DNA from: Candidatus Saccharimonadales bacterium
GTDB taxonomy: Bacteria; Acidobacteriota; Terriglobia; Terriglobales; Acidobacteriaceae
Reading direction: 5' to 3'
NCBI GenBank assembly: GCA_035568495.1
Contig: DATMNZ010000057.1
Coordinates: 11,315-75,314 of the forward strand
Length of the DNA stretch: 64,000 bases
Below, in pieces: positions 1 to 64,000 of the stretch. The notes beneath the pieces were generated by a model that searched no databases, was not told the DNA's origin, and worked only from the letters and a program-made list of their open reading frames with translations. Each line of letters begins with the position of its first letter. The stretch's first letter is position 1. Position numbers and translations under genes: made by a program.

Positions 1-1
1 G

Positions 2-1216
2 GCCACTTTCGTGGAGCTGTTCGAACCGGAATCCGGAGAGCGGATCGACGAGGCGGTGATCACCTGGTTTGAGAAGCCGTATTCCTATACGACCGATGAT
101 GTTATAGAGATCTCAGCGCACGGTGCGCCGGTGGTGCTGCGCCGCATTGTGGAGCTGGCCTTGGCGCGAGGAGCGCGCCTGGCCGGGCCGGGTGAATTCA
201 CCATGCGCGCCTTCCTGCGCGGGCGGCTCGACCTCACACAGGCCGAGGCGGTGCGGGACCTGATTGAATCCCAGACTCTGTATCAGGCGAAGGTTGCGGC
301 GCAACAACTGGAAGGCGCGCTTTCCAAGCGCCTGCAGCCCATCAAGAAGAGGCTGGTAGACCTGATCGCAATCATGGAAGCAGGCATCGACTTTGCGGAA
401 GACGATGTGGCGGTGATGTCCGCGGAGCAAATCCGTACGCGGGTGGAAGAGGTGCGGGCGCCACTCGAAAAACTTAGGGCGTCCTTCGCGTATGGCCGTG
501 TGGTGCATGAGGGCTTTACGCTGGCCATTGTGGGGCGGCCCAACGTGGGCAAGTCGAGCCTGTTCAACCGCCTGGTGGAGCAGGAGCGGGCCATCGTCAC
601 CGCTACACCCGGCACTACGCGCGACCTGGTGACGGAGACCGTGGCCCTGGGCGGGATACCAGTCCGGCTGATCGATACGGCCGGCATTCGCGTCTCTACC
701 GATGAAGCCGAGAGCATCGGCATTCGCAAGTCGTATGAGGCATTGAGCGACGCCGACATGGTGCTGGTAGTGCTCGATGGCTCGCAGCCGGTTTCGACCG
801 AAGATCGCGAACTGCTCGAAGTCGCCCGAAGCCGCCGCGTGCTGGTGGCGGCCAACAAATCAGATTTGGCCAAAGACGCTGTTCCGCATCTGCCTGGGTT
901 CACGGTGCTGCCGACTTCTGCCATTACCGGCAGCGGTCTGGACCAGTTGCGCAGAGAAATACTAAGTGCAGTCTCCGGACAGGCCCCGGGCGAAGTGGAG
1001 AGCGGCTTTCTTACCAACATCCGGCATCAGCGCCTGGTGGAAGAGTCATTGGCCAGCCTGGAGGCCGCGCTTAAGGCGGTGGAAGGCCGGGTGCCTCATG
1101 AGATGATCATGATCGATCTCTACGGCGCCCTGCGTCCATTGGACGCCATCACAGGTGGGACCACGGCGGATGACATTCTGAATTTGATTTTTAGCAGCTT
1201 CTGTATTGGGAAGTAG
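2..1216 (+). CDS. mnmE: tRNA modification GTPase MnmE/TrmE (5' end outside window)
   Basis: The reading frame is open to the window edge. G-domain motifs GRPNVGKSS, DTAGIR and NKSD are present, as is the family-typical C-terminal FCIGK tail. Confidence 0.93.
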   Translation, partial: ATFVELFEPESGERIDEAVITWFEKPYSYTTDDVIEISAHGAPVVLRRIVELALARGARLAGPGEFTMRAFLRGRLDLTQAEAVRDLIESQTLYQAKVAAQQLEGALSKRLQPIKKRLVDLIAIMEAGIDFAEDDVAVMSAEQIRTRVEEVRAPLEKLRASFAYGRVVHEGFTLAIVGRPNVGKSSLFNRLVEQERAIVTATPGTTRDLVTETVALGGIPVRLIDTAGIRVSTDEAESIGIRKSYEALSDADMVLVVLDGSQPVSTEDRELLEVARSRRVLVAANKSDLAKDAVPHLPGFTVLPTSAITGSGLDQLRREILSAVSGQAPGEVESGFLTNIRHQRLVEESLASLEAALKAVEGRVPHEMIMIDLYGALRPLDAITGGTTADDILNLIFSSFCIGK

Positions 1217-1496
1217 GGTCTTTGCACTCTCCTCTTACTGGAAAGCGGTAATCGATCGCCAGTCGCCGGAGGCGACGCCAGCCAGATTCTGCTCCGGTGG
1301 CTGCCGTCGCTTTTGGCGACTCTTCTATACTTCTCTTCTGCTGACCCGGCATTTACCCGTCCCGGCGCAAAGAACGCGCCAGGACGGGACATGCCGGGCT
1401 ATTTTCTTTTGTCGCCTTCGGCGACTGGTCTTCCATTATGGTCACAAATTCGCCTAATGACAGCAGAGCGGCGGCAAGAATACGGTTGGAAAAGAA

Positions 1497-1521
1497 CAGG
1501 GTCCGCCACCGGCGGACCCTG
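1497..1521. terminator. Bidirectional intrinsic terminator hairpin between mnmE and the convergent TonB-dependent receptor
   Basis: Perfect 11-bp stem cagggtccgcc / ggcggaccctg with a 3-nt loop. It is flanked by an A-rich run upstream and tttgaaaaaa downstream, so it is T-rich on both strands. Confidence 0.7.
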
Positions 1522-1549
1522 TTTGAAAAAAGCTTCAGCATGTTCCTCT

Positions 1550-4486
1550 TTATCGTCCCGGCTCCCGCGAGAGCGTCCAGCGCAGGCCGACTGAGACTGT
1601 GCGGCTGTAGTACTCACGCTGGATGGGGAATTGTTCGCTGCCCTGGTAAAAGCCAAAGGTCTCGTTGGTCAGGTTGAGTATGTTGCCGACTACCTGAAAC
1701 CCGCGCCCGCCGGGAATCCAGTAACTTACCTGCGCGTCCACCTGGGTGTGGGGGTAAAGATAGACGTCTCCATTCGGGCCCTTCAGGCCGCCGTCCGAGC
1801 CCTGGGTGAACTGGTAGAAGAAGATGCTGGCATCGTTGTGCGTAAGACCCATTCGGGCCGAGATCCCTTTTTTGTCGTAGGTGTAGTCGAAGTTCCAGTT
1901 GTTGGGCGCCTGACGCTGCAACGCCGGTTGGTCTGTCCGGTTGTTAAACGCTCCGGCCGGGAAAGTGGCCTGTGATGTGGTCCAACTGTAGTTGGCCCTC
2001 ACTCCGGAACCGTTCAACAACCCCGGCAGGAATGAGAGTCGTTGCTGCCATGCCATCTCTATTCCGGCAATATGCGCCGTAGGTCCATTGATGGGCTGGT
2101 TCTGGATTTTTCCAGCGAATACTCCCGTGGTGAGCAGCGAATTCGCGTTGTAGATCGGATTTGTCAGATACTTGTAAAACACGCCGGCCTGGATGACGCC
2201 TAGAGGTTTCAGATAATGCTCGATCAAGACGTCAAAATCTTGCGCGCGGGTCGGTTGCAGGTTGGGATTGCCTGCCGATACAGCCGCTTGCCCGGCCCTT
2301 ACGGTGGAATCAAAGGTCAGGCGCGGCGGGAGATCGGAGAAATTAGGCCGGGCGATGCCCATTCCATAAGCCAATCTCAGGATGGTGTTTTCGCCAAAGC
2401 GGGTTTGCAATTGCACACTGGGCAGGGCGTTAATGTAGCTCTGGCTTCCGGGCACGGCTGATGGCGGTCCCACCAACTCGCTGGAACCGAAGAATGGACT
2501 GTTTGGATTCGCATTGAACGACGGGTCCGAATTTCTTGAGGTCTGGACCTGATTGGCCAGGAACGAAGCCTGCGTGGCTTCAAAGCGTACGCCGGCCTGC
2601 AAGCGGAAACGGCTAAAGTTGATGGTATTCATGGCGTAGCCGGCAATCACCCGTTCATCAGTATTGAAGTCACTGGGAAAGGTCCGCGCTCGGTCCGCCA
2701 GGGGATCGGTTTGGAAAGCGCTGGGATTGGCATTGAGGAACGCCACAATCTTGTTGTAATCGGTGGTCGGCCCAAATTTTGGGTAGGCGCCGAAGTAGTA
2801 GTTCGAATTCGTGAAGTTGAGCAGCAAGTTGCTCATCAACCCTACCGCCCCGGCGGCGGGGTTGGTGGGATCAAGGTTGATGGCGCGAAATGTCTCCTGG
2901 TTGTTGAGCGAGGATTTGTGGCCATCCCGCACCTTGAACCCTAGCTCAAAGGTGCTGAAATGCGACCCTGCGTTGTAGTTCCGGTCCAGCGAGATCGAGC
3001 CCGTCACGTCACGCTCGAAGGTGTGGAAGTCCCCGCGTTGCACTTGGAAGAGGGCGTATTGGGTGGGATCGAAGATGTTGGTATTCAACGCCGTGAGAAC
3101 GGGCGTAAAAGGATTGGAGGCATTGAACGCGTACTGCACCCCGTTGTTGGCGATGGCGCTGTTGGCCGCAGGTTGGAAATTGGCGTTGGGAAAAAAGCCG
3201 GTAAAACGCGCCTGGCCGAAACTAAGTTCGTAGTTGAGCAGGGTCTTGCCCAAGGTATGGTGCGCGCCGGCCGTGGCGTTAAAAAGCCGCTGCGCCGGCT
3301 TGCGGGTGACGTGCGAGAAGCTGGAGCTGCCGTCTTGATTCGTTAGAGTGGGGGTGGCAAATGTGCCAACGGACGGTGAGTAGATCCAATCCTGACCGTT
3401 GTCTTTAAACTGCGAGAACAATCCGCGAATATAAGCGGTTGACCATTCACCCAGCTTGTAATCGATGGTGCCACCAAAGCCAAAGCGCGTACGGTCGTAC
3501 CAGTATTCACGCTGATCGTACCCATTGGCGCCAGAAAACGTGCCGGTTTGCGGGCCGCCGTTTGGGAAAAGCCCATTGACTCCCGGGCTGGGTTCCACAT
3601 CGTCGATACCGCGCCCGTTCCAGTCATAGCTGCCGCCACCGATGATGCCCAAACGCTTGTCGTGGCCAAAGCGGTTGCCCATGGTCAAATCGAACTGATT
3701 GAGCCCGCGCCCGCCGGCGATGGGCGTGTGGCCAGTCATCCCCAGGGCGCTGACATACGGCTTGTCATAGGCGCTCTTGGTTACCAGGTTGACCGAGCCG
3801 CCGATGGCATCGCCATCCTGGTTGGCAGACAGTGTCTTGCTAAGCTCGACGGATTCGACCAGATCGGCGGGGATGGCGTCCAGCTTCACGTTGCGCACAT
3901 TTTCCGGAGAGGGCAGGTGCATGCCGTCCACCGTCACATTGCTTAAGCGGGGCTCGGTGCCGCGAATCTGCACGTACTTGCCTTCGCCCTCGTCGCGCTC
4001 CAGCGATACGCTGGGCAGGCGGCCTACAGCATCCGCGATGTTGGTGTTCGGCAGGCTGGTGATCACTTCCGCGGGAAGGACTTGCAGAATGTTGTCAGCG
4101 GTGCGCTCGCGGTTCAGCGCCTCCACTTCACCGCGCTCACGCCCTGGCCGCACAACGACCTCTTCGCGCACCTCTCCGATGTTGAGTATGGCTTCGACCC
4201 GGGAGTTTTCACCGGGGTTCACCGCCACCTCGGCCGAAAAAGGCGCGAACCCCACGTAGGAGACAACCAATGTGTATTTTCCAGGTGTAAGGCCGGAAAT
4301 TGTGAACTGCCCCTGGGCGTCGGAGGTCACGGTCCGGTTCTGGGAGCCGAGTTGTATACGCGCACCTTGCAGGACCCCGTGCTGGGCGTCGGAGACATGA
4401 CCGGTAATAGTTCCTTGGTGCTCTTGAGCAACGGCCAACGTCCAGGCCAGAGTCATGATGAAGACGATTGCGATGAGTTTGCGCAT
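1550..4486 (-). CDS. TonB-dependent receptor with N-terminal carboxypeptidase-regulatory-like domain
   Basis: Signal peptide MRKLIAIVFIMTLAWTLAVAQ. A CarboxypepD_reg-like segment (GTITGHVSD...GKYTLVVSYVGF) and a plug-like segment (LQVLPAEVITSLPNTNIADAVGRLPSVS) follow. About 800 aa of beta-barrel-type sequence complete the protein. Start moved to the ATG at 4486. Confidence 0.85.
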   Translation of the reverse strand: MRKLIAIVFIMTLAWTLAVAQEHQGTITGHVSDAQHGVLQGARIQLGSQNRTVTSDAQGQFTISGLTPGKYTLVVSYVGFAPFSAEVAVNPGENSRVEAILNIGEVREEVVVRPGRERGEVEALNRERTADNILQVLPAEVITSLPNTNIADAVGRLPSVSLERDEGEGKYVQIRGTEPRLSNVTVDGMHLPSPENVRNVKLDAIPADLVESVELSKTLSANQDGDAIGGSVNLVTKSAYDKPYVSALGMTGHTPIAGGRGLNQFDLTMGNRFGHDKRLGIIGGGSYDWNGRGIDDVEPSPGVNGLFPNGGPQTGTFSGANGYDQREYWYDRTRFGFGGTIDYKLGEWSTAYIRGLFSQFKDNGQDWIYSPSVGTFATPTLTNQDGSSSFSHVTRKPAQRLFNATAGAHHTLGKTLLNYELSFGQARFTGFFPNANFQPAANSAIANNGVQYAFNASNPFTPVLTALNTNIFDPTQYALFQVQRGDFHTFERDVTGSISLDRNYNAGSHFSTFELGFKVRDGHKSSLNNQETFRAINLDPTNPAAGAVGLMSNLLLNFTNSNYYFGAYPKFGPTTDYNKIVAFLNANPSAFQTDPLADRARTFPSDFNTDERVIAGYAMNTINFSRFRLQAGVRFEATQASFLANQVQTSRNSDPSFNANPNSPFFGSSELVGPPSAVPGSQSYINALPSVQLQTRFGENTILRLAYGMGIARPNFSDLPPRLTFDSTVRAGQAAVSAGNPNLQPTRAQDFDVLIEHYLKPLGVIQAGVFYKYLTNPIYNANSLLTTGVFAGKIQNQPINGPTAHIAGIEMAWQQRLSFLPGLLNGSGVRANYSWTTSQATFPAGAFNNRTDQPALQRQAPNNWNFDYTYDKKGISARMGLTHNDASIFFYQFTQGSDGGLKGPNGDVYLYPHTQVDAQVSYWIPGGRGFQVVGNILNLTNETFGFYQGSEQFPIQREYYSRTVSVGLRWTLSREPGR

Positions 4487-4641
4487 TTCAACCTCCGCTG
4501 AAATTACCTGTGCAATGAATTGTTGGCCCACAGTTTGATTGTGGGGGAGAAGAGAATACCTGTCCGAAAGTAGTAGAACTGCGAAATCCTAGACAGCGGT
4601 TGTGAAAGGCAGGTTACGAGCGGATGAAGAAGGAGTGAAAA

Positions 4642-5283
4642 TTACAGCCAGATCACGCGCAGGGCGAGCGTGCCGGCAATGTCGTCGCCCTTGTCCTCTC
4701 CATGAACGAAGGTGAGGACGGCATTTCCGGGAAACGTATCGGCGAGGCGCAGTTCCCGGGAGATAAACATGCGGCTGCCATTGGCGCCGATATGTTCGTC
4801 GTAGGTCACTCCGGTCAGGTAATAGGCGTGGCCGCGCAGAAACAGCAAGGTAAGGCGCTGTTGGCGGATGCCGGCAATGGTGGCATCGAGGTTGGTGGGT
4901 GGTCCGGGCAAAAACTGCAATTCAAGCTGGACGTGGCGGCCATCGTTGAGCACGAATTCGCGATTGACTACTTCCGCCAGGGCCTCCATCGAAGGGGTTT
5001 CCGGAAGGCATACCTCGCCACGGTTCCAGCGCATGACCCAGAATGCCTGCTCGAGGGTTACATTCTGGCTTCTCAGCATGGCCTCAAGGCCCGCAGCCAC
5101 AGCCCAGTTTTCACACTTCTGGCTCGCCATCACCAGCTTGGGAGCGTCAAGATCAGCGGTCTGGCCGGCCTTGACATAAACGATGGCGTGTTTTTTCTTG
5201 TCATCGGCGGTCAGGCACACGGCCAGCGCCAGCACCAGAAGGGCAAGGGAAAGAAGACCAGGGGTCGGCAGCAATCGCCTCAT
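4642..5283 (-). CDS. Secreted hypothetical protein with possible Cys/His dyad
   Basis: Signal peptide MRRLLPTPGLLSLALLVLALAVC. SQKCENWAVAAGLEAML and GHAYYLTGVTYDEH resemble a papain-like Cys...His arrangement. No family recognised. Confidence 0.5.
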   Translation of the reverse strand: MRRLLPTPGLLSLALLVLALAVCLTADDKKKHAIVYVKAGQTADLDAPKLVMASQKCENWAVAAGLEAMLRSQNVTLEQAFWVMRWNRGEVCLPETPSMEALAEVVNREFVLNDGRHVQLELQFLPGPPTNLDATIAGIRQQRLTLLFLRGHAYYLTGVTYDEHIGANGSRMFISRELRLADTFPGNAVLTFVHGEDKGDDIAGTLALRVIWL

Positions 5284-5321
5284 CAAGCCCAAGTGTACCG
5301 CCTTTTGACGCCGGCGAAGGG

Positions 5322-5903
5322 TTACTTTGCCAATGCGGCCAAGGTCTTGCGGAAGAGCACATCGAAGGGTTGGTCCGCGAGCTTTTCCAGCCGGGTCATG
5401 GCCCTTTCGACAATGGCCCGCTGATAGCCGAGGTTTACGAGCGCGGAGATTACGTCTTCTTCCACGGGGGAGGTCGCAGCCGTAGCTTCCGGCGTGCCGA
5501 AAGAATCGAGTTTGTCACGCAGCTCCAGCACCATGCGTTCCGCGGTCTTTTTGCCGATTCCGGGAATGCGGGTCAGCAACGCCACGTTGCTGCCACGGAT
5601 GGCGCCCACCATGGCATCGGCGGCCATGCCACTCAGAATGGTGATGGCCAGTTTGGGCCCGATGCCGCTCACGCTCAGCAGCTTTTCGAAGAGCTGCTTG
5701 TCTTCGGGCTTGAGGAAGCCGAACAGCGCAAGCGCATCTTCACGGACGTGCGTATGGATGAACAGCGAGACCTCAGAGCCCAGCGCCGGCAGTCCGGTAA
5801 ACGTGGGGATGCTGATGATGACCTGGTAGCCCACGCCGGAGGCTTCCACGATGGCTTCATTGGGGTGCTTGGCGATCAGTTTTCCGCGAAGGTGGGCAAT
5901 CAT
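5322..5903 (-). CDS. ruvA: Holliday junction branch migration protein RuvA
   Basis: MIAHLRGKL... N-terminal OB domain, tandem HhH motifs (VSGIGPKLA, IPGIGKKTAERM) and a C-terminal domain III. Size of 193 aa fits. Confidence 0.93.
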   Translation of the reverse strand: MIAHLRGKLIAKHPNEAIVEASGVGYQVIISIPTFTGLPALGSEVSLFIHTHVREDALALFGFLKPEDKQLFEKLLSVSGIGPKLAITILSGMAADAMVGAIRGSNVALLTRIPGIGKKTAERMVLELRDKLDSFGTPEATAATSPVEEDVISALVNLGYQRAIVERAMTRLEKLADQPFDVLFRKTLAALAK

Positions 5904-5909
5904 CGTGGG

Positions 5910-6662
5910 TCATCCCCGGCGGCGAAAAATGAGGTTGAACTGAAACCCGGGTCCGGGCGGGAACAGCTCGGCGATCTTCCGCAGGCGTTCGGCCAGCGCC
6001 GCGGGCGCCAGCAGAGAGTATTCACGCTCGCGCAGTTCGTAGTAATCCACATCCAGGTAGAGCGAGAGCAGGTAGATGGCCACCGAATCGGCAAAGGCGG
6101 CAGCCACGAAGCTGGTGCGCGCTTTTTCGTCGATGCGGCCTTCGCCTTCGGCGGCGGCCTGACCAAGGGCCTGCTTGCGGAATTCGCAGGCGTCCACGCT
6201 GGTTTCGCCGCGCACACCACCGGTGGCCTGCTTCCATGCGAGTTCAGCGAATTCCTGGGAGACGCCCGCCGTTTCCACGAAGGCGTGGCTTACATTGATG
6301 TAGAACTCAAAGGCGATGGAGAACCGGTCATTGAGCAGGCGGGTGGAAATGAAAACGCACTGCGCATCGCCGGCGTCGATGTTGCAGTGGCAAGCGGCCT
6401 GATCGATCAGAGAGCTGTCATAGCGCTCGGGAACCAGGGTCTGTTCACCATCCTGCACGGCCAGCGGGACAAAATAGAAGGCCTTGCGGCTAAGGGCGGC
6501 TGCGATCACGCGGGGCACAGCGTTCACCAGGTTTTCCAAATCAGATGAAGGCAGACTGATTTCCCCGGCGGTGGCATAGCAAACGCCGTTGGCGGACTGT
6601 GTGACGCGAACGTCGCGAATCACTTCCTGCGCGGTGCGTGTTTCTTGAGCGGCTTGACTCAC
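5910..6662 (-). CDS. Hypothetical protein upstream of ruvA
   Basis: 250-aa ORF in high-GC coding-like context, 6 nt upstream of ruvA on the same strand. No recognisable motifs. Confidence 0.55.
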   Translation of the reverse strand: MSQAAQETRTAQEVIRDVRVTQSANGVCYATAGEISLPSSDLENLVNAVPRVIAAALSRKAFYFVPLAVQDGEQTLVPERYDSSLIDQAACHCNIDAGDAQCVFISTRLLNDRFSIAFEFYINVSHAFVETAGVSQEFAELAWKQATGGVRGETSVDACEFRKQALGQAAAEGEGRIDEKARTSFVAAAFADSVAIYLLSLYLDVDYYELREREYSLLAPAALAERLRKIAELFPPGPGFQFNLIFRRRG

Positions 6663-6711
6663 GGTATTATTCTAACGTAGGCGGCCGCTGCCGCCGGAAA
6701 ACAGGCTTCTT

Positions 6712-6945
6712 ATGGGCAAATTGATCGTCAGCGCCGGTATTGGCTTGGCCGCCGGCTTGATCTGTTTCTTTCTTTCCGTGGCTTTTCTAGCCATTCTGCT
6801 TCTCAGTGTCCGGGGCGCCAGCGGCCTTCATCCCGATATGACGCTGGCCTACCGTGTGGCTGCCCCGGTCGCGCTGTTGGCTGCCCTAAGCGGTTTTACC
6901 GTGGCGCTGGTGCGGTCCCGGCGCGCTCCCAAGCCAGCGAGTTGA
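6712..6945 (+). CDS. Small membrane protein (two predicted TM helices)
   Basis: 77 aa with hydrophobic stretches IVSAGIGLAAGLICFFLSVAFLAILLL and VAAPVALLAALSGFTVALV. Its stop overlaps the next ORF. Confidence 0.45.
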   Translation: MGKLIVSAGIGLAAGLICFFLSVAFLAILLLSVRGASGLHPDMTLAYRVAAPVALLAALSGFTVALVRSRRAPKPAS

Positions 6946-6962
6946 ATGGCCCTGGATACGTG

Positions 6963-7502
6963 ATGCATCTGCCGTCTTTCAAATACCATCCTGACCCGCT
7001 GGGCACGGGCAGCATCATGGCCTCCGACAAGCCGTGCCAGGTGTGCCGGCAGGCCCGCGGCTTCATCTACACCGCGGCGATCCATTCCATCATCGAATTG
7101 GATGTAGTGTGCCCGTGGTGTATCTACGATGGGGCGGCCCGCGTCCTCTTTCATGCCGAGTTCACCGAAGTCCATAGCGTGGGCGGCTATGGAGAATGGA
7201 CGCCGGTGCCCCTGGCCGTGGCTGAAGAAGTGGCCTTCCGCACCCCTGGATTCTCGGGATGGCAGCAGGAGCGGTGGTTTACGCATTGCGGCGATGCTGC
7301 GGCATTTCTTGGTCCGATGGGCCGCCAAGAACTGGAAAGTCTTGGCCTGGAAGCCGTGAGCATGGTTCGCATGGAAAGCGGTTTTGAAGGTGAGGAATGG
7401 GATTCATACTTCAAGAGCATGGACCGGCATGCCGGCCCGACCGCCTACGTGTTTCGCTGCCTGCATTGCGAATGCTTCGGCGGATACTCAGACATTCATT
7501 AG
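6963..7502 (+). CDS. cbrC: CbrC/UPF0167 family protein
   Basis: PSFKYHPDPLGTGS..., C-x2-C (CQVCRQARGFIY), CPWCIYDG and FRTPGFSGWQQERWFTHCGD match my memory of the CbrC (colicin E2 tolerance) family. ATG at 6963. Confidence 0.7.
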   Translation: MHLPSFKYHPDPLGTGSIMASDKPCQVCRQARGFIYTAAIHSIIELDVVCPWCIYDGAARVLFHAEFTEVHSVGGYGEWTPVPLAVAEEVAFRTPGFSGWQQERWFTHCGDAAAFLGPMGRQELESLGLEAVSMVRMESGFEGEEWDSYFKSMDRHAGPTAYVFRCLHCECFGGYSDIH

Positions 7503-7534
7503 TACAGTGAACGGCAGCTTAAGCAATATGGCAG

Positions 7535-7572
7535 ATCGGGTGATCGGTACATCGGGTGATCTGGTGATCGGA
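7535..7572. repeat. Low-complexity GGTGATC(GG) direct repeats
   Basis: The sequence gatcgggtgatcggtacatcgggtgatctggtgatcgg is related to gatcgggtaatcgggtaat at about 28433-28455. Confidence 0.5.
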
Positions 7573-7688
7573 ACTTCGAGCTCGCTCTGGCTTCACAAAT
7601 CTTCACACCTAAAGTTTGACCCCATGTTGAACAGGCAGTTAGACTTTCGCGCTATATCCGCAGCGACAGTAAAAGGAGAATCTACAAG

Positions 7689-9338
7689 ATGTTGAAGCGT
7701 TTAACAGCGCGTCTGGTGCTGGTGTGCATGGTGTTGGTGTTCAACGCAGCGGCCCAGGAAGAAAAATCCGAAAAAGCCGAAAAAGTTGATCTCGAGACGA
7801 TTTCCAGGATCCGTAACGAAGGCTTCCACAACTCCAAGATCATGGAGACCGCCAGCGGATTGATGGATGGAATTGGAGCGCGGCTGACCGGCTCGCCGAA
7901 CATGAAGCGCGCCAACGAATGGACACGCGACAAGCTCACCGAATTCGGGCTGGCGAATGCCCACCTGGAGCCCTGGAGCCCCTTCGGACGCGGCTGGTCG
8001 AACGAATCCATCAACGTGCGCATGATTGCTCCGGATGTCGCGCCTCTGATCGCCTATGCCAAGGCCTGGACGCCGGGCACCCCTGGCGAAGTCCGCGGTT
8101 CGGTGGTACACGTTAGAATCACCAGCCCCCAGGACTACGCGAGGTATAAGGGCAAACTGGCCGGGAAGATCGTCTTCTTTGGCGAAGAAGCGGATATCAG
8201 GCTTTCCGCCGAGCCTCTCTCTCAACGGCACACTGATAAGTCTCTGGCGGAACTGGGCCAGTACCAGATTCCTGCTGAAAGAAACAATGCGCGTTTTGCC
8301 GATTTCGCACAGCGGGCCCGCGACCTGCGGGCGATTGCCAAGTTTTTTGAAGATGAAAAAGTGCTGGCCCTGGTTGACCATGGCCGCGGGGCCATCTATG
8401 GCGGCACGGTGTTCGTGCAGCAGGGCGGTTCTTACAAAGTTGGCCAGACATCGAACCTCACGCAGGTTTCCATCGCCGGTGAACACTGGAACCGCATTGC
8501 CCGCCTGGTTGACCGCAATGTCGATGTGCAACTGGAGCTGAATGTCAAAAACAACTTCTTTGATGACGCCCTGACTCAGTGGGACACCATCGCTGAAATT
8601 CCGGGTAGTGACAAGAAAGAGGAAGTCGTTATGCTGGGCGCGCATCTTGATTCCTGGCATGGAGGCACGGGCGCCACCGATAACGGCGCGGGCTCGGTGG
8701 TCATGATGGAGGCGGTGCGCATCCTGAAGGCCTTGGGCGTAAAGCCCCGGCGCACCATTCGCATCGGCCTGTGGAGCGGCGAGGAGCAGGGCCTGCTCGG
8801 CTCGCAATGGTACGTCGCCCAGCACTTCGGCGCCCGTCCGGAATCCAAGGACCCGGAACGCAAAGGCGACCCAACCGTAAATCGCCGCGACACCGGGCCG
8901 ATGGTGCTGAAGCCGGAGCAGGCGAAAGTCTCGGCCTATTTTAACGTGGATAACGGGAGCGGCAAAATACGCGGCGTCTACCTGCAGGAAAACGCCGCAG
9001 TCGCGCCCATCTTTGAAGCCTGGATGAAACCCTTCAACGACCTGGGCATGAATACCCTCACCATGCGCAATACCGGAGGAACGGACCATCTGTCGTTTGA
9101 CGCCGCCGGCATTCCGGGATTTCAGTTCATTCAGGACCCACTGGAGTACGATTCACGCACCCATCATTCCAATATGGACGTCTACGACCGTCTGCAGCCC
9201 GAAGACCTGAAGCAGGCGGCGGTGATCGTCGCGTCGTTCGTTTACATGGCGGCCCAACGTGATCAGATGCTGCCGCGCAAACCGATTGAGAAAGAGTTGC
9301 CGCCCCCGCCACCTCGCGGCGAAACGGCGGCGCAGTAG
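7689..9338 (+). CDS. M28 family metallopeptidase (aminopeptidase) with signal peptide
   Basis: SD aaaggagaa precedes the ATG. Signal peptide LVLVCMVLVFNAAAQ. M28 motifs HLDSWHGGTGATDNGAGS, GEEQGLLGS and GGTDHLSF. Confidence 0.88.
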   Translation: MLKRLTARLVLVCMVLVFNAAAQEEKSEKAEKVDLETISRIRNEGFHNSKIMETASGLMDGIGARLTGSPNMKRANEWTRDKLTEFGLANAHLEPWSPFGRGWSNESINVRMIAPDVAPLIAYAKAWTPGTPGEVRGSVVHVRITSPQDYARYKGKLAGKIVFFGEEADIRLSAEPLSQRHTDKSLAELGQYQIPAERNNARFADFAQRARDLRAIAKFFEDEKVLALVDHGRGAIYGGTVFVQQGGSYKVGQTSNLTQVSIAGEHWNRIARLVDRNVDVQLELNVKNNFFDDALTQWDTIAEIPGSDKKEEVVMLGAHLDSWHGGTGATDNGAGSVVMMEAVRILKALGVKPRRTIRIGLWSGEEQGLLGSQWYVAQHFGARPESKDPERKGDPTVNRRDTGPMVLKPEQAKVSAYFNVDNGSGKIRGVYLQENAAVAPIFEAWMKPFNDLGMNTLTMRNTGGTDHLSFDAAGIPGFQFIQDPLEYDSRTHHSNMDVYDRLQPEDLKQAAVIVASFVYMAAQRDQMLPRKPIEKELPPPPPRGETAAQ

Positions 9339-9369
9339 TTTGAGGACCGCCAGGAGATCGCCGGAAAAA

Positions 9370-9399
9370 GGGCATGGCTGCGAAGGCCATGCCCTTTTT
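9370..9399. terminator. Bidirectional intrinsic terminator between convergent M28 peptidase and SDR genes
   Basis: Stem gggcatggc / gccatgccc with a 7-nt loop, preceded by aaaaa and followed by ttttt. Confidence 0.75.
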
Positions 9400-9440
9400 G
9401 CATTTGTGTGGAAGCCTCTCCCATTGGATTTCGGGGACGA

Positions 9441-10184
9441 CTATATCGCCGTATAGCCGCCATCCACGGGGAAGGCTGCGCCGGTAATCCACGCTGCTTC
9501 GTCGCTGGCGAGAAACACCGCTGCGCCGGCCACGTCCTCGGGCTGCCCGAAACGTCCAATGGGATGCATAGCGATGCGCTGGCGGCGCGCGGCTTCATCC
9601 ATGCCGAAGCGGGCCACCATCTCGGTTTCGACGATGGCGGGGCAGATGCAGTTCACTCGGATTTTCTCAGGCGCATGGTCGAGGGCCATGGCCTTGGTGA
9701 GGGCCAGCACCGCGCCCTTGGAAGTTGCGTAGGCCACGCGATTGCGGGCGGCGACCAGACTCAGCACCGACCCCAGGTTGATGATCGATCCGCCGCCGGC
9801 AGTACGCATGTGGGGCAGCACCGCCCGTGAAAGCTGCCATACGCCGCGCACGTTGATGTTGAAGGTCTGCTCCCACTCGTCATCCGTATGGGATTCAGCA
9901 GTGCCGGCCAGAAGCACCCCGGCGTTGTTGACCAGAATGTGGATGCCGCCGAAGTGCTTTACCGCCGCTTCCGCCAGCTTGCGGTTGTCTGCTGCGTCGC
10001 CGGTGTCGCCCCTTACAGCTAGACAATTGGCGAGGCCAATCTCCTGGACGACGCGATCGAGTTTGTCTTGGGTGCGTCCGGCGATGACCACCTTGGCGCC
10101 TTCGCGGGCCAGGGCAATGGCGATGGCGCGGCCGATACCGCTGCCGCCTCCGGTGACGATGGCTGTTTTATTGGTTAGGCGCAT
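9441..10184 (-). CDS. SDR family oxidoreductase
   Basis: TGGGSGIGRAIA cofactor loop, NNAG, and the catalytic YATSKGAV (YxxxK). Length 247 aa. Confidence 0.9.
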   Translation of the reverse strand: MRLTNKTAIVTGGGSGIGRAIAIALAREGAKVVIAGRTQDKLDRVVQEIGLANCLAVRGDTGDAADNRKLAEAAVKHFGGIHILVNNAGVLLAGTAESHTDDEWEQTFNINVRGVWQLSRAVLPHMRTAGGGSIINLGSVLSLVAARNRVAYATSKGAVLALTKAMALDHAPEKIRVNCICPAIVETEMVARFGMDEAARRQRIAMHPIGRFGQPEDVAGAAVFLASDEAAWITGAAFPVDGGYTAI

Positions 10185-10341
10185 GAAGAAGATTGTAAAT
10201 GCCCCTCAGAGCCATTCAGCGCAATCTGCTGGAGGGCTGTGGAAGTCCATGGGCGGTCTGAAGAGACGATAAAAAAGTCGCCTAAAAAAGCTCTTGCACA
10301 ACAGCGCAGGTGTGCTATTCTTCTAGAAGAAACGGCGAAAG

Positions 10342-11055
10342 ATGGCGCCGCCTATGAGTGAACAAAAACAGCGTCTTTTAGATCTTTATGAAGAGTTTCC
10401 GTTTCACGATCATCCTCTTTGGAGAGCAATCAAAGCGCACGAACTGTCCTATGAACAGGTCATTAGGGCTGAAGTGCAACATGTCATAAGGACTCGTGCT
10501 GGGCAAAAACTTCGCGCCGATGCTCTCGCAATGGCAGAGAGCAATAGCCCAGCCATTTTTGAACAATTGCTGCAAACATATTTGGAGGAATGTACAGCCG
10601 ACGCCTCTGGTCCCAGTCACCTTGATTTGATCAGACGGCTGGTAATGCGAGGCGGCTGGACAGAAAAAGGTCTAGCCGAGGCAATTCCCACCCCAGGAAA
10701 CGCAGCTGCAATTGCGCTCTACAGGGACATTACAACCCGCGGAGCAGGTTGCCATATGTTGGGTGCCGGTGCAGTAGAGCACTACTATAGCCAGCTCTCA
10801 CCAAAGATATTTGAGGCTTACACCGTGAAATATGGCATGAGCGCAGAGCAGGCAGAGACCTATCGCATCCATGGGCACATGGATGAGTGTCACGCGGAGC
10901 GAGCATTCGCAATTCTGGATGAAGCGGTTTCGCTGCACACGTGGGAATCGGTACAAACCAGTGTGCGCGATGCATTTGTTGCAACCAGCCTGCACTACGA
11001 TGGCATGCTGCAAGCTGCCACCGGCACTTCCGATTTTTGGAACGGGAGAGATTAA
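10342..11055 (+). CDS. Heme-oxygenase-like (TenA/PqqC-fold) iron-containing redox enzyme family protein
   Basis: All-helical 237 aa with E/H-rich putative diiron ligands (AEVQHVI, YLEECTAD, GAVEHYY, HGHMDECHAERA). First gene of the AT-rich island I. Confidence 0.6.
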   Translation: MAPPMSEQKQRLLDLYEEFPFHDHPLWRAIKAHELSYEQVIRAEVQHVIRTRAGQKLRADALAMAESNSPAIFEQLLQTYLEECTADASGPSHLDLIRRLVMRGGWTEKGLAEAIPTPGNAAAIALYRDITTRGAGCHMLGAGAVEHYYSQLSPKIFEAYTVKYGMSAEQAETYRIHGHMDECHAERAFAILDEAVSLHTWESVQTSVRDAFVATSLHYDGMLQAATGTSDFWNGRD

Positions 11056-11616
11056 ATGAAGGGATATATCTACACTATGTACGCTGGAGCCGATCCTTCC
11101 CACGGATGGACGATGAATGACCCTATTTTCGGCAAGGTGCCAACCCTCGGCGCATGCGTGCCCAATATACGCAGGGTTGTCGAAGAAGGGGACTATATTT
11201 TCGTGATCAGCGGGCGAATTCCGGGTCAAAGGCAGTTTGTAGTTGGTGGAATGCAGGTTAAGGAGAAAATCGACGCCCTAGCTGCGTACAGACGATTTCC
11301 TGAGCACCGTCTAAAGCGAGAAGCCGATGGTACCGTTAAAGGGAACATTATTGTAAATCACAATGGCACCCACAATGCCCTCGACGAGCACTCAAATTTC
11401 GAGAAAAGAATTGAGAACTATATTGTTGGCTGCAATCCAACCGTATTCGAGAAGCCTGAAGAATTCAATTTAGCTCGAACTCAGACTGTTGGTAAACTTG
11501 AAGAGATTTTCAGGCGTCCCGGCGACCGTGTCTTTGACATCATCGGACGATACAGAAGGATGAACGATGAGCAGGTAAAGGAACTACTCTCCTGGATGAG
11601 ATCAATAAAACAATGA
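11056..11616 (+). CDS. Hypothetical protein, tentatively Nmad2-like (nucleotide-modification-associated domain 2)
   Basis: The start abuts the upstream stop (TAAATG). The N-terminus MKGYIYTMY...DPIFGKVPTLGACVPNIRRVVEEGDYIFVISG resembles the remembered Nmad2 pattern (Y-x-Y...NPF...TLAxCKPxIRR...GDWI). The assignment is tentative. Confidence 0.4.
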   Translation: MKGYIYTMYAGADPSHGWTMNDPIFGKVPTLGACVPNIRRVVEEGDYIFVISGRIPGQRQFVVGGMQVKEKIDALAAYRRFPEHRLKREADGTVKGNIIVNHNGTHNALDEHSNFEKRIENYIVGCNPTVFEKPEEFNLARTQTVGKLEEIFRRPGDRVFDIIGRYRRMNDEQVKELLSWMRSIKQ

Positions 11617-12737
11617 ATATATTGAATTCAATTGTCCGAGAAAAAAAACTCGATCTGGGGCAACTGGCTGCGGAGACCGAGATGCCCCCGGAGCGTATGC
11701 AAGAGCTTTTAGAAGGGGCAGATCCATCCATGGGCGAGTTGCGTAAGCTGGCTACGGCTCTAAAAGTAGGCATCGCTGATCTCTTGCCACAGGCGGAGAA
11801 TCATAAGGTGGACATATTGTTTCGAAACGCCTTGACTCACGGAAGAACCGATTCGGCCACCGCTTCAAGCCTATCGCGAAAGATGTCGTATTCTGCCGAC
11901 CTGATCGGCTCGTCGGGCGCAAACGCAACTTGGTGGCTACCCTTATTCAAACGGGGTGGTAACGATCTTGAAGAGGCAGAGGAGAATGCGCGTATTTTTC
12001 GCGCAACCTTCTGCCGGGATGACCAATTGGGGCCATTACCTTTTTTGCCAAAGCTGGTGGTCGAGCGAATGCACATACTACTTTTTGTGGTCAATTCTCC
12101 AAAAATGGACGGTGCTTCGGCATACTTTGAAGCGCAGCCTTTCATTTTTGTATCGCTTCGATTCAAGCCCCGGATGCTTTTTACCCTAGCTCATGAACTG
12201 GGCCACCTGATTGCACACCACGATCCCCGTGAAAGCGGAGTAGTGATCGATGAAAGAGAGCACACTGACTTACGAATAAGCAAGGGTAAGATCGAGCAGT
12301 ATGCTCACGCTTTTGCGTCATCATTACTCATGCCAAGGGCCTCCGTGGGGTTAGCACTGCAGAAGATTCGTGCACTCAGTGAAACCCAAGAGGACAAGGC
12401 GATTGGCGACTTGGAAATACTGTTCCTTTCTCGAATATTCTGCGTGAGCTTTGAAGCAGCTGCAATGAGATGTGAAATTCTTGGGTTAATTCCAGAAGGC
12501 GGAGCATTTTCTCTCAACCAGTTTTTGAAGCAGAAGTATGGAAGTGCAGAAAAGCGTGCTGAGGATGCAAACCTACCCCCTCGGCCCTCTATCGAATTCC
12601 CATCAATTCCGGAGCCATTGTTGGTATCCGCTATACAAAAAATCCGAGCTGGGGAGATATCAATTGGGAAAGCGTCTGCGCTCCTTGGCTTATCGATCTC
12701 GGACTTAATCAGCGCGAACGCACAACCTGTCAATTGA
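11613..12737 (+). CDS. XRE-type HTH / ImmA-IrrE (M78, COG2856) zinc metallopeptidase fusion protein
   Basis: ATGA overlap with the upstream gene. N-terminal HTH-like segment (LDLGQLAAETEMPPERMQELLEG...LRKLATALKVGIADLL). HExxH motif LAHELGHLIAHH and a downstream ...YAHAFASSLLMP typical of ImmA/IrrE. Confidence 0.8.
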   Translation: MNILNSIVREKKLDLGQLAAETEMPPERMQELLEGADPSMGELRKLATALKVGIADLLPQAENHKVDILFRNALTHGRTDSATASSLSRKMSYSADLIGSSGANATWWLPLFKRGGNDLEEAEENARIFRATFCRDDQLGPLPFLPKLVVERMHILLFVVNSPKMDGASAYFEAQPFIFVSLRFKPRMLFTLAHELGHLIAHHDPRESGVVIDEREHTDLRISKGKIEQYAHAFASSLLMPRASVGLALQKIRALSETQEDKAIGDLEILFLSRIFCVSFEAAAMRCEILGLIPEGGAFSLNQFLKQKYGSAEKRAEDANLPPRPSIEFPSIPEPLLVSAIQKIRAGEISIGKASALLGLSISDLISANAQPVN

Positions 12738-13228
12738 AAATTATTTTCGATGCAAGCAGTATTATCAATTTGCTTAATGGGGATGCAATGGATTCGGTCC
12801 TGTCTTTACCGGATTCGTCATTTTGCATAGGGCCTTTAGCGCTCGAAGAATGCAAGCAACAACGAGAACTCATCAACGCACTAATCCGCCAAGGCTCAAT
12901 CGAGTTGCTTGATGATACAAATATGCCTGCATCGGTCTTCTCCGCCCTTCAGCGACGTTACGATCTTGGCGTTGGCGAAACGGAATGTCTAGCATTTGCC
13001 ATTGACCAACAACTGACTGTCTCCTGCGATGATCATAAGGCGAGAGTAATGGTCAGTGGACGCTTAACCTCTTTGAGGGTCATTGGCAGTATTTCGCTGC
13101 TAAGCAGATGTGTTCAGCAGGGGCTTTTGAGCCCCGAGGAAGCAGAGACGAAGTATAGACGAATGAAATCCAGAGGTGGCTTTCTGCCCAATTTGCCGCC
13201 AGGCTATTTCAAGCAGGCCATCAACTAA
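12734..13228 (+). CDS. PIN-domain nuclease-like protein (putative toxin)
   Basis: The TTG start overlaps the upstream stop (TTGA). Acidic PIN-like positions are IIFDASSIINL, GVGETECLAF and SCDDHKAR. Length 164 aa. Confidence 0.65.
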   Translation: MKIIFDASSIINLLNGDAMDSVLSLPDSSFCIGPLALEECKQQRELINALIRQGSIELLDDTNMPASVFSALQRRYDLGVGETECLAFAIDQQLTVSCDDHKARVMVSGRLTSLRVIGSISLLSRCVQQGLLSPEEAETKYRRMKSRGGFLPNLPPGYFKQAIN

Positions 13229-13452
13229 GTTGCGGAGACACTTGGAATTGAGTGCCTTCAATAGTTAGTATATCTGCCATTTTGTGAAGTATTCCTGTCG
13301 CGTACGCTCTAATGCGGGCCCAGTTGTTCCGGCCAAGTAATTCCACCTAAGCTGTCGAGCACACAAGGTCCCTCAAGCCTACTCGCGCGCTGATGAAAGT
13401 GCCCGCTCCTGACGGGCCTTCGGGATGACATTGCTCACATTCTTCCAGATTT

Positions 13453-13500
13453 TCCTCTGTGAGTCCTCTGCTCCCTCTGTTCCTCTGTGTTTCAAAAGTT
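13453..13500 (+). repeat. Solo copy of the CCTCTGTTCCTCTGTGTTTCAAAGG repeat family
   Basis: The core cctctgttcctctgtgtttcaaaag matches copies at 17893, 18043, 20327, 20552, 39358 and 39481. Confidence 0.8.
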
Positions 13501-13523
13501 TTGGTCGCAGCTACGTCGCGCTG

Positions 13524-16133
13524 TCAAGGGTTCAGGGCTTTGAGCTTCTCCCGCACATCCGGTGCGCTCTTGGAGTTGGGCGCCAGCTCCAGATATTTTT
13601 CATAGGCGGCCTTGGCTTCACGGACCTTGTGCAGCTTCACGTAGGCGTCGGCCAGATTGATATAGGCCACGGAACGGTTGGGATCGAGTTTCAGCGCCTG
13701 CATGAACAGAGGGACGGAGTCTGCGTATCTTTCCAACTTGTACATGGCAAAGCCCGCGTTGTTTACGGCCTGGGCATTGGAGGGGTCGGCGGCCGCGGCT
13801 TCGTTGAATTTGGCCGCAGCCTCTGCATACTTCTTTTCTTTGTAGAGGCGCATGCCCTGATCGTCGAGAACCTGCGAGGTCTCACGAGGTGTCAGCACCG
13901 GCCCGCCTGCCTGGGCCTTCTGGTCGAGCCGCGCCTGGGCGTCCGCCAGTTCCTTCTGCAGCTTGTCGTTTTGGGCCCGCAGTGCCTCCATCTGGGCGTT
14001 CATGCGAATGCCGTCATCATTGAGCTGAGGGGTGTCGGCATTCAGGAACTCCGATTCGTGCTTCAGTTCAAAGATGAAATCGCCGCCCTCGCTGCCCGCG
14101 AGGTTGCCGAACACCGGGGTCTGGTGCGACAACGATGAGACCGTGGGCGACACATAGGCGGCCAGCTCCGAGGCGGTGATGACGCCGTCGCCATTCAGAT
14201 CGGCGCGGCCATCGAGGCCCTGCAGCAGGATCCAGGTGAAGATGGAGTGTCCATTGGGGCCGTTATCGGCCACCTGCTCGTCGCTGCCGCCGGCGGTGAA
14301 CATCTGGCGAGCCGCCCGGCGGGCGATTTCTTGCAGATAGTTGCCCGATTGCCCCAGCCCGCCGCCCCGCGTGAGCGCCAGTCCGCTGTAGCAGGAATCC
14401 ATGACAAATAGCAGGTGCTTGGCTGGGATGGATTCGGCCACATCCTGAAAGTTGGTCATGGAGATGGCCTGGCCTTCATAGCTGCTGAGGTCGGCGTCCA
14501 CGGGGATGATGTAACCCAGATCGCGTCCGGAAGGCAGCTTGCGCGTGGCGCCGTGCCCGGCGAAGAAAACAAACACACGGTCTTCGCGCTTGACCATATC
14601 GGCATTGGCCAGCTTGTCTCCCAGCAGCGAGAGGATGTTCTGGCGCGTGGCCTGTTCATTCAGCAGCACAAATACGTTCTCGGGCTTGAATTTATATTTC
14701 TGAATCAGCGTGTCGCGGATGCCCGCGGCGTCATGGGCGGCATAGCGCAGCCGTGGCCACTTCTGGTAGTCGTCAATGCCGATCACCGCTGCCCAGCTCT
14801 CACGATATGGGGTCGATGCGTCGGGGGTCTTCGGAAGCGTAACGGTTTCGACGCCGCGCGCATCGCTGACCGAGAACCCTGTGCCGTTCCAGGAAGCAAA
14901 GCGGTAACCCTGTTTCTGGAAAGCCTCGATCAGTCCGGGTAGGGCGTCGAGCGCCCGGCGGTGAATGTCATGGAAGAGGATCACGCCCCGGCCCTGCTGT
15001 TCCACTTCCTTGAGCACGCGCTGGGCCACCGAGTTGGGCACCGGATCGGCCCAGTCCATGGAGTCGATGTTCCAGATCATCGACTTCATCTTGTCGGCCT
15101 CCACCACGCCGAGAATGCCGGCGTTCTGCGCGCCATAGGGCGGACGGAAGAGCACCGCATCGGACTTCAGGACTTCTTTCAGCAGCTTGCCGGTATTGTC
15201 GATCTCTTTCGTATAACCGGCGGCATCCAGTTTGGGAAGCAGCGGATGCGTGTAGCTATGGTTGCCGAGCGCCGAACCGGACTGCAGGATGCGTTCGCTG
15301 GCGGCCGCGCCCTTCCCCAGGGTGACTTTGCCGTCTGCGCCCACCGTGCCGATGTTGTGCCCGACCTCGAAGAATATTGCTTGGAGCTTATATTTCTTCA
15401 GCACCTCGAGGATGGCGTCGGTATAGCGCGGATGAGGACCGTCGTCGAAGGTCAGCAGCAGCGTCTTGGGCGGAAGCTCAGTGCCATCGAGCACATTGGG
15501 GTCGCGCTTCTTTTTGCCCGTGCCGCGCGTCTCTTCCACCGGCAGCAGGTTCTCGTATTGCTTCAGAAGCTGGTTGCGCTGATATTGCGTTTTGATCGAT
15601 GCGAGATAGCTTTCCCAGGCTTCGCGGCGCACCGGCATACCGCGCGTGCGGATGCGGTCGAAAACGTGGCTGAGCTCCTTCTGGTAGAGCGCCTGAATCT
15701 GTTCGAGGGTGGCGATGTCATCGGCGATTCTCTTCTTCAGTGGGTCCGGCGCGTCTTTAGCCAGTGCGTTCTTAGAAAGATCGGCGGCCAGGTCTTCCAG
15801 CAACTCGCGGAAGGCCAGCTTGTCGGCATCGTGGTAATCAGCGCTGGTTTCCAGTTGGTCGAGGAAGGAATTCAATTTTGCAGGAGTGGTCACCATGTCG
15901 GCCTGCAAACCGGCTATCTTCTCGAGATTCTGCTCGAACAGCATCCTGGCGATCGTGGTAATGCGTTCTTTCTTTGCGGCATCAATGGAAGCATCGTCTT
16001 CCATCAGTACGATGATCCTGCGGAAGTTGCCGACAATCTCATCGGCGATGTTGGCTGCCGGTTGAGTATGTCCCCGCAGAGGACACAGGAGGAGAGACAG
16101 CACACAAAGAGATAGCAAAAGTTTTAGCCGCAT
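13524..16133 (-). CDS. Secreted multidomain protein: helical N-region, NodB polysaccharide deacetylase, caspase-like peptidase C14, EF-hand-like loop, coiled coil and TPR repeats
   Basis: Signal peptide MRLKLLLSLCVLSLLLCPL. NodB motifs TFDDGPHP and GNHSYTHP. Caspase dyad FFAGHGAT and VMDSCYSG. Ca-binding-like loop DLNGDGVITASELAAY. C-terminal TPRs (YAEAAAKFNEAAAADPSNAQAVNNAGFAMYKL...). Confidence 0.85.
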   Translation of the reverse strand: MRLKLLLSLCVLSLLLCPLRGHTQPAANIADEIVGNFRRIIVLMEDDASIDAAKKERITTIARMLFEQNLEKIAGLQADMVTTPAKLNSFLDQLETSADYHDADKLAFRELLEDLAADLSKNALAKDAPDPLKKRIADDIATLEQIQALYQKELSHVFDRIRTRGMPVRREAWESYLASIKTQYQRNQLLKQYENLLPVEETRGTGKKKRDPNVLDGTELPPKTLLLTFDDGPHPRYTDAILEVLKKYKLQAIFFEVGHNIGTVGADGKVTLGKGAAASERILQSGSALGNHSYTHPLLPKLDAAGYTKEIDNTGKLLKEVLKSDAVLFRPPYGAQNAGILGVVEADKMKSMIWNIDSMDWADPVPNSVAQRVLKEVEQQGRGVILFHDIHRRALDALPGLIEAFQKQGYRFASWNGTGFSVSDARGVETVTLPKTPDASTPYRESWAAVIGIDDYQKWPRLRYAAHDAAGIRDTLIQKYKFKPENVFVLLNEQATRQNILSLLGDKLANADMVKREDRVFVFFAGHGATRKLPSGRDLGYIIPVDADLSSYEGQAISMTNFQDVAESIPAKHLLFVMDSCYSGLALTRGGGLGQSGNYLQEIARRAARQMFTAGGSDEQVADNGPNGHSIFTWILLQGLDGRADLNGDGVITASELAAYVSPTVSSLSHQTPVFGNLAGSEGGDFIFELKHESEFLNADTPQLNDDGIRMNAQMEALRAQNDKLQKELADAQARLDQKAQAGGPVLTPRETSQVLDDQGMRLYKEKKYAEAAAKFNEAAAADPSNAQAVNNAGFAMYKLERYADSVPLFMQALKLDPNRSVAYINLADAYVKLHKVREAKAAYEKYLELAPNSKSAPDVREKLKALNP

Positions 16134-16253
16134 GATTGTTGACCGCCAGAGGTTATACGCCGCCGATGCTTCACAAGGATAACAGGGGACGCGGCGAATT
16201 CAACGGCTGGGAGAACCGGAGGTAACTCGCAACGGGTGCTAAAAATCTGCCTG

Positions 16254-16497
16254 ACCGTCAAAGAGCACGGATTCATCCGTGCGTAAAAGCGAGGCAGAAA
16301 TGCGGCTTCAGCCGCGGTTTTACTCCTCAACAGGAGAGAATGTTGTGATTCGGCGATGGTCTGTAACGGAAGAAATCTGAGGCCGGGAGTTTTTCCGCAA
16401 TCTATGGCCCTTCGCCGTGAACGAAGCTAAACCGCGGCTGAAGCCGCAAATGGATTTTGCCACTCAACGCACGGATGAATCCGTGTTCTTCGACGGT
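16254..16497. mobile_element. MITE-like inverted-repeat element (about 244 bp)
   Basis: Arms of about 68 bp at 16254-16321 and 16428-16497 are reverse complements. Each arm contains the palindromes cacggattcatccgtg and gcggcttcagccgc. The element is non-coding. Confidence 0.7.
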
Positions 16498-16573
16498 TGC
16501 TCCAGCCGTCGTTGAGCAGCCTATGGGCACATACGGGCAGGCACTGGCAGCATGTGCGAGTTGGTCCGCGCAA

Positions 16574-17845
16574 CTACTTACCCTGTTTGTAGACCGTGCC
16601 GCCCTTCATCACGAACACCGGGTTCTGCAGCAGGGTTACGTCTTTTGCAGGGTCGCCATTGACGGCGATGATGTCGGCGAATTTTCCCGCTTCGAGAGAG
16701 CCGATGCGGTCGGACCATCCCAGCAGGTCGGCGGCGTTTACGGTGGCCGTCTGGATGGCTTGTACCGGCGCCATGCCCAGTTGCACGTAGACGGCGAACT
16801 CATGGGCGTTCAGGCCGTGCGGATAGACCGCGGCATCCGTGCCGAAGGCCACTTTGACTCCGGCATCGAAGGCCTTCTTCAAATTGGTGTGCAGAACGGG
16901 AATGATGGCCCGCTCTTTGACGGCGAACATTTCCGGCAGGCCGATCTTGGTCATGTTGTCTTTGAGCCAGTCGGCGAGATAGAGCGTAGGCACCAGGTAG
17001 GTGCCTTTGGCTTTCATCATCTGGATGGCCGCATCGTCGATATACGAGCCGTGCTCGATGGAATCGACTCCTGCCTGCGAGGCCCAGAGAATTCCCTGAG
17101 CGCCGTGCGCATGGGCAGCGACCTTGCGGCCCAGGCGGTGGGCGTCGGTGACGATGGCCTGCATTTCTTCGAGCGTATATTGCGAAGCCCTCGGGTCATC
17201 GCCTTTTGAAAGTACGCCTCCGGTAGCGCAGATCTTGATGACGTCGGCGCCGTACTTGATGACTTCGCGGACTTTGTGCTGCACTCCGGCAATGCCGTCG
17301 GCCACACCGTCGGAGACAGCGTGATATTCGAAAGGCAGCAGGTTGTTATCGCAGTGTCCGCCGGTGATGCCCAGCGACGGCCCGCTCACAACCATGCGCG
17401 GCCCAGGCAGCATGCCTTCATTGATCGCATCGCGCAGGGCCACATCGCTGTAACCCGCCGCGCCTACGTTGCGTATGGTGGTAAACCCGGCTTCCAGCGT
17501 AATACGGGCATTCTTGGCCCCGATCAGCGCTTCTTTGGCCACGGAGATGCCCAGCTCCTGGTACCCAAAGTTGGGGTCGCTGGTGATGTGGGTGTGCGCG
17601 TCGATCAGGCCGGGCAGCAGCGTGGCGTTCGGCAGATTGATCACCGTGGCCCCAGCGGGCGGCGCTCCTGCACCGGTGCTCACGCCGGCGATCTTGTCGC
17701 CCTCGATGGTGATGGTCACGTTGTCGAGCGTGCGTCCGGTCTTTACGTCGAGCATGTGCCCGGCGTGGATGACCGTGGTCTGCTGCGCGAAGAGGCCGGT
17801 GGTGCAGGCCAGAGCTACGAAGAGAAGAAGAGTCAGGCGTTTCAT
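16574..17845 (-). CDS. Amidohydrolase family metal-dependent hydrolase (secreted)
   Basis: Signal peptide [21 protein letters not shown]. Metal-binding motifs IDAHTHI and AAHAHG, plus VDSIEHG and FGTDA. Confidence 0.88.
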
Positions 17846-17892
17846 TTGGAAGGGATTATAGCAGCCGGTATTCCCGTGACTTTCAGCAAAAA

Positions 17893-18096
17893 CCTTTGAA
17901 ACACAGAGGAACAGAGGGAACAGAGGGAACAGAGGCCACGCAGAGGAAAATCAAAATAAGGTGAGGAATCCTGGTAGTTGCGGGCGCGTTCCTCTGGTAT
18001 TCCTATTCACCAGAACCTTCGCGGCTTGCGGCGATTTTTCCGCCGCCTCACAACCCCAAAAACCTCCGTTGCCTCTGTTCCTCTGTGTTTCAAAGG
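17893..18096. mobile_element. MITE-like element with CCTCTGTTCCTCTGTGTTTCAAAGG terminal inverted repeats
   Basis: Left end cctttgaaacacagaggaacagagg (17893-17917). Right end ccgcctcacaaccccaaaaacctccgttgcctctgttcctctgtgtttcaaagg (18043-18096), inverted. Confidence 0.8.
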
Positions 18097-18220
18097 ATTT
18101 GTCTACGGATTTGCGTGAGCTGTAGGCTTTTCCGCGGTGACCGCTGGACGCGAAGCCCGCCGCAACCTTATTCTGTTATGCACAGCGAAATTCCGGCAGC
18201 GGCTCGCTGTACAGGGTGAA

Positions 18221-20287
18221 ATGTCAGAGACCATTCAAATCACGCTTCCTGACGGAAGTAAAAAAGAACTTCCACGAGGCGCCACGCCCTTGGATGTGGC
18301 GAAATCCATCGGCCCCCGGCTGGCGGACGCCGTGTTGGTGGCGAAGATCAAGCCTTCAGCACTCAGCACTCAGCATTCAGCCAGTGAGAGTGGTTTGATC
18401 GCTCCTGCTGCGCAGGATGCAGACAAAGGCCCGGCCTCTATGCATGCCCAGCAGCCCAAGGATGGCTGGCTGTTTGTTGATGTCCTCAAGGCCCTGGAAG
18501 AAGATGTCGAGCTGCGCCTGCTGACGGATAAAGACCCCGAGGCGCTGGAAGTCTACCGGCATTCTTCCGCGCACCTGATGGCTACCGCTGTGCTTGAGCT
18601 GTTCCCGGAAACCAAGCTGGGTCACGGCCCGCCGACTGACAGCGGATTCTTCTACGACTTCTATCGTCCTACGCCGTTTACGCCTGAGGACCTCGAAAAA
18701 ATCGAGCGGCGAATGCAAGAGATCGTGAACCGCGATGAGCAATTTGTGCGCGACTTCGTTCCACGGGAAGAAGGGCTGGCGCGTTTCAAAGCTGAAGGCG
18801 ACTTCATGAAGGTCCACTTCATCGAGCAGTTCACGAAGCCGGGCGACCCCATCGCGCTCTACCGCAACGGCAAATTCGTGGACTTCTGCCGCGGGCCGCA
18901 CATCCCTTCCACCGGACGGATCAAGGCCTTCAAGCTGCTGAGCATCGCCGGCGCTTACTGGCTGGGCGACGAAAAGAACGCGCAGCTTCAGCGCATTTAC
19001 GGCACCTCGTTTCTCAGCAAGAAAGACATGGAGCAGCACCTGGCGGCCATCGAAGAAGCCAAGAAGCGCGACCATCGCGTGCTGGGCAAGCAGCTCGATC
19101 TGTTCAGCATTCAAGAGCTCGCCGGGCCGGGGTTGATCTTCTGGCATCCCAAGGGTGGGTTGATTCGCAAAGAGATGGAAGACTGGATGCGCAATGAGTA
19201 CCTGGCGCGCGGCTACGCGCTGGTGTATACGCCCCACGCCTTCCGTGTGAACCTGTGGAAGACCAGCGGCCACGAGGGCTATTACGCACAGAACATGTTC
19301 ACGCCCATGGAGCTCGACGACGCGGAATACCGCATGAAGCCCATGAACTGTCCCGGACACATCCTGATCTACCGCGATACGCTGCGCTCCTATCGCGATC
19401 TGCCGGTGCGGCTGGGAGAGCTGGGCACCGTCTACCGCTACGAACGTTCGGGAGTCATGCACGGCCTGCTGCGCGTCCGCGGCTTTACCCAGGATGACGC
19501 CCACATCTTCTGCACCCCTGACCAGATCGAAGACGAGATCGTCGGCTGTATGGATTTCGCCATGGCGGTGCTCAAGACTTTTGGTTTCAGCGAATACCAG
19601 GTGGAGCTCAGCACCTGGGACCCGAACGACCGCAAGAATTTTCTGGGAGGCGATGAGAAATGGGAACTCGCCAACCGCTCTCTTGAAAACGCAATGAAGC
19701 GCGGAAATATTCCCTACAAGATCATTCCCGGCGAAGCGGCCTTCTACGGCCCCAAGATCGACGTGAAGCTGGTCGATGCTATCGGGCGCCCCTGGCAGCT
19801 TTGCACCGTGCAGTTTGATTTCAACCTGCCCGACCGCTTCGAGCTGGAATATGTGGCCGAAGACGGTACGCGCAAACAGCCGTTGATGGTGCATCGGGCG
19901 CTATTCGGCTCGGTGGAGCGCTTCTTCGGCGTGTTGATCGAGCACTACGCCGGGGCGTTCCCCATGTGGCTGTCGCCGGTGCAGGTGGCGGTGGTCCCCA
20001 TCAGCGAGAAGCATACGGAGTACGGCCAGAAAGTTAGGCAGGCGCTCAAAGATGCAGGAGTGCGGGTGACGCTCGACGAACGCAATGAAAAGATGAACGC
20101 CAAAGTCCGCGAGCATACGATGCAGAAAGTGCCGTTCTTGCTGGTGGTCGGCGAGAAAGAAGCCGAGGCCGGCACGGTAAACGTCCGCGTGCGCGGCCAA
20201 CAGCAGCCCGAAGGTACGGTGCCGCTGGCGCAGTTTGTGGAACGGGCGAGGAAGTTGATTGCTGAGAAGACGGTAGAGCTTGCTTGA
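18221..20287 (+). CDS. thrS: Threonine--tRNA ligase, with an insertion of about 37 aa in the N-terminal TGS domain
   Basis: MSETIQITLPDGS (TGS), HSSAHLMA editing-domain motif and class II motifs (FRVNLWKTSGH, RYERSGVMHGLLRVRGFTQDDAHIF, GAFPMWLSP). ATG at 18221. Confidence 0.95.
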   Translation: MSETIQITLPDGSKKELPRGATPLDVAKSIGPRLADAVLVAKIKPSALSTQHSASESGLIAPAAQDADKGPASMHAQQPKDGWLFVDVLKALEEDVELRLLTDKDPEALEVYRHSSAHLMATAVLELFPETKLGHGPPTDSGFFYDFYRPTPFTPEDLEKIERRMQEIVNRDEQFVRDFVPREEGLARFKAEGDFMKVHFIEQFTKPGDPIALYRNGKFVDFCRGPHIPSTGRIKAFKLLSIAGAYWLGDEKNAQLQRIYGTSFLSKKDMEQHLAAIEEAKKRDHRVLGKQLDLFSIQELAGPGLIFWHPKGGLIRKEMEDWMRNEYLARGYALVYTPHAFRVNLWKTSGHEGYYAQNMFTPMELDDAEYRMKPMNCPGHILIYRDTLRSYRDLPVRLGELGTVYRYERSGVMHGLLRVRGFTQDDAHIFCTPDQIEDEIVGCMDFAMAVLKTFGFSEYQVELSTWDPNDRKNFLGGDEKWELANRSLENAMKRGNIPYKIIPGEAAFYGPKIDVKLVDAIGRPWQLCTVQFDFNLPDRFELEYVAEDGTRKQPLMVHRALFGSVERFFGVLIEHYAGAFPMWLSPVQVAVVPISEKHTEYGQKVRQALKDAGVRVTLDERNEKMNAKVREHTMQKVPFLLVVGEKEAEAGTVNVRVRGQQQPEGTVPLAQFVERARKLIAEKTVELA

Positions 20288-20326
20288 GATTGGTAATTGC
20301 CAAAATCCCGAGACCAAAAACCAAAA

Positions 20327-20602
20327 CCTTTGAAACACAGAGGAACAGAGGCAGCAGAGGTTTTTTAGGGATGTGAAGCGGGGTTAAAACTATCGCGAAA
20401 GATTTTGAGGAAACAAGGGAACAGCGGAGGGGAATTGGGGCTATGAATCCTGAGGCATCTGTATCCCTTTTCTGTGCGTTTGAAGGAATGATTTGATTCA
20501 GACCGCGTGAACCAACCGATACCGTCCCCCGCGCACGGTGCTCTATGAACAGCCTCACAACCCCAAAACCTCTGTTGCCTCTGTTCCTCTGTGTTTCAAA
20601 GG
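20327..20602. mobile_element. MITE-like element of the same CCTCTGTTCC...TTTCAAAGG family (about 276 bp)
   Basis: Left end cctttgaaacacagaggaacagaggcagcagagg (20327-20360). Right end cctcacaaccccaaaacctctgttgcctctgttcctctgtgtttcaaagg (20552-20602). A GGTAATTGCCAAAAT-type repeat lies at 20289-20326. Confidence 0.8.
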
Positions 20603-20621
20603 TTTTTATGAAAGCTTAGAA

Positions 20622-21344
20622 ATGTCATCCAGTTTTCCCGGGTTTCCCCCTGCCGCTCTTACTTTTCTGCGCAGCCTCACGCGCAACAATCGCCGTTCGT
20701 GGTTTCAGCCGCGCAAAGAGCAGTATGAATCGCTTATCAAGCTGCCCATGCTGGAGCTGGTGGCGGCCCTGAACGAGGAGTTTTTGCGCTTCGCGCCCCA
20801 ATATGCAACGCCACCGCAGAAGGCCATCTACCGCATTTACCGCGATACGCGTTTTTCCAATGACAAGACGCCCTACAAGACGCACATCGCCGGCATCTTT
20901 CCCCGGGAGACGGCGGTCAAACGCGAGGGGGCGGTGTTCTACTTTCATTTCACCGCCAAGGAACTGCTGGTATTCGGCGGCGTCTACATGCCGGAACGGG
21001 AAGAGCTGCTGGCGTATCGCGGCTTGATTCGCGATCAGTATGAAGAACTAGAGAAGATCCTCAAGGGTAAGGCCCTGCGCCGCGCGTTCGGCGTGGGCGC
21101 TCTTCAGGGCGAGCAGCTTACACGGATGCCCAAGGGATTTCCGGTGGACCATCCGGCGGAAGGCTTGCTGCGGCAAAAGCAGTGGTACCTGGAAGGATCT
21201 CTCGACCTGCGGCTTTTGACCTCGCCCCGGCTGGCGCAGGAGCTGGCCCGGCACTTCGAGATCATGGCGCCGTTCGTGGGATTCATGAACCGTCCGTTTG
21301 TGGGAAAGAAAAAGGCGGCCAGAATGCCGTTCATGGCTTTTTAG
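20622..21344 (+). CDS. DUF2461 (TIGR02453) family protein
   Basis: FPGFPPAALTFLRSLTRNNRRSWFQPRKEQYE and YRIYRDTRFSNDKTPYKTH match the family as I remember it. Start moved to the ATG at 20622 because upstream codons read through the repeat. Confidence 0.8.
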   Translation: MSSSFPGFPPAALTFLRSLTRNNRRSWFQPRKEQYESLIKLPMLELVAALNEEFLRFAPQYATPPQKAIYRIYRDTRFSNDKTPYKTHIAGIFPRETAVKREGAVFYFHFTAKELLVFGGVYMPEREELLAYRGLIRDQYEELEKILKGKALRRAFGVGALQGEQLTRMPKGFPVDHPAEGLLRQKQWYLEGSLDLRLLTSPRLAQELARHFEIMAPFVGFMNRPFVGKKKAARMPFMAF

Positions 21345-21478
21345 GAGAAGAGTAAGGACGGTGGTTGATCTTCGGCTTTGTTACTTGATGTGCGGGATGT
21401 TCGGTACTTGATACGCTGTGGACATCCAATCTACAAGGTGGTTACTCTAATTCCGTTCGAGGAAGGAACCTGCAAGGT

Positions 21479-22354
21479 ATGAGATCAATTCCAGAACGCT
21501 TCGTAACATCTTGGTTGGTCGTTCTTGCTCTGCTGGCGGCTGCTATCTCGCCGTACCAGCAGTCAGTTGAAAAGTGGCGGCAGGACTACGAAGCCACACT
21601 GAAAAGTGACGACGGCTGGCTCACGGTGGCCGGGCTTTTCTGGCTGCATGAAGGTGAGAACCGCTTCGGCTCCGGTCCCTGGAACGACATTGTGCTGCCG
21701 GGTGGGACGGCGCCCGCAGTGGCCGGCCACTTTGATCTGCACGCAGGCAAGGCGGTGGTCCACGTGAATCCCGGTGTGCCGATCACCATGAATGGAAAAA
21801 CTGTCGAGGAGGTGGAACTGCCGGCTGACTCAAGGCAGCACCGGCTCGTCATGGGCGATCTGGTCCTCTATGTCCACGCCAGCGGTGAGCGCTTAGCCAT
21901 CCGCATGAAGGACAAGAACAGCAGGCTGCGTAAGGAATTTGCAGGGCTGCATTGGTATCCGGTCAACGAAGCCTACCGGTTCCAGGCGCGTTACGTGCCT
22001 TATGGTTCGCTCCGTCCGGTCCAGATTCAAAATGTACTCGGGGACACGGAAAAGATTTCGATGGCCGGATATATCTCGTTCCAGCTCAACGGACAAGAAT
22101 ACCGGCTGGATGCGGAAAAGAAAGACTCCGGCAGCCTGTTCATAGTCTTCCGGGACCTCACCAGCAGCAAGGACACATACGCGGCGGCGCGCTTCCTGGA
22201 TACCGACCCGCCGATGAAGGGCGTCGTCGAAGTTGATTTCAACAAAGCCTACAATCCGCCGTGCGCGTACAACCCGTTCACGACGTGTCCGCTGCCCTCG
22301 CCGGGGAACCGTCTGCGCGTGGAGATTCCTGCAGGAGAAAAGAGGTATCACTAA
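21479..22354 (+). CDS. DUF1684 domain-containing protein (secreted)
   Basis: N-terminal hydrophobic signal. The C-terminal motif AYNPPCAYNPFTTCPLPSPGNRLRVEIPAGEKRY is characteristic of DUF1684. Confidence 0.8.
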   Translation: MRSIPERFVTSWLVVLALLAAAISPYQQSVEKWRQDYEATLKSDDGWLTVAGLFWLHEGENRFGSGPWNDIVLPGGTAPAVAGHFDLHAGKAVVHVNPGVPITMNGKTVEEVELPADSRQHRLVMGDLVLYVHASGERLAIRMKDKNSRLRKEFAGLHWYPVNEAYRFQARYVPYGSLRPVQIQNVLGDTEKISMAGYISFQLNGQEYRLDAEKKDSGSLFIVFRDLTSSKDTYAAARFLDTDPPMKGVVEVDFNKAYNPPCAYNPFTTCPLPSPGNRLRVEIPAGEKRYH

Positions 22355-22357
22355 CTT

Positions 22358-22772
22358 TGCTGATGCTGTCGCTGGCCGGTGTCGCCGCAGGCGGGCTGAT
22401 CAGCATCGTTGTGGCGAAGGCGATATCCGCGGGGTTCGCCGGACTGGGCAAGCCCCAATACAGTCCACTTAAGGTGATCGAGTCAGCCAATTGCACGATA
22501 CGCCAGCGCCGGAGGCGCGATGAGAGGTTAGCCCAACGCGCAAGCGTTGGGAAAGGCAGGGGAGAGGATCAAAGCCCCTTCCAGGGGCGGCAGAGGAATG
22601 TTGGCAACGTAGGTCCACCTTCCCCTTAAGTGAACTGTATTGGGGCAAGCCAAACCTGGCGACGTTCATCGTGGTGCCGGCTTCAGTTCTGGCGGTAACG
22701 ATGATCGCCTGTTGGCGCCCGTGCGGCGCCCAGCAAGAGGTGACCCCATCCAAGGCGCTACGGTTCGAATAG
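22358..22772 (+). pseudogene. 3'-terminal remnant of an FtsX/ADOP-type ABC permease gene, interrupted by a small inverted-repeat insertion
   Basis: LLMLSLAGVAAGGLISIVVAKAISAGFAGLGKP ... NLATFIVVPASVLAVTMIACWRPCGAQQEVTPSKALRFE* resembles the last two TM helices and the ...DPMVALRYE tail of acidobacterial duplicated orphan permeases. There is no N-terminal part and no start codon. Confidence 0.6.
22446..22651. mobile_element. Small inverted-repeat insertion inside the permease remnant
   Basis: The ends ccccaatacagtccacttaagg (22453-22473) and ccttaagtgaactgtattgggg (22624-22644) are reverse complements. There is an internal hairpin cccaacgc-gcaa-gcgttggg. Confidence 0.55.
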
Positions 22773-22851
22773 TGGGCGCCTGACGCGGAGGGTTTTCTTT
22801 GGTAATGCGGAAAAGCTCGCTTGGCCTGAAATTATTCAAATGCCGTATATT

Positions 22852-24336
22852 TTAGAAATTGAGGATGCGTGGCTCTGGCCAGTGTTCAGGTGCCGCTACA
22901 AGCGTGTATGCGGCCGCTTGGGCAGAATGACCGATTAGGGTCTCACAGTAGCAGCCCGGCTTAGATCTGGCGTCGAAGCCGACGAACCCAAAGTTCTGAG
23001 ACAAGATGTCGAATTGTATGAAGTTTCGTGGCGGAGAGAATGTCCCGGTCAACCACCCAATACCGTAGCTCGCCACCATGGCACCTGCTAATGAGGTGAA
23101 GTGACCTACCGTCGGGAGGCCAGGTACATCGCGCCAGTAGGGTGCAGCCACCTCGCCTCGCTCAACTGCCGCCCAGGCTTCTTCACGCCGACGTTTTTTC
23201 TCTTCTTCGGGCATGAGCTCAACCGCCGCGGCCCATGGATCGACGAGATCTAAACAGTATGCACAAGGCAGACCTGGTGCGTACACCGTGATTTGACCAA
23301 CTTCATGGTTGACTGCCCCTTCTTGCCCTTCGAGAAGCACTCCAACATCGAGCGAGGGGACAAGGTATCTGAAGGCGAGCTCTGCGGCTGCCACGCGACT
23401 GTAGTTCGTGTCGGTGCAGCAGAGCAGGAGATCGGCAGTGACAATATGGTCGCGCACGAGTGGTTGGACGATGTTCCCGACAATCGCAATCACTTCCGCA
23501 GCCGGATTGATTCTGAGAATCAGTTCTCGAAGGGTTTCTACTTTGAACGGGTATGGCTCTTCCACAAAATGTTTGGCATAACTGCCATGCACCCGTTCCA
23601 AATTTGATTTCTCGAGCCTTTCCGGGTCAACGAGTATGAACCGGCCCACGCCAGCACGAGCTAACACATTGGCCGCGGGGGCGCCAGTGCCGCTGCAGCC
23701 TGCTATGACAACCGTCGAGTTAAGAAGGCGGGTGGCCGCCGGCTCCCCGTACAAACGACGCAGCCGTTCGCGATATTCAGGGTCATTAATGCGTTTGGGA
23801 ACCTTTGAATCTCTCTTAATCTGGCTAGGTGAGACAGTGATAAGTTCCTGCACTGCGTAAATGCGGCCTTCAATCCAGCCACGGCCAGATAAGCTAAAAT
23901 TCCCATTCCTGTCCATACTGACGATCAGGCTGAAATAGATCCTTGCCTTGGAGAACCCGCTGAAATAATCGCGGTAGTAATCATCCATGTCATCGTCTAA
24001 TGAACTCGGCAGCACTGGAACGCCCTGTGGGTGAGAATGAATCACGCCAATAAAAATGTCAGAAGTTCTCAGGAACATGGCCGCTCGGACTCTGTATTGT
24101 TCGTGGAACTCCACTATTGGAATGTCCGGGTTCAGGTCGCCAGGCCGCGGTGCCAGCACATCTGCAATGGTGATCACGCATTCTTGCGCTGATTCGTGCA
24201 CGCCGAAAACGATGAACGTGGCCCACTCCTTCGTGGGATACCGAGAGAACAGCAGCGACTCCATCTGCGTGCGCACTGTCCCGGTCATCCTTACGATTGC
24301 GGGTCGAGCATTATCCTTTACTGTTTTGTAAGCCAT
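22852..24336 (-). CDS. JAB/JAMM metalloisopeptidase - E1-like (ThiF/MoeB-type adenylyltransferase) fusion protein
   Basis: The N-terminal about 165 aa carry an upstream Glu (TKEWATFIVFGVHES) and the JAMM motif HSHPQGVPVLPSSLDDD (H-x-H-x7-S-x2-D). The C-terminal E1 domain has the nucleotide loop VVIAGCSGTGAPAANVLARAGVG, LVDPERLEKSNLERV, CCTDTNYSR, PCAYC and a distal CYC. Confidence 0.85.
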   Translation of the reverse strand: MAYKTVKDNARPAIVRMTGTVRTQMESLLFSRYPTKEWATFIVFGVHESAQECVITIADVLAPRPGDLNPDIPIVEFHEQYRVRAAMFLRTSDIFIGVIHSHPQGVPVLPSSLDDDMDDYYRDYFSGFSKARIYFSLIVSMDRNGNFSLSGRGWIEGRIYAVQELITVSPSQIKRDSKVPKRINDPEYRERLRRLYGEPAATRLLNSTVVIAGCSGTGAPAANVLARAGVGRFILVDPERLEKSNLERVHGSYAKHFVEEPYPFKVETLRELILRINPAAEVIAIVGNIVQPLVRDHIVTADLLLCCTDTNYSRVAAAELAFRYLVPSLDVGVLLEGQEGAVNHEVGQITVYAPGLPCAYCLDLVDPWAAAVELMPEEEKKRRREEAWAAVERGEVAAPYWRDVPGLPTVGHFTSLAGAMVASYGIGWLTGTFSPPRNFIQFDILSQNFGFVGFDARSKPGCYCETLIGHSAQAAAYTLVAAPEHWPEPRILNF

Positions 24337-24701
24337 GCCAGTACCTCATCGACATAGGTGTGGAAGCCGTGGATGCGAGGATCCCAAGTTGGGCCGCCAC
24401 CGCCGTTATGAGGGTGGTAACTGACTCTTGTCCATGCGCGATCTCCGAACTGTACGTTTTCTTGGACAGCTCCTGGGACCCTGCCTTTAAGGGGGGAGTC
24501 CGACGGTAAGAATGCATAATCAAGCATGGCCTGCGGGTAACCAGAGGGTACCGGCACCAGGACATCTGTTCTCTCGACCAGTCCCAATGTGGAAGGCAGA
24601 CCGGTGTAAATGACCGCGTCGGGGCTTTCAAGCAGCTGAGCACTCCACGATAGCAGTGAAAGCTCACTGAGAATTCGTGCTTTCGCTTCGGAATTCACCA
24701 C
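24318..24701 (-). CDS. Prokaryotic E2/UBC-like protein (resembles Prok-E2 family E), containing no cysteine
   Basis: The GTG start overlaps the Ubl stop (GTGGTGA), and the 3' end overlaps the JAB-E1 start by 19 nt. VLVPVPSGYPQAMLDYAFL and WTRVSYHP...W resemble the remembered Prok-E2_E pattern. The 127-aa sequence has zero Cys residues. Confidence 0.6.
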   Translation of the reverse strand: MVNSEAKARILSELSLLSWSAQLLESPDAVIYTGLPSTLGLVERTDVLVPVPSGYPQAMLDYAFLPSDSPLKGRVPGAVQENVQFGDRAWTRVSYHPHNGGGGPTWDPRIHGFHTYVDEVLAWLTKQ

Positions 24702-24934
24702 CAGCCACCCTTCACGCCGTTACGGGTCACCAAAAAGTGGTCACCATTCTTAATCTCGACTACGCCGGTCAGCGGGTCGCCAGCCTGGCCAGATTCGCCC
24801 AGTTCCCGGCGAACCGTTGCCGTCTCACCGGTCAGACTCGCAAGTCGGGCGATTGCGTCAACTGTCATGCGGCTCGTAACACCGTCTGCCTCTGTCTTTT
24901 TCTTTCCGTTTACAAAAATGATTAAATGATCCAT
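24695..24934 (-). CDS. Small ubiquitin-like (beta-grasp, Multiubiquitin-domain-like) protein ending in GG-WW
   Basis: 79 aa: MDHLIIFVNGKKK...VVEIKNGDHFLVTRNGVKGGWW*. A strong SD AAGGAGG lies 9 nt upstream of the ATG at 24934. It is the first gene of the overlapping three-gene operon. Confidence 0.7.
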   Translation of the reverse strand: MDHLIIFVNGKKKTEADGVTSRMTVDAIARLASLTGETATVRRELGESGQAGDPLTGVVEIKNGDHFLVTRNGVKGGWW

Positions 24935-24975
24935 GGCTTCTGGCCTCCTTTGTTCTTGGTTCTTTCCCGGAACTC

Positions 24976-24990
24976 CCACATTTGATGTGG
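24976..24990. promoter_or_regulatory. Candidate operator palindrome in the divergent intergenic region
   Basis: CCACAT-ttg-ATGTGG, about 40 nt upstream of the Ubl start, within the 317-bp region shared with the divergent sigma-like operon. Confidence 0.25.
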
Positions 24991-25251
24991 AGAGCAAGCG
25001 AAATTTGTTTGTATGTCTGTTATGCGGGTGCGAGCGGACTTTTTGGCCATTTGTGACCCCAAACCGCCGCTCTGCCGTGTTCCCAGTCGGAGCGCCCGCT
25101 GCAGTGTTTGACGGCAAAAGTTTTTGAAGGAAACGGCTAAAAATAGGACCCTGGCCCGCATAAGAAATGGGACTGCGCAAGTAAGGCTTTTGAGAAACAC
25201 CGGCCAATTCCAGGCGGGTTAGCCGCATCCCGAGAGGTACGGGTAAAAGAC

Positions 25252-25869
25252 GTGCAACAAGACACTTTTAGCAGCTTGAATCGCCGGCTGACGGCATTCG
25301 CGTTGCGGCTCTTCACGGAACATGGCATGCCCGGCGCGGGCGCTGTGATACCTGGTACCGGAATGTCAGCCGAAGATCTCGTCGGGAAGATTCTTGTTGA
25401 GTATTGCGAAGGCAAGATCACGCATCACCCGTCAAGAGGTTCCCTCATAACGCTGCTCTGCACAGGAATTCGCAATGACTTGTACGATGCTCTTTCAAAG
25501 GCATCTCACGACAAAGAGACGGTGCCTGATGAACGCGATGAGAAAGCTGATGATGACCATTCGGGCGACAAGAGCCTGGCTGCACACCCTGACCCAAATG
25601 TTGCGGATCCAGTCGTTGGGCTTGACGAACAGAGGTACCAGGAACACGTGCTCAGCTATTTTGAGGACGAATCTGAGCTGAGAGAGGTCTGCGAAGCGGT
25701 TTTTGATGTTGACCTTCACAAGCCCTCCGAAATCGCTAATTGTCTTGACATTTCGGTTGATGAATTTCACAACCGCAAAAAAAGATTAAGACTCCGTTTA
25801 TGTAAATACGGCATAGTCAGGTTGGATAAGAATGCAAAAGAAGCTCAACCCACGCGAAGTAAGAAATAA
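25252..25869 (+). CDS. ECF-like sigma-70 family protein (putative)
   Basis: Region-2-like segment (SAEDLVGKILVEYCEG...LITLLCTGIRNDLYDALSK), an acidic linker, and a region-4-like HTH (KPSEIANCLDISVDEFHNRKKRLRLRL). GTG start. Confidence 0.5.
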   Translation: MQQDTFSSLNRRLTAFALRLFTEHGMPGAGAVIPGTGMSAEDLVGKILVEYCEGKITHHPSRGSLITLLCTGIRNDLYDALSKASHDKETVPDERDEKADDDHSGDKSLAAHPDPNVADPVVGLDEQRYQEHVLSYFEDESELREVCEAVFDVDLHKPSEIANCLDISVDEFHNRKKRLRLRLCKYGIVRLDKNAKEAQPTRSKK

Positions 25870-26317
25870 GCTAATTAGGCTTTCAGAAGCTCTGTTTGGT
25901 GAGCCGGCAGAAGTAGACGAAGGTGAAGCGGAAGAGCTACTTGCTGCCGCGGGTATTGATGCATCCGAGCTGGACGCCAGGATGTATTCACGACTAAACA
26001 CAACAGCCCAACGCTATTGGACGAAACAACAGTCAGTTCCTCCTCTTCTCAAGCAGGCACTGGAAGAGCTGCGCCCTGCGAGCGCCCCGGCACGCAATGA
26101 AAAAGAACTTGCGATACAAGCAAAGTCTCTTATTGAAAGGCTTGTGGAGACGGCGAAGCTGGTCCCTGCGCTAGCTAAATATCAAACTCCGAGATTCGCA
26201 ACTCTGTACAGAAACAAAGGGCAGATCACTGAATCAGACAAAGACTTAATCGACAAGGCGAAATCTGAGATCGAAGACAAGCTCCGGAAGATGGGGGAAG
26301 AGGGAAATGAGCCTTAA
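25832..26317 (+). CDS. Hypothetical helical protein (candidate anti-sigma or adaptor)
   Basis: 161-aa ORF overlapping the sigma-like gene by 38 nt and the ImmA gene by 11 nt. Predicted all-helical and acidic. No family recognised. Confidence 0.5.
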   Translation: MQKKLNPREVRNKLIRLSEALFGEPAEVDEGEAEELLAAAGIDASELDARMYSRLNTTAQRYWTKQQSVPPLLKQALEELRPASAPARNEKELAIQAKSLIERLVETAKLVPALAKYQTPRFATLYRNKGQITESDKDLIDKAKSEIEDKLRKMGEEGNEP

Positions 26318-27164
26318 TCGAGGACCGGTGTTTGCAAGAATGCTCATTGAAGAGTTGGGTGGCCTTCGAGACGTATTTTCGATTGCGACGGAGCTTCGCC
26401 TGGAAGTACGTTGGGTTGCCTCGTCCGGGTTCGAGGGTGCTCTCGTAAGACCCACAAACATTCCAGTGGGATTGATCCTTGTCCGAGACTCGATTAGGGA
26501 ACCAGGACGAAAAGCGTTCACAGTTGCCCATGAAATTGGTCACTTTGTGATTCCCGGCCACGATCAAGCTGACTTATGCACCGCTCGGGACATAGAAAAT
26601 TGGTCGGATGACGCTAAGGAACTGGAACGTGAAGCCGACGAATTTGCGGCCGAACTTCTAATGCCGAAATCCGTCGTTCAACCGATGATTTGCTCTGAAC
26701 GGCCGTCACTGACCCTGATCGAGCGTATTGCACAGGCCACCAATGCTTCGCTCTCTGCTGCTGGCAGGCGGTACTGCGATCTCACTTCAGAGAGATGCGC
26801 GTTTGTTTGGAGCACTAGAGGCGTTGTTTCTTGGTCAAAATGCTCGGCAGAATTCGCGCATCGGCTTTACAAGGGTACTGAAATTCTCCCAGGGACATTT
26901 GCATTTGATTGTTTTAAACAACAGGAAGTTCCGAGGAGGCCAGAACCAGTCGATGCGGATCTTTGGCTGGCCAGCGAACGTCTGATTCCAGGATCAAAGC
27001 TGTATGAGGATTCACGGTTTCTCAGGTGGTATGAGAGTGTAGTTTCACTCCTCTGGATCGATAAGCATATTGAAAAATACCATGAGGATGACGATGCGTT
27101 ACTGAAAGAACTGGATCCAAGTGATTTTGAGTTAAGCAAAAAGCGGTGGCCTGGTCGCAAGTAG
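26307..27164 (+). CDS. ImmA/IrrE family (M78) zinc metallopeptidase with C-terminal sensor-like domain
   Basis: HExxH motif FTVAHEIGHFVIPGH followed by EREADEFAAELLMP, plus about 150 aa of C-terminal extension. Confidence 0.8.
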   Translation: MSLNRGPVFARMLIEELGGLRDVFSIATELRLEVRWVASSGFEGALVRPTNIPVGLILVRDSIREPGRKAFTVAHEIGHFVIPGHDQADLCTARDIENWSDDAKELEREADEFAAELLMPKSVVQPMICSERPSLTLIERIAQATNASLSAAGRRYCDLTSERCAFVWSTRGVVSWSKCSAEFAHRLYKGTEILPGTFAFDCFKQQEVPRRPEPVDADLWLASERLIPGSKLYEDSRFLRWYESVVSLLWIDKHIEKYHEDDDALLKELDPSDFELSKKRWPGRK

Positions 27165-27523
27165 ACTTGCAACCTCGCCAAATCAAAAACACTATCTTCA
27201 AGCCTTCTGCCGCGTCTCGTTGCTTACAGGGCAGCGGAGCAGTTCCTTCAGCTTGGGTTCGCGGGCTGGCGCCCGAGAACCCAAACTTCAGGATGACAAA
27301 GTCCGAGAGTGCGATTGGGGAACCGAGCGCGACGTTCGCTGCTCGGCAAGTACGGTCGCTAGCCAATACGCGGGTGCGCCAGTACGGACAGAGTACCCAG
27401 AGCGCCCACTGCCGCCCACTGCGCCTGCCCTTTCGTCTACCCTGCCCGATGTGATATAAGAACTTCCTCGTCACTTATATAGATTCATCGAAGCTGTCCT
27501 TCACCCTCAGGAGGAGATGCAAC

Positions 27524-28390
27524 ATGATCCCGCCGGCATTTGAATACCTCAGGCCCAACACTATTCCCGAAGCCGTCGCGCTTTTGCAGCAGCATGGCGA
27601 CGAAGCCAAGATCCTGAGTGGCGGGCAGAGCCTGATTCCCATGATGAAGCTGCGCCTGGCCCGTCCCGGTTTTTTGATCGATATCAATCGCATTCCCGGC
27701 CTCGCGTATATCAGGGAAGAGGGTGGCTTTCTGAAGATAGGCGGCCTTACGCGTGAATCTGACTTTGAGGCTTCGGCGGTGGTCAAGAGCAGGTATCCGT
27801 TGCTGCTGGAGACGGCCGCAGTCATCGCCGATCCCCAAGTCCGCAATCTAGCCACCGTGGGCGGGAATCTCGCCCATGGCGATCCGGCCAACGACCATCC
27901 GGCCACCATGCTGGCCCTGGGTGCGCAGATCGTCGTCACCGGTGCCCAGGGCGAGCGCGTGATTCCCATTGAATCGTTTTTTGTTTCCCTGTTCACCACG
28001 GCGCTGAAGCCGGATGAGATTCTCACGGAAATCCGCATACCGGTCCCGCCGGCGAAGAGTAGCGGAGCTTATCTGAAGGTGGAGCGTAAAGTCGGTGATT
28101 TCGCCACGGTGGCCGTGGCCGTCCAGTTAACGCTCGATGGAGCGGGTGCCGTGCTGAGAGCAGGCATCGGCCTCACCAACGTCGGCCCGCGTCCGGTCAA
28201 GGCGCAAAAGGCCGAGGATTTTCTTAAAGGCAAGAAACTCGATGATGCCGCTATCACCCAGGCGGCCCAGTTGGCAGCGGACGACGCGCACCCCAGCAGC
28301 GACCTGCGTGGCCCGGCAGACTACAAGAAAGCGCTGGTCAAGGAACTGACCAAGCGGGCGATTGCTAAGGCGGCCGGGCGGGCCAAGTAG
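27524..28390 (+). CDS. coxM: Aerobic CO dehydrogenase medium (FAD-binding) subunit
   Basis: SD ggaggag precedes the ATG. FEYLRPNTIPEAVALL...GGQSLIPMMKLRLA and TVGGNLAHGDPANDHP are typical FAD_binding_5 / CO dehydrogenase flavoprotein motifs. Gene order is M-S-L. Confidence 0.88.
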   Translation: MIPPAFEYLRPNTIPEAVALLQQHGDEAKILSGGQSLIPMMKLRLARPGFLIDINRIPGLAYIREEGGFLKIGGLTRESDFEASAVVKSRYPLLLETAAVIADPQVRNLATVGGNLAHGDPANDHPATMLALGAQIVVTGAQGERVIPIESFFVSLFTTALKPDEILTEIRIPVPPAKSSGAYLKVERKVGDFATVAVAVQLTLDGAGAVLRAGIGLTNVGPRPVKAQKAEDFLKGKKLDDAAITQAAQLAADDAHPSSDLRGPADYKKALVKELTKRAIAKAAGRAK

Positions 28391-28561
28391 ATTTGGTAAT
28401 TGCGTAATTTGGTAAGTGGGTAATTTAGGAACAGATCGGGTAATCGGGTAATTTGTAATCGGGGAATTGAAAAACTGGCTGAGGCAGTATTAGGTAATTG
28501 GTATTTGGTACTTGAGGAACAAGATGCGCTTGAGGCCTCCAAGTACCAAGTACCAAATACC
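28391..28561. repeat. GGTAAT/GGTAAGTGGGTAATT-type AT-rich repeat block with terminal hairpin, inside the cox operon
   Basis: atttggtaattgcgtaatttggtaagtgggtaattt...ggtaattggtatttggtacttgagg...cctccaagtaccaagtaccaaatacc. Related blocks occur at 20289, 36921, 43387 and 61441. Confidence 0.7.
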
Positions 28562-28582
28562 GCTCCACCAGCGGAGGACACA

Positions 28583-29065
28583 TTGTCAACGAAGCAACTC
28601 ATCAAGGTCAAAATCAACGGCCAGGAACGCGAGGCGGCGGCCGAGGCGCGGCTGCTGCTGGTGTATTTTATCCGCGAGTCGCTGGGGTTGACCGGGACGC
28701 ATATCGGCTGCGATACGAGCAATTGCGGCGCCTGCACCGTGATTCTCAACGGGAAGACGGTGAAGTCTTGCACCATGTTTGCCGTGCAGGCCGAGGGCGC
28801 GGAGATCACGACCATCGAAGGCATGATGAAAGATGGCCAGTTGCATCCTCTGCAGGAAGGTTTCAAGGAAGAGCACGGTCTACAATGCGGTTACTGCACG
28901 CCCGGCATGATCATGTCGGCCTGTGCGTTGTTGCAGGCCAACCCTAATCCCAGCGAACAAGAAATCCGCATGGGCATTTCCGGCAACCTGTGCCGCTGCA
29001 CCGGATATCAGAACATTGTGAAGGCCGTCCAATACGCCTCCCGCAAGATGGCGAAAGGAGCGTAA
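28583..29065 (+). CDS. coxS: Aerobic CO dehydrogenase small ([2Fe-2S]) subunit
   Basis: TTG start at 28583, 4 nt after SD ggagga. Cluster motifs are [11 protein letters not shown] and [10 protein letters not shown]...CRCTGY. About 160 aa from this start. Confidence 0.88.
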
Positions 29066-29066
29066 C

Positions 29067-31406
29067 GTGATCCAGAAGACCTCTCCAGAAATCGGCGGCA
29101 TGGGTCATTCCATGAAGCGCAAGGAAGATGGGCGTTTCATTCAGGGCAAGGGCAACTATGTTGACGATGTGAACTTGCCCGGCATGGTGTATGCGCAGAT
29201 GGTGCGCAGCCCTTACGCGCATGCCCGCCTGAAGAGCATCAATACCGAGGCCGCCATGAAGGTCCCGGGTGTGCTGGCCGTTATCACCGGCGAAGACCTG
29301 GCCAAGGCCAACCTTGCCTGGATGCCAACGCTTTCCGCCGACAAGCAGATGGTCCTGGCGACCGGCAAAGTGCTGTTCCAGGCGCAGGAAGTGGCCTTCG
29401 TGGTGGCCGAAGACCGCTATGCAGCCGCTGACGCTGCCGAGCTCGTGGACGTGGATTACGAAGACCTACCGGTGCTGGTCGATCCCCACAAGGCCCTGGA
29501 TGCCGATGCGCCGCTGCTGCGCGAAGACCGTCCGGAGAAAAACAATCATATTTTTCACTGGGAGGTGGGTGACAAAGCAGCGACCGACCAGGCATTTAAG
29601 GATGCCGGGGTGGTGGTGAAAGTGAACGCCCTTTCGCCGCGCTGCCATCCTGCGCCTCTTGAGACCTGCGGCTGCGTGGCCGACTACAACAAGGCCACGG
29701 AGAAACTCACGGTATGGCTGACCTCGCAGGCCCCGCACGCCCATCGCACGGTGTTTGCCCTGGTGGGCGGCATTCCCGAGCAGAACATACGCGTGATCTC
29801 GCCGGATATCGGCGGCGGGTTTGGCAACAAGGTGCCGGTGTATCCGGGCTACGTGTGCGCGGTGGTTGCTTCGCTTACCCTGGGGCGTCCGGTGAAGTGG
29901 ATCGAAACGCGTTCGGAGAACCTGCAATCCACGGGTTTTGCCCGGGACTATCATATGACCGCCGAGATCGCCGCCGGCAAAGACGGCAAGGTGAAGGCCC
30001 TGCGGGTGAAGACCTTGGCCGATCATGGGGCCTTCAACGCCGCCGCCCAACCCACGAAGTTTCCCGCCGGGCTGTTCAGCATCTGCACCGGCTCGTATGA
30101 ATTCCCACAGGCGTTCTGTGAAGTCGATGGCGTTTATACCAACAAGGCGCCGGGCGGCATCGCCTATCGTTGCTCGTTCCGCGTGACGGAGGCCGCGTAT
30201 CTGATTGAACGCGCCGTGGACGTGCTGGCCGACGAGCTGAAAATGGACCCGGTCGAACTGCGCCAGAAGAATTTTATTCCTGCTGCCAGCTTCCCGTATC
30301 TGTCCCCGCTTGGCTGGACTTATGACAGCGGCGATTACCACGCCGCCATGAAGATGGCGCTCGACCTGGTTGGCTATGACGCGCTGCTCAAGGAGCAGGC
30401 GGAAAAGCGCAAGAAGGGCGAGCTGATGGGTATCGGCATTTCCAGCTTCACGGAAATTGTGGGCGCCGGTCCGTCCCACACTTTCGACATCCTGGGCATC
30501 AAAATGTTTGACAGCGCCGAGATCCGGATACATCCTACGGGCAAGGCCATCTGCCGCATGGGCACCAAGAGCCAGGGACAAGGGCACGAGACTACCTACG
30601 CGCAGATCGTGGCCCAGGAGTTGGGAATTCCCGCGAAAGACGTGCAAGTGGAAGAAGGCGACACCGACACCGCGCCCTACGGACTCGGCACCTACGCCAG
30701 CCGCAGCACTCCGACTTCCGGCGCAGCCACTGCCATGGCGGCGCGCAAAATCCGCGAGAAGGCGCGCAAGATCGCGGCTTTCCTGCTGGAAGTCAGCGAG
30801 CAGGACCTCGAGTGGGAGCCGGGCAAGTTCTTCGTCAAGGGCGCGCCTAGCAAAGCCAAGACCATCCAGGAAATCGCGTTCGCCGCCTACACCAATATTC
30901 CGCCGGGTCTTGAAGCTGGACTGGAGGCGGTGAATTATTACGATCCGCCGAACTTGACGTTCCCGTTTGGGACCTACATAGCGGTGGTCGATATCGACAA
31001 GGGCACCGGCGAAGTCAAAGTCCGCCGCTTTGTGGCGGTCGACGATTGCGGCAACATCATCAACCCCATGATCGTGGAAGGCCAGATTCATGGCGGCCTG
31101 ACCGAGGGGCTGGCCATCGCCTTCATGCAGGAAATTGGGTACGACGAAAGCGGCAACGTGCAGGGCGGCACCTTCATGGACTACCTGATACCTACGGCGG
31201 TCGAGACGCCGCACTGGGAGACCGGCAAGACGACTACACCTTCTCCACATCATCCGTTTGGGGCCAAGGGGGTAGGCGAGTCGCCCAATGTCGGCTCCCC
31301 GGCGGCTTTCGTGAACGCCGTGGTCGACGCGTTGTCACATCTGGGAGTGCGACACATCGATATGCCCATCACTTCCGCGAAAGTTTGGAGCATTCTGAAT
31401 CAATAG
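29067..31406 (+). CDS. coxL: Form I aerobic CO dehydrogenase large (Mo-Cu, molybdopterin) subunit
   Basis: The active-site signature AYRCSFR is encoded at 30162-30182 in frame. The N-terminus GMGHSMKRKEDGRFIQGKGNYVDD resembles Oligotropha CoxL. Length 779 aa. Confidence 0.88.
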   Translation: MIQKTSPEIGGMGHSMKRKEDGRFIQGKGNYVDDVNLPGMVYAQMVRSPYAHARLKSINTEAAMKVPGVLAVITGEDLAKANLAWMPTLSADKQMVLATGKVLFQAQEVAFVVAEDRYAAADAAELVDVDYEDLPVLVDPHKALDADAPLLREDRPEKNNHIFHWEVGDKAATDQAFKDAGVVVKVNALSPRCHPAPLETCGCVADYNKATEKLTVWLTSQAPHAHRTVFALVGGIPEQNIRVISPDIGGGFGNKVPVYPGYVCAVVASLTLGRPVKWIETRSENLQSTGFARDYHMTAEIAAGKDGKVKALRVKTLADHGAFNAAAQPTKFPAGLFSICTGSYEFPQAFCEVDGVYTNKAPGGIAYRCSFRVTEAAYLIERAVDVLADELKMDPVELRQKNFIPAASFPYLSPLGWTYDSGDYHAAMKMALDLVGYDALLKEQAEKRKKGELMGIGISSFTEIVGAGPSHTFDILGIKMFDSAEIRIHPTGKAICRMGTKSQGQGHETTYAQIVAQELGIPAKDVQVEEGDTDTAPYGLGTYASRSTPTSGAATAMAARKIREKARKIAAFLLEVSEQDLEWEPGKFFVKGAPSKAKTIQEIAFAAYTNIPPGLEAGLEAVNYYDPPNLTFPFGTYIAVVDIDKGTGEVKVRRFVAVDDCGNIINPMIVEGQIHGGLTEGLAIAFMQEIGYDESGNVQGGTFMDYLIPTAVETPHWETGKTTTPSPHHPFGAKGVGESPNVGSPAAFVNAVVDALSHLGVRHIDMPITSAKVWSILNQ

Positions 31407-31434
31407 GGGACAAGGAGGCCAGCGGCTAAGTCCT

Positions 31435-31896
31435 ATGGCGATCATCTTGGAGAAGACTTTTTGCACGCCGGCCCCGATCGAAGACGTATGGAAGCTGTTG
31501 AGTGATCCGATGAGAGTGGTTACCTGCGTTCCGGGGGCGCACATCACTGAAAAGATCAATGGCGATTCCTACAAGGGTTCAGTGCGCATGACCATGGGTC
31601 CCAGCTCTGCCAGCTTCGAAGGGACGATCCAGATTGTGCGCATCGACGAAAAGGCCCGGGAGATCGAGATTCTGGGCAGGGGCAAAGACCGTGTTGGAAA
31701 AGGCAGTGCTTCACTGAAGATGACCGGAAAGCTGAGGTCGCTTCCCGATGGCTGGACCGAGGTGACCGGCGTTTCAGAAATGAATGTCGTCGGCCTGCTG
31801 GCCCAGATTGGCTCGCGGGTATTCAGTCATGTCGCAGACTTCATGTTCAACGAATTCACCCGGAACGTCCAGGAGCGCCTGGCCAAACCGGACTAA
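31435..31896 (+). CDS. coxG: CoxG-like SRPBCC family protein
   Basis: 153 aa immediately downstream of coxL, with the pattern VW..LSDP..V..C.PGA typical of CoxG (COG3427). Confidence 0.8.
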   Translation: MAIILEKTFCTPAPIEDVWKLLSDPMRVVTCVPGAHITEKINGDSYKGSVRMTMGPSSASFEGTIQIVRIDEKAREIEILGRGKDRVGKGSASLKMTGKLRSLPDGWTEVTGVSEMNVVGLLAQIGSRVFSHVADFMFNEFTRNVQERLAKPD

Positions 31897-31934
31897 CCCA
31901 GAGCTGACCCTGGTCAAGGCGGTAGAAAGATTGC

Positions 31935-32531
31935 ATGGCTTTAAGAAACGAAATGACATTTCAGACGGCGGCGCCTATCGACAAAGTTTGGGCGTTCTTG
32001 AGCGACCCCTGCCAGGTCGCCACTTGCGTGCCGGGCGCGCAGATGACGGAAAAGGTGGATGACATGACCTACCGCGGATCGATCAGCGTGAAGGTCGGCC
32101 CCGCGGTCACCGACTACGACGGCGAAGCCCAGATCGTCCGCCTGGATGGCCAGCGTTACGAAATGGAGATCCTGGGCAAAGGCCGCGACGTGCGCGGCAA
32201 GGGCAGCGCTTCGATGAGGATGACCGCCAAGCTGCGCACCCTGCCCACCGGAGCAACCGAGGTGGCCGGTGTTTCCGAGGTCAATGTGGTTGGCATTCTG
32301 GCGCAGATGGGTTCGCGTGTGATGTCTGAAGTCTCGAACATCATGCTGGAGCAGTTCACCCGTAATTTCCAGGAGAAGTTGCAACAGGATTTCACGAGTG
32401 CGGCAACATTCAGTAGCGTGCCGGCCGCCGTCCCCGCTTCCCCGGCCAAGCCCATCGGCGGACTTTCGCTGGCCGCAAAGGTCTTCTGGACGACGATCGT
32501 GGGGCTGTTTGGGAGAAAATCAAAGTCTTAG
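31935..32531 (+). CDS. coxG: Second CoxG-like SRPBCC protein with C-terminal hydrophobic anchor
   Basis: Clear paralogue of the preceding gene: KVWAFLSDPCQVATCVPGAQMTEKVDDMTYRGS versus DVWKLLSDPMRVVTCVPGAHITEKINGDSYKGS. It has an extra C-terminal tail LSLAAKVFWTTIVGLFG. Confidence 0.8.
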   Translation: MALRNEMTFQTAAPIDKVWAFLSDPCQVATCVPGAQMTEKVDDMTYRGSISVKVGPAVTDYDGEAQIVRLDGQRYEMEILGKGRDVRGKGSASMRMTAKLRTLPTGATEVAGVSEVNVVGILAQMGSRVMSEVSNIMLEQFTRNFQEKLQQDFTSAATFSSVPAAVPASPAKPIGGLSLAAKVFWTTIVGLFGRKSKS

Positions 32532-32575
32532 TTGCAAGTCAGCACGGTTATGCTTGCATGGTAAGAAGGGATTGC

Positions 32576-33184
32576 ATGAAACGAATCCTCTTTGCGATAG
32601 CATTTATTGCCTTCGGTCTTACACTGATAGCGCAATCGGCGCCCAAGAATGAGTTTGGTCCAGGCCTCGCGGGCAACCCGTCATGTCGATTGTATTTTGG
32701 AGTCCTCTGGCCCGAGGGCGCCGTTTATCACGGGTTAACCGATGACCAACTTCGCTGGTGGAAAGAGCACGGATACAAGAAAGCACCTGGAATCTGTTAT
32801 GCGTCTATCGCCGTCGGCAAAATGCCGAACCCGAAGGCTGCGTGCCCCGAGTGCCCAGCGGATTGGCAGTCGTCTCTCTACTGGATTGTGATGAGACGGA
32901 TGCCAGCAGAGTTGAAGGAGACCCATCCCGCCTCCCCCGCCGAATTCGGAGCGCTAAAAATCGAACGGAGGGGTCGTCTGCCGGGCAGCTACACATTGGC
33001 TACGTCTGCAATCGTGTATGCTAACAACCTTCCTCTGGTTTCACGCACAGGAGAGGATAAGCGTCTTTTTCGCGTATTAAAGAGCACGGATTCTGCAACG
33101 TCGAAGCCCGAGAACTACATGCCAGTCGACCGCGAAGCGCTGCAAGAAGCTGCCGAGTTGATCGGCAAGCCCAGGAAGCGCTGA
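32576..33184 (+). CDS. Hypothetical exported protein
   Basis: Signal peptide MKRILFAIAFIAFGLTLIAQS. Composition is AT-richer than the flanks. No family recognised. Confidence 0.5.
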   Translation: MKRILFAIAFIAFGLTLIAQSAPKNEFGPGLAGNPSCRLYFGVLWPEGAVYHGLTDDQLRWWKEHGYKKAPGICYASIAVGKMPNPKAACPECPADWQSSLYWIVMRRMPAELKETHPASPAEFGALKIERRGRLPGSYTLATSAIVYANNLPLVSRTGEDKRLFRVLKSTDSATSKPENYMPVDREALQEAAELIGKPRKR

Positions 33185-33374
33185 TACCCTGGGTCCTCGG
33201 ATAGACCGGTAGTTCTGCGTAAGACAATAGCCACAGCAAATTCATCCTCCGAATACTCTCCGCGTCTGATTGCCCGCCAGCACACCGCGGCTATCCAGCA
33301 CGCGAGAGTCGTATGCGCCTTGCCTTTCTTGCTGCTGGAGAGGCTTCGGATAGACTTGTGCTTCAGGGAAACCG

Positions 33375-35213
33375 ATGACCACTGCCGATTCCTCCGCCGA
33401 ATACTCTCAGCGTCTGGCCGTACGCCAGCAAACAGCGGGCATTCTCGAACGCCGGCACTTCTGGGTCGGCAATCTACGGGTCGCGGTGCTGGTTGCGCTG
33501 GCGGTCCTGGTTTGGCGGATCGCCCGCAGCGGGTCCCCGTCGGGATATTCGCTGGTTCCGGGGATTGTTCTGTTCGCAGCGTTGGGCACACTCCACAGCC
33601 GTATCCTGCGCGCACTTGACCAAGCCAGGCGCGCGGTCCGCTGGTACCAGTGGGGCCAAGCCCGCATCGAAGACCGCTGGACAGCGATGGGGACGACCGG
33701 CGAAGAGTTCCGTCAACCCGACCATGTCTACGCCGAGGGCCTGGATATCTTCGGCCGCGGCAGCCTTTTTCAGTTGCTCAGTGTTGCCCGTTCACGTATG
33801 GGTCGCGAGAATCTGTCCCGGTGGCTGCTCTCACTGGCCGGCGGGCTCTCCGTGCAGCCTTCCGCCGGCAGAATCAAAGAGATTGAGGAACGGCAGGCAG
33901 CGGTCGCCGAACTGAAACCGGCGCTGGATTTTCGCGAAGCCATCATCACCGCCGGCGAGCAAGAAGTCATTAAAGCCGATCCGGCCAGCCTGAAGCGCTG
34001 GGCGGCCGATAACGTAGTCCTCGATTACCGCCGCTGGTGGCCCTGGGCGTTACTGCTGGCCTTCCTGAATGTGGCGGCGCTCAGTTACGCAGTCAGATCG
34101 CTGGTGCTGACCGGTTCAGCTTTCTGGACTCCGTTCCTGCTGCTTCTGCTGGTGAACGGCCTGGTCCTGTACCGGCTGCGCACGAGAATGAGCACCCTGC
34201 TGGATGGGCTGCATGATGCGAACCACAACCTCATTGCCCTGGCGGAGGTGTTGCGCGTGATTGAAGGCCGCCAGTTCCAGTCCCCGCTGCTCTGTTCCCT
34301 GCAGGCCCATTTCTTTGCCGGAGATCTGCCGGCCTCAAGCTGCATTGCCAAGCTGGCTGGGCTGAGCGATCTGGAGGATGCACGCCACGGCGGATTTGTG
34401 CGCTTGTTCGATCGTCCTTTGCTCTTTTCGCTACAGGTAGCATTGGCCTTGAACCGCTGGCGCGCCCGCTACAGCGCGCATGTCGCCGCGTGGCTCGACG
34501 CTCTCGGAGAGTTTGAGACGCTGATCGGTCTCGCTACCTACGCATATGAACACTCTGAAGATCCATTCCCGCAGTGGGCGCCGCCGGAATCGCCTGCCAT
34601 GTTGCAGGCCGAATCGCTGGGCCACCCGCTGCTGCCGGCGGCGCAGTGCGTCCGCAACAGTGTTCTACTGGAAGGCGGCAGCCGGCTGCTGCTGGTGAGC
34701 GGCTCGAACATGTCAGGGAAGAGCACGCTGCTGCGCGCCATTGGCGTCAATACAGTGCTGGCGACGATAGGCGCGCCGGTGTGTGCGCGTGCGATGCGCC
34801 TTTCTCCGGTGTCGGTGGGCGTCTCCCTCCACATCTCTGACTCATTGCAGAAAGGCGTCTCGCATTTCTATGCGGAAATCAGCCGCATTCGCCAGGTCGT
34901 TGACCTCAGCACCCGCGGCCCTGTGCTGTTTCTTTTTGATGAACTCTTGCAGGGCACCAATTCGCACGACCGCCGCGTCGGGGCGCAGGGCATCGTTCAG
35001 GCATTGCTGCGTAATGGCGCGATCGGTCTGATCACCACCCATGATTTGGCGCTCACGGCGCTCGATGGAGTCTTCCCCGGCAGCATTACCAATGTCCACT
35101 TCCAAGAGAAACTCGAAGCCGGGAAACTTTCCTTCGATTACCAGTTGCGTCCGGGTGTGGTAACTACGAGCAATGGGCTGGAGTTGATGAAATCTGTGGG
35201 GCTGGATGTCTAA
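33375..35213 (+). CDS. MutS-related ATPase (domain V only) with N-terminal transmembrane segments
   Basis: Walker A GSNMSGKSTLLRAIG, FLFDELLQGTNSHDR (Walker B / MutS signature) and TTHDL. N-terminal hydrophobic helices (VAVLVALAVLVW, LVPGIVLFAALG). No mismatch-binding domain is visible. Confidence 0.8.
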   Translation: MTTADSSAEYSQRLAVRQQTAGILERRHFWVGNLRVAVLVALAVLVWRIARSGSPSGYSLVPGIVLFAALGTLHSRILRALDQARRAVRWYQWGQARIEDRWTAMGTTGEEFRQPDHVYAEGLDIFGRGSLFQLLSVARSRMGRENLSRWLLSLAGGLSVQPSAGRIKEIEERQAAVAELKPALDFREAIITAGEQEVIKADPASLKRWAADNVVLDYRRWWPWALLLAFLNVAALSYAVRSLVLTGSAFWTPFLLLLLVNGLVLYRLRTRMSTLLDGLHDANHNLIALAEVLRVIEGRQFQSPLLCSLQAHFFAGDLPASSCIAKLAGLSDLEDARHGGFVRLFDRPLLFSLQVALALNRWRARYSAHVAAWLDALGEFETLIGLATYAYEHSEDPFPQWAPPESPAMLQAESLGHPLLPAAQCVRNSVLLEGGSRLLLVSGSNMSGKSTLLRAIGVNTVLATIGAPVCARAMRLSPVSVGVSLHISDSLQKGVSHFYAEISRIRQVVDLSTRGPVLFLFDELLQGTNSHDRRVGAQGIVQALLRNGAIGLITTHDLALTALDGVFPGSITNVHFQEKLEAGKLSFDYQLRPGVVTTSNGLELMKSVGLDV

Positions 35214-35219
35214 GAGTCG

Positions 35220-35248
35220 CTCTGCCACGCAAAAGACACGTGGCAGAG
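35220..35248. terminator. Hairpin downstream of the MutS-related gene
   Basis: 10-bp perfect stem ctctgccacg / cgtggcagag with a 9-nt loop. There is no clear T tract. Confidence 0.35.
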
Positions 35249-35296
35249 TGATGAAAAACGAGCGTGATCAATCCCGAGATCAATCGCGAGAACCGA

Positions 35297-35387
35297 GTAC
35301 TAAGTGCTAAGTGCTAAGTGCTAAGTGCTAAGTACTAAGTACTAAGTACTAAGTACTAAGTACTAAGTACTAAGTACTAAGTACTAA
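35297..35387. repeat. Perfect heptanucleotide tandem array, 13 units (GTACTAA x1, GTGCTAA x4, GTACTAA x8)
   Basis: Read directly: 91 nt is exactly 13 x 7. The last unit contains the stop codon (cta at 35384-35386) of the minus-strand membrane protein gene. Confidence 0.95.
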
Positions 35388-36706
35388 TGGTTATACGGAT
35401 ATTCCGCGATCCAATGAAAGCCGCGGGTATTCAGCAGAAATTTGGGAGTATCTACATGATGCAGCCGGACGGAGATCTTCCTGCCTTCCAGTTGCCCGGT
35501 GAGCGTCAACGCCTGGGGCGTGGGCTGCTCAAATGTAAAGTCATAGGTCAAGGCGGGATTATCGCGCCCGACCAACGTGATGACCTTCTTTTCGGAGTTC
35601 ATTCGAATACGGTAGCGCTGGCGTGCCCCATCCACGGACTGCAAAGACAGCTCCGCGCCGGGATCGAAGATCACACGGTACCAGCGCGTGTTGTCGGCGA
35701 AGGTCAAGGGACGCAATTCGCCATCCAGGGAAAACTCGTCGGTCATCCAGATGCCATCGAGGGGTGACTTGGCCGCCGCACCGGTGTAGAACTTGTGTCC
35801 CGCATAGGCGTCGCGCAGCGAGCCGTACGTGGCGTAGGCCCCGAGCAGAAGCATTCCGGTGAGCACGCCGTAATTCAGCCACTTCCTTTGGAACAGAGGC
35901 GGATCAGGAGGAATCTGCGCGCTGCGGTGGAAAACCAGGAAGTCGGCCAGCCTGCGAAGATCGGGCAGGGCCAGCAGAAACGCTATGGCCAGCAAGTGGA
36001 AGGAATAGAGTTTGACCGGCACATCGTAACTCATGTTGAGCATGAAGACGTTGCCCATGCCGGCCATGGCCAGTAGCGCTCCCATGGTCGTCAGGCCGGG
36101 AATAAACAGCAGCAGGCCCCCCAGCATTTCCACGGCGCCGGTGAAGGCGTTGTAGGCTGTGGAGGCGCCCATCATGGTCCACAGCAGGCCCATGGGCGAG
36201 GAATCGCCATAGGGCTGCAACAGACGCCCGAGCGATGGATCAGGAAACTGCGATTTGATTACTTTGGCCGCGCCGTAGCTGATCAACGCGCCGCCGAGTG
36301 CGATGCGCAGTGACAACCTCAACCACTGATGCAGCCGGGGATGACTTGCGCTTCGCCGGTTAAACGCCGACCACACGACCGAGGCGGCGAGAGCCAGAGC
36401 CAAGTAGCACAGCACGACCACGTAGTTGTAGGCGGTGTCTCCACTGCCGCTGCCGTGGACCGTAATGGACTGGCGCAGCACGTGGCTGCCGGTCCAGATT
36501 GCCGCCTTGCTCCACTGCTGCAGGTACCAGGCGAGTGGCTTGGCGATGAACGGGAGATAACGGAGCAGGACAGCGCTGTTGTATAAGGCGAAATAGACGA
36601 AGATGAACCGGAAAGCGAGACGCGTTCCGAACCGCCAGCGCAAATCGTTCGATGCGCCAGCAACCTCTGGGCTTCCCGTTAAACCGGACGTGATCTGAGA
36701 TTCCAT
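35384..36706 (-). CDS. Integral membrane protein with C-terminal soluble domain (function unknown)
   Basis: From MESQITSG...: multiple hydrophobic helices (FRFIFVYFALYNSAVLL, VVVLCYLALALAASVVW, LLFIPGLTTMGALLAMAGMG). Start set at Met70 of the track ORF because upstream codons read through a repeat element. Confidence 0.6.
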   Translation of the reverse strand: MESQITSGLTGSPEVAGASNDLRWRFGTRLAFRFIFVYFALYNSAVLLRYLPFIAKPLAWYLQQWSKAAIWTGSHVLRQSITVHGSGSGDTAYNYVVVLCYLALALAASVVWSAFNRRSASHPRLHQWLRLSLRIALGGALISYGAAKVIKSQFPDPSLGRLLQPYGDSSPMGLLWTMMGASTAYNAFTGAVEMLGGLLLFIPGLTTMGALLAMAGMGNVFMLNMSYDVPVKLYSFHLLAIAFLLALPDLRRLADFLVFHRSAQIPPDPPLFQRKWLNYGVLTGMLLLGAYATYGSLRDAYAGHKFYTGAAAKSPLDGIWMTDEFSLDGELRPLTFADNTRWYRVIFDPGAELSLQSVDGARQRYRIRMNSEKKVITLVGRDNPALTYDFTFEQPTPQALTLTGQLEGRKISVRLHHVDTPKFLLNTRGFHWIAEYPYNH

Positions 36707-36952
36707 GACTTCGCCCCCAGTCCAAGGACCGTATTCCGGACGACGGCATTGTCTTCCGCTTTGGCCGTAGAAACAACTGGGAGCCGCAACCAAAAACAAG
36801 AGCCTACCACGGAGGCACGGAGTCACGGAGAAAAGCAAGAGCAAGAGCCGCGAATGCACGCGAATTAGAACCCAAGCAGGCGTTTGCACCCGGGACTCGG
36901 AATATGGATCCAACTACACAATTACCAAATTACCCACTTACGAAACTCACTT

Positions 36953-36984
36953 CTGATTCGTGTTTATTCGCGTTCATTCGCGGC
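36953..36984. repeat. TTCGCG-rich repeat (left partner of an inverted pair flanking the MoxR gene)
   Basis: ctgattcgtgtttattcgcgttcattcgcggc is the near reverse complement of 37957-37988. Related copies lie at 36847-36868 and 42175-42196. Confidence 0.7.
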
Positions 36985-37042
36985 CAACTGCCTTTGCTTT
37001 TGGTTGCGGCCACGCCGAAACAGGACTATCTTGAAAAGGCCC

Positions 37043-37936
37043 ATGGGAACGAATTCATCAGGCAATGTCATTCACGATATAGGCGCTGTGAGCGCCGGCT
37101 TCGAGCGGCTCGGCTACGTTACCGACCGCGCCTTAGCCACGGCCGTTTATCTGGCCATCAAACTGCATAAGCCCATACTACTGGAAGGCCACGCGGGACT
37201 GGGCAAGACCGAGGTTGCCAAGGTACTCGCCGGCCTGCTGGGTGCGCGCCTCATACGGCTGCAATGCTATGAGGGCCTGGACGTCAGTTCCGCCATCTAC
37301 GAGTGGAATTATCAGAAGCAACTGCTGGCCATTAAGATCCATGAAAAGACCAATGAGACGGTTGAAGAAAAAGAGAAACATATTTTCAGCCGCGAGTTCT
37401 TGATGGAACGTCCGCTGCTTCAGGCCATCCAGGCTGAAGATTTGCCGCCGGTGCTGCTGGTGGATGAAGTCGACCGCTCGGATGAAGCCTTTGAAGCTTT
37501 CCTGCTGGAACTGCTGTCGGACTTCCAGATCAGCATCCCGGAGTTGGGGACGATCCAAGCGAAGCACATTCCCTATGTCGTGCTGACTTCGAACCGCACG
37601 CGCGAACTGAGCGACGCCCTCAAGCGCCGCTGTCTCTACCACTGGATTGAATATCCCGATCTGGAAAAAGAGTTGAAGATCGTTCGCTCACGGCTGCCGG
37701 GGATTGAAGAAGAGCTGGGGCGGCAGGTGGTGCGCTTCGTTCAGGAAGTGCGGCAACTCGACCTGATGAAATCCCCCGGAGTAGCCGAGACCCTCGATTG
37801 GGCGCAGGCGCTGATGTCGCTGGGCAAGACGGACCTGAATGCCGGAGTGGTGGAAGAAACGCTGGGCTGCCTGTCGAAGTCGATGGAGGACACGGCCAGG
37901 ATCAGGTTGGCGGGGATTGAGAAGATGCTTTCGTAG
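37043..37936 (+). CDS. MoxR-type AAA+ ATPase (CoxD-like)
   Basis: Walker A EGHAGLGKTEVAK, Walker B LLVDEVDRSDE and VVLTSNRT. Start moved to the ATG at 37043, downstream of the repeat. Confidence 0.88.
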   Translation: MGTNSSGNVIHDIGAVSAGFERLGYVTDRALATAVYLAIKLHKPILLEGHAGLGKTEVAKVLAGLLGARLIRLQCYEGLDVSSAIYEWNYQKQLLAIKIHEKTNETVEEKEKHIFSREFLMERPLLQAIQAEDLPPVLLVDEVDRSDEAFEAFLLELLSDFQISIPELGTIQAKHIPYVVLTSNRTRELSDALKRRCLYHWIEYPDLEKELKIVRSRLPGIEEELGRQVVRFVQEVRQLDLMKSPGVAETLDWAQALMSLGKTDLNAGVVEETLGCLSKSMEDTARIRLAGIEKMLS

Positions 37937-37956
37937 CTTAAGATCAAAAGCATTTA

Positions 37957-37988
37957 GCCGCGAATTAACACGAATAAACGCGAATCAG
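37957..37988. repeat. TTCGCG-rich repeat (right partner)
   Basis: gccgcgaattaacacgaataaacgcgaatcag, inverted relative to 36953-36984. Confidence 0.7.
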
Positions 37989-38127
37989 AATTGACCAAAC
38001 AGCGATGTCATCCCGAAGCCCGTCAAGAGCGCGCGCTTTCTTCAGCGCGCGAGTAGGGCTGAGGGACCTGCTCCGCAGCGCTTGAGGTATAGATTCAGGG
38101 CTTGACCCTCCTCGCCGGAGTGTACCG

Positions 38128-39309
38128 GTGTTAAAGGATTCACTAGTGCATCTGCCCCAGACCATCATCGAATTTTCCCGCTTCGCGCGCGCGCGTGGAC
38201 TCTCGGTGGGCGTGACGGATACTCTCGTAGCGGCCGAGGCTGCGGAAGCCGTCGGCATTGCTGACCGCGATGTCTTTAAATTTGCGTTGCGCTCGGCGTT
38301 CTGCTCGTCGAAGGAAGACTGGGATCTCTTCGATCCACTGTTCGAGTCTTTCTGGGTGGTTTCCCGACCGCTCTCTGATTCGCCGTTTCCCAACAGCCGG
38401 CGCAGTGAATCGTCGAAATCAAAGACCAGCCACCACCTTCCGGCGCAAATCTCTATGCCCTTTGGCTCCGCCGGAGGAGAACGGCAAGCCAGTGAAGAGG
38501 GTGGCCGCGCAGTTTCCGGCGCAAGCGCTCTTGCGCAACTCAAGAAGACTGACTTTGCCGCCGTCCCGCACCATGACCAGGCGGCTCTTGAGCAGATTGC
38601 GATGCGGCTGTTGCGGCAGATGAGTCTGCGGCTTTCGCGGCGTTTGCAGCCGGCCCGGCCGAGTGGGCAGGTTGATTTGCGCCGGACCATCCGGCGGAAT
38701 ATCAGCGGGGGTGGTGATCCTCTGTATCTGCTTTATCGCTGGAAGAAGCTGCGCCCTAGCCGGCTGGTAGTGCTTCTCGATATCAGCGGCTCCATGAATC
38801 TATACAGCCTGTTTCTGGCGCGCTTTGCTTACGCACTCCAAAAGCATTTCCGGCATGTCCATACATTTGCCTTCAGCACTGGGCTGGTGGAAATCACCGG
38901 GGCATTGAAAGCCCGCGACCTGTCCTCGGCATTCCAGGCGCTGTCACAGCAGGCGCCAGGATGGTCCGGCGGCACGATGATTGGTGAATCCCTGGCGGAG
39001 TTCAACCGCCTCCACGGACGAAGGTTGCTGACTCGCGATACACTGTTGACTATCCTGAGTGATGGCTGGGATACAGGCGAACCGGAAGTGCTGGTCCGCC
39101 AACTCAAGAGCATTCGCCTGCGGGTTAAAAAATTGATCTGGTTGAATCCGCTGTTGGGTCTGGCGGATTACCAGCCTGTAACGCAGGCCATGAACGCGGC
39201 GCTGCCGTATATCGACGTCTTCGCTCCGGCGCATAATCTGGAAAGTCTTCTGGCGCTGGAGCGGCATCTATCGCGGGGTGGCGCACCGCGGAGGCAAAGA
39301 GCAATGTAG
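38128..39309 (+). CDS. coxE: VWA domain protein of the CoxE family
   Basis: MIDAS-like motif LVVLLDISGSMNLYS, SDGWDTG, and its position after a MoxR ATPase. The GTG start is approximate. Confidence 0.8.
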   Translation: MLKDSLVHLPQTIIEFSRFARARGLSVGVTDTLVAAEAAEAVGIADRDVFKFALRSAFCSSKEDWDLFDPLFESFWVVSRPLSDSPFPNSRRSESSKSKTSHHLPAQISMPFGSAGGERQASEEGGRAVSGASALAQLKKTDFAAVPHHDQAALEQIAMRLLRQMSLRLSRRLQPARPSGQVDLRRTIRRNISGGGDPLYLLYRWKKLRPSRLVVLLDISGSMNLYSLFLARFAYALQKHFRHVHTFAFSTGLVEITGALKARDLSSAFQALSQQAPGWSGGTMIGESLAEFNRLHGRRLLTRDTLLTILSDGWDTGEPEVLVRQLKSIRLRVKKLIWLNPLLGLADYQPVTQAMNAALPYIDVFAPAHNLESLLALERHLSRGGAPRRQRAM

Positions 39310-39357
39310 CTACAACCACAACCTTTGAACTATAGCGCAAGGAGTTGCAACGAAAAT

Positions 39358-39514
39358 CTTTGCAACACAGAGGAACAGAGGAAGCAGAGGACTTTGGGGT
39401 TGTGAGGCGGGTTAAGCAACCGCTGCAAGCTGAGACGATTTCTGGCGGGATAGTTTTAGGTTTTGACTTCCTCCTTCTGCCCTCTGCTGCCTCTGTTCTT
39501 CTGTGTTTCAAAGG
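39358..39514. mobile_element. MITE-like element of the CCTCTGTTCC...TTTCAAAGG family (about 157 bp)
   Basis: Left end tctttgcaacacagaggaacagaggaagcagaggactttggggttgtgaggcgg. Right end cctctgctgcctctgttcttctgtgtttcaaagg (39481-39514). Confidence 0.8.
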
Positions 39515-39532
39515 TTTTCGTGGATTAACCAA

Positions 39533-40504
39533 ATGTTCGATCGATTCCTGAACAAAGCGGCGGAGCTGTTGAATGCGGGCGAACCGTTTGTGGTCGCCAC
39601 CGTGGTCCGCTTTGAAGCGCCGATTTCGGGCAAGCCCGGCGACAAAGCCATTATCCGCGTCGATGGCTCGATGTGGGGATGGATCGGCGGCGGCTGTTCC
39701 GAGCCGGTGGTGATTGCCGAAGCCTTGAAAGCTCTGGCCGATGGCCGTCCGCGGCTGGTGCGTATCTCGCCCACTGCCGAACCTGGCGCGAAGGGTGGAG
39801 TGGTCGATTACACTATGACCTGTCACAGCGGAGGCAGCCTGGATATCTACATCGAACCGGTCCTAGCAAAGCCGCATATCCTCATCCTGGGCCGCTCGCC
39901 GGTGGCGCAGACGCTGGCGCGGCTAGGCCAGGCCATCCATTATGAGATTTCGGTAGTGGCTGAGGTGGGTGTGGAGGGCTTTCCCGGCGCTGGCCGCATT
40001 GCTTCCTCGATCGGTGAACTCAAGGTCACCCCGCAGACGATGATCGTGGTTTCCACCCAGGGTGAAGATGACGAAGACGCATTGGAACAGGCGCTTGGCT
40101 CGGGCGCCGAGTATGTGGCCTTTGTGGCCAGCAAAATCAAGGCACAGAAGGTCATGGAGCGCCTGCAAGAGAAGGGAGTCGCGGCCGGGCGGCTGCGACA
40201 GGTGAAAGCGCCGGCCGGCCTCGATATCCATGCGGCGTCACCGGAAGAGATTGCGGTCAGCATTCTGGCGGAAATCATCCAGACCCGCGGCAGCAGACTG
40301 CGGACGGCGGCGGAACCCGGAGCGGCGAACAAGAGCGTGTCGCTGCCGGTGATCAACACCGTAGCCAAAGACCCGATCTGCGGAATGATGGTCGATACTG
40401 CAAAGGCAAAGCACCGGTCGGAATTCCAGGGGAAGGGAGTCTACTTCTGTTGTGCCGGTTGCAAGCAGACGTTCGACCAGCACCCGGAAAAATATGCGGT
40501 CTGA
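39533..40504 (+). CDS. XdhC/CoxF(CoxI)-family maturation protein fused to a C-terminal YHS/TRASH metal-binding domain
   Basis: XdhC_CoxI N-domain (FVVATVVRFEAPISGKPGDKAII..DGSMWGWIGGGC). Rossmann-like middle (ILILGRSPVAQTLARLG). C-terminal DPICGMMVD...FQGKGVYFCCAGCKQTFDQHPEKY is a YHS-type motif. Confidence 0.82.
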   Translation: MFDRFLNKAAELLNAGEPFVVATVVRFEAPISGKPGDKAIIRVDGSMWGWIGGGCSEPVVIAEALKALADGRPRLVRISPTAEPGAKGGVVDYTMTCHSGGSLDIYIEPVLAKPHILILGRSPVAQTLARLGQAIHYEISVVAEVGVEGFPGAGRIASSIGELKVTPQTMIVVSTQGEDDEDALEQALGSGAEYVAFVASKIKAQKVMERLQEKGVAAGRLRQVKAPAGLDIHAASPEEIAVSILAEIIQTRGSRLRTAAEPGAANKSVSLPVINTVAKDPICGMMVDTAKAKHRSEFQGKGVYFCCAGCKQTFDQHPEKYAV

Positions 40505-40634
40505 TAGGATTGCCGATAGGTGAGCACCAGCGGGTGCTGCGCGATCGTCCCGGAAAACTGTTGTGCGGTACAATTCTCATTCGTAACAGCAATCCTGTTG
40601 AATTGAAATTGATTTTCGTTTTAAGGAGTGATGA

Positions 40635-40958
40635 ATGGCTAGCGTGAAATTGATGGTGATGTATCCCCAACCGAAAGATGTCGCAGCATTCGACCACATT
40701 TATGAAAAAGAACATGTGCCCATGGCGGTGAGCAAGCTCCAGGGCAAAACCAAGCTGGTGGCCACGAAAGTCGTCGCTTCACCCCAGGGAACGCCGCCCT
40801 ATTACCGGGTAGCCGAAGTGCATTTCCCCTCCATGGAAGCCCTGCAAGCCTGTGCGGGATCAGCAGGCGGCAAAGAAACCCTGGCCCATGCGGTCAAGAT
40901 ATCCTCCGGCGGCCCGCCGGTCATGATGATTGCGGAAGAGGATTCCTTTAATTTCTAA
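40635..40958 (+). CDS. EthD family reductase (TIGR02118-like)
   Basis: 107 aa with KLMVMYPQPKDVAAFDHIYEKEHVPMA, typical of the EthD / dimeric alpha-beta barrel family. Confidence 0.75.
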   Translation: MASVKLMVMYPQPKDVAAFDHIYEKEHVPMAVSKLQGKTKLVATKVVASPQGTPPYYRVAEVHFPSMEALQACAGSAGGKETLAHAVKISSGGPPVMMIAEEDSFNF

Positions 40959-40968
40959 CGCAAACGAA

Positions 40969-41015
40969 ATGAGCGCCCTACCCTTCGTAAAGAACACGAA
41001 GGGCGGGGCGCTCAT
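40969..41015. terminator. Long imperfect hairpin downstream of the EthD gene
   Basis: atgagcgccctacccttcg / cgaagggcggggcgctcat (19-bp arms, 2 mismatches, 9-nt loop). No T tract. Confidence 0.4.
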
Positions 41016-41122
41016 AGCCTGAAGCAGTTTCCCGTAGTTTGATCGCAGGCTTAGGCAGGCCGGTATACAATAAACTCTTCCAGGGACTTGAAAGACAAAG
41101 TCCTTGCCAAGGGGGCCAGCCG

Positions 41123-42154
41123 ATGAATCAACCCATGGCCAAGTTCGCGATCATTTCTCTAACACTGGCAGTCTGTTTCAGCATGGCGCTTGCAGCCCAG
41201 CAATCGCCGCCAGCCAAAGACCCGGAATTCGAAGAACAGTTTCAGCAGGGCCAGAAAGCCCTGGAAGCGCACCGCTATAAAGATGCTGTCATCGCGCTGA
41301 AGAAAGCCAACAAGCTTCGTCAGGACTCTTGCGCCGCGTGCTATATCGCGCTGGGCGTGGCGTACGCGCGCATGGGTCAGATCGATGACGCCCTCAAGAG
41401 TTGTGACAAAGCGGGCGCTTGCGCCAACGACGACCCAACGCGCGCCGCAGCCCATAATCTGAAGGGCACGGTGCTATTGAGCATCGCAGGCACAGACAGC
41501 AAGAAGCTTCTTTCCGCGGAAAGCGAGTATAGGGTTGCGGTCCAGGCCGACAAATCGGCGGCAATCCACCATATGGGCCTGGCCAAGACCCTGCTGCGCC
41601 GCTCCATGGATGCCGAAGCGAAAGAAGAATTGCAAGTCTGCCTGCGGTTGAATCCCGACACCCGGACCGCCGAGGAAGCGCGGCTCATGCTCGCCGATCC
41701 GAGACGGGGACGCGAGGAGTTCGCGCCGGATTTCGAAATTCAAACCGTGCAGGGCGAATCGATTTCTTTGCAGCAACTCAAAGGCAAGGTTGTGGTCATG
41801 GATTTCTGGGCCACTTGGTGTCCGCCCTGCCGCGCGTCGGTGCCGGAACTGAGGGACCTGACCAGGAAATATCCCACCAGCAAGCTGGTACTCATCAGCG
41901 TGAGCGCCGACGACGATGAGCAGGCCTGGCGCGACTTCATCGCCAAAAAGAACATGGATTGGGTCCAGTATCTCGACAGCAACCACAAGGTGCTCAATGC
42001 TTTCGGAATTCATGCCTTCCCCACATATCTGGTGATCGATGGCGACGGGATTGTCAAGCAGCGGATCACAGGCCTGGACCCGAGGGAGAGCGTAGTGCAT
42101 CGTCTAAAGGCCACTCTGGGAAATATGCCGCAACTGGAAGGCGAGCGTAAGTAA
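41123..42154 (+). CDS. TPR repeat / TlpA-like thioredoxin-fold protein (secreted thiol-disulfide oxidoreductase)
   Basis: Signal peptide MNQPMAKFAIISLTLAVCFSMALAAQ, TPR-like N-half and a redoxin C-half with the active site FWATWCPPC. Confidence 0.85.
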   Translation: MNQPMAKFAIISLTLAVCFSMALAAQQSPPAKDPEFEEQFQQGQKALEAHRYKDAVIALKKANKLRQDSCAACYIALGVAYARMGQIDDALKSCDKAGACANDDPTRAAAHNLKGTVLLSIAGTDSKKLLSAESEYRVAVQADKSAAIHHMGLAKTLLRRSMDAEAKEELQVCLRLNPDTRTAEEARLMLADPRRGREEFAPDFEIQTVQGESISLQQLKGKVVVMDFWATWCPPCRASVPELRDLTRKYPTSKLVLISVSADDDEQAWRDFIAKKNMDWVQYLDSNHKVLNAFGIHAFPTYLVIDGDGIVKQRITGLDPRESVVHRLKATLGNMPQLEGERK

Positions 42155-42202
42155 GAAACCGGTCTTCCTGTTACAAATTCACGTTGATTCGCGGCCAGGT
42201 TC

Positions 42203-43306
42203 TTACTCGAACTGAATCAGAACAATCTCGGGCGTTGAACCCACCCGCATCGGCGGTCCCCACGTGCCTGCGCCGCTGGAGGTATAGACCAGCAGGTTGC
42301 CGAGCCGTTTCAGTCCATAGGCAAACTGGCCCCACACACGCGTGATGATCCATGTGAAGGGAAAGAACTGTCCGCCGTGGGTGTGTCCGGCCAGTTGCAG
42401 CGAGATGCCTTGCTCTTCGGCGATGTGCATTCCGTGGGGCGCATGTGTAAGCAGGATGCTGGCCCGGCTGCGATCGACTTCCGCATGTTGCAGAATGGCC
42501 TTGAAGCGGCGTGGATCGACCGCATCACGGTAGTGAATGCCCAGCAATTGCATCCCATCGAGTTCGACTTTTTCATTGTTGAGGACGCGCACTCCGGAAT
42601 TTGCTATGGCTTCGAGGTGGCGCGCGTGTCCGGTGAAGCCATCGTGGTTGCCGGCAATGAAATAAGAGCCCAGGGGAGTCACCAGGTCCGACCACAGCAG
42701 CGCCAGCCCGTGCAGGTCGGCCTTCTGGCCATCGAACATGTCGCCAGTGATAAATACTACGTCCGGCCCCAGCAGATTCAGGGTGTTGACGATGCGCCGC
42801 AGAAAGCCGTGGGAGCGGACATGGCCGAGATGGGTGTCGCTGACCAGGGCGGCCACGCGCCCGCGCCATGATTCCGGCAGGTTCGGCAGAGTGACGCTCA
42901 CGCGGGTGATACGAGTCCAGGCGGCATTCAACATGCCATAGAGGCTGGCCATGAGCGCCAGGCCAAAGAACACAAACGCAATCGATTGCGGCGCAATCGC
43001 CAGCGATAGGATTTTCACCAGTCCCAGCGTTATCCAACTGGCAACCGCGGCGAGAAGACTGAAGCTCAACATGCCCAGCCACACCACGGAAGATATGTAA
43101 ACCACCCGTGCCAGAAGATTGGTGGAGCGGTCAGCGACCATCCATCCGGAAAGAAAGCTGACGGAGAGCAGCACAAAAGCGATCTTCAATCCGCGATGAG
43201 AAGCTGGATACGGAGAGAAACTCACCCATGTTTCGTAGATAAACCAATGGCCCAGAAACAAGATGGTCTGGGCGATGGCGACGATAATGGCAAAACGGGA
43301 ACGCAC
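42203..43306 (-). CDS. Membrane-anchored metallophosphoesterase
   Basis: N-terminal TM helices followed by the calcineurin-like motifs SDTHLG, GDMFDG, GNHD and GHTHGG. Confidence 0.88.
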   Translation of the reverse strand: MRSRFAIIVAIAQTILFLGHWFIYETWVSFSPYPASHRGLKIAFVLLSVSFLSGWMVADRSTNLLARVVYISSVVWLGMLSFSLLAAVASWITLGLVKILSLAIAPQSIAFVFFGLALMASLYGMLNAAWTRITRVSVTLPNLPESWRGRVAALVSDTHLGHVRSHGFLRRIVNTLNLLGPDVVFITGDMFDGQKADLHGLALLWSDLVTPLGSYFIAGNHDGFTGHARHLEAIANSGVRVLNNEKVELDGMQLLGIHYRDAVDPRRFKAILQHAEVDRSRASILLTHAPHGMHIAEEQGISLQLAGHTHGGQFFPFTWIITRVWGQFAYGLKRLGNLLVYTSSGAGTWGPPMRVGSTPEIVLIQFE

Positions 43307-43386
43307 TTTGTGGACCCCTCGATAAACTCTTATCTCCTGTTTAGATGAGCCGGGTGTGGCTTCGACTCAGTTTTCAGAAGGTGAAG

Positions 43387-43458
43387 ATTGCCAAAATTGG
43401 TAATTGCCGAAATTGAAGTTGACGGGATTCAATTCTGGCAATTACCAATTTTGGCAAT
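43387..43458. repeat. Perfect 22-bp inverted repeat (GGTAATTGCC family) forming a long hairpin after the ABC operon
   Basis: attgccaaaattggtaattgcc (43387-43408) and ggcaattaccaattttggcaat (43437-43458) are exact reverse complements. The loop carries a nested aattgaa / ttcaatt pair. Confidence 0.85.
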
Positions 43459-43471
43459 TTTGGCATCTTCC

Positions 43472-44647
43472 CTACATCGCCCGCAACGCTTCGATCACCG
43501 GTCTTCGCGCCGCTCGAATTGCCGGAGGCAATCCGCCGAGCAGGCCCATGAGCAATGCGAATCCCAGCCCCAACAGCAGCAGCACCGGAGTTACACGGAA
43601 AGCAAAGGCCAAGTGTGAGAACGTCTGGAAATTCATGGTCCCAGTGGTGAAGCCGTTCAGGGGCAGCACGGCCAGGCCTCCGAGCACGCCACCCATCAGG
43701 GAAATCAACAGTGCTTCGATCGTGAAGGATGTAATCACGCTGGCTTCGCCAAAGCCCAGGGCGCGCATGGTGGCAATTTCACGCGAGCGCTCCGAGACCG
43801 CGGAATACATGGTGTTGAGCGCGCCGAAGATTGCGCCTATGCCCATGACCACGGCAATCAGTGTGCCCAGGATCTCGATCAGCAAGGTGAGGTTGCGCGA
43901 CTGCCGGTCGTAGTAGTCGATCTCACGGCCTACATCGACGGTCATGCGCGGATTCGAAGTCATCGAGTCCTTGAACGTCTGCATGGCATCCGGCGATGTC
44001 AGATGGACTGTGACCGACTGAAATACGCCTTCCCGGCGGTGATAGACCTGATTCAGCACCCGGCTGTCACACCATACTTCGGAATCGAAGGCCGAGCCAT
44101 CGGCGTCGAAGACGCCCACCACAGTCCATGTGTCGCCGCCGAACCGTACCTTATTGCCCAGCGCCAGCCCCGAGTAAGCGCCATCCACATTGCGGCCAAC
44201 CACCAATTCAGTCAGCCCCGGCGTGAAGAAGCGGCCCTGGAACATCTTCACCTTACTGCGGACTTCCAGGACGCGGTTCGAAACGCCGCGCACCTGCACG
44301 TTGGCGTCCGTGCCGGTAGAGCGCAGCGGGAAGGCCGCCACCACCACTACTTCCGGGCTTACCAGCGGCCCGGAGGCATTGCGGGCCACGCCCGGCGCAT
44401 CTTCGATGACTCTTACTTGGTCGAGGGTCACTGCTCCATTGAGTTCAGCATCGGCCCCGGCGCGCATCACTAACAGATTGCCTGCGGAACCGGAAGACAC
44501 CAGGGTGGCCTTGAAGCCACGGGCCAGTGACAACATGGCGACAAATACGCCTACCGTGCCGGCGATGCCCAGCACCGCCACCACGGATGAAGTCCAGCGC
44601 GCCCGCACGCTTCTAAGGTTGTAGATCACAGGAATCGCCATGGTCAC
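43472..44647 (-). CDS. ABC transporter permease, FtsX/MacB-like
   Basis: One N-terminal TM, a large periplasmic domain and a C-terminal FtsX 3-TM bundle (REIATMRALGF...). Overlaps the upstream permease by 4 nt. Confidence 0.88.
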   Translation of the reverse strand: MTMAIPVIYNLRSVRARWTSSVVAVLGIAGTVGVFVAMLSLARGFKATLVSSGSAGNLLVMRAGADAELNGAVTLDQVRVIEDAPGVARNASGPLVSPEVVVVAAFPLRSTGTDANVQVRGVSNRVLEVRSKVKMFQGRFFTPGLTELVVGRNVDGAYSGLALGNKVRFGGDTWTVVGVFDADGSAFDSEVWCDSRVLNQVYHRREGVFQSVTVHLTSPDAMQTFKDSMTSNPRMTVDVGREIDYYDRQSRNLTLLIEILGTLIAVVMGIGAIFGALNTMYSAVSERSREIATMRALGFGEASVITSFTIEALLISLMGGVLGGLAVLPLNGFTTGTMNFQTFSHLAFAFRVTPVLLLLGLGFALLMGLLGGLPPAIRAARRPVIEALRAM

Positions 44648-45786
44648 ACTCTCCGCAAGGCGTTTACGATACGCAGCCGCATCGCGCCCACGGCCGGCAG
44701 CAGGCCGCTGATTGCGCCCACCGCCAGCGCGATGCCCAGTCCGATGCCCACCGATTGCGGAGGCAGAATAAACAGCGGCAGCATCCCATGCGTTGGATCG
44801 CCCATGAGCGTGAACACTTTCGCCAGCCCCAGGCCCAGTGCCGCGCCAACGACTGCAATGGTCAATGATTCGGCCATCACCATCAGCAGCACAAAACGGT
44901 CGGAGAATCCCACGGCCTTCAGAATCGCCAATTCCGCGGTGCGCTCCCGCACCGCGATCGCCATGGTGTTGCCGGTCACCAGAAGCAGAGTGAAAAACAC
45001 AACCGTGCCGATGGCCGTCATCAGGAACCCGATGTTGCCCATCTGTTTCACGAAGCCCAGGGCAAACGATTTTTCCGTGTCGGTATGCGTCTCGTAGGTG
45101 GAATTGGCGAACTGCTCGTCAATCGCCCGGCTGATGCGCAAGGCATCGTCAGGACTGGAGAGTTTGACCGTGTACCAGCCGATGAGACCTTTGGCCTCTA
45201 CGGGCGCACGTTCTTCCAGATATTTAGAGTGGAACCAGAACTGGGTTTCATCGTCGGCCTGGCGCTTGCCCTGGTAGATGCCGTCAATATTGAATTCCCA
45301 GGTCCCGGCATAAATCGTGCCCCGGATGGGGACCCGGTCGCCCACCTTCCATTGAAAGCGTTTCGCCGTGGAAGCGCCGACGATCGCGCCCTGACGGTCA
45401 TTGAGAAAGGCCTTCCACTGGACTTCCGGGACTTCCAATTCAGGAAACACCTGCCGCTGATTTTCATCGTCGATGGCAAACTGCGGAAAGAAATTCTTGG
45501 GATCCTGGTAGATGCCGCCGAACCAACTGTCGAAGGTCACGAGTTTTACGCCCGGCAGCCGCAGGATCTTATCGCGGTAGGAAAACGGCAGGGGCTGAAT
45601 CAGCGAGACGCGATTGATGACCACCAGGCGGTCAACGCCCGCGATTTCCACGCCCTGGCTGAAGGCCCCTTTGACCACGGCCAGCAATCCGAAGAGAAAC
45701 AACGCGACCGCGAAAGAACCAATGGTCAAAGCCAGCCGCAGCTTCTTGCGGAAGAGATTGGCGAAGATCAAGCCCCGGAATTTCAT
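44644..45786 (-). CDS. ABC transporter permease, FtsX/MacB-like
   Basis: Same architecture (RERTAELAILKAVGF...). 4-nt overlaps with both neighbours. Confidence 0.88.
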   Translation of the reverse strand: MKFRGLIFANLFRKKLRLALTIGSFAVALFLFGLLAVVKGAFSQGVEIAGVDRLVVINRVSLIQPLPFSYRDKILRLPGVKLVTFDSWFGGIYQDPKNFFPQFAIDDENQRQVFPELEVPEVQWKAFLNDRQGAIVGASTAKRFQWKVGDRVPIRGTIYAGTWEFNIDGIYQGKRQADDETQFWFHSKYLEERAPVEAKGLIGWYTVKLSSPDDALRISRAIDEQFANSTYETHTDTEKSFALGFVKQMGNIGFLMTAIGTVVFFTLLLVTGNTMAIAVRERTAELAILKAVGFSDRFVLLMVMAESLTIAVVGAALGLGLAKVFTLMGDPTHGMLPLFILPPQSVGIGLGIALAVGAISGLLPAVGAMRLRIVNALRRV

Positions 45787-46505
45787 GCTGCGCCTCCCGC
45801 GCCGGCTTCGACCAGCACTCCCTTGTCGAGGTGCAGGGTGACATCGGCGCGGCGGGCCGCCACCGGATCATGCGTGACCATCAGCACGGTCTTGCCGTGC
45901 TGCTTCACCAGTTGCTGAATGAGGTCCATGGTCCCATCGGCGCTTTTGCGGTCGAGATCGCCGGTGGGCTCGTCACAGAGCAGGAAGGTAGGGTCGGAAA
46001 CAATGGCCCGCGCGATGGTGACCCGCTGCTCCTGTCCGCCGGAAAGCTGCCGCGGGTAGTGGTCCATGCGGTCGGCCAGCCCGACCACGCCCAGGGCGGT
46101 CTCAACGTGCCGGCGGCGTTCGGCCTTCGACAGACTGGTGAGCAGCAGCGGCAGTTCCACGTTCTGAAAGGCGGTGAGCACTGGAATCAGGTTGTACATC
46201 TGAAAGATAAAGCCCACGTGCCGTGCCCGCCACTTCGTGAGCCGGCCGCTCGACATATGTGTGATCTCATCGCCGGCCACCACCACCTGGCCGGAGGAGG
46301 GTACATCCAGGCCGCCGAGCAGGTTGAGCAACGTGGTCTTGCCCGAGCCGCTGGGGCCCATGAAGGCCACAAAGTCGCCTTTATCCACATCGAGATTCAG
46401 GCCCTGAAGTACGTGGATCTCTTCCCCACCCCGCTGGTATTTTTTGTCGAGGCCTCTGACCCTGATCAAGCTCGAAGAATCGCCGCGTCCGTCGACTCGA
46501 ACCAT
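45783..46505 (-). CDS. ABC transporter ATP-binding protein (MacB/LolD-like)
   Basis: Walker [10 protein letters not shown], signature LSGGQEQR, Walker [12 protein letters not shown]. Confidence 0.93.
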
Positions 46506-46517
46506 GTCCCGTCTCCT

Positions 46518-47762
46518 CTACTGCTTAATTTCCACTGCCTGGCCTTCCCGTAAATCCGCGCCACCGCGTACGACCAGCGACTCCCCCGGAGAGACGCCGG
46601 CCAGCACTTCGACGTCGTCACCATGTTGTGCGCCCAGGTTCACCGCCCGCCGTTCCACCTTGCCGTCATGTACTACGAAGACTATTTTCTGTCCTGCGTC
46701 ATCGCGCACCGTGCTTCCGGGAATGACGGCCCTGGCAGGATTGGTCTTCTGTTCACCGGCCACTGGTTGGTCGCTCAGGAAGGCCACCTTAACTCCCATA
46801 TCCGGCAGAATGCGCGGATCCAGTTGGTCGAAGGAAACCCGCACTTTGACCGTCGCCTTTTGCCGGTCGGCCGTAGGAATGACCGTGCGCACCTTCGCGG
46901 GTATCTGCCATTCCGGATAAGCATCGAGCGTGGCCAGGACTTTCTGTTGCGGCTTGACGCGGGCTATGTACGACTCGTTGACGTCGACCTCAACTTCAAT
47001 CGAATTCATGTCGACCACCGTGGCGATGCCTGTGCGGGTAAACCCGCCGCCCGCGGAGACCGGCGAAACGATCTCGCCACGCTGGGCGTCTTTGGTGACC
47101 ACAACGCCGTCAAATGGCGCGCGCACCGTGCAGTTTTCCACGTCCTGCCCGGCCACGCCAATTTTGGCCCCCGCCGCGCGCACCTGTTCTTTGGTCAGCG
47201 CAATCTTAGACCGCAGACTGTCGGCCGTGGTGCGGGCGGCGTCCAGCGCTTGCTGGCTGTTGACCCCGGCTTCCCGCAGGGCTTGGGCCCGTGATAACTC
47301 CCGATCGGCATTGGCCAACTGCACTTCCAGGTCGGCTCCGGCGGCTGCGATCGCGTCACGGTCCGTGCGCGCCGAAGTCAGGGTCGCATTGGGCTGGGAG
47401 CAATCGAGCAGGGCCAGCACCTGGCCGGCCCGTACGCGCAGGCCTTCCTCGGCGTAAATCTGTTCCACTCGCCCGGTAACTTTGGCGGCCACCGTGGCCC
47501 GGCGTCTGGGGGTCACGTATCCGCTGGCATTGAGCAGGGCGGTGGCGCGGGCGTCGCCCGCCGGACGGGCAGCCGCTACTTCAACCACCTTCTTCTGTCC
47601 GCGAAAAGCAAGCAGCACCAGCACCACCACGACTAGCGCCAGCACGGTCCCTGCGATCATCGCCAGGCGACCGCCCCGGCCTGCGGGCTTGCGCGCCTGA
47701 GGGTCGATTCTCAGCGAAGACAGATCATAACTGCGGGATGATGGGTCTATGCTCATGGCCAT
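46518..47762 (-). CDS. Efflux transporter periplasmic adaptor (HlyD/MacA family)
   Basis: N-terminal TM anchor, coiled-coil hairpin region and beta-barrel C-terminus. First gene of the adaptor-ATPase-permease-permease operon. Confidence 0.85.
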   Translation of the reverse strand: MAMSIDPSSRSYDLSSLRIDPQARKPAGRGGRLAMIAGTVLALVVVVLVLLAFRGQKKVVEVAAARPAGDARATALLNASGYVTPRRRATVAAKVTGRVEQIYAEEGLRVRAGQVLALLDCSQPNATLTSARTDRDAIAAAGADLEVQLANADRELSRAQALREAGVNSQQALDAARTTADSLRSKIALTKEQVRAAGAKIGVAGQDVENCTVRAPFDGVVVTKDAQRGEIVSPVSAGGGFTRTGIATVVDMNSIEVEVDVNESYIARVKPQQKVLATLDAYPEWQIPAKVRTVIPTADRQKATVKVRVSFDQLDPRILPDMGVKVAFLSDQPVAGEQKTNPARAVIPGSTVRDDAGQKIVFVVHDGKVERRAVNLGAQHGDDVEVLAGVSPGESLVVRGGADLREGQAVEIKQ

Positions 47763-47991
47763 GCACGGCGATCAGGGGAAATGATATTCGCTCGCCGCCG
47801 GAGAATTCATTCAATACTTTATGTAGATCTGTCTTGGCTGTTTGCCCTGGAGGCACAAGTCGTGCTTCTATCGTACAACAGGAATCGCAGCCCTTGCGAT
47901 TCTGTTGCCCGCCTTGTCGAAGTTGCTCTCAAGATGTGAAGCATTCCGTCTTGCCGATTGCCAAATTTCCTCGTCTATTACAATCTTTCCA

Positions 47992-49299
47992 GTGGAACTC
48001 CCCTTCAACATTGAAGCCGAGGCCGGCCCAGCGCGCGCCGGGCAAATCGTTACGGCCCATGGGCCGGTGGATACGCCTGTGTTCATGCCGGTCGGCACAC
48101 AGGCGACGGTGAAGGGTGTGCCGCAGGATGCGCTGGAAGATCTGAGTGCGCAGATTGTTCTGAGCAATACATATCATTTGTATCTTCGTCCGGGGCATGA
48201 GTTGATACGCGGTATGGGCGGGCTGCACCGGTTCATGAGTTGGGAGCGGGCGGTCTTGACGGATTCCGGGGGGTTCCAGGTATTCAGTCTTGGATCCCGG
48301 CGGGTTGGAAAAAGACAATCCACTGCAAAGTACGCTGCGGACGCGAAGGAAGAGCCGGAAGAAGAAAAGGAATTTGAAAAGAACTTGGTCCGCGTTACCG
48401 AAGAGGGTGCGCATTTCCGGTCGCATGTGGATGGATCGTCCCATTTGTTTACGCCTGAGCGGTCGATGGAAATTCAGATTGCCCTGGGCGGCGACATTAT
48501 CATGGCCTTTGACGAGTGTACGGAGACTCCGGCGACCCGGGAGCGGACACAGCAGTCGATGGAATTGACGCTGCGCTGGGCGCGGCGCTCGAAAGATTAT
48601 TTCGAGGCGCACAAGCACGAAGTTCCATGGGCCGGACAACCCGGCGGAAAGCCCAACGGGAAGCAGGGCGGCCTTGGGCAGGCTTTGCCCCCGCCGGCGG
48701 GTGATGACGGCACACGGCCTTTTTTTCCACGGCAGCAGGCGCTGTTTGGCATTGTGCAGGGTGGCATGTTTTCCGATCTGCGGCGCGAATCGGCTTTGCG
48801 CACGGTGGAGCTTGATTTTTCCGGATATGCGATTGGGGGGCTGAGTGTGGGTGAATCGCGGGAAAAGACCATGGAAATGATCGCCGCGGTCTTGGAGGTA
48901 TTACCGAAGGACAAGCCGCGCTATGTGATGGGCGTGGGGTTTCCGGAGGAGATTACCGCGTACGCCGCCATGGGCGTGGACATGATGGATTGCGTACTGC
49001 CCACGCGGGCGGCGAGGCATGGGCTGCTTTTTACGGCAGAGGGCCGGTTGAACATCAAAAACGCCGGTTTTTCCCAGGACCAGGGTCCCATTGACTCAAA
49101 ATGCGGCTGCCAGGTGTGCGCACGTTACAGCCGGGCGTATCTCCGGCATCTTTTTACGGCGGGGGAGCCCCTGGCCGGGGCCCTTAACTCCATACACAAT
49201 CTTTGGTTCTACCTTGACACCATGCGGGCGGTGCGTCATGCTATACGACTTGGGGATATCTCAGGGATTCCAGCAGGCAGTGCGCCGTCGAACATGTAG
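47992..49299 (+). CDS. tgt: tRNA-guanine transglycosylase (queuine tRNA-ribosyltransferase) with two low-complexity insertions
   Basis: GPVDTPVFMPVGTQATVKG, LTDSGGFQVFSL, FGIVQGG, GYAIGGLSVGE and the Zn motif CGCQVC...H. Probable GTG start at 47992, because the upstream part of the track ORF has no Tgt similarity. Confidence 0.9.
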   Translation: MELPFNIEAEAGPARAGQIVTAHGPVDTPVFMPVGTQATVKGVPQDALEDLSAQIVLSNTYHLYLRPGHELIRGMGGLHRFMSWERAVLTDSGGFQVFSLGSRRVGKRQSTAKYAADAKEEPEEEKEFEKNLVRVTEEGAHFRSHVDGSSHLFTPERSMEIQIALGGDIIMAFDECTETPATRERTQQSMELTLRWARRSKDYFEAHKHEVPWAGQPGGKPNGKQGGLGQALPPPAGDDGTRPFFPRQQALFGIVQGGMFSDLRRESALRTVELDFSGYAIGGLSVGESREKTMEMIAAVLEVLPKDKPRYVMGVGFPEEITAYAAMGVDMMDCVLPTRAARHGLLFTAEGRLNIKNAGFSQDQGPIDSKCGCQVCARYSRAYLRHLFTAGEPLAGALNSIHNLWFYLDTMRAVRHAIRLGDISGIPAGSAPSNM

Positions 49300-49455
49300 C
49301 CTGAGTTCCCCATGATACGTCGCCAGAAGACCTCCCAATTACTTCGGTATCCACGCCGTGCCGAAGGCCCCGGGCGGAATTCATCAGCGGTACCAATCGT
49401 GTAAGGAATCTCCCAGAGGGAGATGCGCGCTTATTTTGACCGTTTAAAAAACTCA

Positions 49456-49791
49456 ATGATCCATCATCAACTCAGCTTATTTATCTTTCAGGGCGGCAGC
49501 TCACCCGGTATGTCGATCTGGGCGATGGGGCCGTTGCTGGCCATGTTCGCCATTTTTTATCTGTTCCTCATTCTTCCGCAGCAGAAAAAGCAGAAACGCT
49601 GGCAGGAAATGGTGAACAACCTGAAGACGGGTGATAAGGTGATCACCTCAGGCGGAATTCGCGGGGCGATTATCGCGGTGAAAGACGATGCCCTGCATCT
49701 GCGCGTGCCGCCGGACAATCTACGCCTGGAAGTGGCGAAATCGGCGGTGGTTTCCGTGGCCCGGGAAGATGTGGCGCCCGAGAAGAAATAG
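49456..49791 (+). CDS. yajC: Preprotein translocase subunit YajC
   Basis: Single TM (LLAMFAIFYLFLILPQQKKQK) and KTGDKVITSGGIRG. The start is ambiguous: 49456 or 49510. Confidence 0.8.
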   Translation: MIHHQLSLFIFQGGSSPGMSIWAMGPLLAMFAIFYLFLILPQQKKQKRWQEMVNNLKTGDKVITSGGIRGAIIAVKDDALHLRVPPDNLRLEVAKSAVVSVAREDVAPEKK

Positions 49792-49827
49792 CGTTATCGC
49801 GGAATTGGAAATCTGGAATTCAAGCAA

Positions 49828-51483
49828 ATGCAGAAGAACATACCACTCAAAATCGTCCTCATCGTGGCCATCATGCTGGTCTTTACGGCCCTGATTTTTC
49901 TGGGCAACCCCAGCGACTGGCCAGTCAGCGTGGGCGCCATCAAGCAGCGCGGTCTGCTGGGGGGCCTGCAGGAGAGCATCCACCTCGGATTGGACTTGCA
50001 GGGCGGCGCCCATTTCATCTATCAGGTGAAGGTCAACGAAGCGATCAGCTCCCAGTCGGATGGGGCGGTCGAATTGCTGAATGAAGAATTCGTGAAGGCC
50101 AAGGTGGCCGTCGCGGAAATCAGCAAGCCGGACGCGGTCAACGATCCTGACCTGATTGTCATCAAAGGTCTCACCGGCAATGGCCTGAGCGAGTTGAACC
50201 GCATCGTGAATGAGCGATTGCCGGACTATTCGGCCCCGTCCCGAGGCGCTGAAGGCACGTACCTTCTCAGGATGAAACAGACCGATCTGAACAACCTCAA
50301 GAACCGGACGGTGGACCAGTCGATCATTGCGATTCGCAATCGAATCGATACCCTGGGCGTAAGGGAGCCGATCATCCAGCAGCACGGCCTGGGTGACTAC
50401 CAGATTCTGATTCAATTGCCGGGCGCCGACGACACGGCCAGGATCCGCGATTTAATTCAGAAAACCGCGCGGCTGGAAGTGCGGCAGGTGTTTCGGACGG
50501 CCAGCGGATTTTCCAGCGAGCAGGAAGCGCTAACCGCGTTCAGCAACATCCTGCCGCCTAACACTACGCTCATGCGCGGCCATGATTTCACCACCCGCCA
50601 AGATCGCGTCTATGTCGTGGCGAAGTCACTGGTGGTCGGCGGTACCGATCTCAAGAGTGCGGAAACCAGCCTGGACCGAAACGGCCAACCGGAAGTGGTT
50701 TTTCATCTGACGGTGGGCGCGGGAAAGAAGTTCACAAGTTTTACCGGCGCGCATAATGAGGAAAATGGCACCCCCGATCCTTACTTGGCCATTATTCTTG
50801 ACAATGAAGTGCGGGAAGCGGCATCCATCAAGACTGAGATCGGCGATACGGTATCGATCACCGGCGGTTTTGACCCGGAAAAGGCCCGCGATTTGGCGAC
50901 GCTACTCAATTCCGGCTCCCTGCCGGCCAGCCTGGTGAATATCGAAGAACGCACCGTGGGGGCTTCTCTGGGCGCCGATTCTATACGTCATGGCATCCAG
51001 GCGGCCATCTTTGGCATGGCGGCGGTGATGGTCTTCATGCTGGTGTATTACCGTTTTTCCGGCGTGAACGCCAATCTGGCGCTGATTCTCAACTTGGTCA
51101 TCCTGCTGGGATTTCTGGGAGTGAGTGGCGCATCGCTGACCTTGCCGGGAATTGCCGGCGTGATCCTCACGGTGGGCATGGGTGTGGATTCCAATGTGCT
51201 GATTTTTGAGCGTATCCGTGAAGAGCTGCGGAATGGAAAGGCCCCGCCGGCGGCCGTGGACCAGGGCTTCGGGCGCGCCTGGTTGACCATTATCGATACG
51301 CACGTTACGACCATCGTTTCCGCGGCCATTCTGATATTGTTTGGCACCGGGCCGGTGCGCGGATTTGCCATCACCCTGATTTTCGGCCTGCTGGCCAACT
51401 TGTTTACCGCAGTGTTTGTTTCAAGAGTCATTTTCGATGCGATCCTGGGCCGCAAAGACCGCGGTGAGGCGCTGAGCATTTAG
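49828..51483 (+). CDS. secD: Protein translocase subunit SecD
   Basis: LGLDLQGG motif, a large periplasmic domain and a C-terminal 5-TM bundle with GIAGVILTVGMGVDSNVLIFERIREE. Confidence 0.93.
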   Translation: MQKNIPLKIVLIVAIMLVFTALIFLGNPSDWPVSVGAIKQRGLLGGLQESIHLGLDLQGGAHFIYQVKVNEAISSQSDGAVELLNEEFVKAKVAVAEISKPDAVNDPDLIVIKGLTGNGLSELNRIVNERLPDYSAPSRGAEGTYLLRMKQTDLNNLKNRTVDQSIIAIRNRIDTLGVREPIIQQHGLGDYQILIQLPGADDTARIRDLIQKTARLEVRQVFRTASGFSSEQEALTAFSNILPPNTTLMRGHDFTTRQDRVYVVAKSLVVGGTDLKSAETSLDRNGQPEVVFHLTVGAGKKFTSFTGAHNEENGTPDPYLAIILDNEVREAASIKTEIGDTVSITGGFDPEKARDLATLLNSGSLPASLVNIEERTVGASLGADSIRHGIQAAIFGMAAVMVFMLVYYRFSGVNANLALILNLVILLGFLGVSGASLTLPGIAGVILTVGMGVDSNVLIFERIREELRNGKAPPAAVDQGFGRAWLTIIDTHVTTIVSAAILILFGTGPVRGFAITLIFGLLANLFTAVFVSRVIFDAILGRKDRGEALSI

Positions 51484-51500
51484 CGAAGGAAACTTATAAC

Positions 51501-52697
51501 GTGGAATTTTTTCGCAATACAAGCATAGATTTCCTGGGCAAGAAATGGATCTTCCTCGGCTTTTCGCTGATCTTCAGCGTGGCCGGCCTGCTCTCGATTT
51601 TTTTCTGGCATGGCATGCCCTGGGGCGTTGACTTCCGGCAAGGAACTCTGGTCTACGTGAAATTTGTAGACCGTCCGAATGAAGCTGAGATCCGGGCGGC
51701 GCTGTACCGCGTGGGGCTGCGCAACGTGCGCTTGCAGCGCTACGATACGGCGGCCAAAAACTCGGAGCTGATCGACCTGCCACAGCGGGCCGAATCGGGC
51801 GCCGATGTTACCCATGATCGCAATCTGACCATTCAGGCATTGAGCGGCGCTACGGCGCAGGGCAAGCAGGATTTGAACAACGTTGGCGCCAGTACGGTGC
51901 GGGATGAGCTGATCACCCGCGATCCCGTACACGCGGCCCCCCAGGAGTACGAACGGCTTGCGCACCAGATCGTCGATTTTCGCGACAAGCAACGCGACGG
52001 CCTGTTCCGGAATGTGGAGGAGGCGCAGCAGTCCGGTGTCCCGGCGGCCATTGTCGATGCCCTCAAGCAGGCCTTCTATACCAGCAACTTCCATGTATTC
52101 AACGCGGAAATCGTAGGGCCGCAGGTGGGCGATCAGTTGAGGAAGCAGGCCCTGTATGCGACTTTATATTCCCTTGCGGGAATGCTGGTGTATCTCTGGT
52201 TCCGTTTTGAAATGATCTATGGCGTGGCGGCGGTGGTGGCGGTGGTGCATGACACATTAATTACAGTGGGCGCATTCTCCTTGACGAATACCGATATAAC
52301 GCTTACTGTTATCGCCGCGATCCTTACGCTGATTGGTTACTCGATGAACGACACCATCGTGGTGTTCGACCGCATACGGGAAAACATTAAGATCATGCGG
52401 CGGGAAAGCCTGGCGGAGATAGTCAATCGAAGTATCAATCAGACATTAAGCCGGACTATTCTAACCTCGGGTCTGACTTTTCTGACGGTGCTTTCGCTGT
52501 ATCTCTTTGGTGGAGAAGTACTTCATGGATTTTCTCTGGCCCTGGTGATCGGCATTCTGATCGGCACCTATTCGTCGATTGCCGTAGCCGCACCCATGCT
52601 GGTTGCCTATCAGGAATCGCGTGGACAGCGGCTGGGAGGCAGTCCGGCTCCGGTACCGGCGCAGGATGCGAAAGGCAAGGTTCGCGTTAAGGCTTAA
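51501..52697 (+). CDS. secF: Protein translocase subunit SecF (with extended periplasmic insert)
   Basis: GVDFRQGT motif and C-terminal TMs with LIGYSMNDTIVVFDRIREN. GTG start. Confidence 0.9.
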   Translation: MEFFRNTSIDFLGKKWIFLGFSLIFSVAGLLSIFFWHGMPWGVDFRQGTLVYVKFVDRPNEAEIRAALYRVGLRNVRLQRYDTAAKNSELIDLPQRAESGADVTHDRNLTIQALSGATAQGKQDLNNVGASTVRDELITRDPVHAAPQEYERLAHQIVDFRDKQRDGLFRNVEEAQQSGVPAAIVDALKQAFYTSNFHVFNAEIVGPQVGDQLRKQALYATLYSLAGMLVYLWFRFEMIYGVAAVVAVVHDTLITVGAFSLTNTDITLTVIAAILTLIGYSMNDTIVVFDRIRENIKIMRRESLAEIVNRSINQTLSRTILTSGLTFLTVLSLYLFGGEVLHGFSLALVIGILIGTYSSIAVAAPMLVAYQESRGQRLGGSPAPVPAQDAKGKVRVKA

Positions 52698-52780
52698 ATT
52701 ATTAGGGGCCGGCCGGGAGCAAAAAAGGCCTGGGCGGTGTCCAATATATTTGAAGAGACTCCGGCTGAGTGGAGGGCGGC

Positions 52781-53497
52781 ATGTTTGAAGACAGCTTAAT
52801 GGAATCCGGCGGCATGATCCACACGCATCAGAAGTGGACTGTGCTGATATCGACCCTAGTGCAGTTGCTCGGAGTAGGCGTTCTAATCCTGCTGCCGCTG
52901 TTTTACCTGGAAGCCCTGCCCAAGGGCCAACTATTGACCTTCCTGGTGGCCCCGCCGCCGCCACCGCCACCGCCTCCTCCAGCACCGCCCGTGATTCAAC
53001 ATGTGCAGCGGGTCAGCGAAATCGTGAACGGCGAGTTGCGCACGCCCAGCAAGATCCCCAAAATTGCCAAGAAGATCGTTGAAGACGAAGCGCCGCCACC
53101 GCCGACCGGGGTGACGGGCGGGGTCTTGGGTGGCGTACCCGGCGGATCGGCCGGCGGCGTGATTGGCGGCATTATCGGTTCGACTGCGGCCCCGCCCAAG
53201 GTGGCGGCTCCGACGAAACTGCGGATTTCCCAGGGCGTGCTCGACGGCAACCGCATCAAAGATGTACAGCCAATTTATCCCAACATGGCGAAGGTAGCGC
53301 ATGTGCAGGGCGATGTGGTGTTGCGGGCGACCATCAGCAAAACCGGGGCGATTGAAAACCTCCAGGCCATCAGCGGTCATGCGCTCCTCATTCCAGCGGC
53401 CATAGACGCGGTGAAGCAGTGGCGGTACAAACCCTGGGTGCTCAACAATGAGGCGGTCGAAGTTGACACAGTCATCACGGTGAAGTTCCACATGTAA
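52781..53497 (+). CDS. tonB: Energy transducer TonB
   Basis: N-terminal TM, a Pro-rich spacer (APPPPPPPPPPAPP) and a C-terminal TonB_C domain (QPIYPNMAKVAHVQGDVVLRATISKTGAIENL). Confidence 0.88.
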   Translation: MFEDSLMESGGMIHTHQKWTVLISTLVQLLGVGVLILLPLFYLEALPKGQLLTFLVAPPPPPPPPPPAPPVIQHVQRVSEIVNGELRTPSKIPKIAKKIVEDEAPPPPTGVTGGVLGGVPGGSAGGVIGGIIGSTAAPPKVAAPTKLRISQGVLDGNRIKDVQPIYPNMAKVAHVQGDVVLRATISKTGAIENLQAISGHALLIPAAIDAVKQWRYKPWVLNNEAVEVDTVITVKFHM

Positions 53498-53674
53498 TTT
53501 CCGGATCTTTTCATGGCGAAGACAGCGCAACTGCTTGCTGTCGCTTTAGACAAACCAGGCAGGGGTATTTTTGAGAAGCATCCGGCCTTGGCGCATAGCG
53601 CAGCGGATTCGAGTGGTTTGGTGTCTGCCGGAAGAATAGTTTTAAAAGTTTCCTGAGGAGGAAAAGATAAACTC

Positions 53675-54436
53675 ATGTTTGTAGCGAATCTTGCAACTCT
53701 TATGCTGGCCAAAGCGCAACTGCTGGCTGTCTGGATGTTCCAGACGGATGATTCCGGTGTAGGCTGGGACCCCGTTCACCTGTGGCAGCAGATGGGCTGG
53801 CTGGCCCGGGGCGTCGTGATCATTCTCTTCGTCATGTCCGCCTGGTCGATCGGCGTCATGATCGACCGCTGGATCGCGTTCAACGCCGCCCGCAAACAAT
53901 CGCGCATGTTCGCGCCCGCAGTCGCCGGCGCTCTGCGTGAAGGCAAGCTCGACGAAGCCATCCGCGTGGCCGAGCGCAATAAAAAGAGCCACCTGGCCAA
54001 AGTGGTGACCGCCGGTCTACAGGAGTTCAAGGCCCACACCGACTCCACGGAAATTCCGGGTGAACAGATCGAAGCCAGCAAACGCGCCCTGGAGCGCGCC
54101 GAAGCCATTGTCCACGCGGAACTGAAGCGCGGTCTGGGCGGCCTGGCCACCATCGGTTCCACTGCGCCGTTCGTAGGATTGTTCGGCACGGTAATCGGCA
54201 TCCTGAACGCTTTCCAGAAGATTTCGCAACAGAAGGCCACCGGTCTGGCGGCCGTCGCCGGCGGAATCTCGGAAGCGCTGGTAACTACCGCCCTGGGACT
54301 GCTCGTGGCCATTCCCGCCGTCATGATGTTCAACTACTTCACCGGCAAGGTCGAAGCTTTTGACGTCGAGATGGACAACTCCTCCAGCGAACTGGTGGAT
54401 TATTTCCTGAAAAGAACCAGCATGGCCCGCCGCTAG
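53675..54436 (+). CDS. exbB: MotA/TolQ/ExbB proton channel family protein
   Basis: LATIGSTAPFVGLFGTVIGILNAF and GGISEALVTTALGLLVAIPA signature helices. Confidence 0.9.
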   Translation: MFVANLATLMLAKAQLLAVWMFQTDDSGVGWDPVHLWQQMGWLARGVVIILFVMSAWSIGVMIDRWIAFNAARKQSRMFAPAVAGALREGKLDEAIRVAERNKKSHLAKVVTAGLQEFKAHTDSTEIPGEQIEASKRALERAEAIVHAELKRGLGGLATIGSTAPFVGLFGTVIGILNAFQKISQQKATGLAAVAGGISEALVTTALGLLVAIPAVMMFNYFTGKVEAFDVEMDNSSSELVDYFLKRTSMARR

Positions 54437-54454
54437 AGGCGAGGAGCGAACCCA

Positions 54455-54880
<426 letters not shown>

Positions 54881-54912
54881 CCGGAAGTTTTCCGGACACG
54901 AGGGACATACTT

Positions 54913-55356
54913 ATGGCAATGGCAACTGGGGGCTCGGGGGGCGGGCAGACCTCCGATATCAACGTGACCCCCCTGATCGATGTGCTGCTGGTGCTGCTGA
55001 TCATCTTCATGGTCATCACTCCGCTCACGCCTAAGGGCCTGGAAGCGCTGGTTCCACAGCCGCCGCCGCCCAACGCTCCGAAGACCGACGACAACCGCAC
55101 GGTGGTGGTCCAGGTGCTTCAGGGCGCCGAAGGCAGCAGGCCAAAGCTCAAGATCAACCAGGAAGACGCGACCTGGGAAAATCTGGGGACCCGGCTTACG
55201 GACATCTTCAAGACCCGCGCCGAGCGCGTGATGTTCGTGAAGGGCGATCCGGATGTGCAGTTCCAGGATGTTGCCCAGGTGATTGACATTGCCCACGGTA
55301 CCCTGCTCATCGATAAGATCGGGCTGGTAACGGCAAAGATAGAAGCGGGCGAATAA
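54913..55356 (+). CDS. exbD: Biopolymer transporter ExbD/TolR (second copy)
   Basis: INVTPLIDVLLVLLIIFMV TM segment. Length 147 aa. Confidence 0.88.
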   Translation: MAMATGGSGGGQTSDINVTPLIDVLLVLLIIFMVITPLTPKGLEALVPQPPPPNAPKTDDNRTVVVQVLQGAEGSRPKLKINQEDATWENLGTRLTDIFKTRAERVMFVKGDPDVQFQDVAQVIDIAHGTLLIDKIGLVTAKIEAGE

Positions 55357-55467
55357 AAAATAACGACTGACTCCTCAGGCGGGGCGGCGCAAGAGCGCTT
55401 GCCCCGTGTACTATCGGTGGGCCCATTGAAGAAAAAACTCATAACTCCGGCAAGGGAGCAAGGAATC

Positions 55468-56313
55468 ATGAACAGGAGCGCAAGACTTCTGGCGGTCTTG
55501 GCCGTCGCAGCCGCGCTGTTGAGCGCCACGGGCTGTAAAATGCTGAAGGCCCGTGACCAGCTTAACAGGGGCGTACAAGCGTATAAGGGCGGATTCCCTG
55601 AAAAGGCGATCGAGCATTTCAAGAACGCGGTCAACCTCGACGACAAGCTGCAGGTGGCGAAACTCTATCTGGCGACCGCTTACACATCGCAATATGTTCC
55701 CGGCGCAGAAACGCCTGAGAACCTGAGCATGGCCCAGCAGGCGGTCGAACAGTATAAGGCCGTGCTGAAGGATGAACCGCAGAACAGCACCAGCCTGAAG
55801 GGGCTGGCTTTTCTCTACATGCAGATGAAAAGGTTCGATGAGGCCCGGGAGTTCTACAAGAAATCCATCAGCGCCGATCCCAACGATCCCGCAACCTACT
55901 ATTCCGTGGGTGTGCTCGATTGGACGGCAGTTTATAAAGACACTGCCGACCGCAAATCCAAAGAAGGCCTTAAAGTCGACGAAGAAATGAAAGGCAAGCG
56001 CGACCAGAAGCTTTGCGAAGATATCAAGGGCGCCAATGAAAAGCGGGTCGATGAGGGGCTTGAAATGCTGCAGCAGGCCATGGAGAAGCGCCAGGATTAC
56101 GATGACGCCATGATCTATGTGAATCTTCTCTACCTGCGCAAAGCCGACATGGCATGCAGTGATCCGGAGGCGCGGGCCCAGGACAAGAAGTTAAGCGAGG
56201 ATTGGACCAACAAGGCCATGGACGCCCGCAAGCGCAAAAACGAAGCCGAAGCCAAAAAGGGCGGTGGCGGAATTATTCTCGACCAGCCCAGCGATCAATC
56301 AAAAAGCAAATAG
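55468..56313 (+). CDS. TPR-repeat lipoprotein of the TonB cluster
   Basis: Lipobox LLSATGC after MNRSARLLAVLAVAAA. TPR-like repeats are present (AIEHFKNAVNLDD, AREFYKKSISADPND). Confidence 0.8.
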   Translation: MNRSARLLAVLAVAAALLSATGCKMLKARDQLNRGVQAYKGGFPEKAIEHFKNAVNLDDKLQVAKLYLATAYTSQYVPGAETPENLSMAQQAVEQYKAVLKDEPQNSTSLKGLAFLYMQMKRFDEAREFYKKSISADPNDPATYYSVGVLDWTAVYKDTADRKSKEGLKVDEEMKGKRDQKLCEDIKGANEKRVDEGLEMLQQAMEKRQDYDDAMIYVNLLYLRKADMACSDPEARAQDKKLSEDWTNKAMDARKRKNEAEAKKGGGGIILDQPSDQSKSK

Positions 56314-56334
56314 CGCCGGTTGAAGATTTCCGGC

Positions 56335-56366
56335 AAAGCCCCTCCCATGAGAGGGGCTTTGTTCTT
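56335..56366 (+). terminator. Intrinsic terminator after the TonB-Exb-TPR cluster
   Basis: Stem aaagcccctc / gaggggcttt with a 6-nt loop, followed by gttctt. Confidence 0.65.
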
Positions 56367-56438
56367 GGCCGGCGGCTGAATCAAGTAGAATCAGTTGCGC
56401 GCTTTAGCCGCAGCGCCTGATGGCAAACAGCCTTCATC

Positions 56439-57956
56439 ATGTTCAAAAAAATACTTATCGCCAATCGGGGTGAAATTGCCGTGCGGGTCATACGCGCCTG
56501 CCGGGAAATGGACATTGCCACGGTGGCCGTCTTTTCCGAGGCCGACCGGGGTGCGCTCCATGTGAGCAAAGCCGGCGAGGCCTATTGCCTGGGCCCGGCG
56601 CCGGCCAGGGAATCGTACCTGAATATCGAGAAAATCATTGCCACCGCGAAACGGAGCGGGGCTGAGGCCATCCATCCCGGATACGGATTTCTATCGGAAA
56701 ACGCCGCGTTTGCCCGGGCCTGCGGCGAGGCCGGAATCAAATTTATCGGGCCGTCACCCTCAGCCATGGAAGTCATGGGATCAAAAACACGGGCCCGGCA
56801 GGCCGTGGAGAAAGCCGGCGTACCCTTCGTGCCCGGCTCCTCCCGAGGGCTTTCGCTGGCGGAAGCAGAGGCCGAAGCCGTGCGCATTGGCTTCCCGGTG
56901 ATGATCAAGGCGGCGGCCGGCGGCGGCGGCAAGGGCATGCGCATGGTGCGCTCCGCGAGCGAGCTGAAAGCGGCGTTTGAAACCGCCCGCAGCGAGGCCC
57001 AGCGGTCGTTTAATGACGGCGAAATCTATCTCGAAAAGCTGATCGAGAACCCACGGCACATTGAAATCCAGGTGCTGGGAGATGAGCACGGCAACTTGGT
57101 CTATCTGGGTGAACGCGAATGCTCAGTCCAGCGGCGGCACCAAAAAGTGATGGAAGAGGCGCCCTCGGCCATTGTTGATGAAGATATGCGGCGGCGGATG
57201 GGAGAAGTTGCGGTACAGGCGGCCAAGTCCGCTGGATACACCAACGCCGGCACCGTTGAGTTTTTGGTTGATAACGACCGCAAGTTTTATTTTTTGGAGA
57301 TGAATACGCGGCTGCAGGTGGAGCATCCGGTGACGGAGATGGTCACGGGACTCGATTTGGTGCATTTGCAGTTGCGCATCGCCGCTGGCGAGAAGCTTCC
57401 CTTCCGCCAGGAAGATGTCCGGATTCGCGGGCACGCATTGGAGTGCCGCGTGTACGCCGAAGATCCGGACAATAATTTCTTCCCGTCCCCCGGCAGAATT
57501 ACCCGGTTGGCGCAGCCTTCCGGTCCGGGAATTCGCGAAGACTGCGGTGTGTATGAAGGTTGGGTAGTGCCCCTGGACTATGATCCTATGTTGTCGAAGC
57601 TGATCGTTTATGCGCCCGACCGGGCCTCCGCCATAGCGCGTATGCAGCGTGCGCTGGATGAATACTTTGTGGGCGGCATCAAGACCAACCTCGCACTCAT
57701 ACGGCGGATTCTCAGCGATCCGGATTTCGTAGCGGCACGCATCGATACGGGCTTTCTGGACCGTCTATTGACTGGCCGCAATGGGGCCGGCCAGCCTTCC
57801 GGGGAACTGGACGAAGTTGCAGCCATTTCCGCTGCGTTCTTCGCGATGGCCGCGGTCCACAACGGGCGGGATGGTGACGCACCAGCCGCCAGCCGCCAGA
57901 ACGCCAGCCCGGCCTGGAAGCGGGCGGCGCGCAGCGAGGCGCTGCGTAACCCATGA
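56439..57956 (+). CDS. accC: Biotin carboxylase subunit of an acetyl/acyl-CoA carboxylase
   Basis: MFKKILIANRGEIAVRVIRAC, the ATP-grasp loop GGGGKGMR, and EMNTRLQVEHPVTE. Confidence 0.93.
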   Translation: MFKKILIANRGEIAVRVIRACREMDIATVAVFSEADRGALHVSKAGEAYCLGPAPARESYLNIEKIIATAKRSGAEAIHPGYGFLSENAAFARACGEAGIKFIGPSPSAMEVMGSKTRARQAVEKAGVPFVPGSSRGLSLAEAEAEAVRIGFPVMIKAAAGGGGKGMRMVRSASELKAAFETARSEAQRSFNDGEIYLEKLIENPRHIEIQVLGDEHGNLVYLGERECSVQRRHQKVMEEAPSAIVDEDMRRRMGEVAVQAAKSAGYTNAGTVEFLVDNDRKFYFLEMNTRLQVEHPVTEMVTGLDLVHLQLRIAAGEKLPFRQEDVRIRGHALECRVYAEDPDNNFFPSPGRITRLAQPSGPGIREDCGVYEGWVVPLDYDPMLSKLIVYAPDRASAIARMQRALDEYFVGGIKTNLALIRRILSDPDFVAARIDTGFLDRLLTGRNGAGQPSGELDEVAAISAAFFAMAAVHNGRDGDAPAASRQNASPAWKRAARSEALRNP

Positions 57957-58450
57957 TCTACGAAGTCACCGTTGCCGAAAAGACCTATCGTGTGGAATTC
58001 ACGCGCGTGGCGGAATCGTGGCGCTGCCGGCTCGATGGCCGGGAGATGGAGGTGGATTTTGCCTCGACACAGGCTGGCGTCCTTTCGATTTTGATCGCGG
58101 GCAAATCATACGAGGTCCGACAGCAGACCAGCGGCGGCGAAACCAGCGTCGTGATAGGGCATCGGAGCTTTGGCGTGGCTGTCCGTGACCCCAGAGCATT
58201 GCGCTCCCGGCAGCCCGCGAGCGCGCAGGGGGCGGGAGTAAAGAAGATTACCGCTCCCATGCCCGGCAAGGTGGTCCGGGTGCTGGTGACTGTGGGCTCA
58301 GAGGTGGAGGCCGGCCAGGGTGTGCTGGTGATCGAGGCGATGAAGATGCAGAATGAACTTAAGTCGCCCAAAAAGGGCGTTATCAAGAAGCTGACCGCCA
58401 CCGAAGGATCGGCCGTAGAAGCCGGCCAGACCCTGGCTGAGGTCGAATAA
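57953..58450 (+). CDS. Biotin/lipoyl attachment domain protein (BCCP-like)
   Basis: ATGA overlap with accC. Biotinylation motif IEAMKMQNE in the C-terminal domain. Confidence 0.85.
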   Translation: MIYEVTVAEKTYRVEFTRVAESWRCRLDGREMEVDFASTQAGVLSILIAGKSYEVRQQTSGGETSVVIGHRSFGVAVRDPRALRSRQPASAQGAGVKKITAPMPGKVVRVLVTVGSEVEAGQGVLVIEAMKMQNELKSPKKGVIKKLTATEGSAVEAGQTLAEVE

Positions 58451-58460
58451 GGCCGGAAGG

Positions 58461-59519
58461 CTACTTCTGTCCGGTGTTCTTCAGGATGTCGGCGGCATAG
58501 TAGTTGCGGACTTCTGCCTCGTTGTGGAGCACCGTATCGTAGGCAGAGCGCAGAAACTGCTCCCGCTGGGTGCGGAGCTGATTGCGGATCAACCCCTGGA
58601 CGTTGGGGTCGCTCAGATCACGCTGGCCAGCGGCCTCTTTGCCATTCAGCTTGACGATTCGATATCCGATGCCCTGGTGTGAAATGGGATTGACCACCGG
58701 CACGACTTCGCTGAACTGTCCTGGCTTCAACTTGGCGATGGCGTCGCGGGTGGCTGCGTCAGTGTTCTTAAGCTGAGACTCGGGCGTAGCTCCCAGATCG
58801 CCTCCGTTGCGGGCGGTATCCGGGTCTTCCGACGCCTTGGTGGCCAGACTGGCGAAGTCTGCGCCCCGTTCTAATTCCTCGTGGACTCGTTTGATCTTTT
58901 CCCGGGCCTGGGTATCGTTGCGGGTGCGATCAGCGGGGTTGGGCGACTGCGGGTTGGGCTGCGAGTTCACAAAAATGTTGGCCAGGTAATATTGTGGTTC
59001 AATGACATTAAACTGGGACTTGTGCTCATTGTAAAAGGCCTGAATGTCGGCTTCTGAAATAACCACGCGCGACGCGATTTCCTTGTTCAGCAGCTTTTCA
59101 ATGGTCAGATTGCGCCGTATCTCCTGTTTGTAGTCTTCTTCGGTGAACGCCGTCTCTTGCAGCTTCCGCGCGAACTCCTCTTTGGTGTAAGGCGCTTTGA
59201 GCTGGTTCAACTTGGCTTCGATTTCGTCATCGGTGGCTACGATGCCCAGCTTTTCGGCCTGCTGCAGATAAAGCCGCAGATCGATCAACTGGTGGAGAAG
59301 CTCCAGCCGCAGGGCCTGTTCCTGGTCGGCGGGCGGCTTCTGGGGAGCGCCGGCAATCTGCCTTTGATACACCTTGTCGACTTCCGACCGCAGGATCTTA
59401 TAGCCATTCACCTTGGCCAATACGTCGTTCGCCGGCTTTGCCGGGCACCCCGTAAGCAAAAGGGCCAAGCCCAAACCCAGCAGAATCGGACCACGCGGAA
59501 CTTTATGCGCCTGAATCAA
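58461..59519 (-). CDS. SurA/PrsA-like peptidyl-prolyl isomerase (PpiC-type) lipoprotein
   Basis: Lipobox LLLTGC, a SurA-N-like helical region and a parvulin-like segment (FASLATKASEDPDTARNGGDLG...GYRIVKL). Confidence 0.8.
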   Translation of the reverse strand: MIQAHKVPRGPILLGLGLALLLTGCPAKPANDVLAKVNGYKILRSEVDKVYQRQIAGAPQKPPADQEQALRLELLHQLIDLRLYLQQAEKLGIVATDDEIEAKLNQLKAPYTKEEFARKLQETAFTEEDYKQEIRRNLTIEKLLNKEIASRVVISEADIQAFYNEHKSQFNVIEPQYYLANIFVNSQPNPQSPNPADRTRNDTQAREKIKRVHEELERGADFASLATKASEDPDTARNGGDLGATPESQLKNTDAATRDAIAKLKPGQFSEVVPVVNPISHQGIGYRIVKLNGKEAAGQRDLSDPNVQGLIRNQLRTQREQFLRSAYDTVLHNEAEVRNYYAADILKNTGQK

Positions 59520-59583
59520 ACAGTTTGCCTCCCTAAGCCCAAGTTGAGATGGGAACTACGATATCTAAATCGCGCGCAATTAG

Positions 59584-60528
59584 CTACTCTCTTGCGCCTT
59601 CCACGGAGGGCGCGGGCTTATCGGCCGGAGGGGGTTTCTCGCCAGCGGCCACCAGCGCCCGGTCAAGGATCGCCCGCATCGCGTCCGGAGGAATGGCGCC
59701 CGAGACCTTTTCTCCGTTGATGAACATGGTCGGAGTGGAATCCACACCGAGTTTGTCAGCTTCCGCCATCGAGGCCCGCACGGACGCTTCGTCATTGGCG
59801 GTGACGCAGGCATTTATCTTCTGGCTATCGAGATGGCGCCTCCCGGCTACATCCGTAGCGATGCGATTCAGATTGGCGGTGGCCTCCGCAGGATTCTGCC
59901 CCGAAACCTGACGCTGCTTCTCATGCACGTAGTCCGCGAATTCCCAATAGGCGCCATTGTCTTGCGCCGCGAGACAGTTGGCGGCGACCGCGGCGTGTAG
60001 GGCCCAGGGATGGATTTCCACCAGCGGATAGTCCTTGTAAATGATCTTCACCAGGCTGCCGTACTTCAGCAGCAAGTCCGGGAAAAGAGTGGCGTGCATG
60101 CGGGAGCAGAATGGGCACTGGAAGTCGTCGAAATTGACGATCGTCACTTTAGCGGCCGCGTTGCCCCGCAAGGGCCTTCCCTGAACGTCGATCTTCGACA
60201 TGAGGTCCTGCGACACGTCAAACTTCTCGAGGTGGGCCAGTGTCTTGCGGTCCGCGGAAATCAAGAAATCATGTTTGGTGACACGCCCACCGCCGGTGAA
60301 GGCGACCGTGATGTGATCGTATCCCGGCACCTCGCTCGCATCCGGCCCGGCGACCGAAATCTCGATTTGCGAAGGCACACTGTAACGCGAACGCACTTCC
60401 GTCTGGATTCGCCGCGCTATTTCCGGAGACAAAGGAATGGCAGCAGCGGCATGGTGGTCCTGGCTAAAGCATGAAGCTGTGGAAACAATTAGAAAAGCAT
60501 TCAAAAAAGCCGCAATTTTCTTCACCAA
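59584..60528 (-). CDS. DsbA-family thioredoxin-fold protein (secreted)
   Basis: Signal peptide and the active site FDDFQCPFC. C-terminal DSTPTMFINGEK. Confidence 0.85.
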   Translation of the reverse strand: MVKKIAAFLNAFLIVSTASCFSQDHHAAAAIPLSPEIARRIQTEVRSRYSVPSQIEISVAGPDASEVPGYDHITVAFTGGGRVTKHDFLISADRKTLAHLEKFDVSQDLMSKIDVQGRPLRGNAAAKVTIVNFDDFQCPFCSRMHATLFPDLLLKYGSLVKIIYKDYPLVEIHPWALHAAVAANCLAAQDNGAYWEFADYVHEKQRQVSGQNPAEATANLNRIATDVAGRRHLDSQKINACVTANDEASVRASMAEADKLGVDSTPTMFINGEKVSGAIPPDAMRAILDRALVAAGEKPPPADKPAPSVEGARE

Positions 60529-60603
60529 TCAACACCTCTTGCGCCACTGGGAATAACCCTGATTATCTCACGAAGCGCGGCCTCCGGGGGCAGGAAGGGA
60601 GTG

Positions 60604-61437
60604 TCAGGAAGGGAGCTTCACGAGCCCGGGGGAAGTCAGTTTGGCATTCATGGAGCCGGAGCGGAACCCTTCAGTATCCAGGGTGACGTATGTAAAGCCC
60701 AGGCCTTTGAAGATCCGGGTCAACTCGGCAAACATGGCCAGGCTCAAAGCGGCCGCCAGTTCGCCGTGTGCGATCTCGATGCGTGCGATTTCTCCATGAT
60801 GGCGCACACGCACCTGGCGGAATCCCAGGGCATGCAAGGCATCCTCGCCCCGCTCGACGGCCTGCAGGGCTTCAGGGGTGACCGGACGGCCGTACTCAAT
60901 GCGCGACGAGAGGCAGGCGGAGGCGGGCTTGTCCCAGACGCGCAGGCCAGCGCGCCGCGCCAGTTCCCGGATATCCGCTTTGGAAAGACCGGCCTGCAGC
61001 AACGGGGCCGCCACGCCGTGATTGCCGGCGGCTTTCTGCCCTGGGCGGAAATCGCCTTGGTCATCAAGATTCACGCCATAGGCGATGGACTGGAACCCGC
61101 CCGCAATCGCAAATTCAGCCATCACGTTGAACAGCTCATCCTTGCAGTGGAAGCAACGGGAAGCATCATTCCGGGCGTATTCGGGTTTGGCCATTTCCTG
61201 CGTCTGGACGACCCGCAGAGGGATCTGCTGCTCCTCGGCAAAGGCGATGGCATCCTGCAATTGGGTGCGGGCCAGGCTGGCGGAATCGGCGATCACCGCA
61301 AGCATGTCCCCACCCAGCGCCTGGTGCGCGGCCCAGGCCAGATATGCGGAATCGACTCCCCCGGAATAGGCCACCAGGGTGCGGCCCAGGCCGGTGAGCT
61401 GCTCGTGGAGGTGGCGCTGTTTGCGGGCTAGTTCCAT
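60604..61437 (-). CDS. larE: PP-loop ATP pyrophosphatase of the LarE / TIGR00268 family
   Basis: PP-loop VAYSGGVDSAYLA. Conserved Cys triad CFHCK ... ACLSSR. Length 277 aa. Confidence 0.8.
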   Translation of the reverse strand: MELARKQRHLHEQLTGLGRTLVAYSGGVDSAYLAWAAHQALGGDMLAVIADSASLARTQLQDAIAFAEEQQIPLRVVQTQEMAKPEYARNDASRCFHCKDELFNVMAEFAIAGGFQSIAYGVNLDDQGDFRPGQKAAGNHGVAAPLLQAGLSKADIRELARRAGLRVWDKPASACLSSRIEYGRPVTPEALQAVERGEDALHALGFRQVRVRHHGEIARIEIAHGELAAALSLAMFAELTRIFKGLGFTYVTLDTEGFRSGSMNAKLTSPGLVKLPS

Positions 61438-61440
61438 GAA

Positions 61441-61565
61441 TTGATTTTACTCAGATTTGGTAAGTGAGTAATTTGGTAAGTGAGTAATTTGGTAAGTGGG
61501 TAATTAGCAGGTACTCAACGCCCATTATTAAATTACCAAATTACAAAATTACCCACTTACCAAAT
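61441..61565. repeat. 16-nt tandem repeat (ATTTGGTAAGTGAGTA x3) plus inverted partner, filling the entire larE-lptD intergenic region
   Basis: atttggtaagtgagtaatttggtaagtgagtaatttggtaagtgggtaatt ... aaattaccaaattacaaaattacccacttaccaaat. The two halves are reverse-complementary. Confidence 0.85.
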
Positions 61566-64000
61566 TCAGAACAGTCTTTCCTGCCGTTTAAGGTTGCCGA
61601 AGGTCCCGATGTTGGTGAGCGTGAAGGCAAAGCGGAAAGAGTTCTCATTGCGCACCGAGCCCAGGGCGAAGCGGCGATATTCAAAGCTCAGGCCGCAGCA
61701 ATCCCAGTTGTATGAAGTTTGGGCGGAAGAGTATTGCAGAAAGCTGAAGGTGGAATCCACTCCGGCGCTTACGGCAGCGCTCAATCCCCTCTTGGCAGGG
61801 CCGCCATAGCCCACCAGGGCGCGCAATTGGTTGAACTGGTTGGGCCCAGGCAAGGGGTTGGCGACAAAAAGTTCTCCAGGCACCACCAGGAACGCGTGAC
61901 TGCCCTGCACAAAGAGATTGCCAAAATGCATTGTTGCGAATGTGGTGCTGGCGTTGATGCGACCCTTCTTGGGGTCGTAGTCCAGCTCCCACTGCAAGTC
62001 ACTGTTGGCGCCGGTGCGGGCCCGCAGGCGCGACACAATCGGAGAGAAGACGCGCGGCTCAGTGAGAAACGCGATACCGGCAAAATCGGCGGTGGTGGTG
62101 AGCACGTTGCGGCGGCCGTTGACCAGGGCGTTGCCGAAACCCGGAGCAAAAAAGTACTTCTGTTTTACTTCCCAGGAAATGACCTCGTTGGCCGTAGGGG
62201 TGCATCTGGCAGTGTCCGCCGGAGGGGCTGTCGCCGCCGGATTGCCCTCCTGGGTGCTGTCCGCTGGCGTTTCCGGGGCCGATTCAGCGCATGACTGGTC
62301 AGCTTTCTTGAGGTAGAGCCTCTGCGTCAGCCCGTACTGCACCTCGTTGGTGTCGCTGAGCAGGTCGCGGAAATCAAAGCGAATGATCGAAGGAAAATTC
62401 TCAACTCCGTTGGTGTACTTGTAAGTGGCTTTGACCTCCACCGTGTGCTTGACTTTCCTGCCGGCCAGAGAGCGGTCGAACACCTTGCCCAGGGTGGGCG
62501 GGCGCATTTCCAATGATGTCGTGAAAGCGCGGCGATTGACGGCGTCCTGGATGGCGACTCCAATGGCGGTGCTGGGTACGCGGGTTTCCGTGTAGAACGT
62601 ATCCTGCAGAGAGACTTCAGGGCGGAAGGTCCATCCGCGATAAAACAGCGGCACCGAAACGCTTGGCCGGATGTCGAACCGGCCGACCAGATTGGGCGTA
62701 TCGAAACCCGGTTCAGAGCGCCGCAGGCCTTCCAGCGCCCCATCGAACGACCAGTAGACCGGCGTTATGCCCAGGCGCTGGTCCACGCTCGAAACTTCAA
62801 GGCCTGGGGCATGAAAAATCGTGACCAGGTCGCCCCGCTGGATGCTCTGGAAATTCTGGTAGCGCGAAGCGAAGGCATTGAAAGAAACGCCTTGAAATGT
62901 CTTGGAGAGAAAAACGACTGACTTTACCTCGGAATTCACTGCCTGGGAGAAGTTTTCGGTGAAAGCCTGCCGGAAAAGATAGGAGCTGAGGTAGTTCAGC
63001 GAGGCCACACCGCGAAAGCCGCTTGGAAACTCGGCTTCGCCACTCAGCTTGACGTCTTCTCCACCCTGATTGACCCGAGGGGTCCCCGTACCACGGTCGA
63101 GCACCCCGAAATAATCAAAGTTCAAATAAGAATTCTCGCGGGCCCGGAGCCGGAAATTGTCGCGCAACGACCAGCCGCGCCGGGAGAAATACTCCGCGCC
63201 AATGGTAGCGTCGGCGCTCCGGTTGATGGCCCAGAAAAATGAATCGCCCAAAATCGTTCCCTTGCGTGATGACGTGCCGAAAGTCGGCACCAGAAAGCCG
63301 CTCTGCCGCCGCAGCTTCTCCACCGGATGCGAAGCATACGGCAAGTAGAGAACAGGGACGCCTCTAATCCGGAACAGCGTGTTGTAGACGCGGGCTGAAC
63401 CGCTAAGATCGACGACGATCTTGCCGGCGCTAAAGGTCCACTTGGGGTGCGGTAACTCGCAGGAAGTCACCGTGCCATCGTGAATCACATAGACATCGTC
63501 TCCAGTCTTCTCCACGATCTTGCCGGCAAAGACCAGCGGACTCGACGACGTAAGAATCGCATTGCGGCCTTTGAAGTGGGCGCCGGTGGTCCCGGCAACG
63601 TCATAGAACTTGCCGGTCTGGTCTTGCAGGTTGAACGATCCTTTGCTGGCGGTCAGATGCAGGTCGCGGGGGCCGCCATCGAGCGCCAAATGGCCTTCGG
63701 CAGCGATGTCACCCGAATCCGAATCGTAGGTGATGGAATCGGCATGCAGATCATAGTCCTGGAATTTAATTTCCACTTCGCCGCGCAGGGTATAGACGCT
63801 GTGGTTCTTTTCCTGCTGCCGGGCGGAAATGGTCACAGGTTGGCCTTCGACCCCGGAAATGCGGGGCTTGCGGGCGGCCTGCGGAGCGTCCGCCGGGGAC
63901 TGCTGGCTGGGCGTTGCGTCAGGGTGTGCCTGGCTCATAACTAGCGAAGCACCGGGAAACAGGTGACAAATCAAGGCGGCCGTGATAACTAAAAGGAATC
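61566..64000 (-). CDS. lptD: LPS-assembly outer membrane protein LptD (5' end outside window)
   Basis: OstA-like N-domain and a large beta-barrel ending ...KRQERLF. The frame stays open upstream of the track start to the window edge and encodes a signal-peptide-like FLLVITAALICHLF. The true start therefore lies beyond 64000. Confidence 0.85.
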   Translation of the reverse strand, partial: FLLVITAALICHLFPGASLVMSQAHPDATPSQQSPADAPQAARKPRISGVEGQPVTISARQQEKNHSVYTLRGEVEIKFQDYDLHADSITYDSDSGDIAAEGHLALDGGPRDLHLTASKGSFNLQDQTGKFYDVAGTTGAHFKGRNAILTSSSPLVFAGKIVEKTGDDVYVIHDGTVTSCELPHPKWTFSAGKIVVDLSGSARVYNTLFRIRGVPVLYLPYASHPVEKLRRQSGFLVPTFGTSSRKGTILGDSFFWAINRSADATIGAEYFSRRGWSLRDNFRLRARENSYLNFDYFGVLDRGTGTPRVNQGGEDVKLSGEAEFPSGFRGVASLNYLSSYLFRQAFTENFSQAVNSEVKSVVFLSKTFQGVSFNAFASRYQNFQSIQRGDLVTIFHAPGLEVSSVDQRLGITPVYWSFDGALEGLRRSEPGFDTPNLVGRFDIRPSVSVPLFYRGWTFRPEVSLQDTFYTETRVPSTAIGVAIQDAVNRRAFTTSLEMRPPTLGKVFDRSLAGRKVKHTVEVKATYKYTNGVENFPSIIRFDFRDLLSDTNEVQYGLTQRLYLKKADQSCAESAPETPADSTQEGNPAATAPPADTARCTPTANEVISWEVKQKYFFAPGFGNALVNGRRNVLTTTADFAGIAFLTEPRVFSPIVSRLRARTGANSDLQWELDYDPKKGRINASTTFATMHFGNLFVQGSHAFLVVPGELFVANPLPGPNQFNQLRALVGYGGPAKRGLSAAVSAGVDSTFSFLQYSSAQTSYNWDCCGLSFEYRRFALGSVRNENSFRFAFTLTNIGTFGNLKRQERLF

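What the first reader, a model, noticed from the sequence alone, without database searches (positions are those of the whole stretch)
22852..24934. Three-gene Ubl / E2-like / JAB-E1 cassette: a bacterial ubiquitin-like conjugation system of an experimentally uncharacterised architecture
Seen directly: three overlapping minus-strand genes. The first is a 79-aa protein with strong SD and a C-terminal GG-WW. The second is a 127-aa protein whose GTG start overlaps the first gene's stop. The third is a 494-aa protein that overlaps by 19 nt. It fuses a complete JAMM motif (E...HSHPx7SxxD) to a ThiF/E1 adenylation domain (GCSGTG loop, LVDPERLEKSNLERV, CCTDT, PCAYC). Established knowledge: Iyer, Burroughs and Aravind predicted Multiubiquitin + Prok-E2 family E + JAB-E1 neighbourhoods computationally. 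The related four-gene Bil systems and CBASS Cap2/Cap3 act in antiphage defence. Inference: this compact version combines deconjugation/processing and activation in one polypeptide, with a single-domain Ubl. It sits in an AT-rich accessory island and is a good candidate for a distinct defence or stress-signalling conjugation system.
Basis: partly seen in the sequence, partly recalled or inferred. Interest (0 to 1): 0.86.

Follow-up and report, generated by a model that had tools for sequence, protein, structure and literature searches.

The report
Bub-type ubiquitin-like operon without BubE
Three overlapping genes encode a small ubiquitin-like protein, a cysteine-free E2 and a protease-E1 fusion that match the recently characterised bacterial "Bub" protein-tagging pathway, here as a trimmed variant without the usual second protease and beside a sigma-factor/CapP-protease switch.

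Summary
The cassette does not have an uncharacterised architecture. It is a relative of Type I Bub ("6E") operons, which Ye, Gong, Chambers and Corbett solved structurally and biochemically (2024 preprint; cited in 2026 as Ye et al. 2026).

The 494-aa protein's best solved relative is Citrobacter BubCD, a JAB-E1 fusion. The E2 contains no cysteine and keeps the Bub Asp/Ser/His signature (D61, S94, H96). The E1 keeps the single conserved crossover-loop tyrosine (Y400). The Ubl models as a beta-grasp closest to BubA.

Three differences are real:
- Ubl and E2 are separate genes, and the Ubl carries a GG-WW tail.
- DUF6527/BubE, described as present in all Bub operons, is absent from the window and from 79 of 80 related genome loci.
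- The divergent regulator is an ECF-type sigma factor, a 161-aa unknown protein and CapP, rather than CapH+CapP.

Biological role and targets are unknown; antiphage defence is unproven even for canonical Bub. Verdict: a new variant of a known kind, of moderate interest.

The parts
24695..24934 (-). Ubl precursor (BubA-like), 79 aa. A single beta-grasp domain with invariant G76-G77, followed by a 2-residue WW tail.
   Evidence: ORF and Shine-Dalgarno site. AF2 model has mean pLDDT 79.7. Top Foldseek PDB hits are Bub multi-ubiquitin proteins 9cd2, 8u38 and 9ea8_B at TMq 0.61-0.66. 12 of 21 orthologues hit Pfam Multi_ubiq, best 3e-9; the window's own sequence does not reach threshold. GG is invariant and the tail is variable or absent in orthologues.
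24318..24701 (-). E2 (BubB-like), 127 aa (126 from the second GTG). It has no cysteine; catalytic candidates are S94, H96 and D61.
   Evidence: Pfam Prok-E2_E 2.6e-8, above the cut-off, covering nearly the full length. D61, S94, H96, P97 and W90 are invariant in 69 of 69 E2 domains, and 37 of 69 have no Cys. hhalign against pOZ181 BubAB pairs D61=D299, S94=S333 and H96=H335.
22852..24336 (-). JAB/JAMM peptidase fused to an E1 adenylation domain (BubCD-like), 494 aa. The JAB domain spans roughly aa 16-170 and the E1 roughly aa 190-494, with crossover-loop Y400.
   Evidence: Pfam ThiF 1e-28 and a weak Prok-JAB hit. Best PDB relative is Citrobacter BubCD 9ea4, at 1e-17 with the single sequence and 4e-32 with the profile, spanning both domains. 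Invariant residues are listed. Y400 aligns with BubCD Y370.
24935..25251 (.). Divergent intergenic and promoter region between the Ubl operon and the regulator operon. It holds the only two TTATGCGG copies in the window, as an inverted pair (25020-25027 on +, 25156-25163 on -).
   Evidence: Blocks containing these motifs are conserved in relative L081. No sigma-70-type promoter match was found in this region.
25252..25869 (+). ECF-type sigma factor, 205 aa: sigma2 and sigma4 helical domains joined by a disordered linker.
   Evidence: AF2 model pLDDT 72.2. All top Foldseek PDB hits are ECF sigma factors (SigH, SigL, RpoE, SigE, AlgU) at probability 0.98-1.0. NCBIfam sigma70-ECF gives only a weak hit at 7e-4. 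JGI names homologues 'sigma24 family', and one carries PF07638.
25832..26317 (+). 161-aa protein of unknown family, in the position that CapH holds in CapH+CapP modules. Candidate anti-sigma factor and CapP substrate (inference).
   Evidence: No Pfam, NCBIfam or meaningful PADLOC hit. A protein in the same position recurs between a sigma-like gene and CapP in at least 11 related loci, sharing a C-terminal RNK...(S/T)(D/E)EDL motif.
26307..27164 (+). CapP-family ImmA/IrrE (M78) metallopeptidase, 285 aa, with an HEIGH motif.
   Evidence: PADLOC capP 3.6e-53 across the full-length profile. Pfam Peptidase_M78 6e-13.

Best explanation
The cassette is a Bub-type (Aravind '6E') ubiquitin-like protein-conjugation system in a reduced, split-gene form.

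Proposed mechanism, with the basis for each step:
1. The JAB/JAMM domain of the 494-aa protein trims the WW tail from the 79-aa Ubl precursor and exposes Gly77. This is inferred from BubCD cleaving BubAB after the conserved Gly, and from the variable tails after an invariant GG in orthologues.
2. The E1 domain adenylates Gly77 with ATP. All nucleotide-binding and catalytic residues are conserved.
3. Tyr400 in the crossover loop takes the Ubl as a Tyr oxyester (by homology to BubCD Y370).
4. The Ubl passes to Ser94 of the cysteine-free E2, assisted by His96 and Asp61 (by homology to BubB S333/H335/D299).
5. The E2 transfers the Ubl to lysines of unknown targets.

Because no DUF6527/BubE deconjugase is present, any reversal would fall to the JAB domain or be absent (inference).

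Expression is probably switched on by the divergent operon. CapP, a protease that ssDNA activates in characterised systems, would cleave the 161-aa partner. That would free or activate the ECF-type sigma factor, which would then transcribe the Ubl operon. This regulatory step is inference from gene order only. The physiological role, whether stress response or antiphage, is unknown.
For: Homology to BubCD:
- The top solved relative is Citrobacter BubCD, across both the JAB and E1 domains.
- A canonical Bub locus (pOZ181, L088) carries the same Pfam families: Multi_ubiq, Prok-E2_E, Prok-JAB and ThiF.
- Invariant in 26 homologues: JAMM residues E37/H100/H102/S111/D114; adenylation residues G213/G216/G218, R248 (equivalent to BubCD R227) and D309.

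Catalytic tyrosine:
- Y400 is the only invariant Tyr in the crossover region. It lies 8 residues before the P-T-V motif; Y370 lies 9 residues before P-A-V in BubCD.
- MAFFT places Y370 in the Y400 column.
- Y400 is kept in 69 of 69 loci that have the E2. It is replaced by Ile or Gly in all 11 complete E2-less loci.

E2 and Ubl:
- The E2 has zero Cys; D61/S94/H96 are invariant and pair with BubB D299/S333/H335.
- The Ubl models as a beta-grasp closest to BubA proteins. GG is invariant, and tails range from none (stop directly after GG) to 11 residues.

Context:
- The three genes co-occur in 68-69 of 80 loci.
- Regulator: CapP 3.6e-53 and an ECF sigma fold. The sigma + ~130-160-aa protein + CapP trio recurs beside these cassettes in several phyla.
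- 31% of catalogued Bub operons carry CapH+CapP. Lau et al. note 24 CBASS systems with capH+capP plus a sigma70-family factor.
Against: - Nothing has been tested biochemically for this clade.
- The C-terminal third of the E1, including the crossover loop, cannot be aligned to BubCD by HMM search. The Y400=Y370 equivalence therefore rests on local motif spacing and a MAFFT column.
- The Tyr/E2 covariation is essentially one phylogenetic event: a single alphaproteobacterial subclade.
- Two features described as defining Type I Bub are missing: the BubAB fusion and BubE.
- The window's own Ubl does not reach Pfam Multi_ubiq, and its own JAB hit is below the cut-off.
- hhalign probability for E2 against BubB is low (11.5%, E 0.0026), because the template is a single sequence.
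- The 161-aa protein has no recognisable anti-sigma or HTH domain, and no ECF-type promoter could be identified.
Confidence: 0.72

Rival explanations
1. A sulfur-carrier system. Here the Ubl would be a ThiS/MoaD-like carrier, its tail would be removed by the JAB domain, and it would be adenylated and thiocarboxylated by the E1 to make a sulfur-containing metabolite. This resembles QbsCDE and CysO/Mec+ systems (comparison from general knowledge). It would not be a protein modifier.
For: - A sister subclade of the same JAB-E1 family has only Ubl + JAB-E1. It sits among radical SAM, CoA-transferase, SufE, aminotransferase and MoaD+ThiF genes (L068-L080, and L089 on a Terrarubrum plasmid).
- The GG-plus-short-tail precursor and a JAMM maturase are also typical of such carriers.
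- Relatives L081 and L083 have a rhodanese gene about 1 kb downstream.
Against: - The window cassette includes an E2 with an invariant Asp/Ser/His site, which has no role in sulfur transfer.
- The crossover Tyr is kept exactly where an E2 is present and lost in the E2-less biosynthetic subclade.
- No rhodanese domain or biosynthetic genes flank the window cassette.
- The neighbour is a CapP-type regulator.
Confidence: 0.08
2. A conventional thioester ubiquitination cascade. A catalytic E1 cysteine (for example in PCAYC) would pass the Ubl onward.
For: The E1 has four invariant cysteines, C358/C361 and C462/C464, plus C307 at 90% or more. Bil and Cap2 relatives use cysteines.
Against: - The E2 has no cysteine at all, and 37 of 69 orthologous E2 domains have none.
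- The invariant E1 cysteines form two pairs, CxxC and CxC, arranged like the structural-zinc site of ThiF/MoeB-type E1s (a comparison from general knowledge).
- The same pairs occur in canonical BubCDs of Methylomagnum, Pseudanabaena and Bradyrhizobium. Citrobacter BubCD, which works through Tyr370, lacks them.
Confidence: 0.07
3. A decaying or incomplete Bub operon that has lost BubE and is no longer functional.
For: - BubE is described as universal in Bub operons but is absent here.
- One relative (L053) keeps what looks like an N-terminally truncated DUF6527 on the opposite strand.
Against: - 79 of 80 related loci, spread over at least six phyla, lack DUF6527. They still keep intact ORFs, overlapping (translationally coupled) genes and all catalytic residues.
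- That is purifying selection on a three-gene system, not decay.
- In the Citrobacter system BubE acts as a negative regulator; conjugation proceeds without it.
Confidence: 0.05

Closest known systems
Type I Bub operon (6E.1; BubAB + BubCD + BubE), e.g. Citrobacter sp. RHBSTW-00271 and the IncHI2 plasmid pOZ181 locus L088
   Same: - A JAB-E1 fusion homologous over both domains.
- A Prok-E2_E E2 without a catalytic Cys and with Asp/Ser/His.
- A crossover-loop Tyr.
- A Multi_ubiq-type beta-grasp Ubl ending in Gly.
- Frequent linkage to CapP-type regulators.
   Different: - Ubl and E2 are separate, overlapping genes rather than one pre-protein.
- The Ubl has one beta-grasp domain and a 2-residue tail.
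- There is no DUF6527/BubE.
- E1 identity is only about 26-33%, and the C-terminal ~120 aa is not alignable by HMM.
- The clade has its own conserved motifs: RYPxKEW, SNLERxHGS and a C-terminal HWP.
Methylocystis bryophila plasmid locus L090 (multiubiquitin 94 aa, E2/UBC 129 aa, ThiF 462 aa, DUF6527)
   Same: The same split-gene order, Ubl, then E2, then JAB-E1.
   Different: It still carries DUF6527 directly downstream. Its E1 is only about 33% identical to the window's over aa 99-396.
Type II Bub (BubA + BubBD E2-E1 fusion + BubE)
   Same: The same oxyester logic, with a crossover Tyr and an E2 Ser. The Ubl is related: 9cd2 is the top structural hit.
   Different: Its E2 is fused to the E1, it has no JAB domain, its E2 site is Ser with Lys/His, and BubE is present.
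Bil (BilABCD) and CBASS Cap2/Cap3
   Same: The same Ubl/E1/E2/JAB toolkit, and a defence-island context.
   Different: - Both use cysteine thioesters.
- The JAB is a separate protein.
- The Bil E1 has tandem IAD-AAD-CYS domains.
- Cap2 is an E2-E1 fusion that conjugates a cGAS-like enzyme rather than a Ubl.
- PADLOC E1-E2 models match only the adenylation core.
CapH+CapP DNA-damage switch (Lau et al. 2022)
   Same: A full-length CapP-family M78 peptidase encoded divergently from the controlled operon.
   Different: The partner gene is not an HTH repressor, and an ECF-type sigma factor gene is added. Lau et al. mention 24 CBASS systems with capH+capP plus a sigma70-family factor but did not study them.

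Membership tests
Type I Bub (6E.1) | JAB/JAMM peptidase fused N-terminally to a ThiF-type E1 (BubCD) and homologous to it | tested here: met
   Citrobacter BubCD is the best PDB hit, aligning query residues 22-336 at 1e-17 and 4e-32 with the profile.
Type I Bub (6E.1) | Intact JAMM site (BubCD E28, H91, H93, D104) | tested here: met
   E37, H100, H102 and D114 are invariant in 26 homologues and in all 88 aligned sequences.
Type I Bub (6E.1) | Crossover loop with an invariant Tyr (Y370) and no catalytic Cys | tested here: met
   Y400 is invariant, shares an alignment column with Y370, and has matching spacing to the P-x-V motif. HMM-level alignment of this region to BubCD failed, so the equivalence is positional.
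Type I Bub (6E.1) | E2 of the Prok-E2_E family with invariant Ser + His (S333, H335) and Asp (D299), and no Cys | tested here: met
   Pfam hit of 34.1 bits against a 25-bit cut-off. S94/H96/D61 are invariant in 69 of 69 domains and the window E2 has zero Cys. hhalign gives the residue pairing.
Type I Bub (6E.1) | Beta-grasp Ubl (Multi_ubiq) with a conserved C-terminal Gly | tested here: met
   AF2 plus Foldseek. 12 of 21 orthologues hit PF14452. GG is invariant. The window sequence alone is below the Pfam threshold.
Type I Bub (6E.1) | Ubl encoded as a fusion to the E2 (BubAB pre-protein) | tested here: not met
   They are separate ORFs in different frames with a GTGA overlap. 24 of 68 related genome loci with an E2 are also split and 44 are fused.
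Type I Bub (6E.1) | DUF6527 serine protease BubE in the operon | tested here: not met
   A 6-seed DUF6527 HMM run with --max on six-frame translations finds every reference BubE. It finds nothing in the 64-kb window, and only L053 among loci L001-L087.
Type I Bub (6E.1) | ATP-dependent Ubl conjugation through oxyester intermediates | not testable with these tools
   Requires biochemistry.
CapH+CapP regulator | CapP: an ImmA/IrrE M78 metallopeptidase with HExxH | tested here: met
   PADLOC capP 3.6e-53 over profile positions 22-242 of 242, and an HEIGH motif is present.
CapH+CapP regulator | CapH: a small HTH repressor encoded immediately upstream of capP | tested here: not met
   The 161-aa protein in that position has no HTH or other Pfam hit. 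Some relatives (L039, L051, L070, L073, L084) do have HTH proteins there.
CapH+CapP regulator | ssDNA-activated cleavage of the partner protein | not testable with these tools
   Requires biochemistry.
ECF (group 4) sigma factor | Sigma2 and sigma4 domains joined by a linker | tested here: met
   The AF2 model has two helical domains with a disordered region at residues 88-118. The Foldseek top 10 are all ECF sigma factors at probability 0.98-1.0. Sequence models are weak, with TIGR02937 at 7e-4 below its cut-off.
Bil (BilABCD) | Separate JAB protein, and an E1 with tandem inactive/active adenylation domains plus a Cys domain | tested here: not met
   The protein has a single adenylation domain fused to JAB and no Cys domain.
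JAB/E1 sulfur-carrier systems | Ubl + E1 (+JAB) without an E2, in a biosynthetic gene cluster | tested here: not met
   An E2 is present and there are no biosynthetic neighbours. The E2-less sister subclade does fit this description.

The most novel reading that the evidence does not exclude
The window may represent a distinct third type of Bub pathway, widespread in Acidobacteriota, Verrucomicrobiota, Planctomycetota and Gemmatimonadota. This type would have dispensed with BubE, so that the JAB domain alone both matures and, if at all, reverses the Ubl mark. Unlike any characterised Cap regulator, it would be switched on through a sigma factor released when CapP destroys a novel anti-sigma-like partner. 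That would be positive control by proteolysis rather than de-repression.
Probability: 0.3. Interest if true: 0.6.

Novelty: new variant of a known kind. Interest (0 to 1): 0.45.

Why it matters
Bub pathways are the only known ubiquitin-like cascades that run without catalytic cysteines, and their targets and biological role are still unknown.

- This clade shows that the DUF6527 protease, described as universal, is dispensable in a large and phylogenetically broad group. That narrows the minimal conjugation machinery to Ubl + E2 + JAB-E1.
- The observation that the crossover-loop tyrosine is kept wherever an E2 is present, and lost in the E2-less biosynthetic sister group, gives independent comparative support for the unusual Tyr-oxyester E1 mechanism.
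- The sigma factor/unknown protein/CapP trio is a testable candidate for a new way of wiring DNA-damage sensing to an accessory operon.

None of this overturns current understanding. It extends a family described in 2024-2026.

Tried and rejected
- Aligning the E1 C-terminal third (aa 318/337-494) to solved BubCD, by phmmer and by a 14-sequence profile, gave no hit. I fetched a canonical plasmid locus instead.
- An HMM search of the Ubl profile against PDB gave only chance hits. hhalign of the Ubl profile against BubAB was uninformative. The Ubl fold rests on the AF2 model and Foldseek.
- A strict CxCxC...S...C..H regex for DUF6527 was too narrow. It was replaced by phmmer and HMM searches.
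- A weak BubE hit at window 9733-10269 is the antisense shadow of a short-chain dehydrogenase gene and was rejected.
- The 150-aa ORF downstream of the E1 in L081 is not conserved in the window or in any other locus, so it is not part of the system.
- No conserved gene lies downstream of the E1 across loci.
- No ECF-type or sigma-70 promoter and no convincing terminator could be assigned.
- There are no tRNA genes in the window to mark an integration site.
- Single-linkage clustering of raw ORFs was contaminated by antisense shadow ORFs and had to be filtered.
- Supplementary tables of the Bub paper are not held, so I could not check whether any catalogued operon lacks BubE or is split.
I used database homologues instead.
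Full report
**Observation**

- The 79-aa ORF spans 24695-24934. It has an AAGGAGG ribosome-binding site and ends GG-WW.
- The 127-aa ORF spans 24318-24701. Its GTG start overlaps the Ubl stop.
- The 494-aa ORF spans 22852-24336 and overlaps the E2 gene by 19 nt.
- All quoted motifs are present.
- Pfam assigns Prok-E2_E to the 127-aa protein (2.6e-8, above the gathering score). It assigns ThiF (1e-28) and a sub-threshold Prok-JAB hit to the 494-aa protein. It assigns nothing to the 79-aa protein.

**What the cassette is**

The best solved relative of the 494-aa protein is Citrobacter BubCD (PDB 9ea4/9ea5). The match spans the JAB and E1 domains, at E 1e-17 with the single sequence and 4e-32 with a profile of 26 homologues.

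BubCD belongs to the "Bub" (bacterial ubiquitination-like) operons, formerly called "6E" or "DUF6527" operons. They were described by Ye, Gong, Chambers and Corbett (bioRxiv 10.1101/2024.11.21.623953).
- BubCD cleaves BubAB after a conserved Gly.
- The E1 uses a crossover-loop tyrosine (Y370). The E2 uses a serine (S333) with H335 and D299. The cascade therefore runs on oxyesters rather than thioesters.
- Iyer, Burroughs and Aravind had predicted this neighbourhood in 2006 and took the cysteine-less E2 to be inactive (PMC1779556).

**Catalytic features in the window proteins**

- JAB-E1: an alignment of 26 homologues (A1) shows the following invariant residues.
  - JAMM residues E37, H100, H102, S111 and D114.
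  - Nucleotide loop G213/G216/G218.
  - R248, equivalent to BubCD R227, and D309.
  - Two cysteine pairs, C358/C361 and C462/C464, arranged like the structural-zinc pairs of ThiF/MoeB-type E1s (a comparison from general knowledge).
  - One tyrosine, Y400 (followed by W401), in the crossover region.
- E2: the protein has no cysteine. Across 69 orthologous E2 domains D61, S94 and H96 are invariant, and 37 domains have no Cys. hhalign against the BubAB of a canonical locus pairs D61/S94/H96 with D299/S333/H335.
- Reference locus: I fetched a canonical Type I Bub locus from the C. freundii IncHI2 plasmid pOZ181 (L088). Its residue numbering matches the paper's.
- Tyr equivalence: Y370 lies in ERG-Y-ITGLQEEAPAV, and the window has ERGEVAAP-Y-WRDVPGLPTV. 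A MAFFT alignment of 88 sequences puts Y370 and Y400 in the same column.
- Ubl: the AF2 model (mean pLDDT 79.7) is a beta-grasp. Its best PDB neighbours are the Bub multi-ubiquitin proteins 9cd2 and 8u38 and BubA(155-229) 9ea8_B, at TMq 0.61-0.66. They are followed by TtuB, Raf-RBD and ubiquitins. 12 of 21 orthologues hit Pfam Multi_ubiq.

The Ubl is a beta-grasp, the E2 has an HMM hit, and the genes co-occur.

**Comparative genomics**

- The 494-aa protein has more than 245 database homologues. It also has 80 genome loci in Acidobacteriota, Verrucomicrobiota, Planctomycetota, Gemmatimonadota, Nitrospirota, Alphaproteobacteria and other groups.
- An E2 sits immediately upstream in 68 of the 80 genome loci, which is 69 counting the window.
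- In 44 of those loci the E2 is fused to 2-3 Ubl domains, as in BubAB. In 24 loci plus the window, a roughly 75-100-aa Ubl and a roughly 130-aa E2 are separate genes.
- All 21 aligned split Ubls (20 loci plus the window) contain ...V(E/D)GG. In 6 of the 21 this is the C-terminus; in the rest it is followed by 2-11 variable residues. That is the pattern of a precursor needing trimming, which gives the fused JAB domain a job even without a BubAB fusion.

**What is missing**

Ye et al. state that all Bub operons encode BubE.
- A DUF6527 HMM built from six seeds recovers every reference BubE and an unannotated one in a Microbacterium plasmid.
- It finds nothing in the 64-kb window.
- Among loci L001-L087 it finds only one hit, in L053. 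That copy is on the opposite strand and apparently truncated.
- The published Bub catalogue was compiled from DUF6527-containing operons, so this clade would have escaped it.
- Split Ubl/E2 genes are not unique to this clade. A Methylocystis plasmid has Ubl, E2, JAB-E1 and DUF6527 as separate genes.
- The window clade is also distinct in sequence. Plasmid-borne canonical BubCDs align only over aa ~83-375 at 25-33% identity.

**A useful natural control**

Eleven complete loci lack the E2 (Bosea, Nitrospirillum, Salinarimonas, Sphingopyxis), as does a Terrarubrum plasmid.
- In them Ubl + JAB-E1 sit among radical SAM, CoA-transferase, SufE, aminotransferase and MoaD/ThiF genes. This suggests a sulfur-carrier or biosynthetic role.
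- In all eleven, the Y400 position is Ile or Gly. All 69 E2-linked proteins keep Tyr.
- This is one phylogenetic event and so not statistically independent. It is nevertheless what the Tyr-to-E2 relay model predicts, and it argues against a sulfur-carrier reading for the window cassette.

**Regulation**

Three genes are transcribed divergently from the cassette.
- A 205-aa protein. Its AF2 model (pLDDT 72) has two helical domains and a disordered linker, and it matches only ECF sigma factors in the PDB at probability 0.98-1.0. JGI names its homologues "sigma24 family".
- A 161-aa protein with no detectable domain.
- A full-length CapP peptidase (PADLOC 3.6e-53).

This trio is conserved in the closest relatives. 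It recurs with divergent sequences next to Bub-like cassettes in Verrucomicrobiota and Planctomycetota. Other relatives carry a canonical HTH CapH+CapP instead. A 79%-identical relative has a different four-gene module, like one on a Methylomagnum plasmid. The regulators are therefore swapped as modules.

CapP is known to be activated by ssDNA and to cleave CapH. Lau et al. noted, without follow-up, 24 CBASS systems with capH, capP and a sigma70-family factor. My proposal is that CapP cleaves the 161-aa protein to release the sigma factor. This is inference from gene order only.

**Function**

Function is unknown. Ye et al. could not show phage protection for any Bub operon, so "defence system" is a hypothesis. 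The locus is a roughly 5-kb insert (22.4-27.5 kb) with slightly lower GC than its surroundings. It lies between housekeeping-type genes: thrS, DUF2461 and DUF1684 on one side, and coxMSL on the other.

**Verdict**

It is a new variant of a known kind, being DUF6527-less, split-gene and linked to a sigma factor and CapP. Interest is moderate.

Noticed in passing
window 10342-13228 (+): A second low-GC islet (GC 0.48-0.53). It encodes a Haem_oxygenas_2 protein, an Nmad2 (nucleotide-modification-associated) protein, a 374-aa HTH_26+Peptidase_M78 fusion, and a 164-aa ORF with no Pfam hit. It may be another small accessory or defence module.
   Followed up: partly
L068-L080 and L089 (Bosea, Nitrospirillum, Salinarimonas, Sphingopyxis, Terrarubrum plasmid NZ_CP091852.1 67974-69742): An E2-less branch of the same JAB-E1 family. 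A ~90-aa Ubl plus JAB-E1 is embedded in a cluster of radical SAM, CoA-transferase, SufE, acyl-CoA dehydrogenase, aminotransferase and MoaD+ThiF genes. The crossover Tyr is replaced by Ile or Gly. It looks like a sulfur-carrier or biosynthetic pathway.
   Followed up: partly
L054:4800-6317 (-) and homologues in L012, L016, L020, L027, L031, L033, L037, L041, L045-L047, L049, L053, L059, L063: A conserved ~505-aa protein with no Pfam or PDB relative. It contains QDQGVSAC...GHAV..., which resembles a papain-like Cys/His pattern. With a ~75-aa partner it is encoded divergently upstream of most of these loci, which are mainly split-type Bub-like cassettes. It is absent from the window. It could be an alternative deconjugase or an effector.
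   Followed up: partly
window 25020-25027 (+) and 25156-25163 (-): The only two copies of TTATGCGG in the 64-kb window form an inverted pair inside the 317-bp divergent promoter region. The surrounding blocks are conserved in relative L081. This is a candidate operator. The copy count alone is not above chance.
   Followed up: partly
L084/L085 4971-7201 and L092 1-2187: A relative whose JAB-E1 is 79% identical carries a different regulator set: a 63-69-aa protein, a 212-aa protein, an HTH-like 158-aa protein and a peptidase-position gene. This resembles a Methylomagnum plasmid Bub locus, which has a CopG-family protein, a 212-aa protein, an HTH protein and ImmA/IrrE. Regulator modules are therefore exchanged between near-identical cassettes.
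   Followed up: partly
L095 4261-4608 (+), Microbacterium sp. SGAir0570 plasmid: An unannotated DUF6527 ORF was detected by the seed HMM (1.2e-25), downstream of a short 'ThiF' gene in a split Ubl/E2 locus.
   Followed up: no
whole window (source contig ENA ERZ27253736 k141_2092179; NCBI locus tags VNW97_05935/05940): NCBI labels the source MAG 'Candidatus Saccharimonadales bacterium'. The contig has 58% GC and encodes coxLMS-type dehydrogenase subunits. The closest relatives of its cassette are Acidobacteriota MAGs. The label looks like a binning or taxonomy error.
   Followed up: no
L053 9586-9924 (-): The only DUF6527 in the window's clade lies on the opposite strand downstream of the E1. 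It matches only the C-terminal 40 positions of the Pfam model and lacks the CxCxC zinc motif. It may be a remnant showing that the clade's ancestor had BubE.
   Followed up: partly

What the first reader, a model, noticed from the sequence alone, without database searches (positions are those of the whole stretch)
25252..27164. Divergent sigma-like / helical protein / ImmA-protease operon as a candidate damage- or infection-responsive switch for the Ubl cassette
Three overlapping plus-strand genes (38-nt and 11-nt overlaps) diverge from the Ubl operon across a 317-bp region. That region holds a CCACAT-n3-ATGTGG palindrome. The genes encode a protein with sigma-70 region 2- and region 4-like segments, an acidic helical protein, and an ImmA/IrrE HExxH metallopeptidase with a C-terminal sensor-like extension. 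Established knowledge: ImmA/IrrE-type proteases cleave partner repressors to derepress ICEs, prophages and defence operons, for example CapP/CapH with CBASS. Inference: the HTH repressor appears to be replaced here by a sigma / putative anti-sigma pair. That would be an unusual positive-control variant of this logic.
Basis: partly seen in the sequence, partly recalled or inferred. Interest (0 to 1): 0.62.

Follow-up and report, generated by a model that had tools for sequence, protein, structure and literature searches.

The report
Sigma factor switch with CapP protease
Next to a bacterial ubiquitin-like conjugation cassette sits a portable three-gene regulator (a divergent sigma factor, an unknown helical protein and a CapP-type DNA-damage-sensing protease) with its own conserved pair of divergent promoters, which probably switches the neighbouring defence genes on rather than merely de-repressing them.

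Summary
The three overlapping plus-strand genes, their 38- and 11-nt overlaps and the 317-bp divergent region are real.

- **Protease (285 aa):** a full-length CapP homologue. It keeps the HExxH motif, the third zinc ligand and the cysteine switch.
- **Sigma-like protein (205 aa):** a very divergent sigma-70/ECF-type protein, supported by fold, profile and transitive Pfam evidence.
- **Middle protein (161 aa):** an orphan all-helical family with no HTH, no known anti-sigma domain and no fold match.
- **Palindrome:** at chance level and not conserved in the nearest relatives.
- **Conserved cis element:** a bipartite motif, TGGCnAAAA-N14-CGCATA. It occurs exactly twice in the 64-kb window, both times in the intergenic region and in divergent orientation. 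A third, weaker copy lies just upstream of the sigma gene.
- **Related loci:** in about 90 loci, almost all Acidobacteriota, the trio is always syntenic and the motif follows it. The cargo changes: type I-like Bub, type II Bub, an E2-E1 fusion, or EVE-domain/mobile-element genes.
- **Other phylum:** an Abditibacteriota plasmid has the same layout, with the M78 peptidase fused to a UvrD helicase.

Best reading: a portable, damage-responsive positive-control switch in which CapP destroys an anti-sigma and so frees the sigma. The sigma and CapP assignments are shown. The anti-sigma role and the cleavage are inferred. This is a new variant of the CapH+CapP logic.

The parts
22852..24336 (-). JAB/JAMM peptidase-E1 (ThiF) fusion, BubCD-like; last gene of the cargo operon
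   Evidence: Pfam ThiF 1.1e-28 and Prok-JAB 0.0065. PADLOC E1-E2 models. L008 orthologue 2e-284.
24318..24701 (-). Cysteine-free E2 (Prok-E2_E), BubB-like
   Evidence: Pfam Prok-E2_E 2.6e-08, above the cut-off. No Cys residues, as described for Bub E2s.
24695..24934 (-). 79-aa ubiquitin-like protein ending ...GGWW; first gene of the cargo operon
   Evidence: ORF and AAGGAGG ribosome-binding site. Orthologues in L007 and L008. No Pfam hit of its own. Multi_ubiq proteins occupy this position in L009 and L090.
24976..24990 (.). CCACAT-N3-ATGTGG palindrome in the predicted Ubl 5' leader; probably fortuitous
   Evidence: Present. At chance level. Not conserved in L007 and deleted in L008.
25021..25048 (-). 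Cargo-facing bipartite promoter-like motif GGCCAAAA-N14-CGCATA (P_cargo), about 80 nt upstream of the Ubl ATG
   Evidence: Exact match, one of only two in 64 kb; 0.02 expected. Conserved in L007 and L008 and in the same orientation in the other cargo classes.
25135..25162 (+). Sigma-operon-facing bipartite motif GGCTAAAA-N14-CGCATA (distal P_sig)
   Evidence: Exact match. Conserved in L007-L010.
25202..25229 (+). Weaker proximal copy GGCCAATT-N14-CGCATC, about 22 nt upstream of the GTG start; in most relatives the only P_sig sits at this position
   Evidence: Two mismatches. Conserved in L007 and L008. Positional equivalent of the -45/-48 sites in the Bub type II loci.
25252..25869 (+). Divergent sigma-70/ECF-type sigma factor: sigma2 (res ~6-86), acidic disordered linker (87-120), sigma4 (126-185)
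   Evidence: TIGR02937 7e-4, full length. AF2 model. Foldseek. Superfamily profile against PDB sigma factors, 9e-6 to 3e-4. 22 of 83 relatives hit Sigma70_r2. phrog_1740, 6e-5. Invariant R74-N75-D76..D79 and I161-A162..N174-R175-x-K177.
25832..26317 (+). 161-aa soluble all-helical orphan protein; proposed cleavable anti-sigma
   Evidence: No Pfam, NCBIfam, PHROG, PDB sequence or fold match. 94 clusters, all inside the trio. Invariant L80-R81-P82 and Y126-R127-x-K129, the latter in the lowest-confidence linker before a C-terminal helix.
26307..27164 (+). CapP-type M78 zinc peptidase with HTH/GAF-like C-terminal sensor region and cysteine switch
   Evidence: PADLOC capP 3.6e-53, profile positions 22-242 of 242. 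PDB 7T5T CapP 6.4e-22, residues 33-256. R68, H75, E76, H79, C91, W99 and E109 invariant in 48 sequences.

Best explanation
The three genes form a portable transcription switch that controls the adjacent, divergently transcribed cargo. Here the cargo is a type I-like Bub ubiquitin-like conjugation cassette.

The first gene encodes a highly divergent ECF-type sigma factor. It directs RNA polymerase to promoters of the form TGGCnAAAA-N14-CGCATA. One such promoter faces the cargo, and one or two face the sigma operon itself, giving positive autoregulation.

The middle protein is proposed to be a cytoplasmic anti-sigma of a new family that holds the sigma inactive. The third protein is a CapP peptidase. 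By homology with characterised CapP and IrrE, binding of single-stranded DNA produced by DNA damage or phage infection releases its cysteine switch. It would then cut the anti-sigma, most likely at the invariant Tyr126-Arg127 (alternatively Leu80-Arg81). That frees the sigma and turns on both operons.

Shown here:
- The identity of CapP.
- The sigma-family membership of the first protein.
- Strict synteny of the trio.
- The motif and its exclusive association with the module, whatever the cargo.

Inferred:
- That the sigma recognises the motif.
- That the middle protein binds the sigma.
- That CapP cleaves the middle protein.
- That ssDNA is the trigger.
For: **CapP**
- PADLOC capP 3.6e-53 over the whole profile; PDB CapP 7T5T 6e-22.
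- The catalytic H75/E76/H79/E109, the switch Cys91 and Arg68 are invariant in 48 sequences. Arg68 corresponds to the ssDNA-binding R90 of E. coli CapP.

**Sigma**
- Full-length weak hit to TIGR02937.
- The AF2 model has two helical domains joined by a disordered acidic linker. All of the top ~50 Foldseek hits are sigma-70 family, and the best are ECF SigH, RpoE and SigL.
- An exhaustive HMM search finds 464 representative relatives. 22 of the 83 scanned hit Pfam Sigma70_r2, best 1.8e-9.
- The superfamily profile hits PDB sigma factors at 9e-6 to 3e-4.
- PHROG sigma factor hit at 6e-5.
- The Abditibacteriota homologue passes Pfam's Sigma70_r2 cut-off and aligns to the family with hhalign probability 96%.

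**No HTH repressor**
-.

**Promoter**
- The exact motif occurs twice in 64 kb, both copies in the 317-bp region and divergent; 0.02 expected.
- In 600 kb of related loci, 88 of 100 matches lie within 500 bp upstream of the sigma gene. The other 12 lie in front of additional cargo just after capP.
- Positions not used in the search are also conserved: T before GGC in 60 of 79 sites, and C-T at spacer positions 17-18.
- No sigma-70 consensus promoter is found in the region.

**Modularity**
- The trio is syntenic in every locus long enough to show it, with four cargo classes.

**Candidate substrate**
- Y126-R127-x-K129 is invariant in 54 sequences.
- It lies in the least confident, linker-like segment and is followed by a C-terminal helix.
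- This matches the F82-R83 cleavage site plus C-terminal helix of CapH.

**Damage link**
- In EVE-class loci the same motif precedes SSB, a WGR DNA ligase and ArdC-like genes.
- The plasmid analogue fuses the M78 peptidase to a UvrD helicase and a PD-(D/E)XK nuclease.

**Expression**
- Soil metatranscriptome contigs cover parts of both operons at low depth.
Against: - There is no direct evidence that the middle protein binds the sigma or is cut by CapP. No complex prediction could be run.
- The middle protein matches no known anti-sigma domain.
- It carries a helix-Gly-helix signature at residues 33-52, so a degenerate DNA-binding role cannot be fully excluded.
- The window sigma itself falls below the curated thresholds of Pfam and NCBIfam.
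- No transcription start sites are known. The RNA evidence is thin and unstranded.
- In the largest EVE class the cargo-facing copy of the motif is degenerate.
- If the only promoters of the sigma operon depend on the sigma itself, basal expression needs an explanation, such as leak or a weak housekeeping promoter.
Confidence: 0.55

Rival explanations
1. The middle protein is a diverged CapH-like DNA-binding repressor that has lost a recognisable HTH signature. CapP cleaves it to de-repress, as in canonical CapH+CapP. The sigma factor is an extra downstream layer, or only an accessory.
For: - Lau et al. list the gene between the sigma and capP as 'capH' in 24 CBASS systems.
- The middle protein has a helix-Gly-helix signature, EAxELLxxAGIDxxEL.
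- The middle protein of the Abditibacteriota plasmid has a further HTH-like segment, WTVGQLAKELDIPKELALKLVRG.
- The Y-R cleavage-like motif followed by a C-terminal helix resembles CapH.
Against: - No HTH family hit even at E<=1. No HTH fold among the Foldseek hits. No PDB CapH hit with the family profile.
- The putative recognition-helix positions are acidic and variable.
- No conserved palindromic or repeated operator is present. The only conserved cis element is asymmetric, has fixed spacing and is orientation-specific, like a promoter.
Confidence: 0.15
2. The sigma-like protein is itself the CapP substrate and acts as a DNA-binding repressor or a sigma mimic (PhyR-like) rather than as an RNA polymerase subunit. 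CapP would cut its long acidic linker. The helical protein would be an adaptor or a CapP inhibitor.
For: - Two domains are joined by a 30-residue disordered linker, formally like CapH's two domains.
- The Foldseek hits include PhyR/NepR complexes.
- In the published AF3 prediction, CapP contacts CapH's HTH domain through its GAF domain. Sigma region 4 is also an HTH domain (my inference).
Against: - Apart from L109, the linker is not conserved, so it carries no candidate cleavage motif.
- The -35/-10-like geometry, the fixed 14-nt spacer, the placement upstream of ribosome-binding sites and the strand specificity all fit a promoter, not an operator.
- No separate housekeeping promoter is detectable.
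- The core-binding-type motifs of region 2 (EDLv..il, RNDxxDAL) are invariant.
Confidence: 0.1
3. The trio is primarily the induction switch of a mobile genetic element, analogous to ImmR/ImmA. Its position next to the Ubl cassette in this window is incidental, and it does not regulate that cassette.
For: - Most related loci carry EVE, RepB primase, VirB11-like ATPase, SSB and ArdC genes, not Ubl genes.
- The module lies in a low-GC islet.
Against: - A motif copy faces the Ubl operon at the right distance in the window and in L007 and L008, and in the type II Bub loci.
- The window islet contains nothing but the trio and the Ubl cassette.
- The same pairing recurs in an unrelated phylum.
Confidence: 0.1

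Closest known systems
CapH+CapP (Lau et al. 2022, bioRxiv 10.1101/2022.04.27.489752; Calloji et al. 2026, bioRxiv 10.64898/2026.05.16.725639)
   Same: - Full-length CapP homologue with an M78 peptidase, an HTH/GAF-like sensor region and a cysteine switch.
- Encoded divergently from a defence or stress operon, including 6E/Bub ubiquitin-like operons.
- The expected trigger is ssDNA from DNA damage.
- The candidate substrate has an aromatic-Arg site followed by a C-terminal helix, like CapH F82-R83.
   Different: - There is no XRE-type HTH repressor.
- The partners are a sigma-70-family protein and an orphan helical protein.
- The conserved cis element is a promoter-like bipartite motif, not an operator.
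- The logic is therefore positive control (release of an activator) rather than de-repression.
'Sigma-70 present' CBASS loci in Lau et al. 2022, Table S1 (24 systems, e.g. Bradyrhizobium sp. WSM1417)
   Same: Judged from consecutive IMG gene numbers, the gene order is the same: cargo, one extra gene (the sigma), 'capH', capP.
   Different: - Those loci were only noted, not analysed.
- Their middle gene was called capH, and I could not retrieve its sequence.
- They come from other phyla (Alphaproteobacteria, Bacteroidota), and the cargo is CBASS.
ECF sigma / anti-sigma pairs controlled by regulated proteolysis (e.g. RpoE-RseA with DegS/RseP, SigW-RsiW); from established knowledge
   Same: - A two-domain sigma2-sigma4 factor that is autoregulated from its own promoter.
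- It is co-transcribed with its presumed inhibitor, and activation is by proteolysis of that inhibitor.
   Different: - The presumed anti-sigma is soluble, has no zinc-binding or other known anti-sigma domain and has no membrane span.
- The protease is a cytoplasmic ImmA/IrrE-family M78 enzyme encoded in the same operon.
- The signal is intracellular DNA damage rather than envelope stress.
IrrE/DdrO (Deinococcus) and ImmA/ImmR (ICEBs1, prophages)
   Same: - An M78 metallopeptidase that senses DNA damage and cleaves a transcription regulator encoded beside it.
- IrrE structures are matched at 6e-5 and 5e-4.
- Many relatives of the trio sit in mobile elements.
   Different: The substrates of those systems are HTH repressors. 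No sigma factor is involved.
CapK+CapS and CapW/BrxR (EMBO J 2026, PMC13373217)
   Same: Portable 'controllers of adjacent pathways', found upstream of Bub and other immune operons and responsive to DNA damage.
   Different: The proteins are unrelated (a kinase with a STAS-wHTH repressor; a WYL repressor). Both work by de-repression.

Membership tests
CapP (CBASS-associated / controller-of-adjacent-pathway peptidase) | Sequence membership across the peptidase, HTH and GAF-like regions | tested here: met
   PADLOC capP 3.6e-53, profile positions 22-242 of 242. PDB 7T5T 'CapP' 6.4e-22, query residues 33-256. Pfam Peptidase_M78 6e-13.
CapP | HExxH plus a downstream Glu zinc site, and a cysteine-switch loop | tested here: met
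   H75, E76, H79, E109 and C91 are invariant in 48 unique trio CapPs. D95 and D101 in the loop are mostly acidic. Compared with the description.
CapP | Activated by ssDNA; cleaves its partner regulator | not testable with these tools
   Only the conserved Arg68 (equivalent to R90) and aromatic residues in the C-terminal region were seen. Biochemistry is needed.
CapH | N-terminal XRE-type HTH DNA-binding domain | tested here: not met
   No HTH family hit for the 161-aa protein at E<=1. No HTH fold match. No PDB CapH hit with the profile. No hidden HTH ORF nearby.
CapH | Cleavage site (hydrophobic-Arg) in a linker before a C-terminal helix | tested here: inconclusive
   Invariant Y126-R127 lies in a low-pLDDT segment before helix 134-157. 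An alternative site is L80-R81. This is a resemblance only.
Sigma-70 family, group IV (ECF-type) | Region 2 and region 4 domains detectable by sequence models | tested here: inconclusive
   The window protein itself is below the curated cut-offs: TIGR02937 19.2 bits against 42.9, and no Pfam hit. Support comes from phrog_1740 at 6e-5, the family profile against PDB sigma factors at 9e-6 to 3e-4, 22 of 83 relatives hitting Sigma70_r2, and a homologue above the cut-off linked by hhalign at 96%.
Sigma-70 family, group IV (ECF-type) | Two-domain sigma2-linker-sigma4 fold | tested here: met
   AF2 model with pLDDT 72: three helices, a disordered linker, then four helices. All of the top ~50 Foldseek PDB hits are sigma factors; the best is SigH 5zx2_F, probability 1.00, E 1.9e-3.
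Sigma-70 family, group IV (ECF-type) | Cognate -35/-10 promoter, typically also in front of its own gene | tested here: met
   The bipartite TGGCnAAAA-N14-CGCATA motif lies upstream of the sigma gene and of the cargo, is exclusive to the module and has fixed spacing. Recognition by this protein is inferred, not shown.
Sigma-70 family, group IV (ECF-type) | Binds core RNA polymerase and directs initiation | not testable with these tools
   Requires in vitro transcription or pull-down.
Known anti-sigma domains (ZAS/ASD class I, NepR/CnrY class II, RsbW kinases) | Recognisable anti-sigma domain or HxxxCxxC zinc motif | tested here: not met
   No Pfam or NCBIfam hit. No Cys or His residues at all. 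No fold match. Anti-sigma function would therefore be that of a new family.
Bub (6E/DUF6527) type I operon (cargo) | Ubl, cysteine-free E2 (Prok-E2_E) and JAB-E1 fusion | tested here: met
   The E2 has no Cys.
Bub (6E/DUF6527) type I operon (cargo) | DUF6527 serine protease BubE ('all Bub operons possess bubE'), and a Ubl-E2 fusion | tested here: not met
   No DUF6527 relative in the window, L008 or L010. The Ubl and E2 are separate ORFs overlapping by 7 nt. L009 does carry DUF6527.

The most novel reading that the evidence does not exclude
This would be the first defined case of an ImmA/IrrE/CapP-family protease that activates transcription by destroying a cytoplasmic anti-sigma factor of a new fold. 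That would release a new, deeply divergent ECF-like sigma with its own promoter code (TGGCnAAAA-N14-CGCATA). The cassette is portable and links DNA damage or phage attack to ubiquitin-like (Bub) defence systems, EVE-domain proteins and mobile-element repair and transfer genes in Acidobacteriota. Analogues in other phyla replace the sensor domain with a UvrD helicase-nuclease.
Probability: 0.45. Interest if true: 0.75.

Novelty: new variant of a known kind. Interest (0 to 1): 0.66.

Why it matters
Three families of 'controllers of adjacent pathways' are known for bacterial immune operons: CapW/BrxR, CapH+CapP and CapK+CapS. All three work by relieving repression.

A CapP coupled to a sigma / anti-sigma pair would be a positive-control version, with several consequences:
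- It brings its own promoter specificity, so the cargo is silent without the module and could be moved between hosts as a self-contained unit.
- It offers a ready-made, orthogonal, damage-inducible expression switch.
- It gives a testable regulon signature (the motif) for finding further damage-induced genes in Acidobacteria, which are poorly studied.
- It would explain the unexamined 'Sigma-70 present' note for 24 CBASS systems.
- It extends the substrate range of M78 peptidases beyond HTH repressors.

Tried and rejected
- **Palindrome as operator:** rejected. It is at chance level and is not conserved.
- **Sigma-54 reading of the TGGC element:** rejected by inspection. The GG/GC spacing is wrong and the spacer is not conserved (sequences).
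- **Housekeeping promoter scan:** nothing found in 24700-27500.
- **Single-sequence and family-profile searches of the sigma-like protein against the PDB:** only noise. Significant sigma hits appeared only with the wider superfamily profile. Designed repeat proteins at the top of that list are low-complexity artefacts.
- **Helical protein:** no result from Pfam, NCBIfam, PADLOC (only weak ZorA/HerA coiled-coil noise), PHROGs, PDB sequence or Foldseek.
- **Hidden capH:** small ORFs around the trio have no HTH.
- **tRNA or integration site:** none in 15-35 kb.
- **BubE:** not found in the window.
- **tblastn of the window sigma and of P0181 against plasmids:** no match. P0197 gave the single Abditibacteriota plasmid hit.
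- **EMBO J version of Lau et al.:** not held. The sequences behind the IMG accessions in Table S1 could not be fetched.
- **The single sigma-helical fused ORF in L002:** cannot be told apart from a long-read indel error.
Full report
**1. What is in the sequence**

On the + strand there are three ORFs: 25252-25869 (GTG, 205 aa), 25832-26317 (ATG, 161 aa) and 26307-27164 (ATG, 285 aa). They overlap by 38 and 11 nt. All three starts are backed by conserved N-termini in homologues.

On the - strand there are three more:
- a 79-aa Ubl (24695-24934, ending GGWW);
- a Prok-E2_E E2 (24318-24701);
- a JAB-ThiF(E1) fusion (22852-24336).

The divergent region is 317 bp. CCACAT-TTG-ATGTGG lies at 24976-24990. 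The whole ~4.4-kb unit has a lower GC content (0.49-0.56) than its housekeeping flanks (0.58-0.62), like a small islet.

**2. The protease is CapP**

- The 285-aa protein matches the PADLOC capP model at 3.6e-53 over essentially the whole profile. It matches the crystal-structure sequence of CapP (7T5T) at 6.4e-22 over residues 33-256, and IrrE more weakly. The 'C-terminal sensor-like extension' is therefore the HTH/GAF-like part of CapP.
- H75-E76-x-x-H79, E109 and the cysteine-switch Cys91 are invariant in 48 unique sequences of the family. So is Arg68, which sits seven residues before the first His, like the ssDNA-binding R90 of E. coli CapP.
- The features used for comparison are those described by Calloji et al. 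2026.

**3. The 205-aa protein belongs to the sigma-70 family but is very divergent**

- Alone it gives only sub-threshold hits: TIGR02937 7e-4 over its full length, no Pfam hit, and phrog_1740 'RNA polymerase sigma factor' at 6e-5.
- An AF2 model built from 18 relatives (pLDDT 72) shows a three-helix domain, a 30-residue disordered acidic linker and a four-helix domain.
- Foldseek against the PDB returns sigma-70-family chains for essentially all of the top 50 hits. ECF sigmas SigH, RpoE and SigL come first (E 2e-3, probability 1.0). TM-scores are low because the relative position of the two domains is arbitrary.
- An exhaustive HMM search finds 464 representative relatives. Of 83 that were scanned, 22 hit Pfam Sigma70_r2, best 1.8e-9. 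A profile of these 83 hits PDB sigma factors at 9e-6 to 3e-4, several over the full length.
- The invariant residues fall where ECF sigmas have regions 2.1/2.2 (S39-x-E-D42-L; R74-N75-D76-x-x-D79) and 4.2 (P158-x-x-I161-A162 ... N174-R175-K-K177-x-L179).
- A family hallmark is an inserted hairpin, PGTGxS, before region 2.1.

**4. The 161-aa protein is an orphan**

- It has 94 clusters in 5.8 billion proteins, all unnamed and without Pfam domains.
- It gives no hit in Pfam, NCBIfam, PHROGs, PDB sequences or PDB folds.
- It is predicted to be all-helical (seven helices, pLDDT 70). It is soluble and has no Cys or His. It is only marginally acidic, with pI 5.8.
- Across members down to about 30% identity, the invariant positions cluster in three places:
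  - an N-terminal LSxxLxGxPxE...EAxxLL...G segment;
  - LLKxAL-x-x-L/F-R-P (L80-R81-P82);
  - Y126-R127-x-K129...D136.
- The last motif sits in the lowest-confidence, linker-like stretch (121-129), just before a long C-terminal helix (134-157).
- CapP cuts CapH between F82 and R83. The helix that follows docks on the peptidase. From established knowledge, IrrE cuts DdrO at Leu-Arg. Y126-R127 (or L80-R81) is therefore a plausible cleavage site. This is inference.

**5. Synteny and cargo**

A scan of one genome per species found six loci, all Acidobacteriota. A metagenome scan found 177 relatives, of which 80 loci were kept.

In every locus long enough to show it, the three genes occur in the same order. 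The same holds for divergent members of the helical family that were looked up separately.

The gene(s) transcribed divergently from the sigma gene vary. Among 68 loci with at least 700 bp upstream, many of them near-identical:

| Cargo class | Loci |
|---|---|
| EVE-domain protein, often near RepB primase / VirB11-like genes | 42 |
| Type II Bub-like (Multi_ubiq, DUF6791-ThiF, DUF6527) | 16 |
| Type I-like Bub, as in the window (L009 also has DUF6527); the window itself and L007 are of this type too | 3 |
| Prok-E2_C-ThiF fusion | 2 |
| Unclassified | 5 |

The trio is therefore a portable regulator. It is linked repeatedly, but not exclusively, with ubiquitin-like conjugation systems. For naming, Bub types follow Ye et al.. 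The window cassette differs from their type I: its Ubl and E2 are separate ORFs and it lacks BubE.

**6. The conserved cis element is a promoter-like motif, not the palindrome**

The palindrome is not a conserved element:
- A perfect palindrome with 6-bp arms occurs in 47% of shuffles of the region.
- It is changed in L007 and deleted in L008, the two closest loci.

Instead, every cargo class shows TGGCnAAAA-N14-CGCATA upstream of the sigma gene on its strand. A second copy lies on the opposite strand, facing the cargo.

In the window:
- The exact core GGCnAAAA-N14-CGCAT occurs only twice in 64 kb, at 25022-25048 (-) and 25135-25161 (+). The expectation is 0.02, and 0 of 100 shuffles reach 2.
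- A weaker third copy at 25202-25229 (+) is conserved in L007 and L008. It sits where most relatives have their only sigma-proximal copy.

In the related loci:
- In 600 kb, 88 of 100 matches with at most one mismatch lie within 500 bp upstream of the sigma gene. The other 12 lie just downstream of capP, in front of further genes: SSB, an ArdC-N/M78 zincin and a WGR-domain DNA ligase.
- Positions that were not part of the search pattern are conserved too: T before GGC in 60 of 79 sites, and C-T at spacer positions 17-18.

The motif is asymmetric, has a fixed spacer and always points toward a gene. It lies 35-130 nt upstream of a ribosome-binding site. No sigma-70 consensus promoter is detectable in the region. 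This is what an ECF-type promoter with autoregulation looks like. That this particular sigma reads it is inferred.

**7. An independent analogue**

A distant superfamily member led to the Abditibacteriota plasmid AP024153.1. That plasmid carries a Multi_ubiq Ubl, a Prok-E2_E E2 and a JAB-E1 fusion. Diverging from them are:
- a sigma that passes Pfam's Sigma70_r2 cut-off (6e-10) and aligns to the window family at hhalign probability 96%;
- a 204-aa unknown protein whose N-terminus weakly resembles the helical family (probability 30%);
- a 1145-aa protein in which an M78 peptidase is fused to a UvrD helicase and a PD-(D/E)XK nuclease.

Its intergenic region also carries two divergent elements that share GGCAATT ... 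AGC(C)TTTATA, though their spacing differs by 1 nt. With only two instances, this is suggestive only.

The same design (sigma, small partner, M78 peptidase with a DNA-sensing part, next to a Bub-like cassette) thus recurs in another phylum.

**8. Mechanism proposed**

- The sigma drives both operons from the bipartite promoters.
- The helical protein holds the sigma inactive.
- CapP is switched on by ssDNA and cuts the helical protein, which releases the sigma.
- Positive feedback follows through the promoters in front of the sigma operon.

Shown: sections 2, 3, 5 and 6. Inferred: sigma-promoter recognition, anti-sigma binding, the cleavage and the signal.

The rival readings are scored in the Rival explanations section and seem less likely, for the reasons given there:
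- the helical protein is a degenerate CapH-like repressor;
- the sigma-like protein is itself the substrate, or a mimic;
- the module regulates only mobile-element functions.

**9. Expression**

A soil metatranscriptome run holds contigs identical to parts of both operons at low depth, with almost none over the intergenic region. This is compatible with transcription of both units in situ. The data are unstranded, thin and not free of possible DNA carry-over.

**10. Relation to the literature**

- CapH+CapP, CapW/BrxR and CapK+CapS are the described controllers. 219 of 544 Bub operons carry CapW or CapH+CapP.
- Full-text searches found no paper describing a sigma / anti-sigma / CapP module.
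- The only trace is one sentence and the 'Sigma-70 present' notes in Lau et al. 2022 for 24 CBASS systems. There the consecutive gene numbers imply the same order: sigma, 'capH', capP.
- I could not retrieve those sequences, so I do not know whether their middle gene is an HTH protein or a relative of the helical family.

**11. Verdict**

It is a new variant of the CapP regulatory logic, and probably a new anti-sigma family. It is not a categorically new kind of system.

Noticed in passing
window 24695-24701 (junction of the Ubl and E2 ORFs); 22400-22852: The Ubl ORF ends ...KGGWW and overlaps the E2 ORF by 7 nt in another frame. Described type I Bub operons instead encode a Ubl-E2 fusion that the JAB domain cleaves. 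No DUF6527 (BubE) gene follows the JAB-E1 gene in the window, L008 or L010, although L009 has one. The E2 has no cysteine.
   Followed up: partly
window 22500-22555 and 22800-27200: The trio plus cargo form a low-GC islet (0.49-0.56 against 0.58-0.62). Contigs of a soil metagenome run break at 22526-22555, where depth jumps from 12 to 62. This suggests a repeated or variable sequence at the left border of the islet. No tRNA gene lies nearby.
   Followed up: partly
L002 9986-11086: In one long-read MAG the sigma-like and helical proteins are read as a single 366-aa ORF. Alignment with L001, L013 and L020 shows 1-nt differences near the junction. It is either a natural fusion or an assembly indel.
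   Followed up: partly
L046 6149-6238; L050 8403-8430; L080 9431-9519; L051, L052, L058, L070, L083-L086 (equivalent sites): In the EVE-class loci, further copies of the TGGCnAAAA-N14-CGCATA motif lie downstream of capP. They are sometimes a second divergent pair. They stand in front of SSB, an ArdC-N + M78 zincin protein, a WGR-domain ATP-dependent DNA ligase and a small HATPase_c protein. This looks like a local damage/mobile-element regulon.
   Followed up: partly
L090 (plasmid AP024153.1, record 1345-8620): An Abditibacteriota plasmid has the same design, but the M78 peptidase is fused to a UvrD helicase and a PD-(D/E)XK nuclease (1145 aa). Its middle protein carries an HTH-like segment (WTVGQLAKELDIPKELALKLVRG) that is absent from the window protein.
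   Followed up: partly
L065 4935-5834 and equivalents in about 42 loci: The commonest cargo of the trio is a single EVE (PUA-like) domain protein of about 226-299 aa with an unannotated N-terminal part. It lies next to RepB-primase and VirB11-like ATPase genes. Its function is unknown.
   Followed up: no
window 25135-25229: The window lineage (with L007-L010) has two tandem sigma-facing promoter-like copies about 67 nt apart. Most other lineages have one, at -45 to -48 or at about -113 to -125 from the start codon.
   Followed up: no
window 25832-26000 (helical protein residues 33-52): The segment EAxELLxxAGIDxxEL is conserved in the helical family and in the plasmid analogue. It weakly resembles a thrice-repeated segment of the PDB chain 5i8l ('Lysozyme'; summed E 0.006, individual repeats not significant). 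Its meaning is unknown.
   Followed up: no
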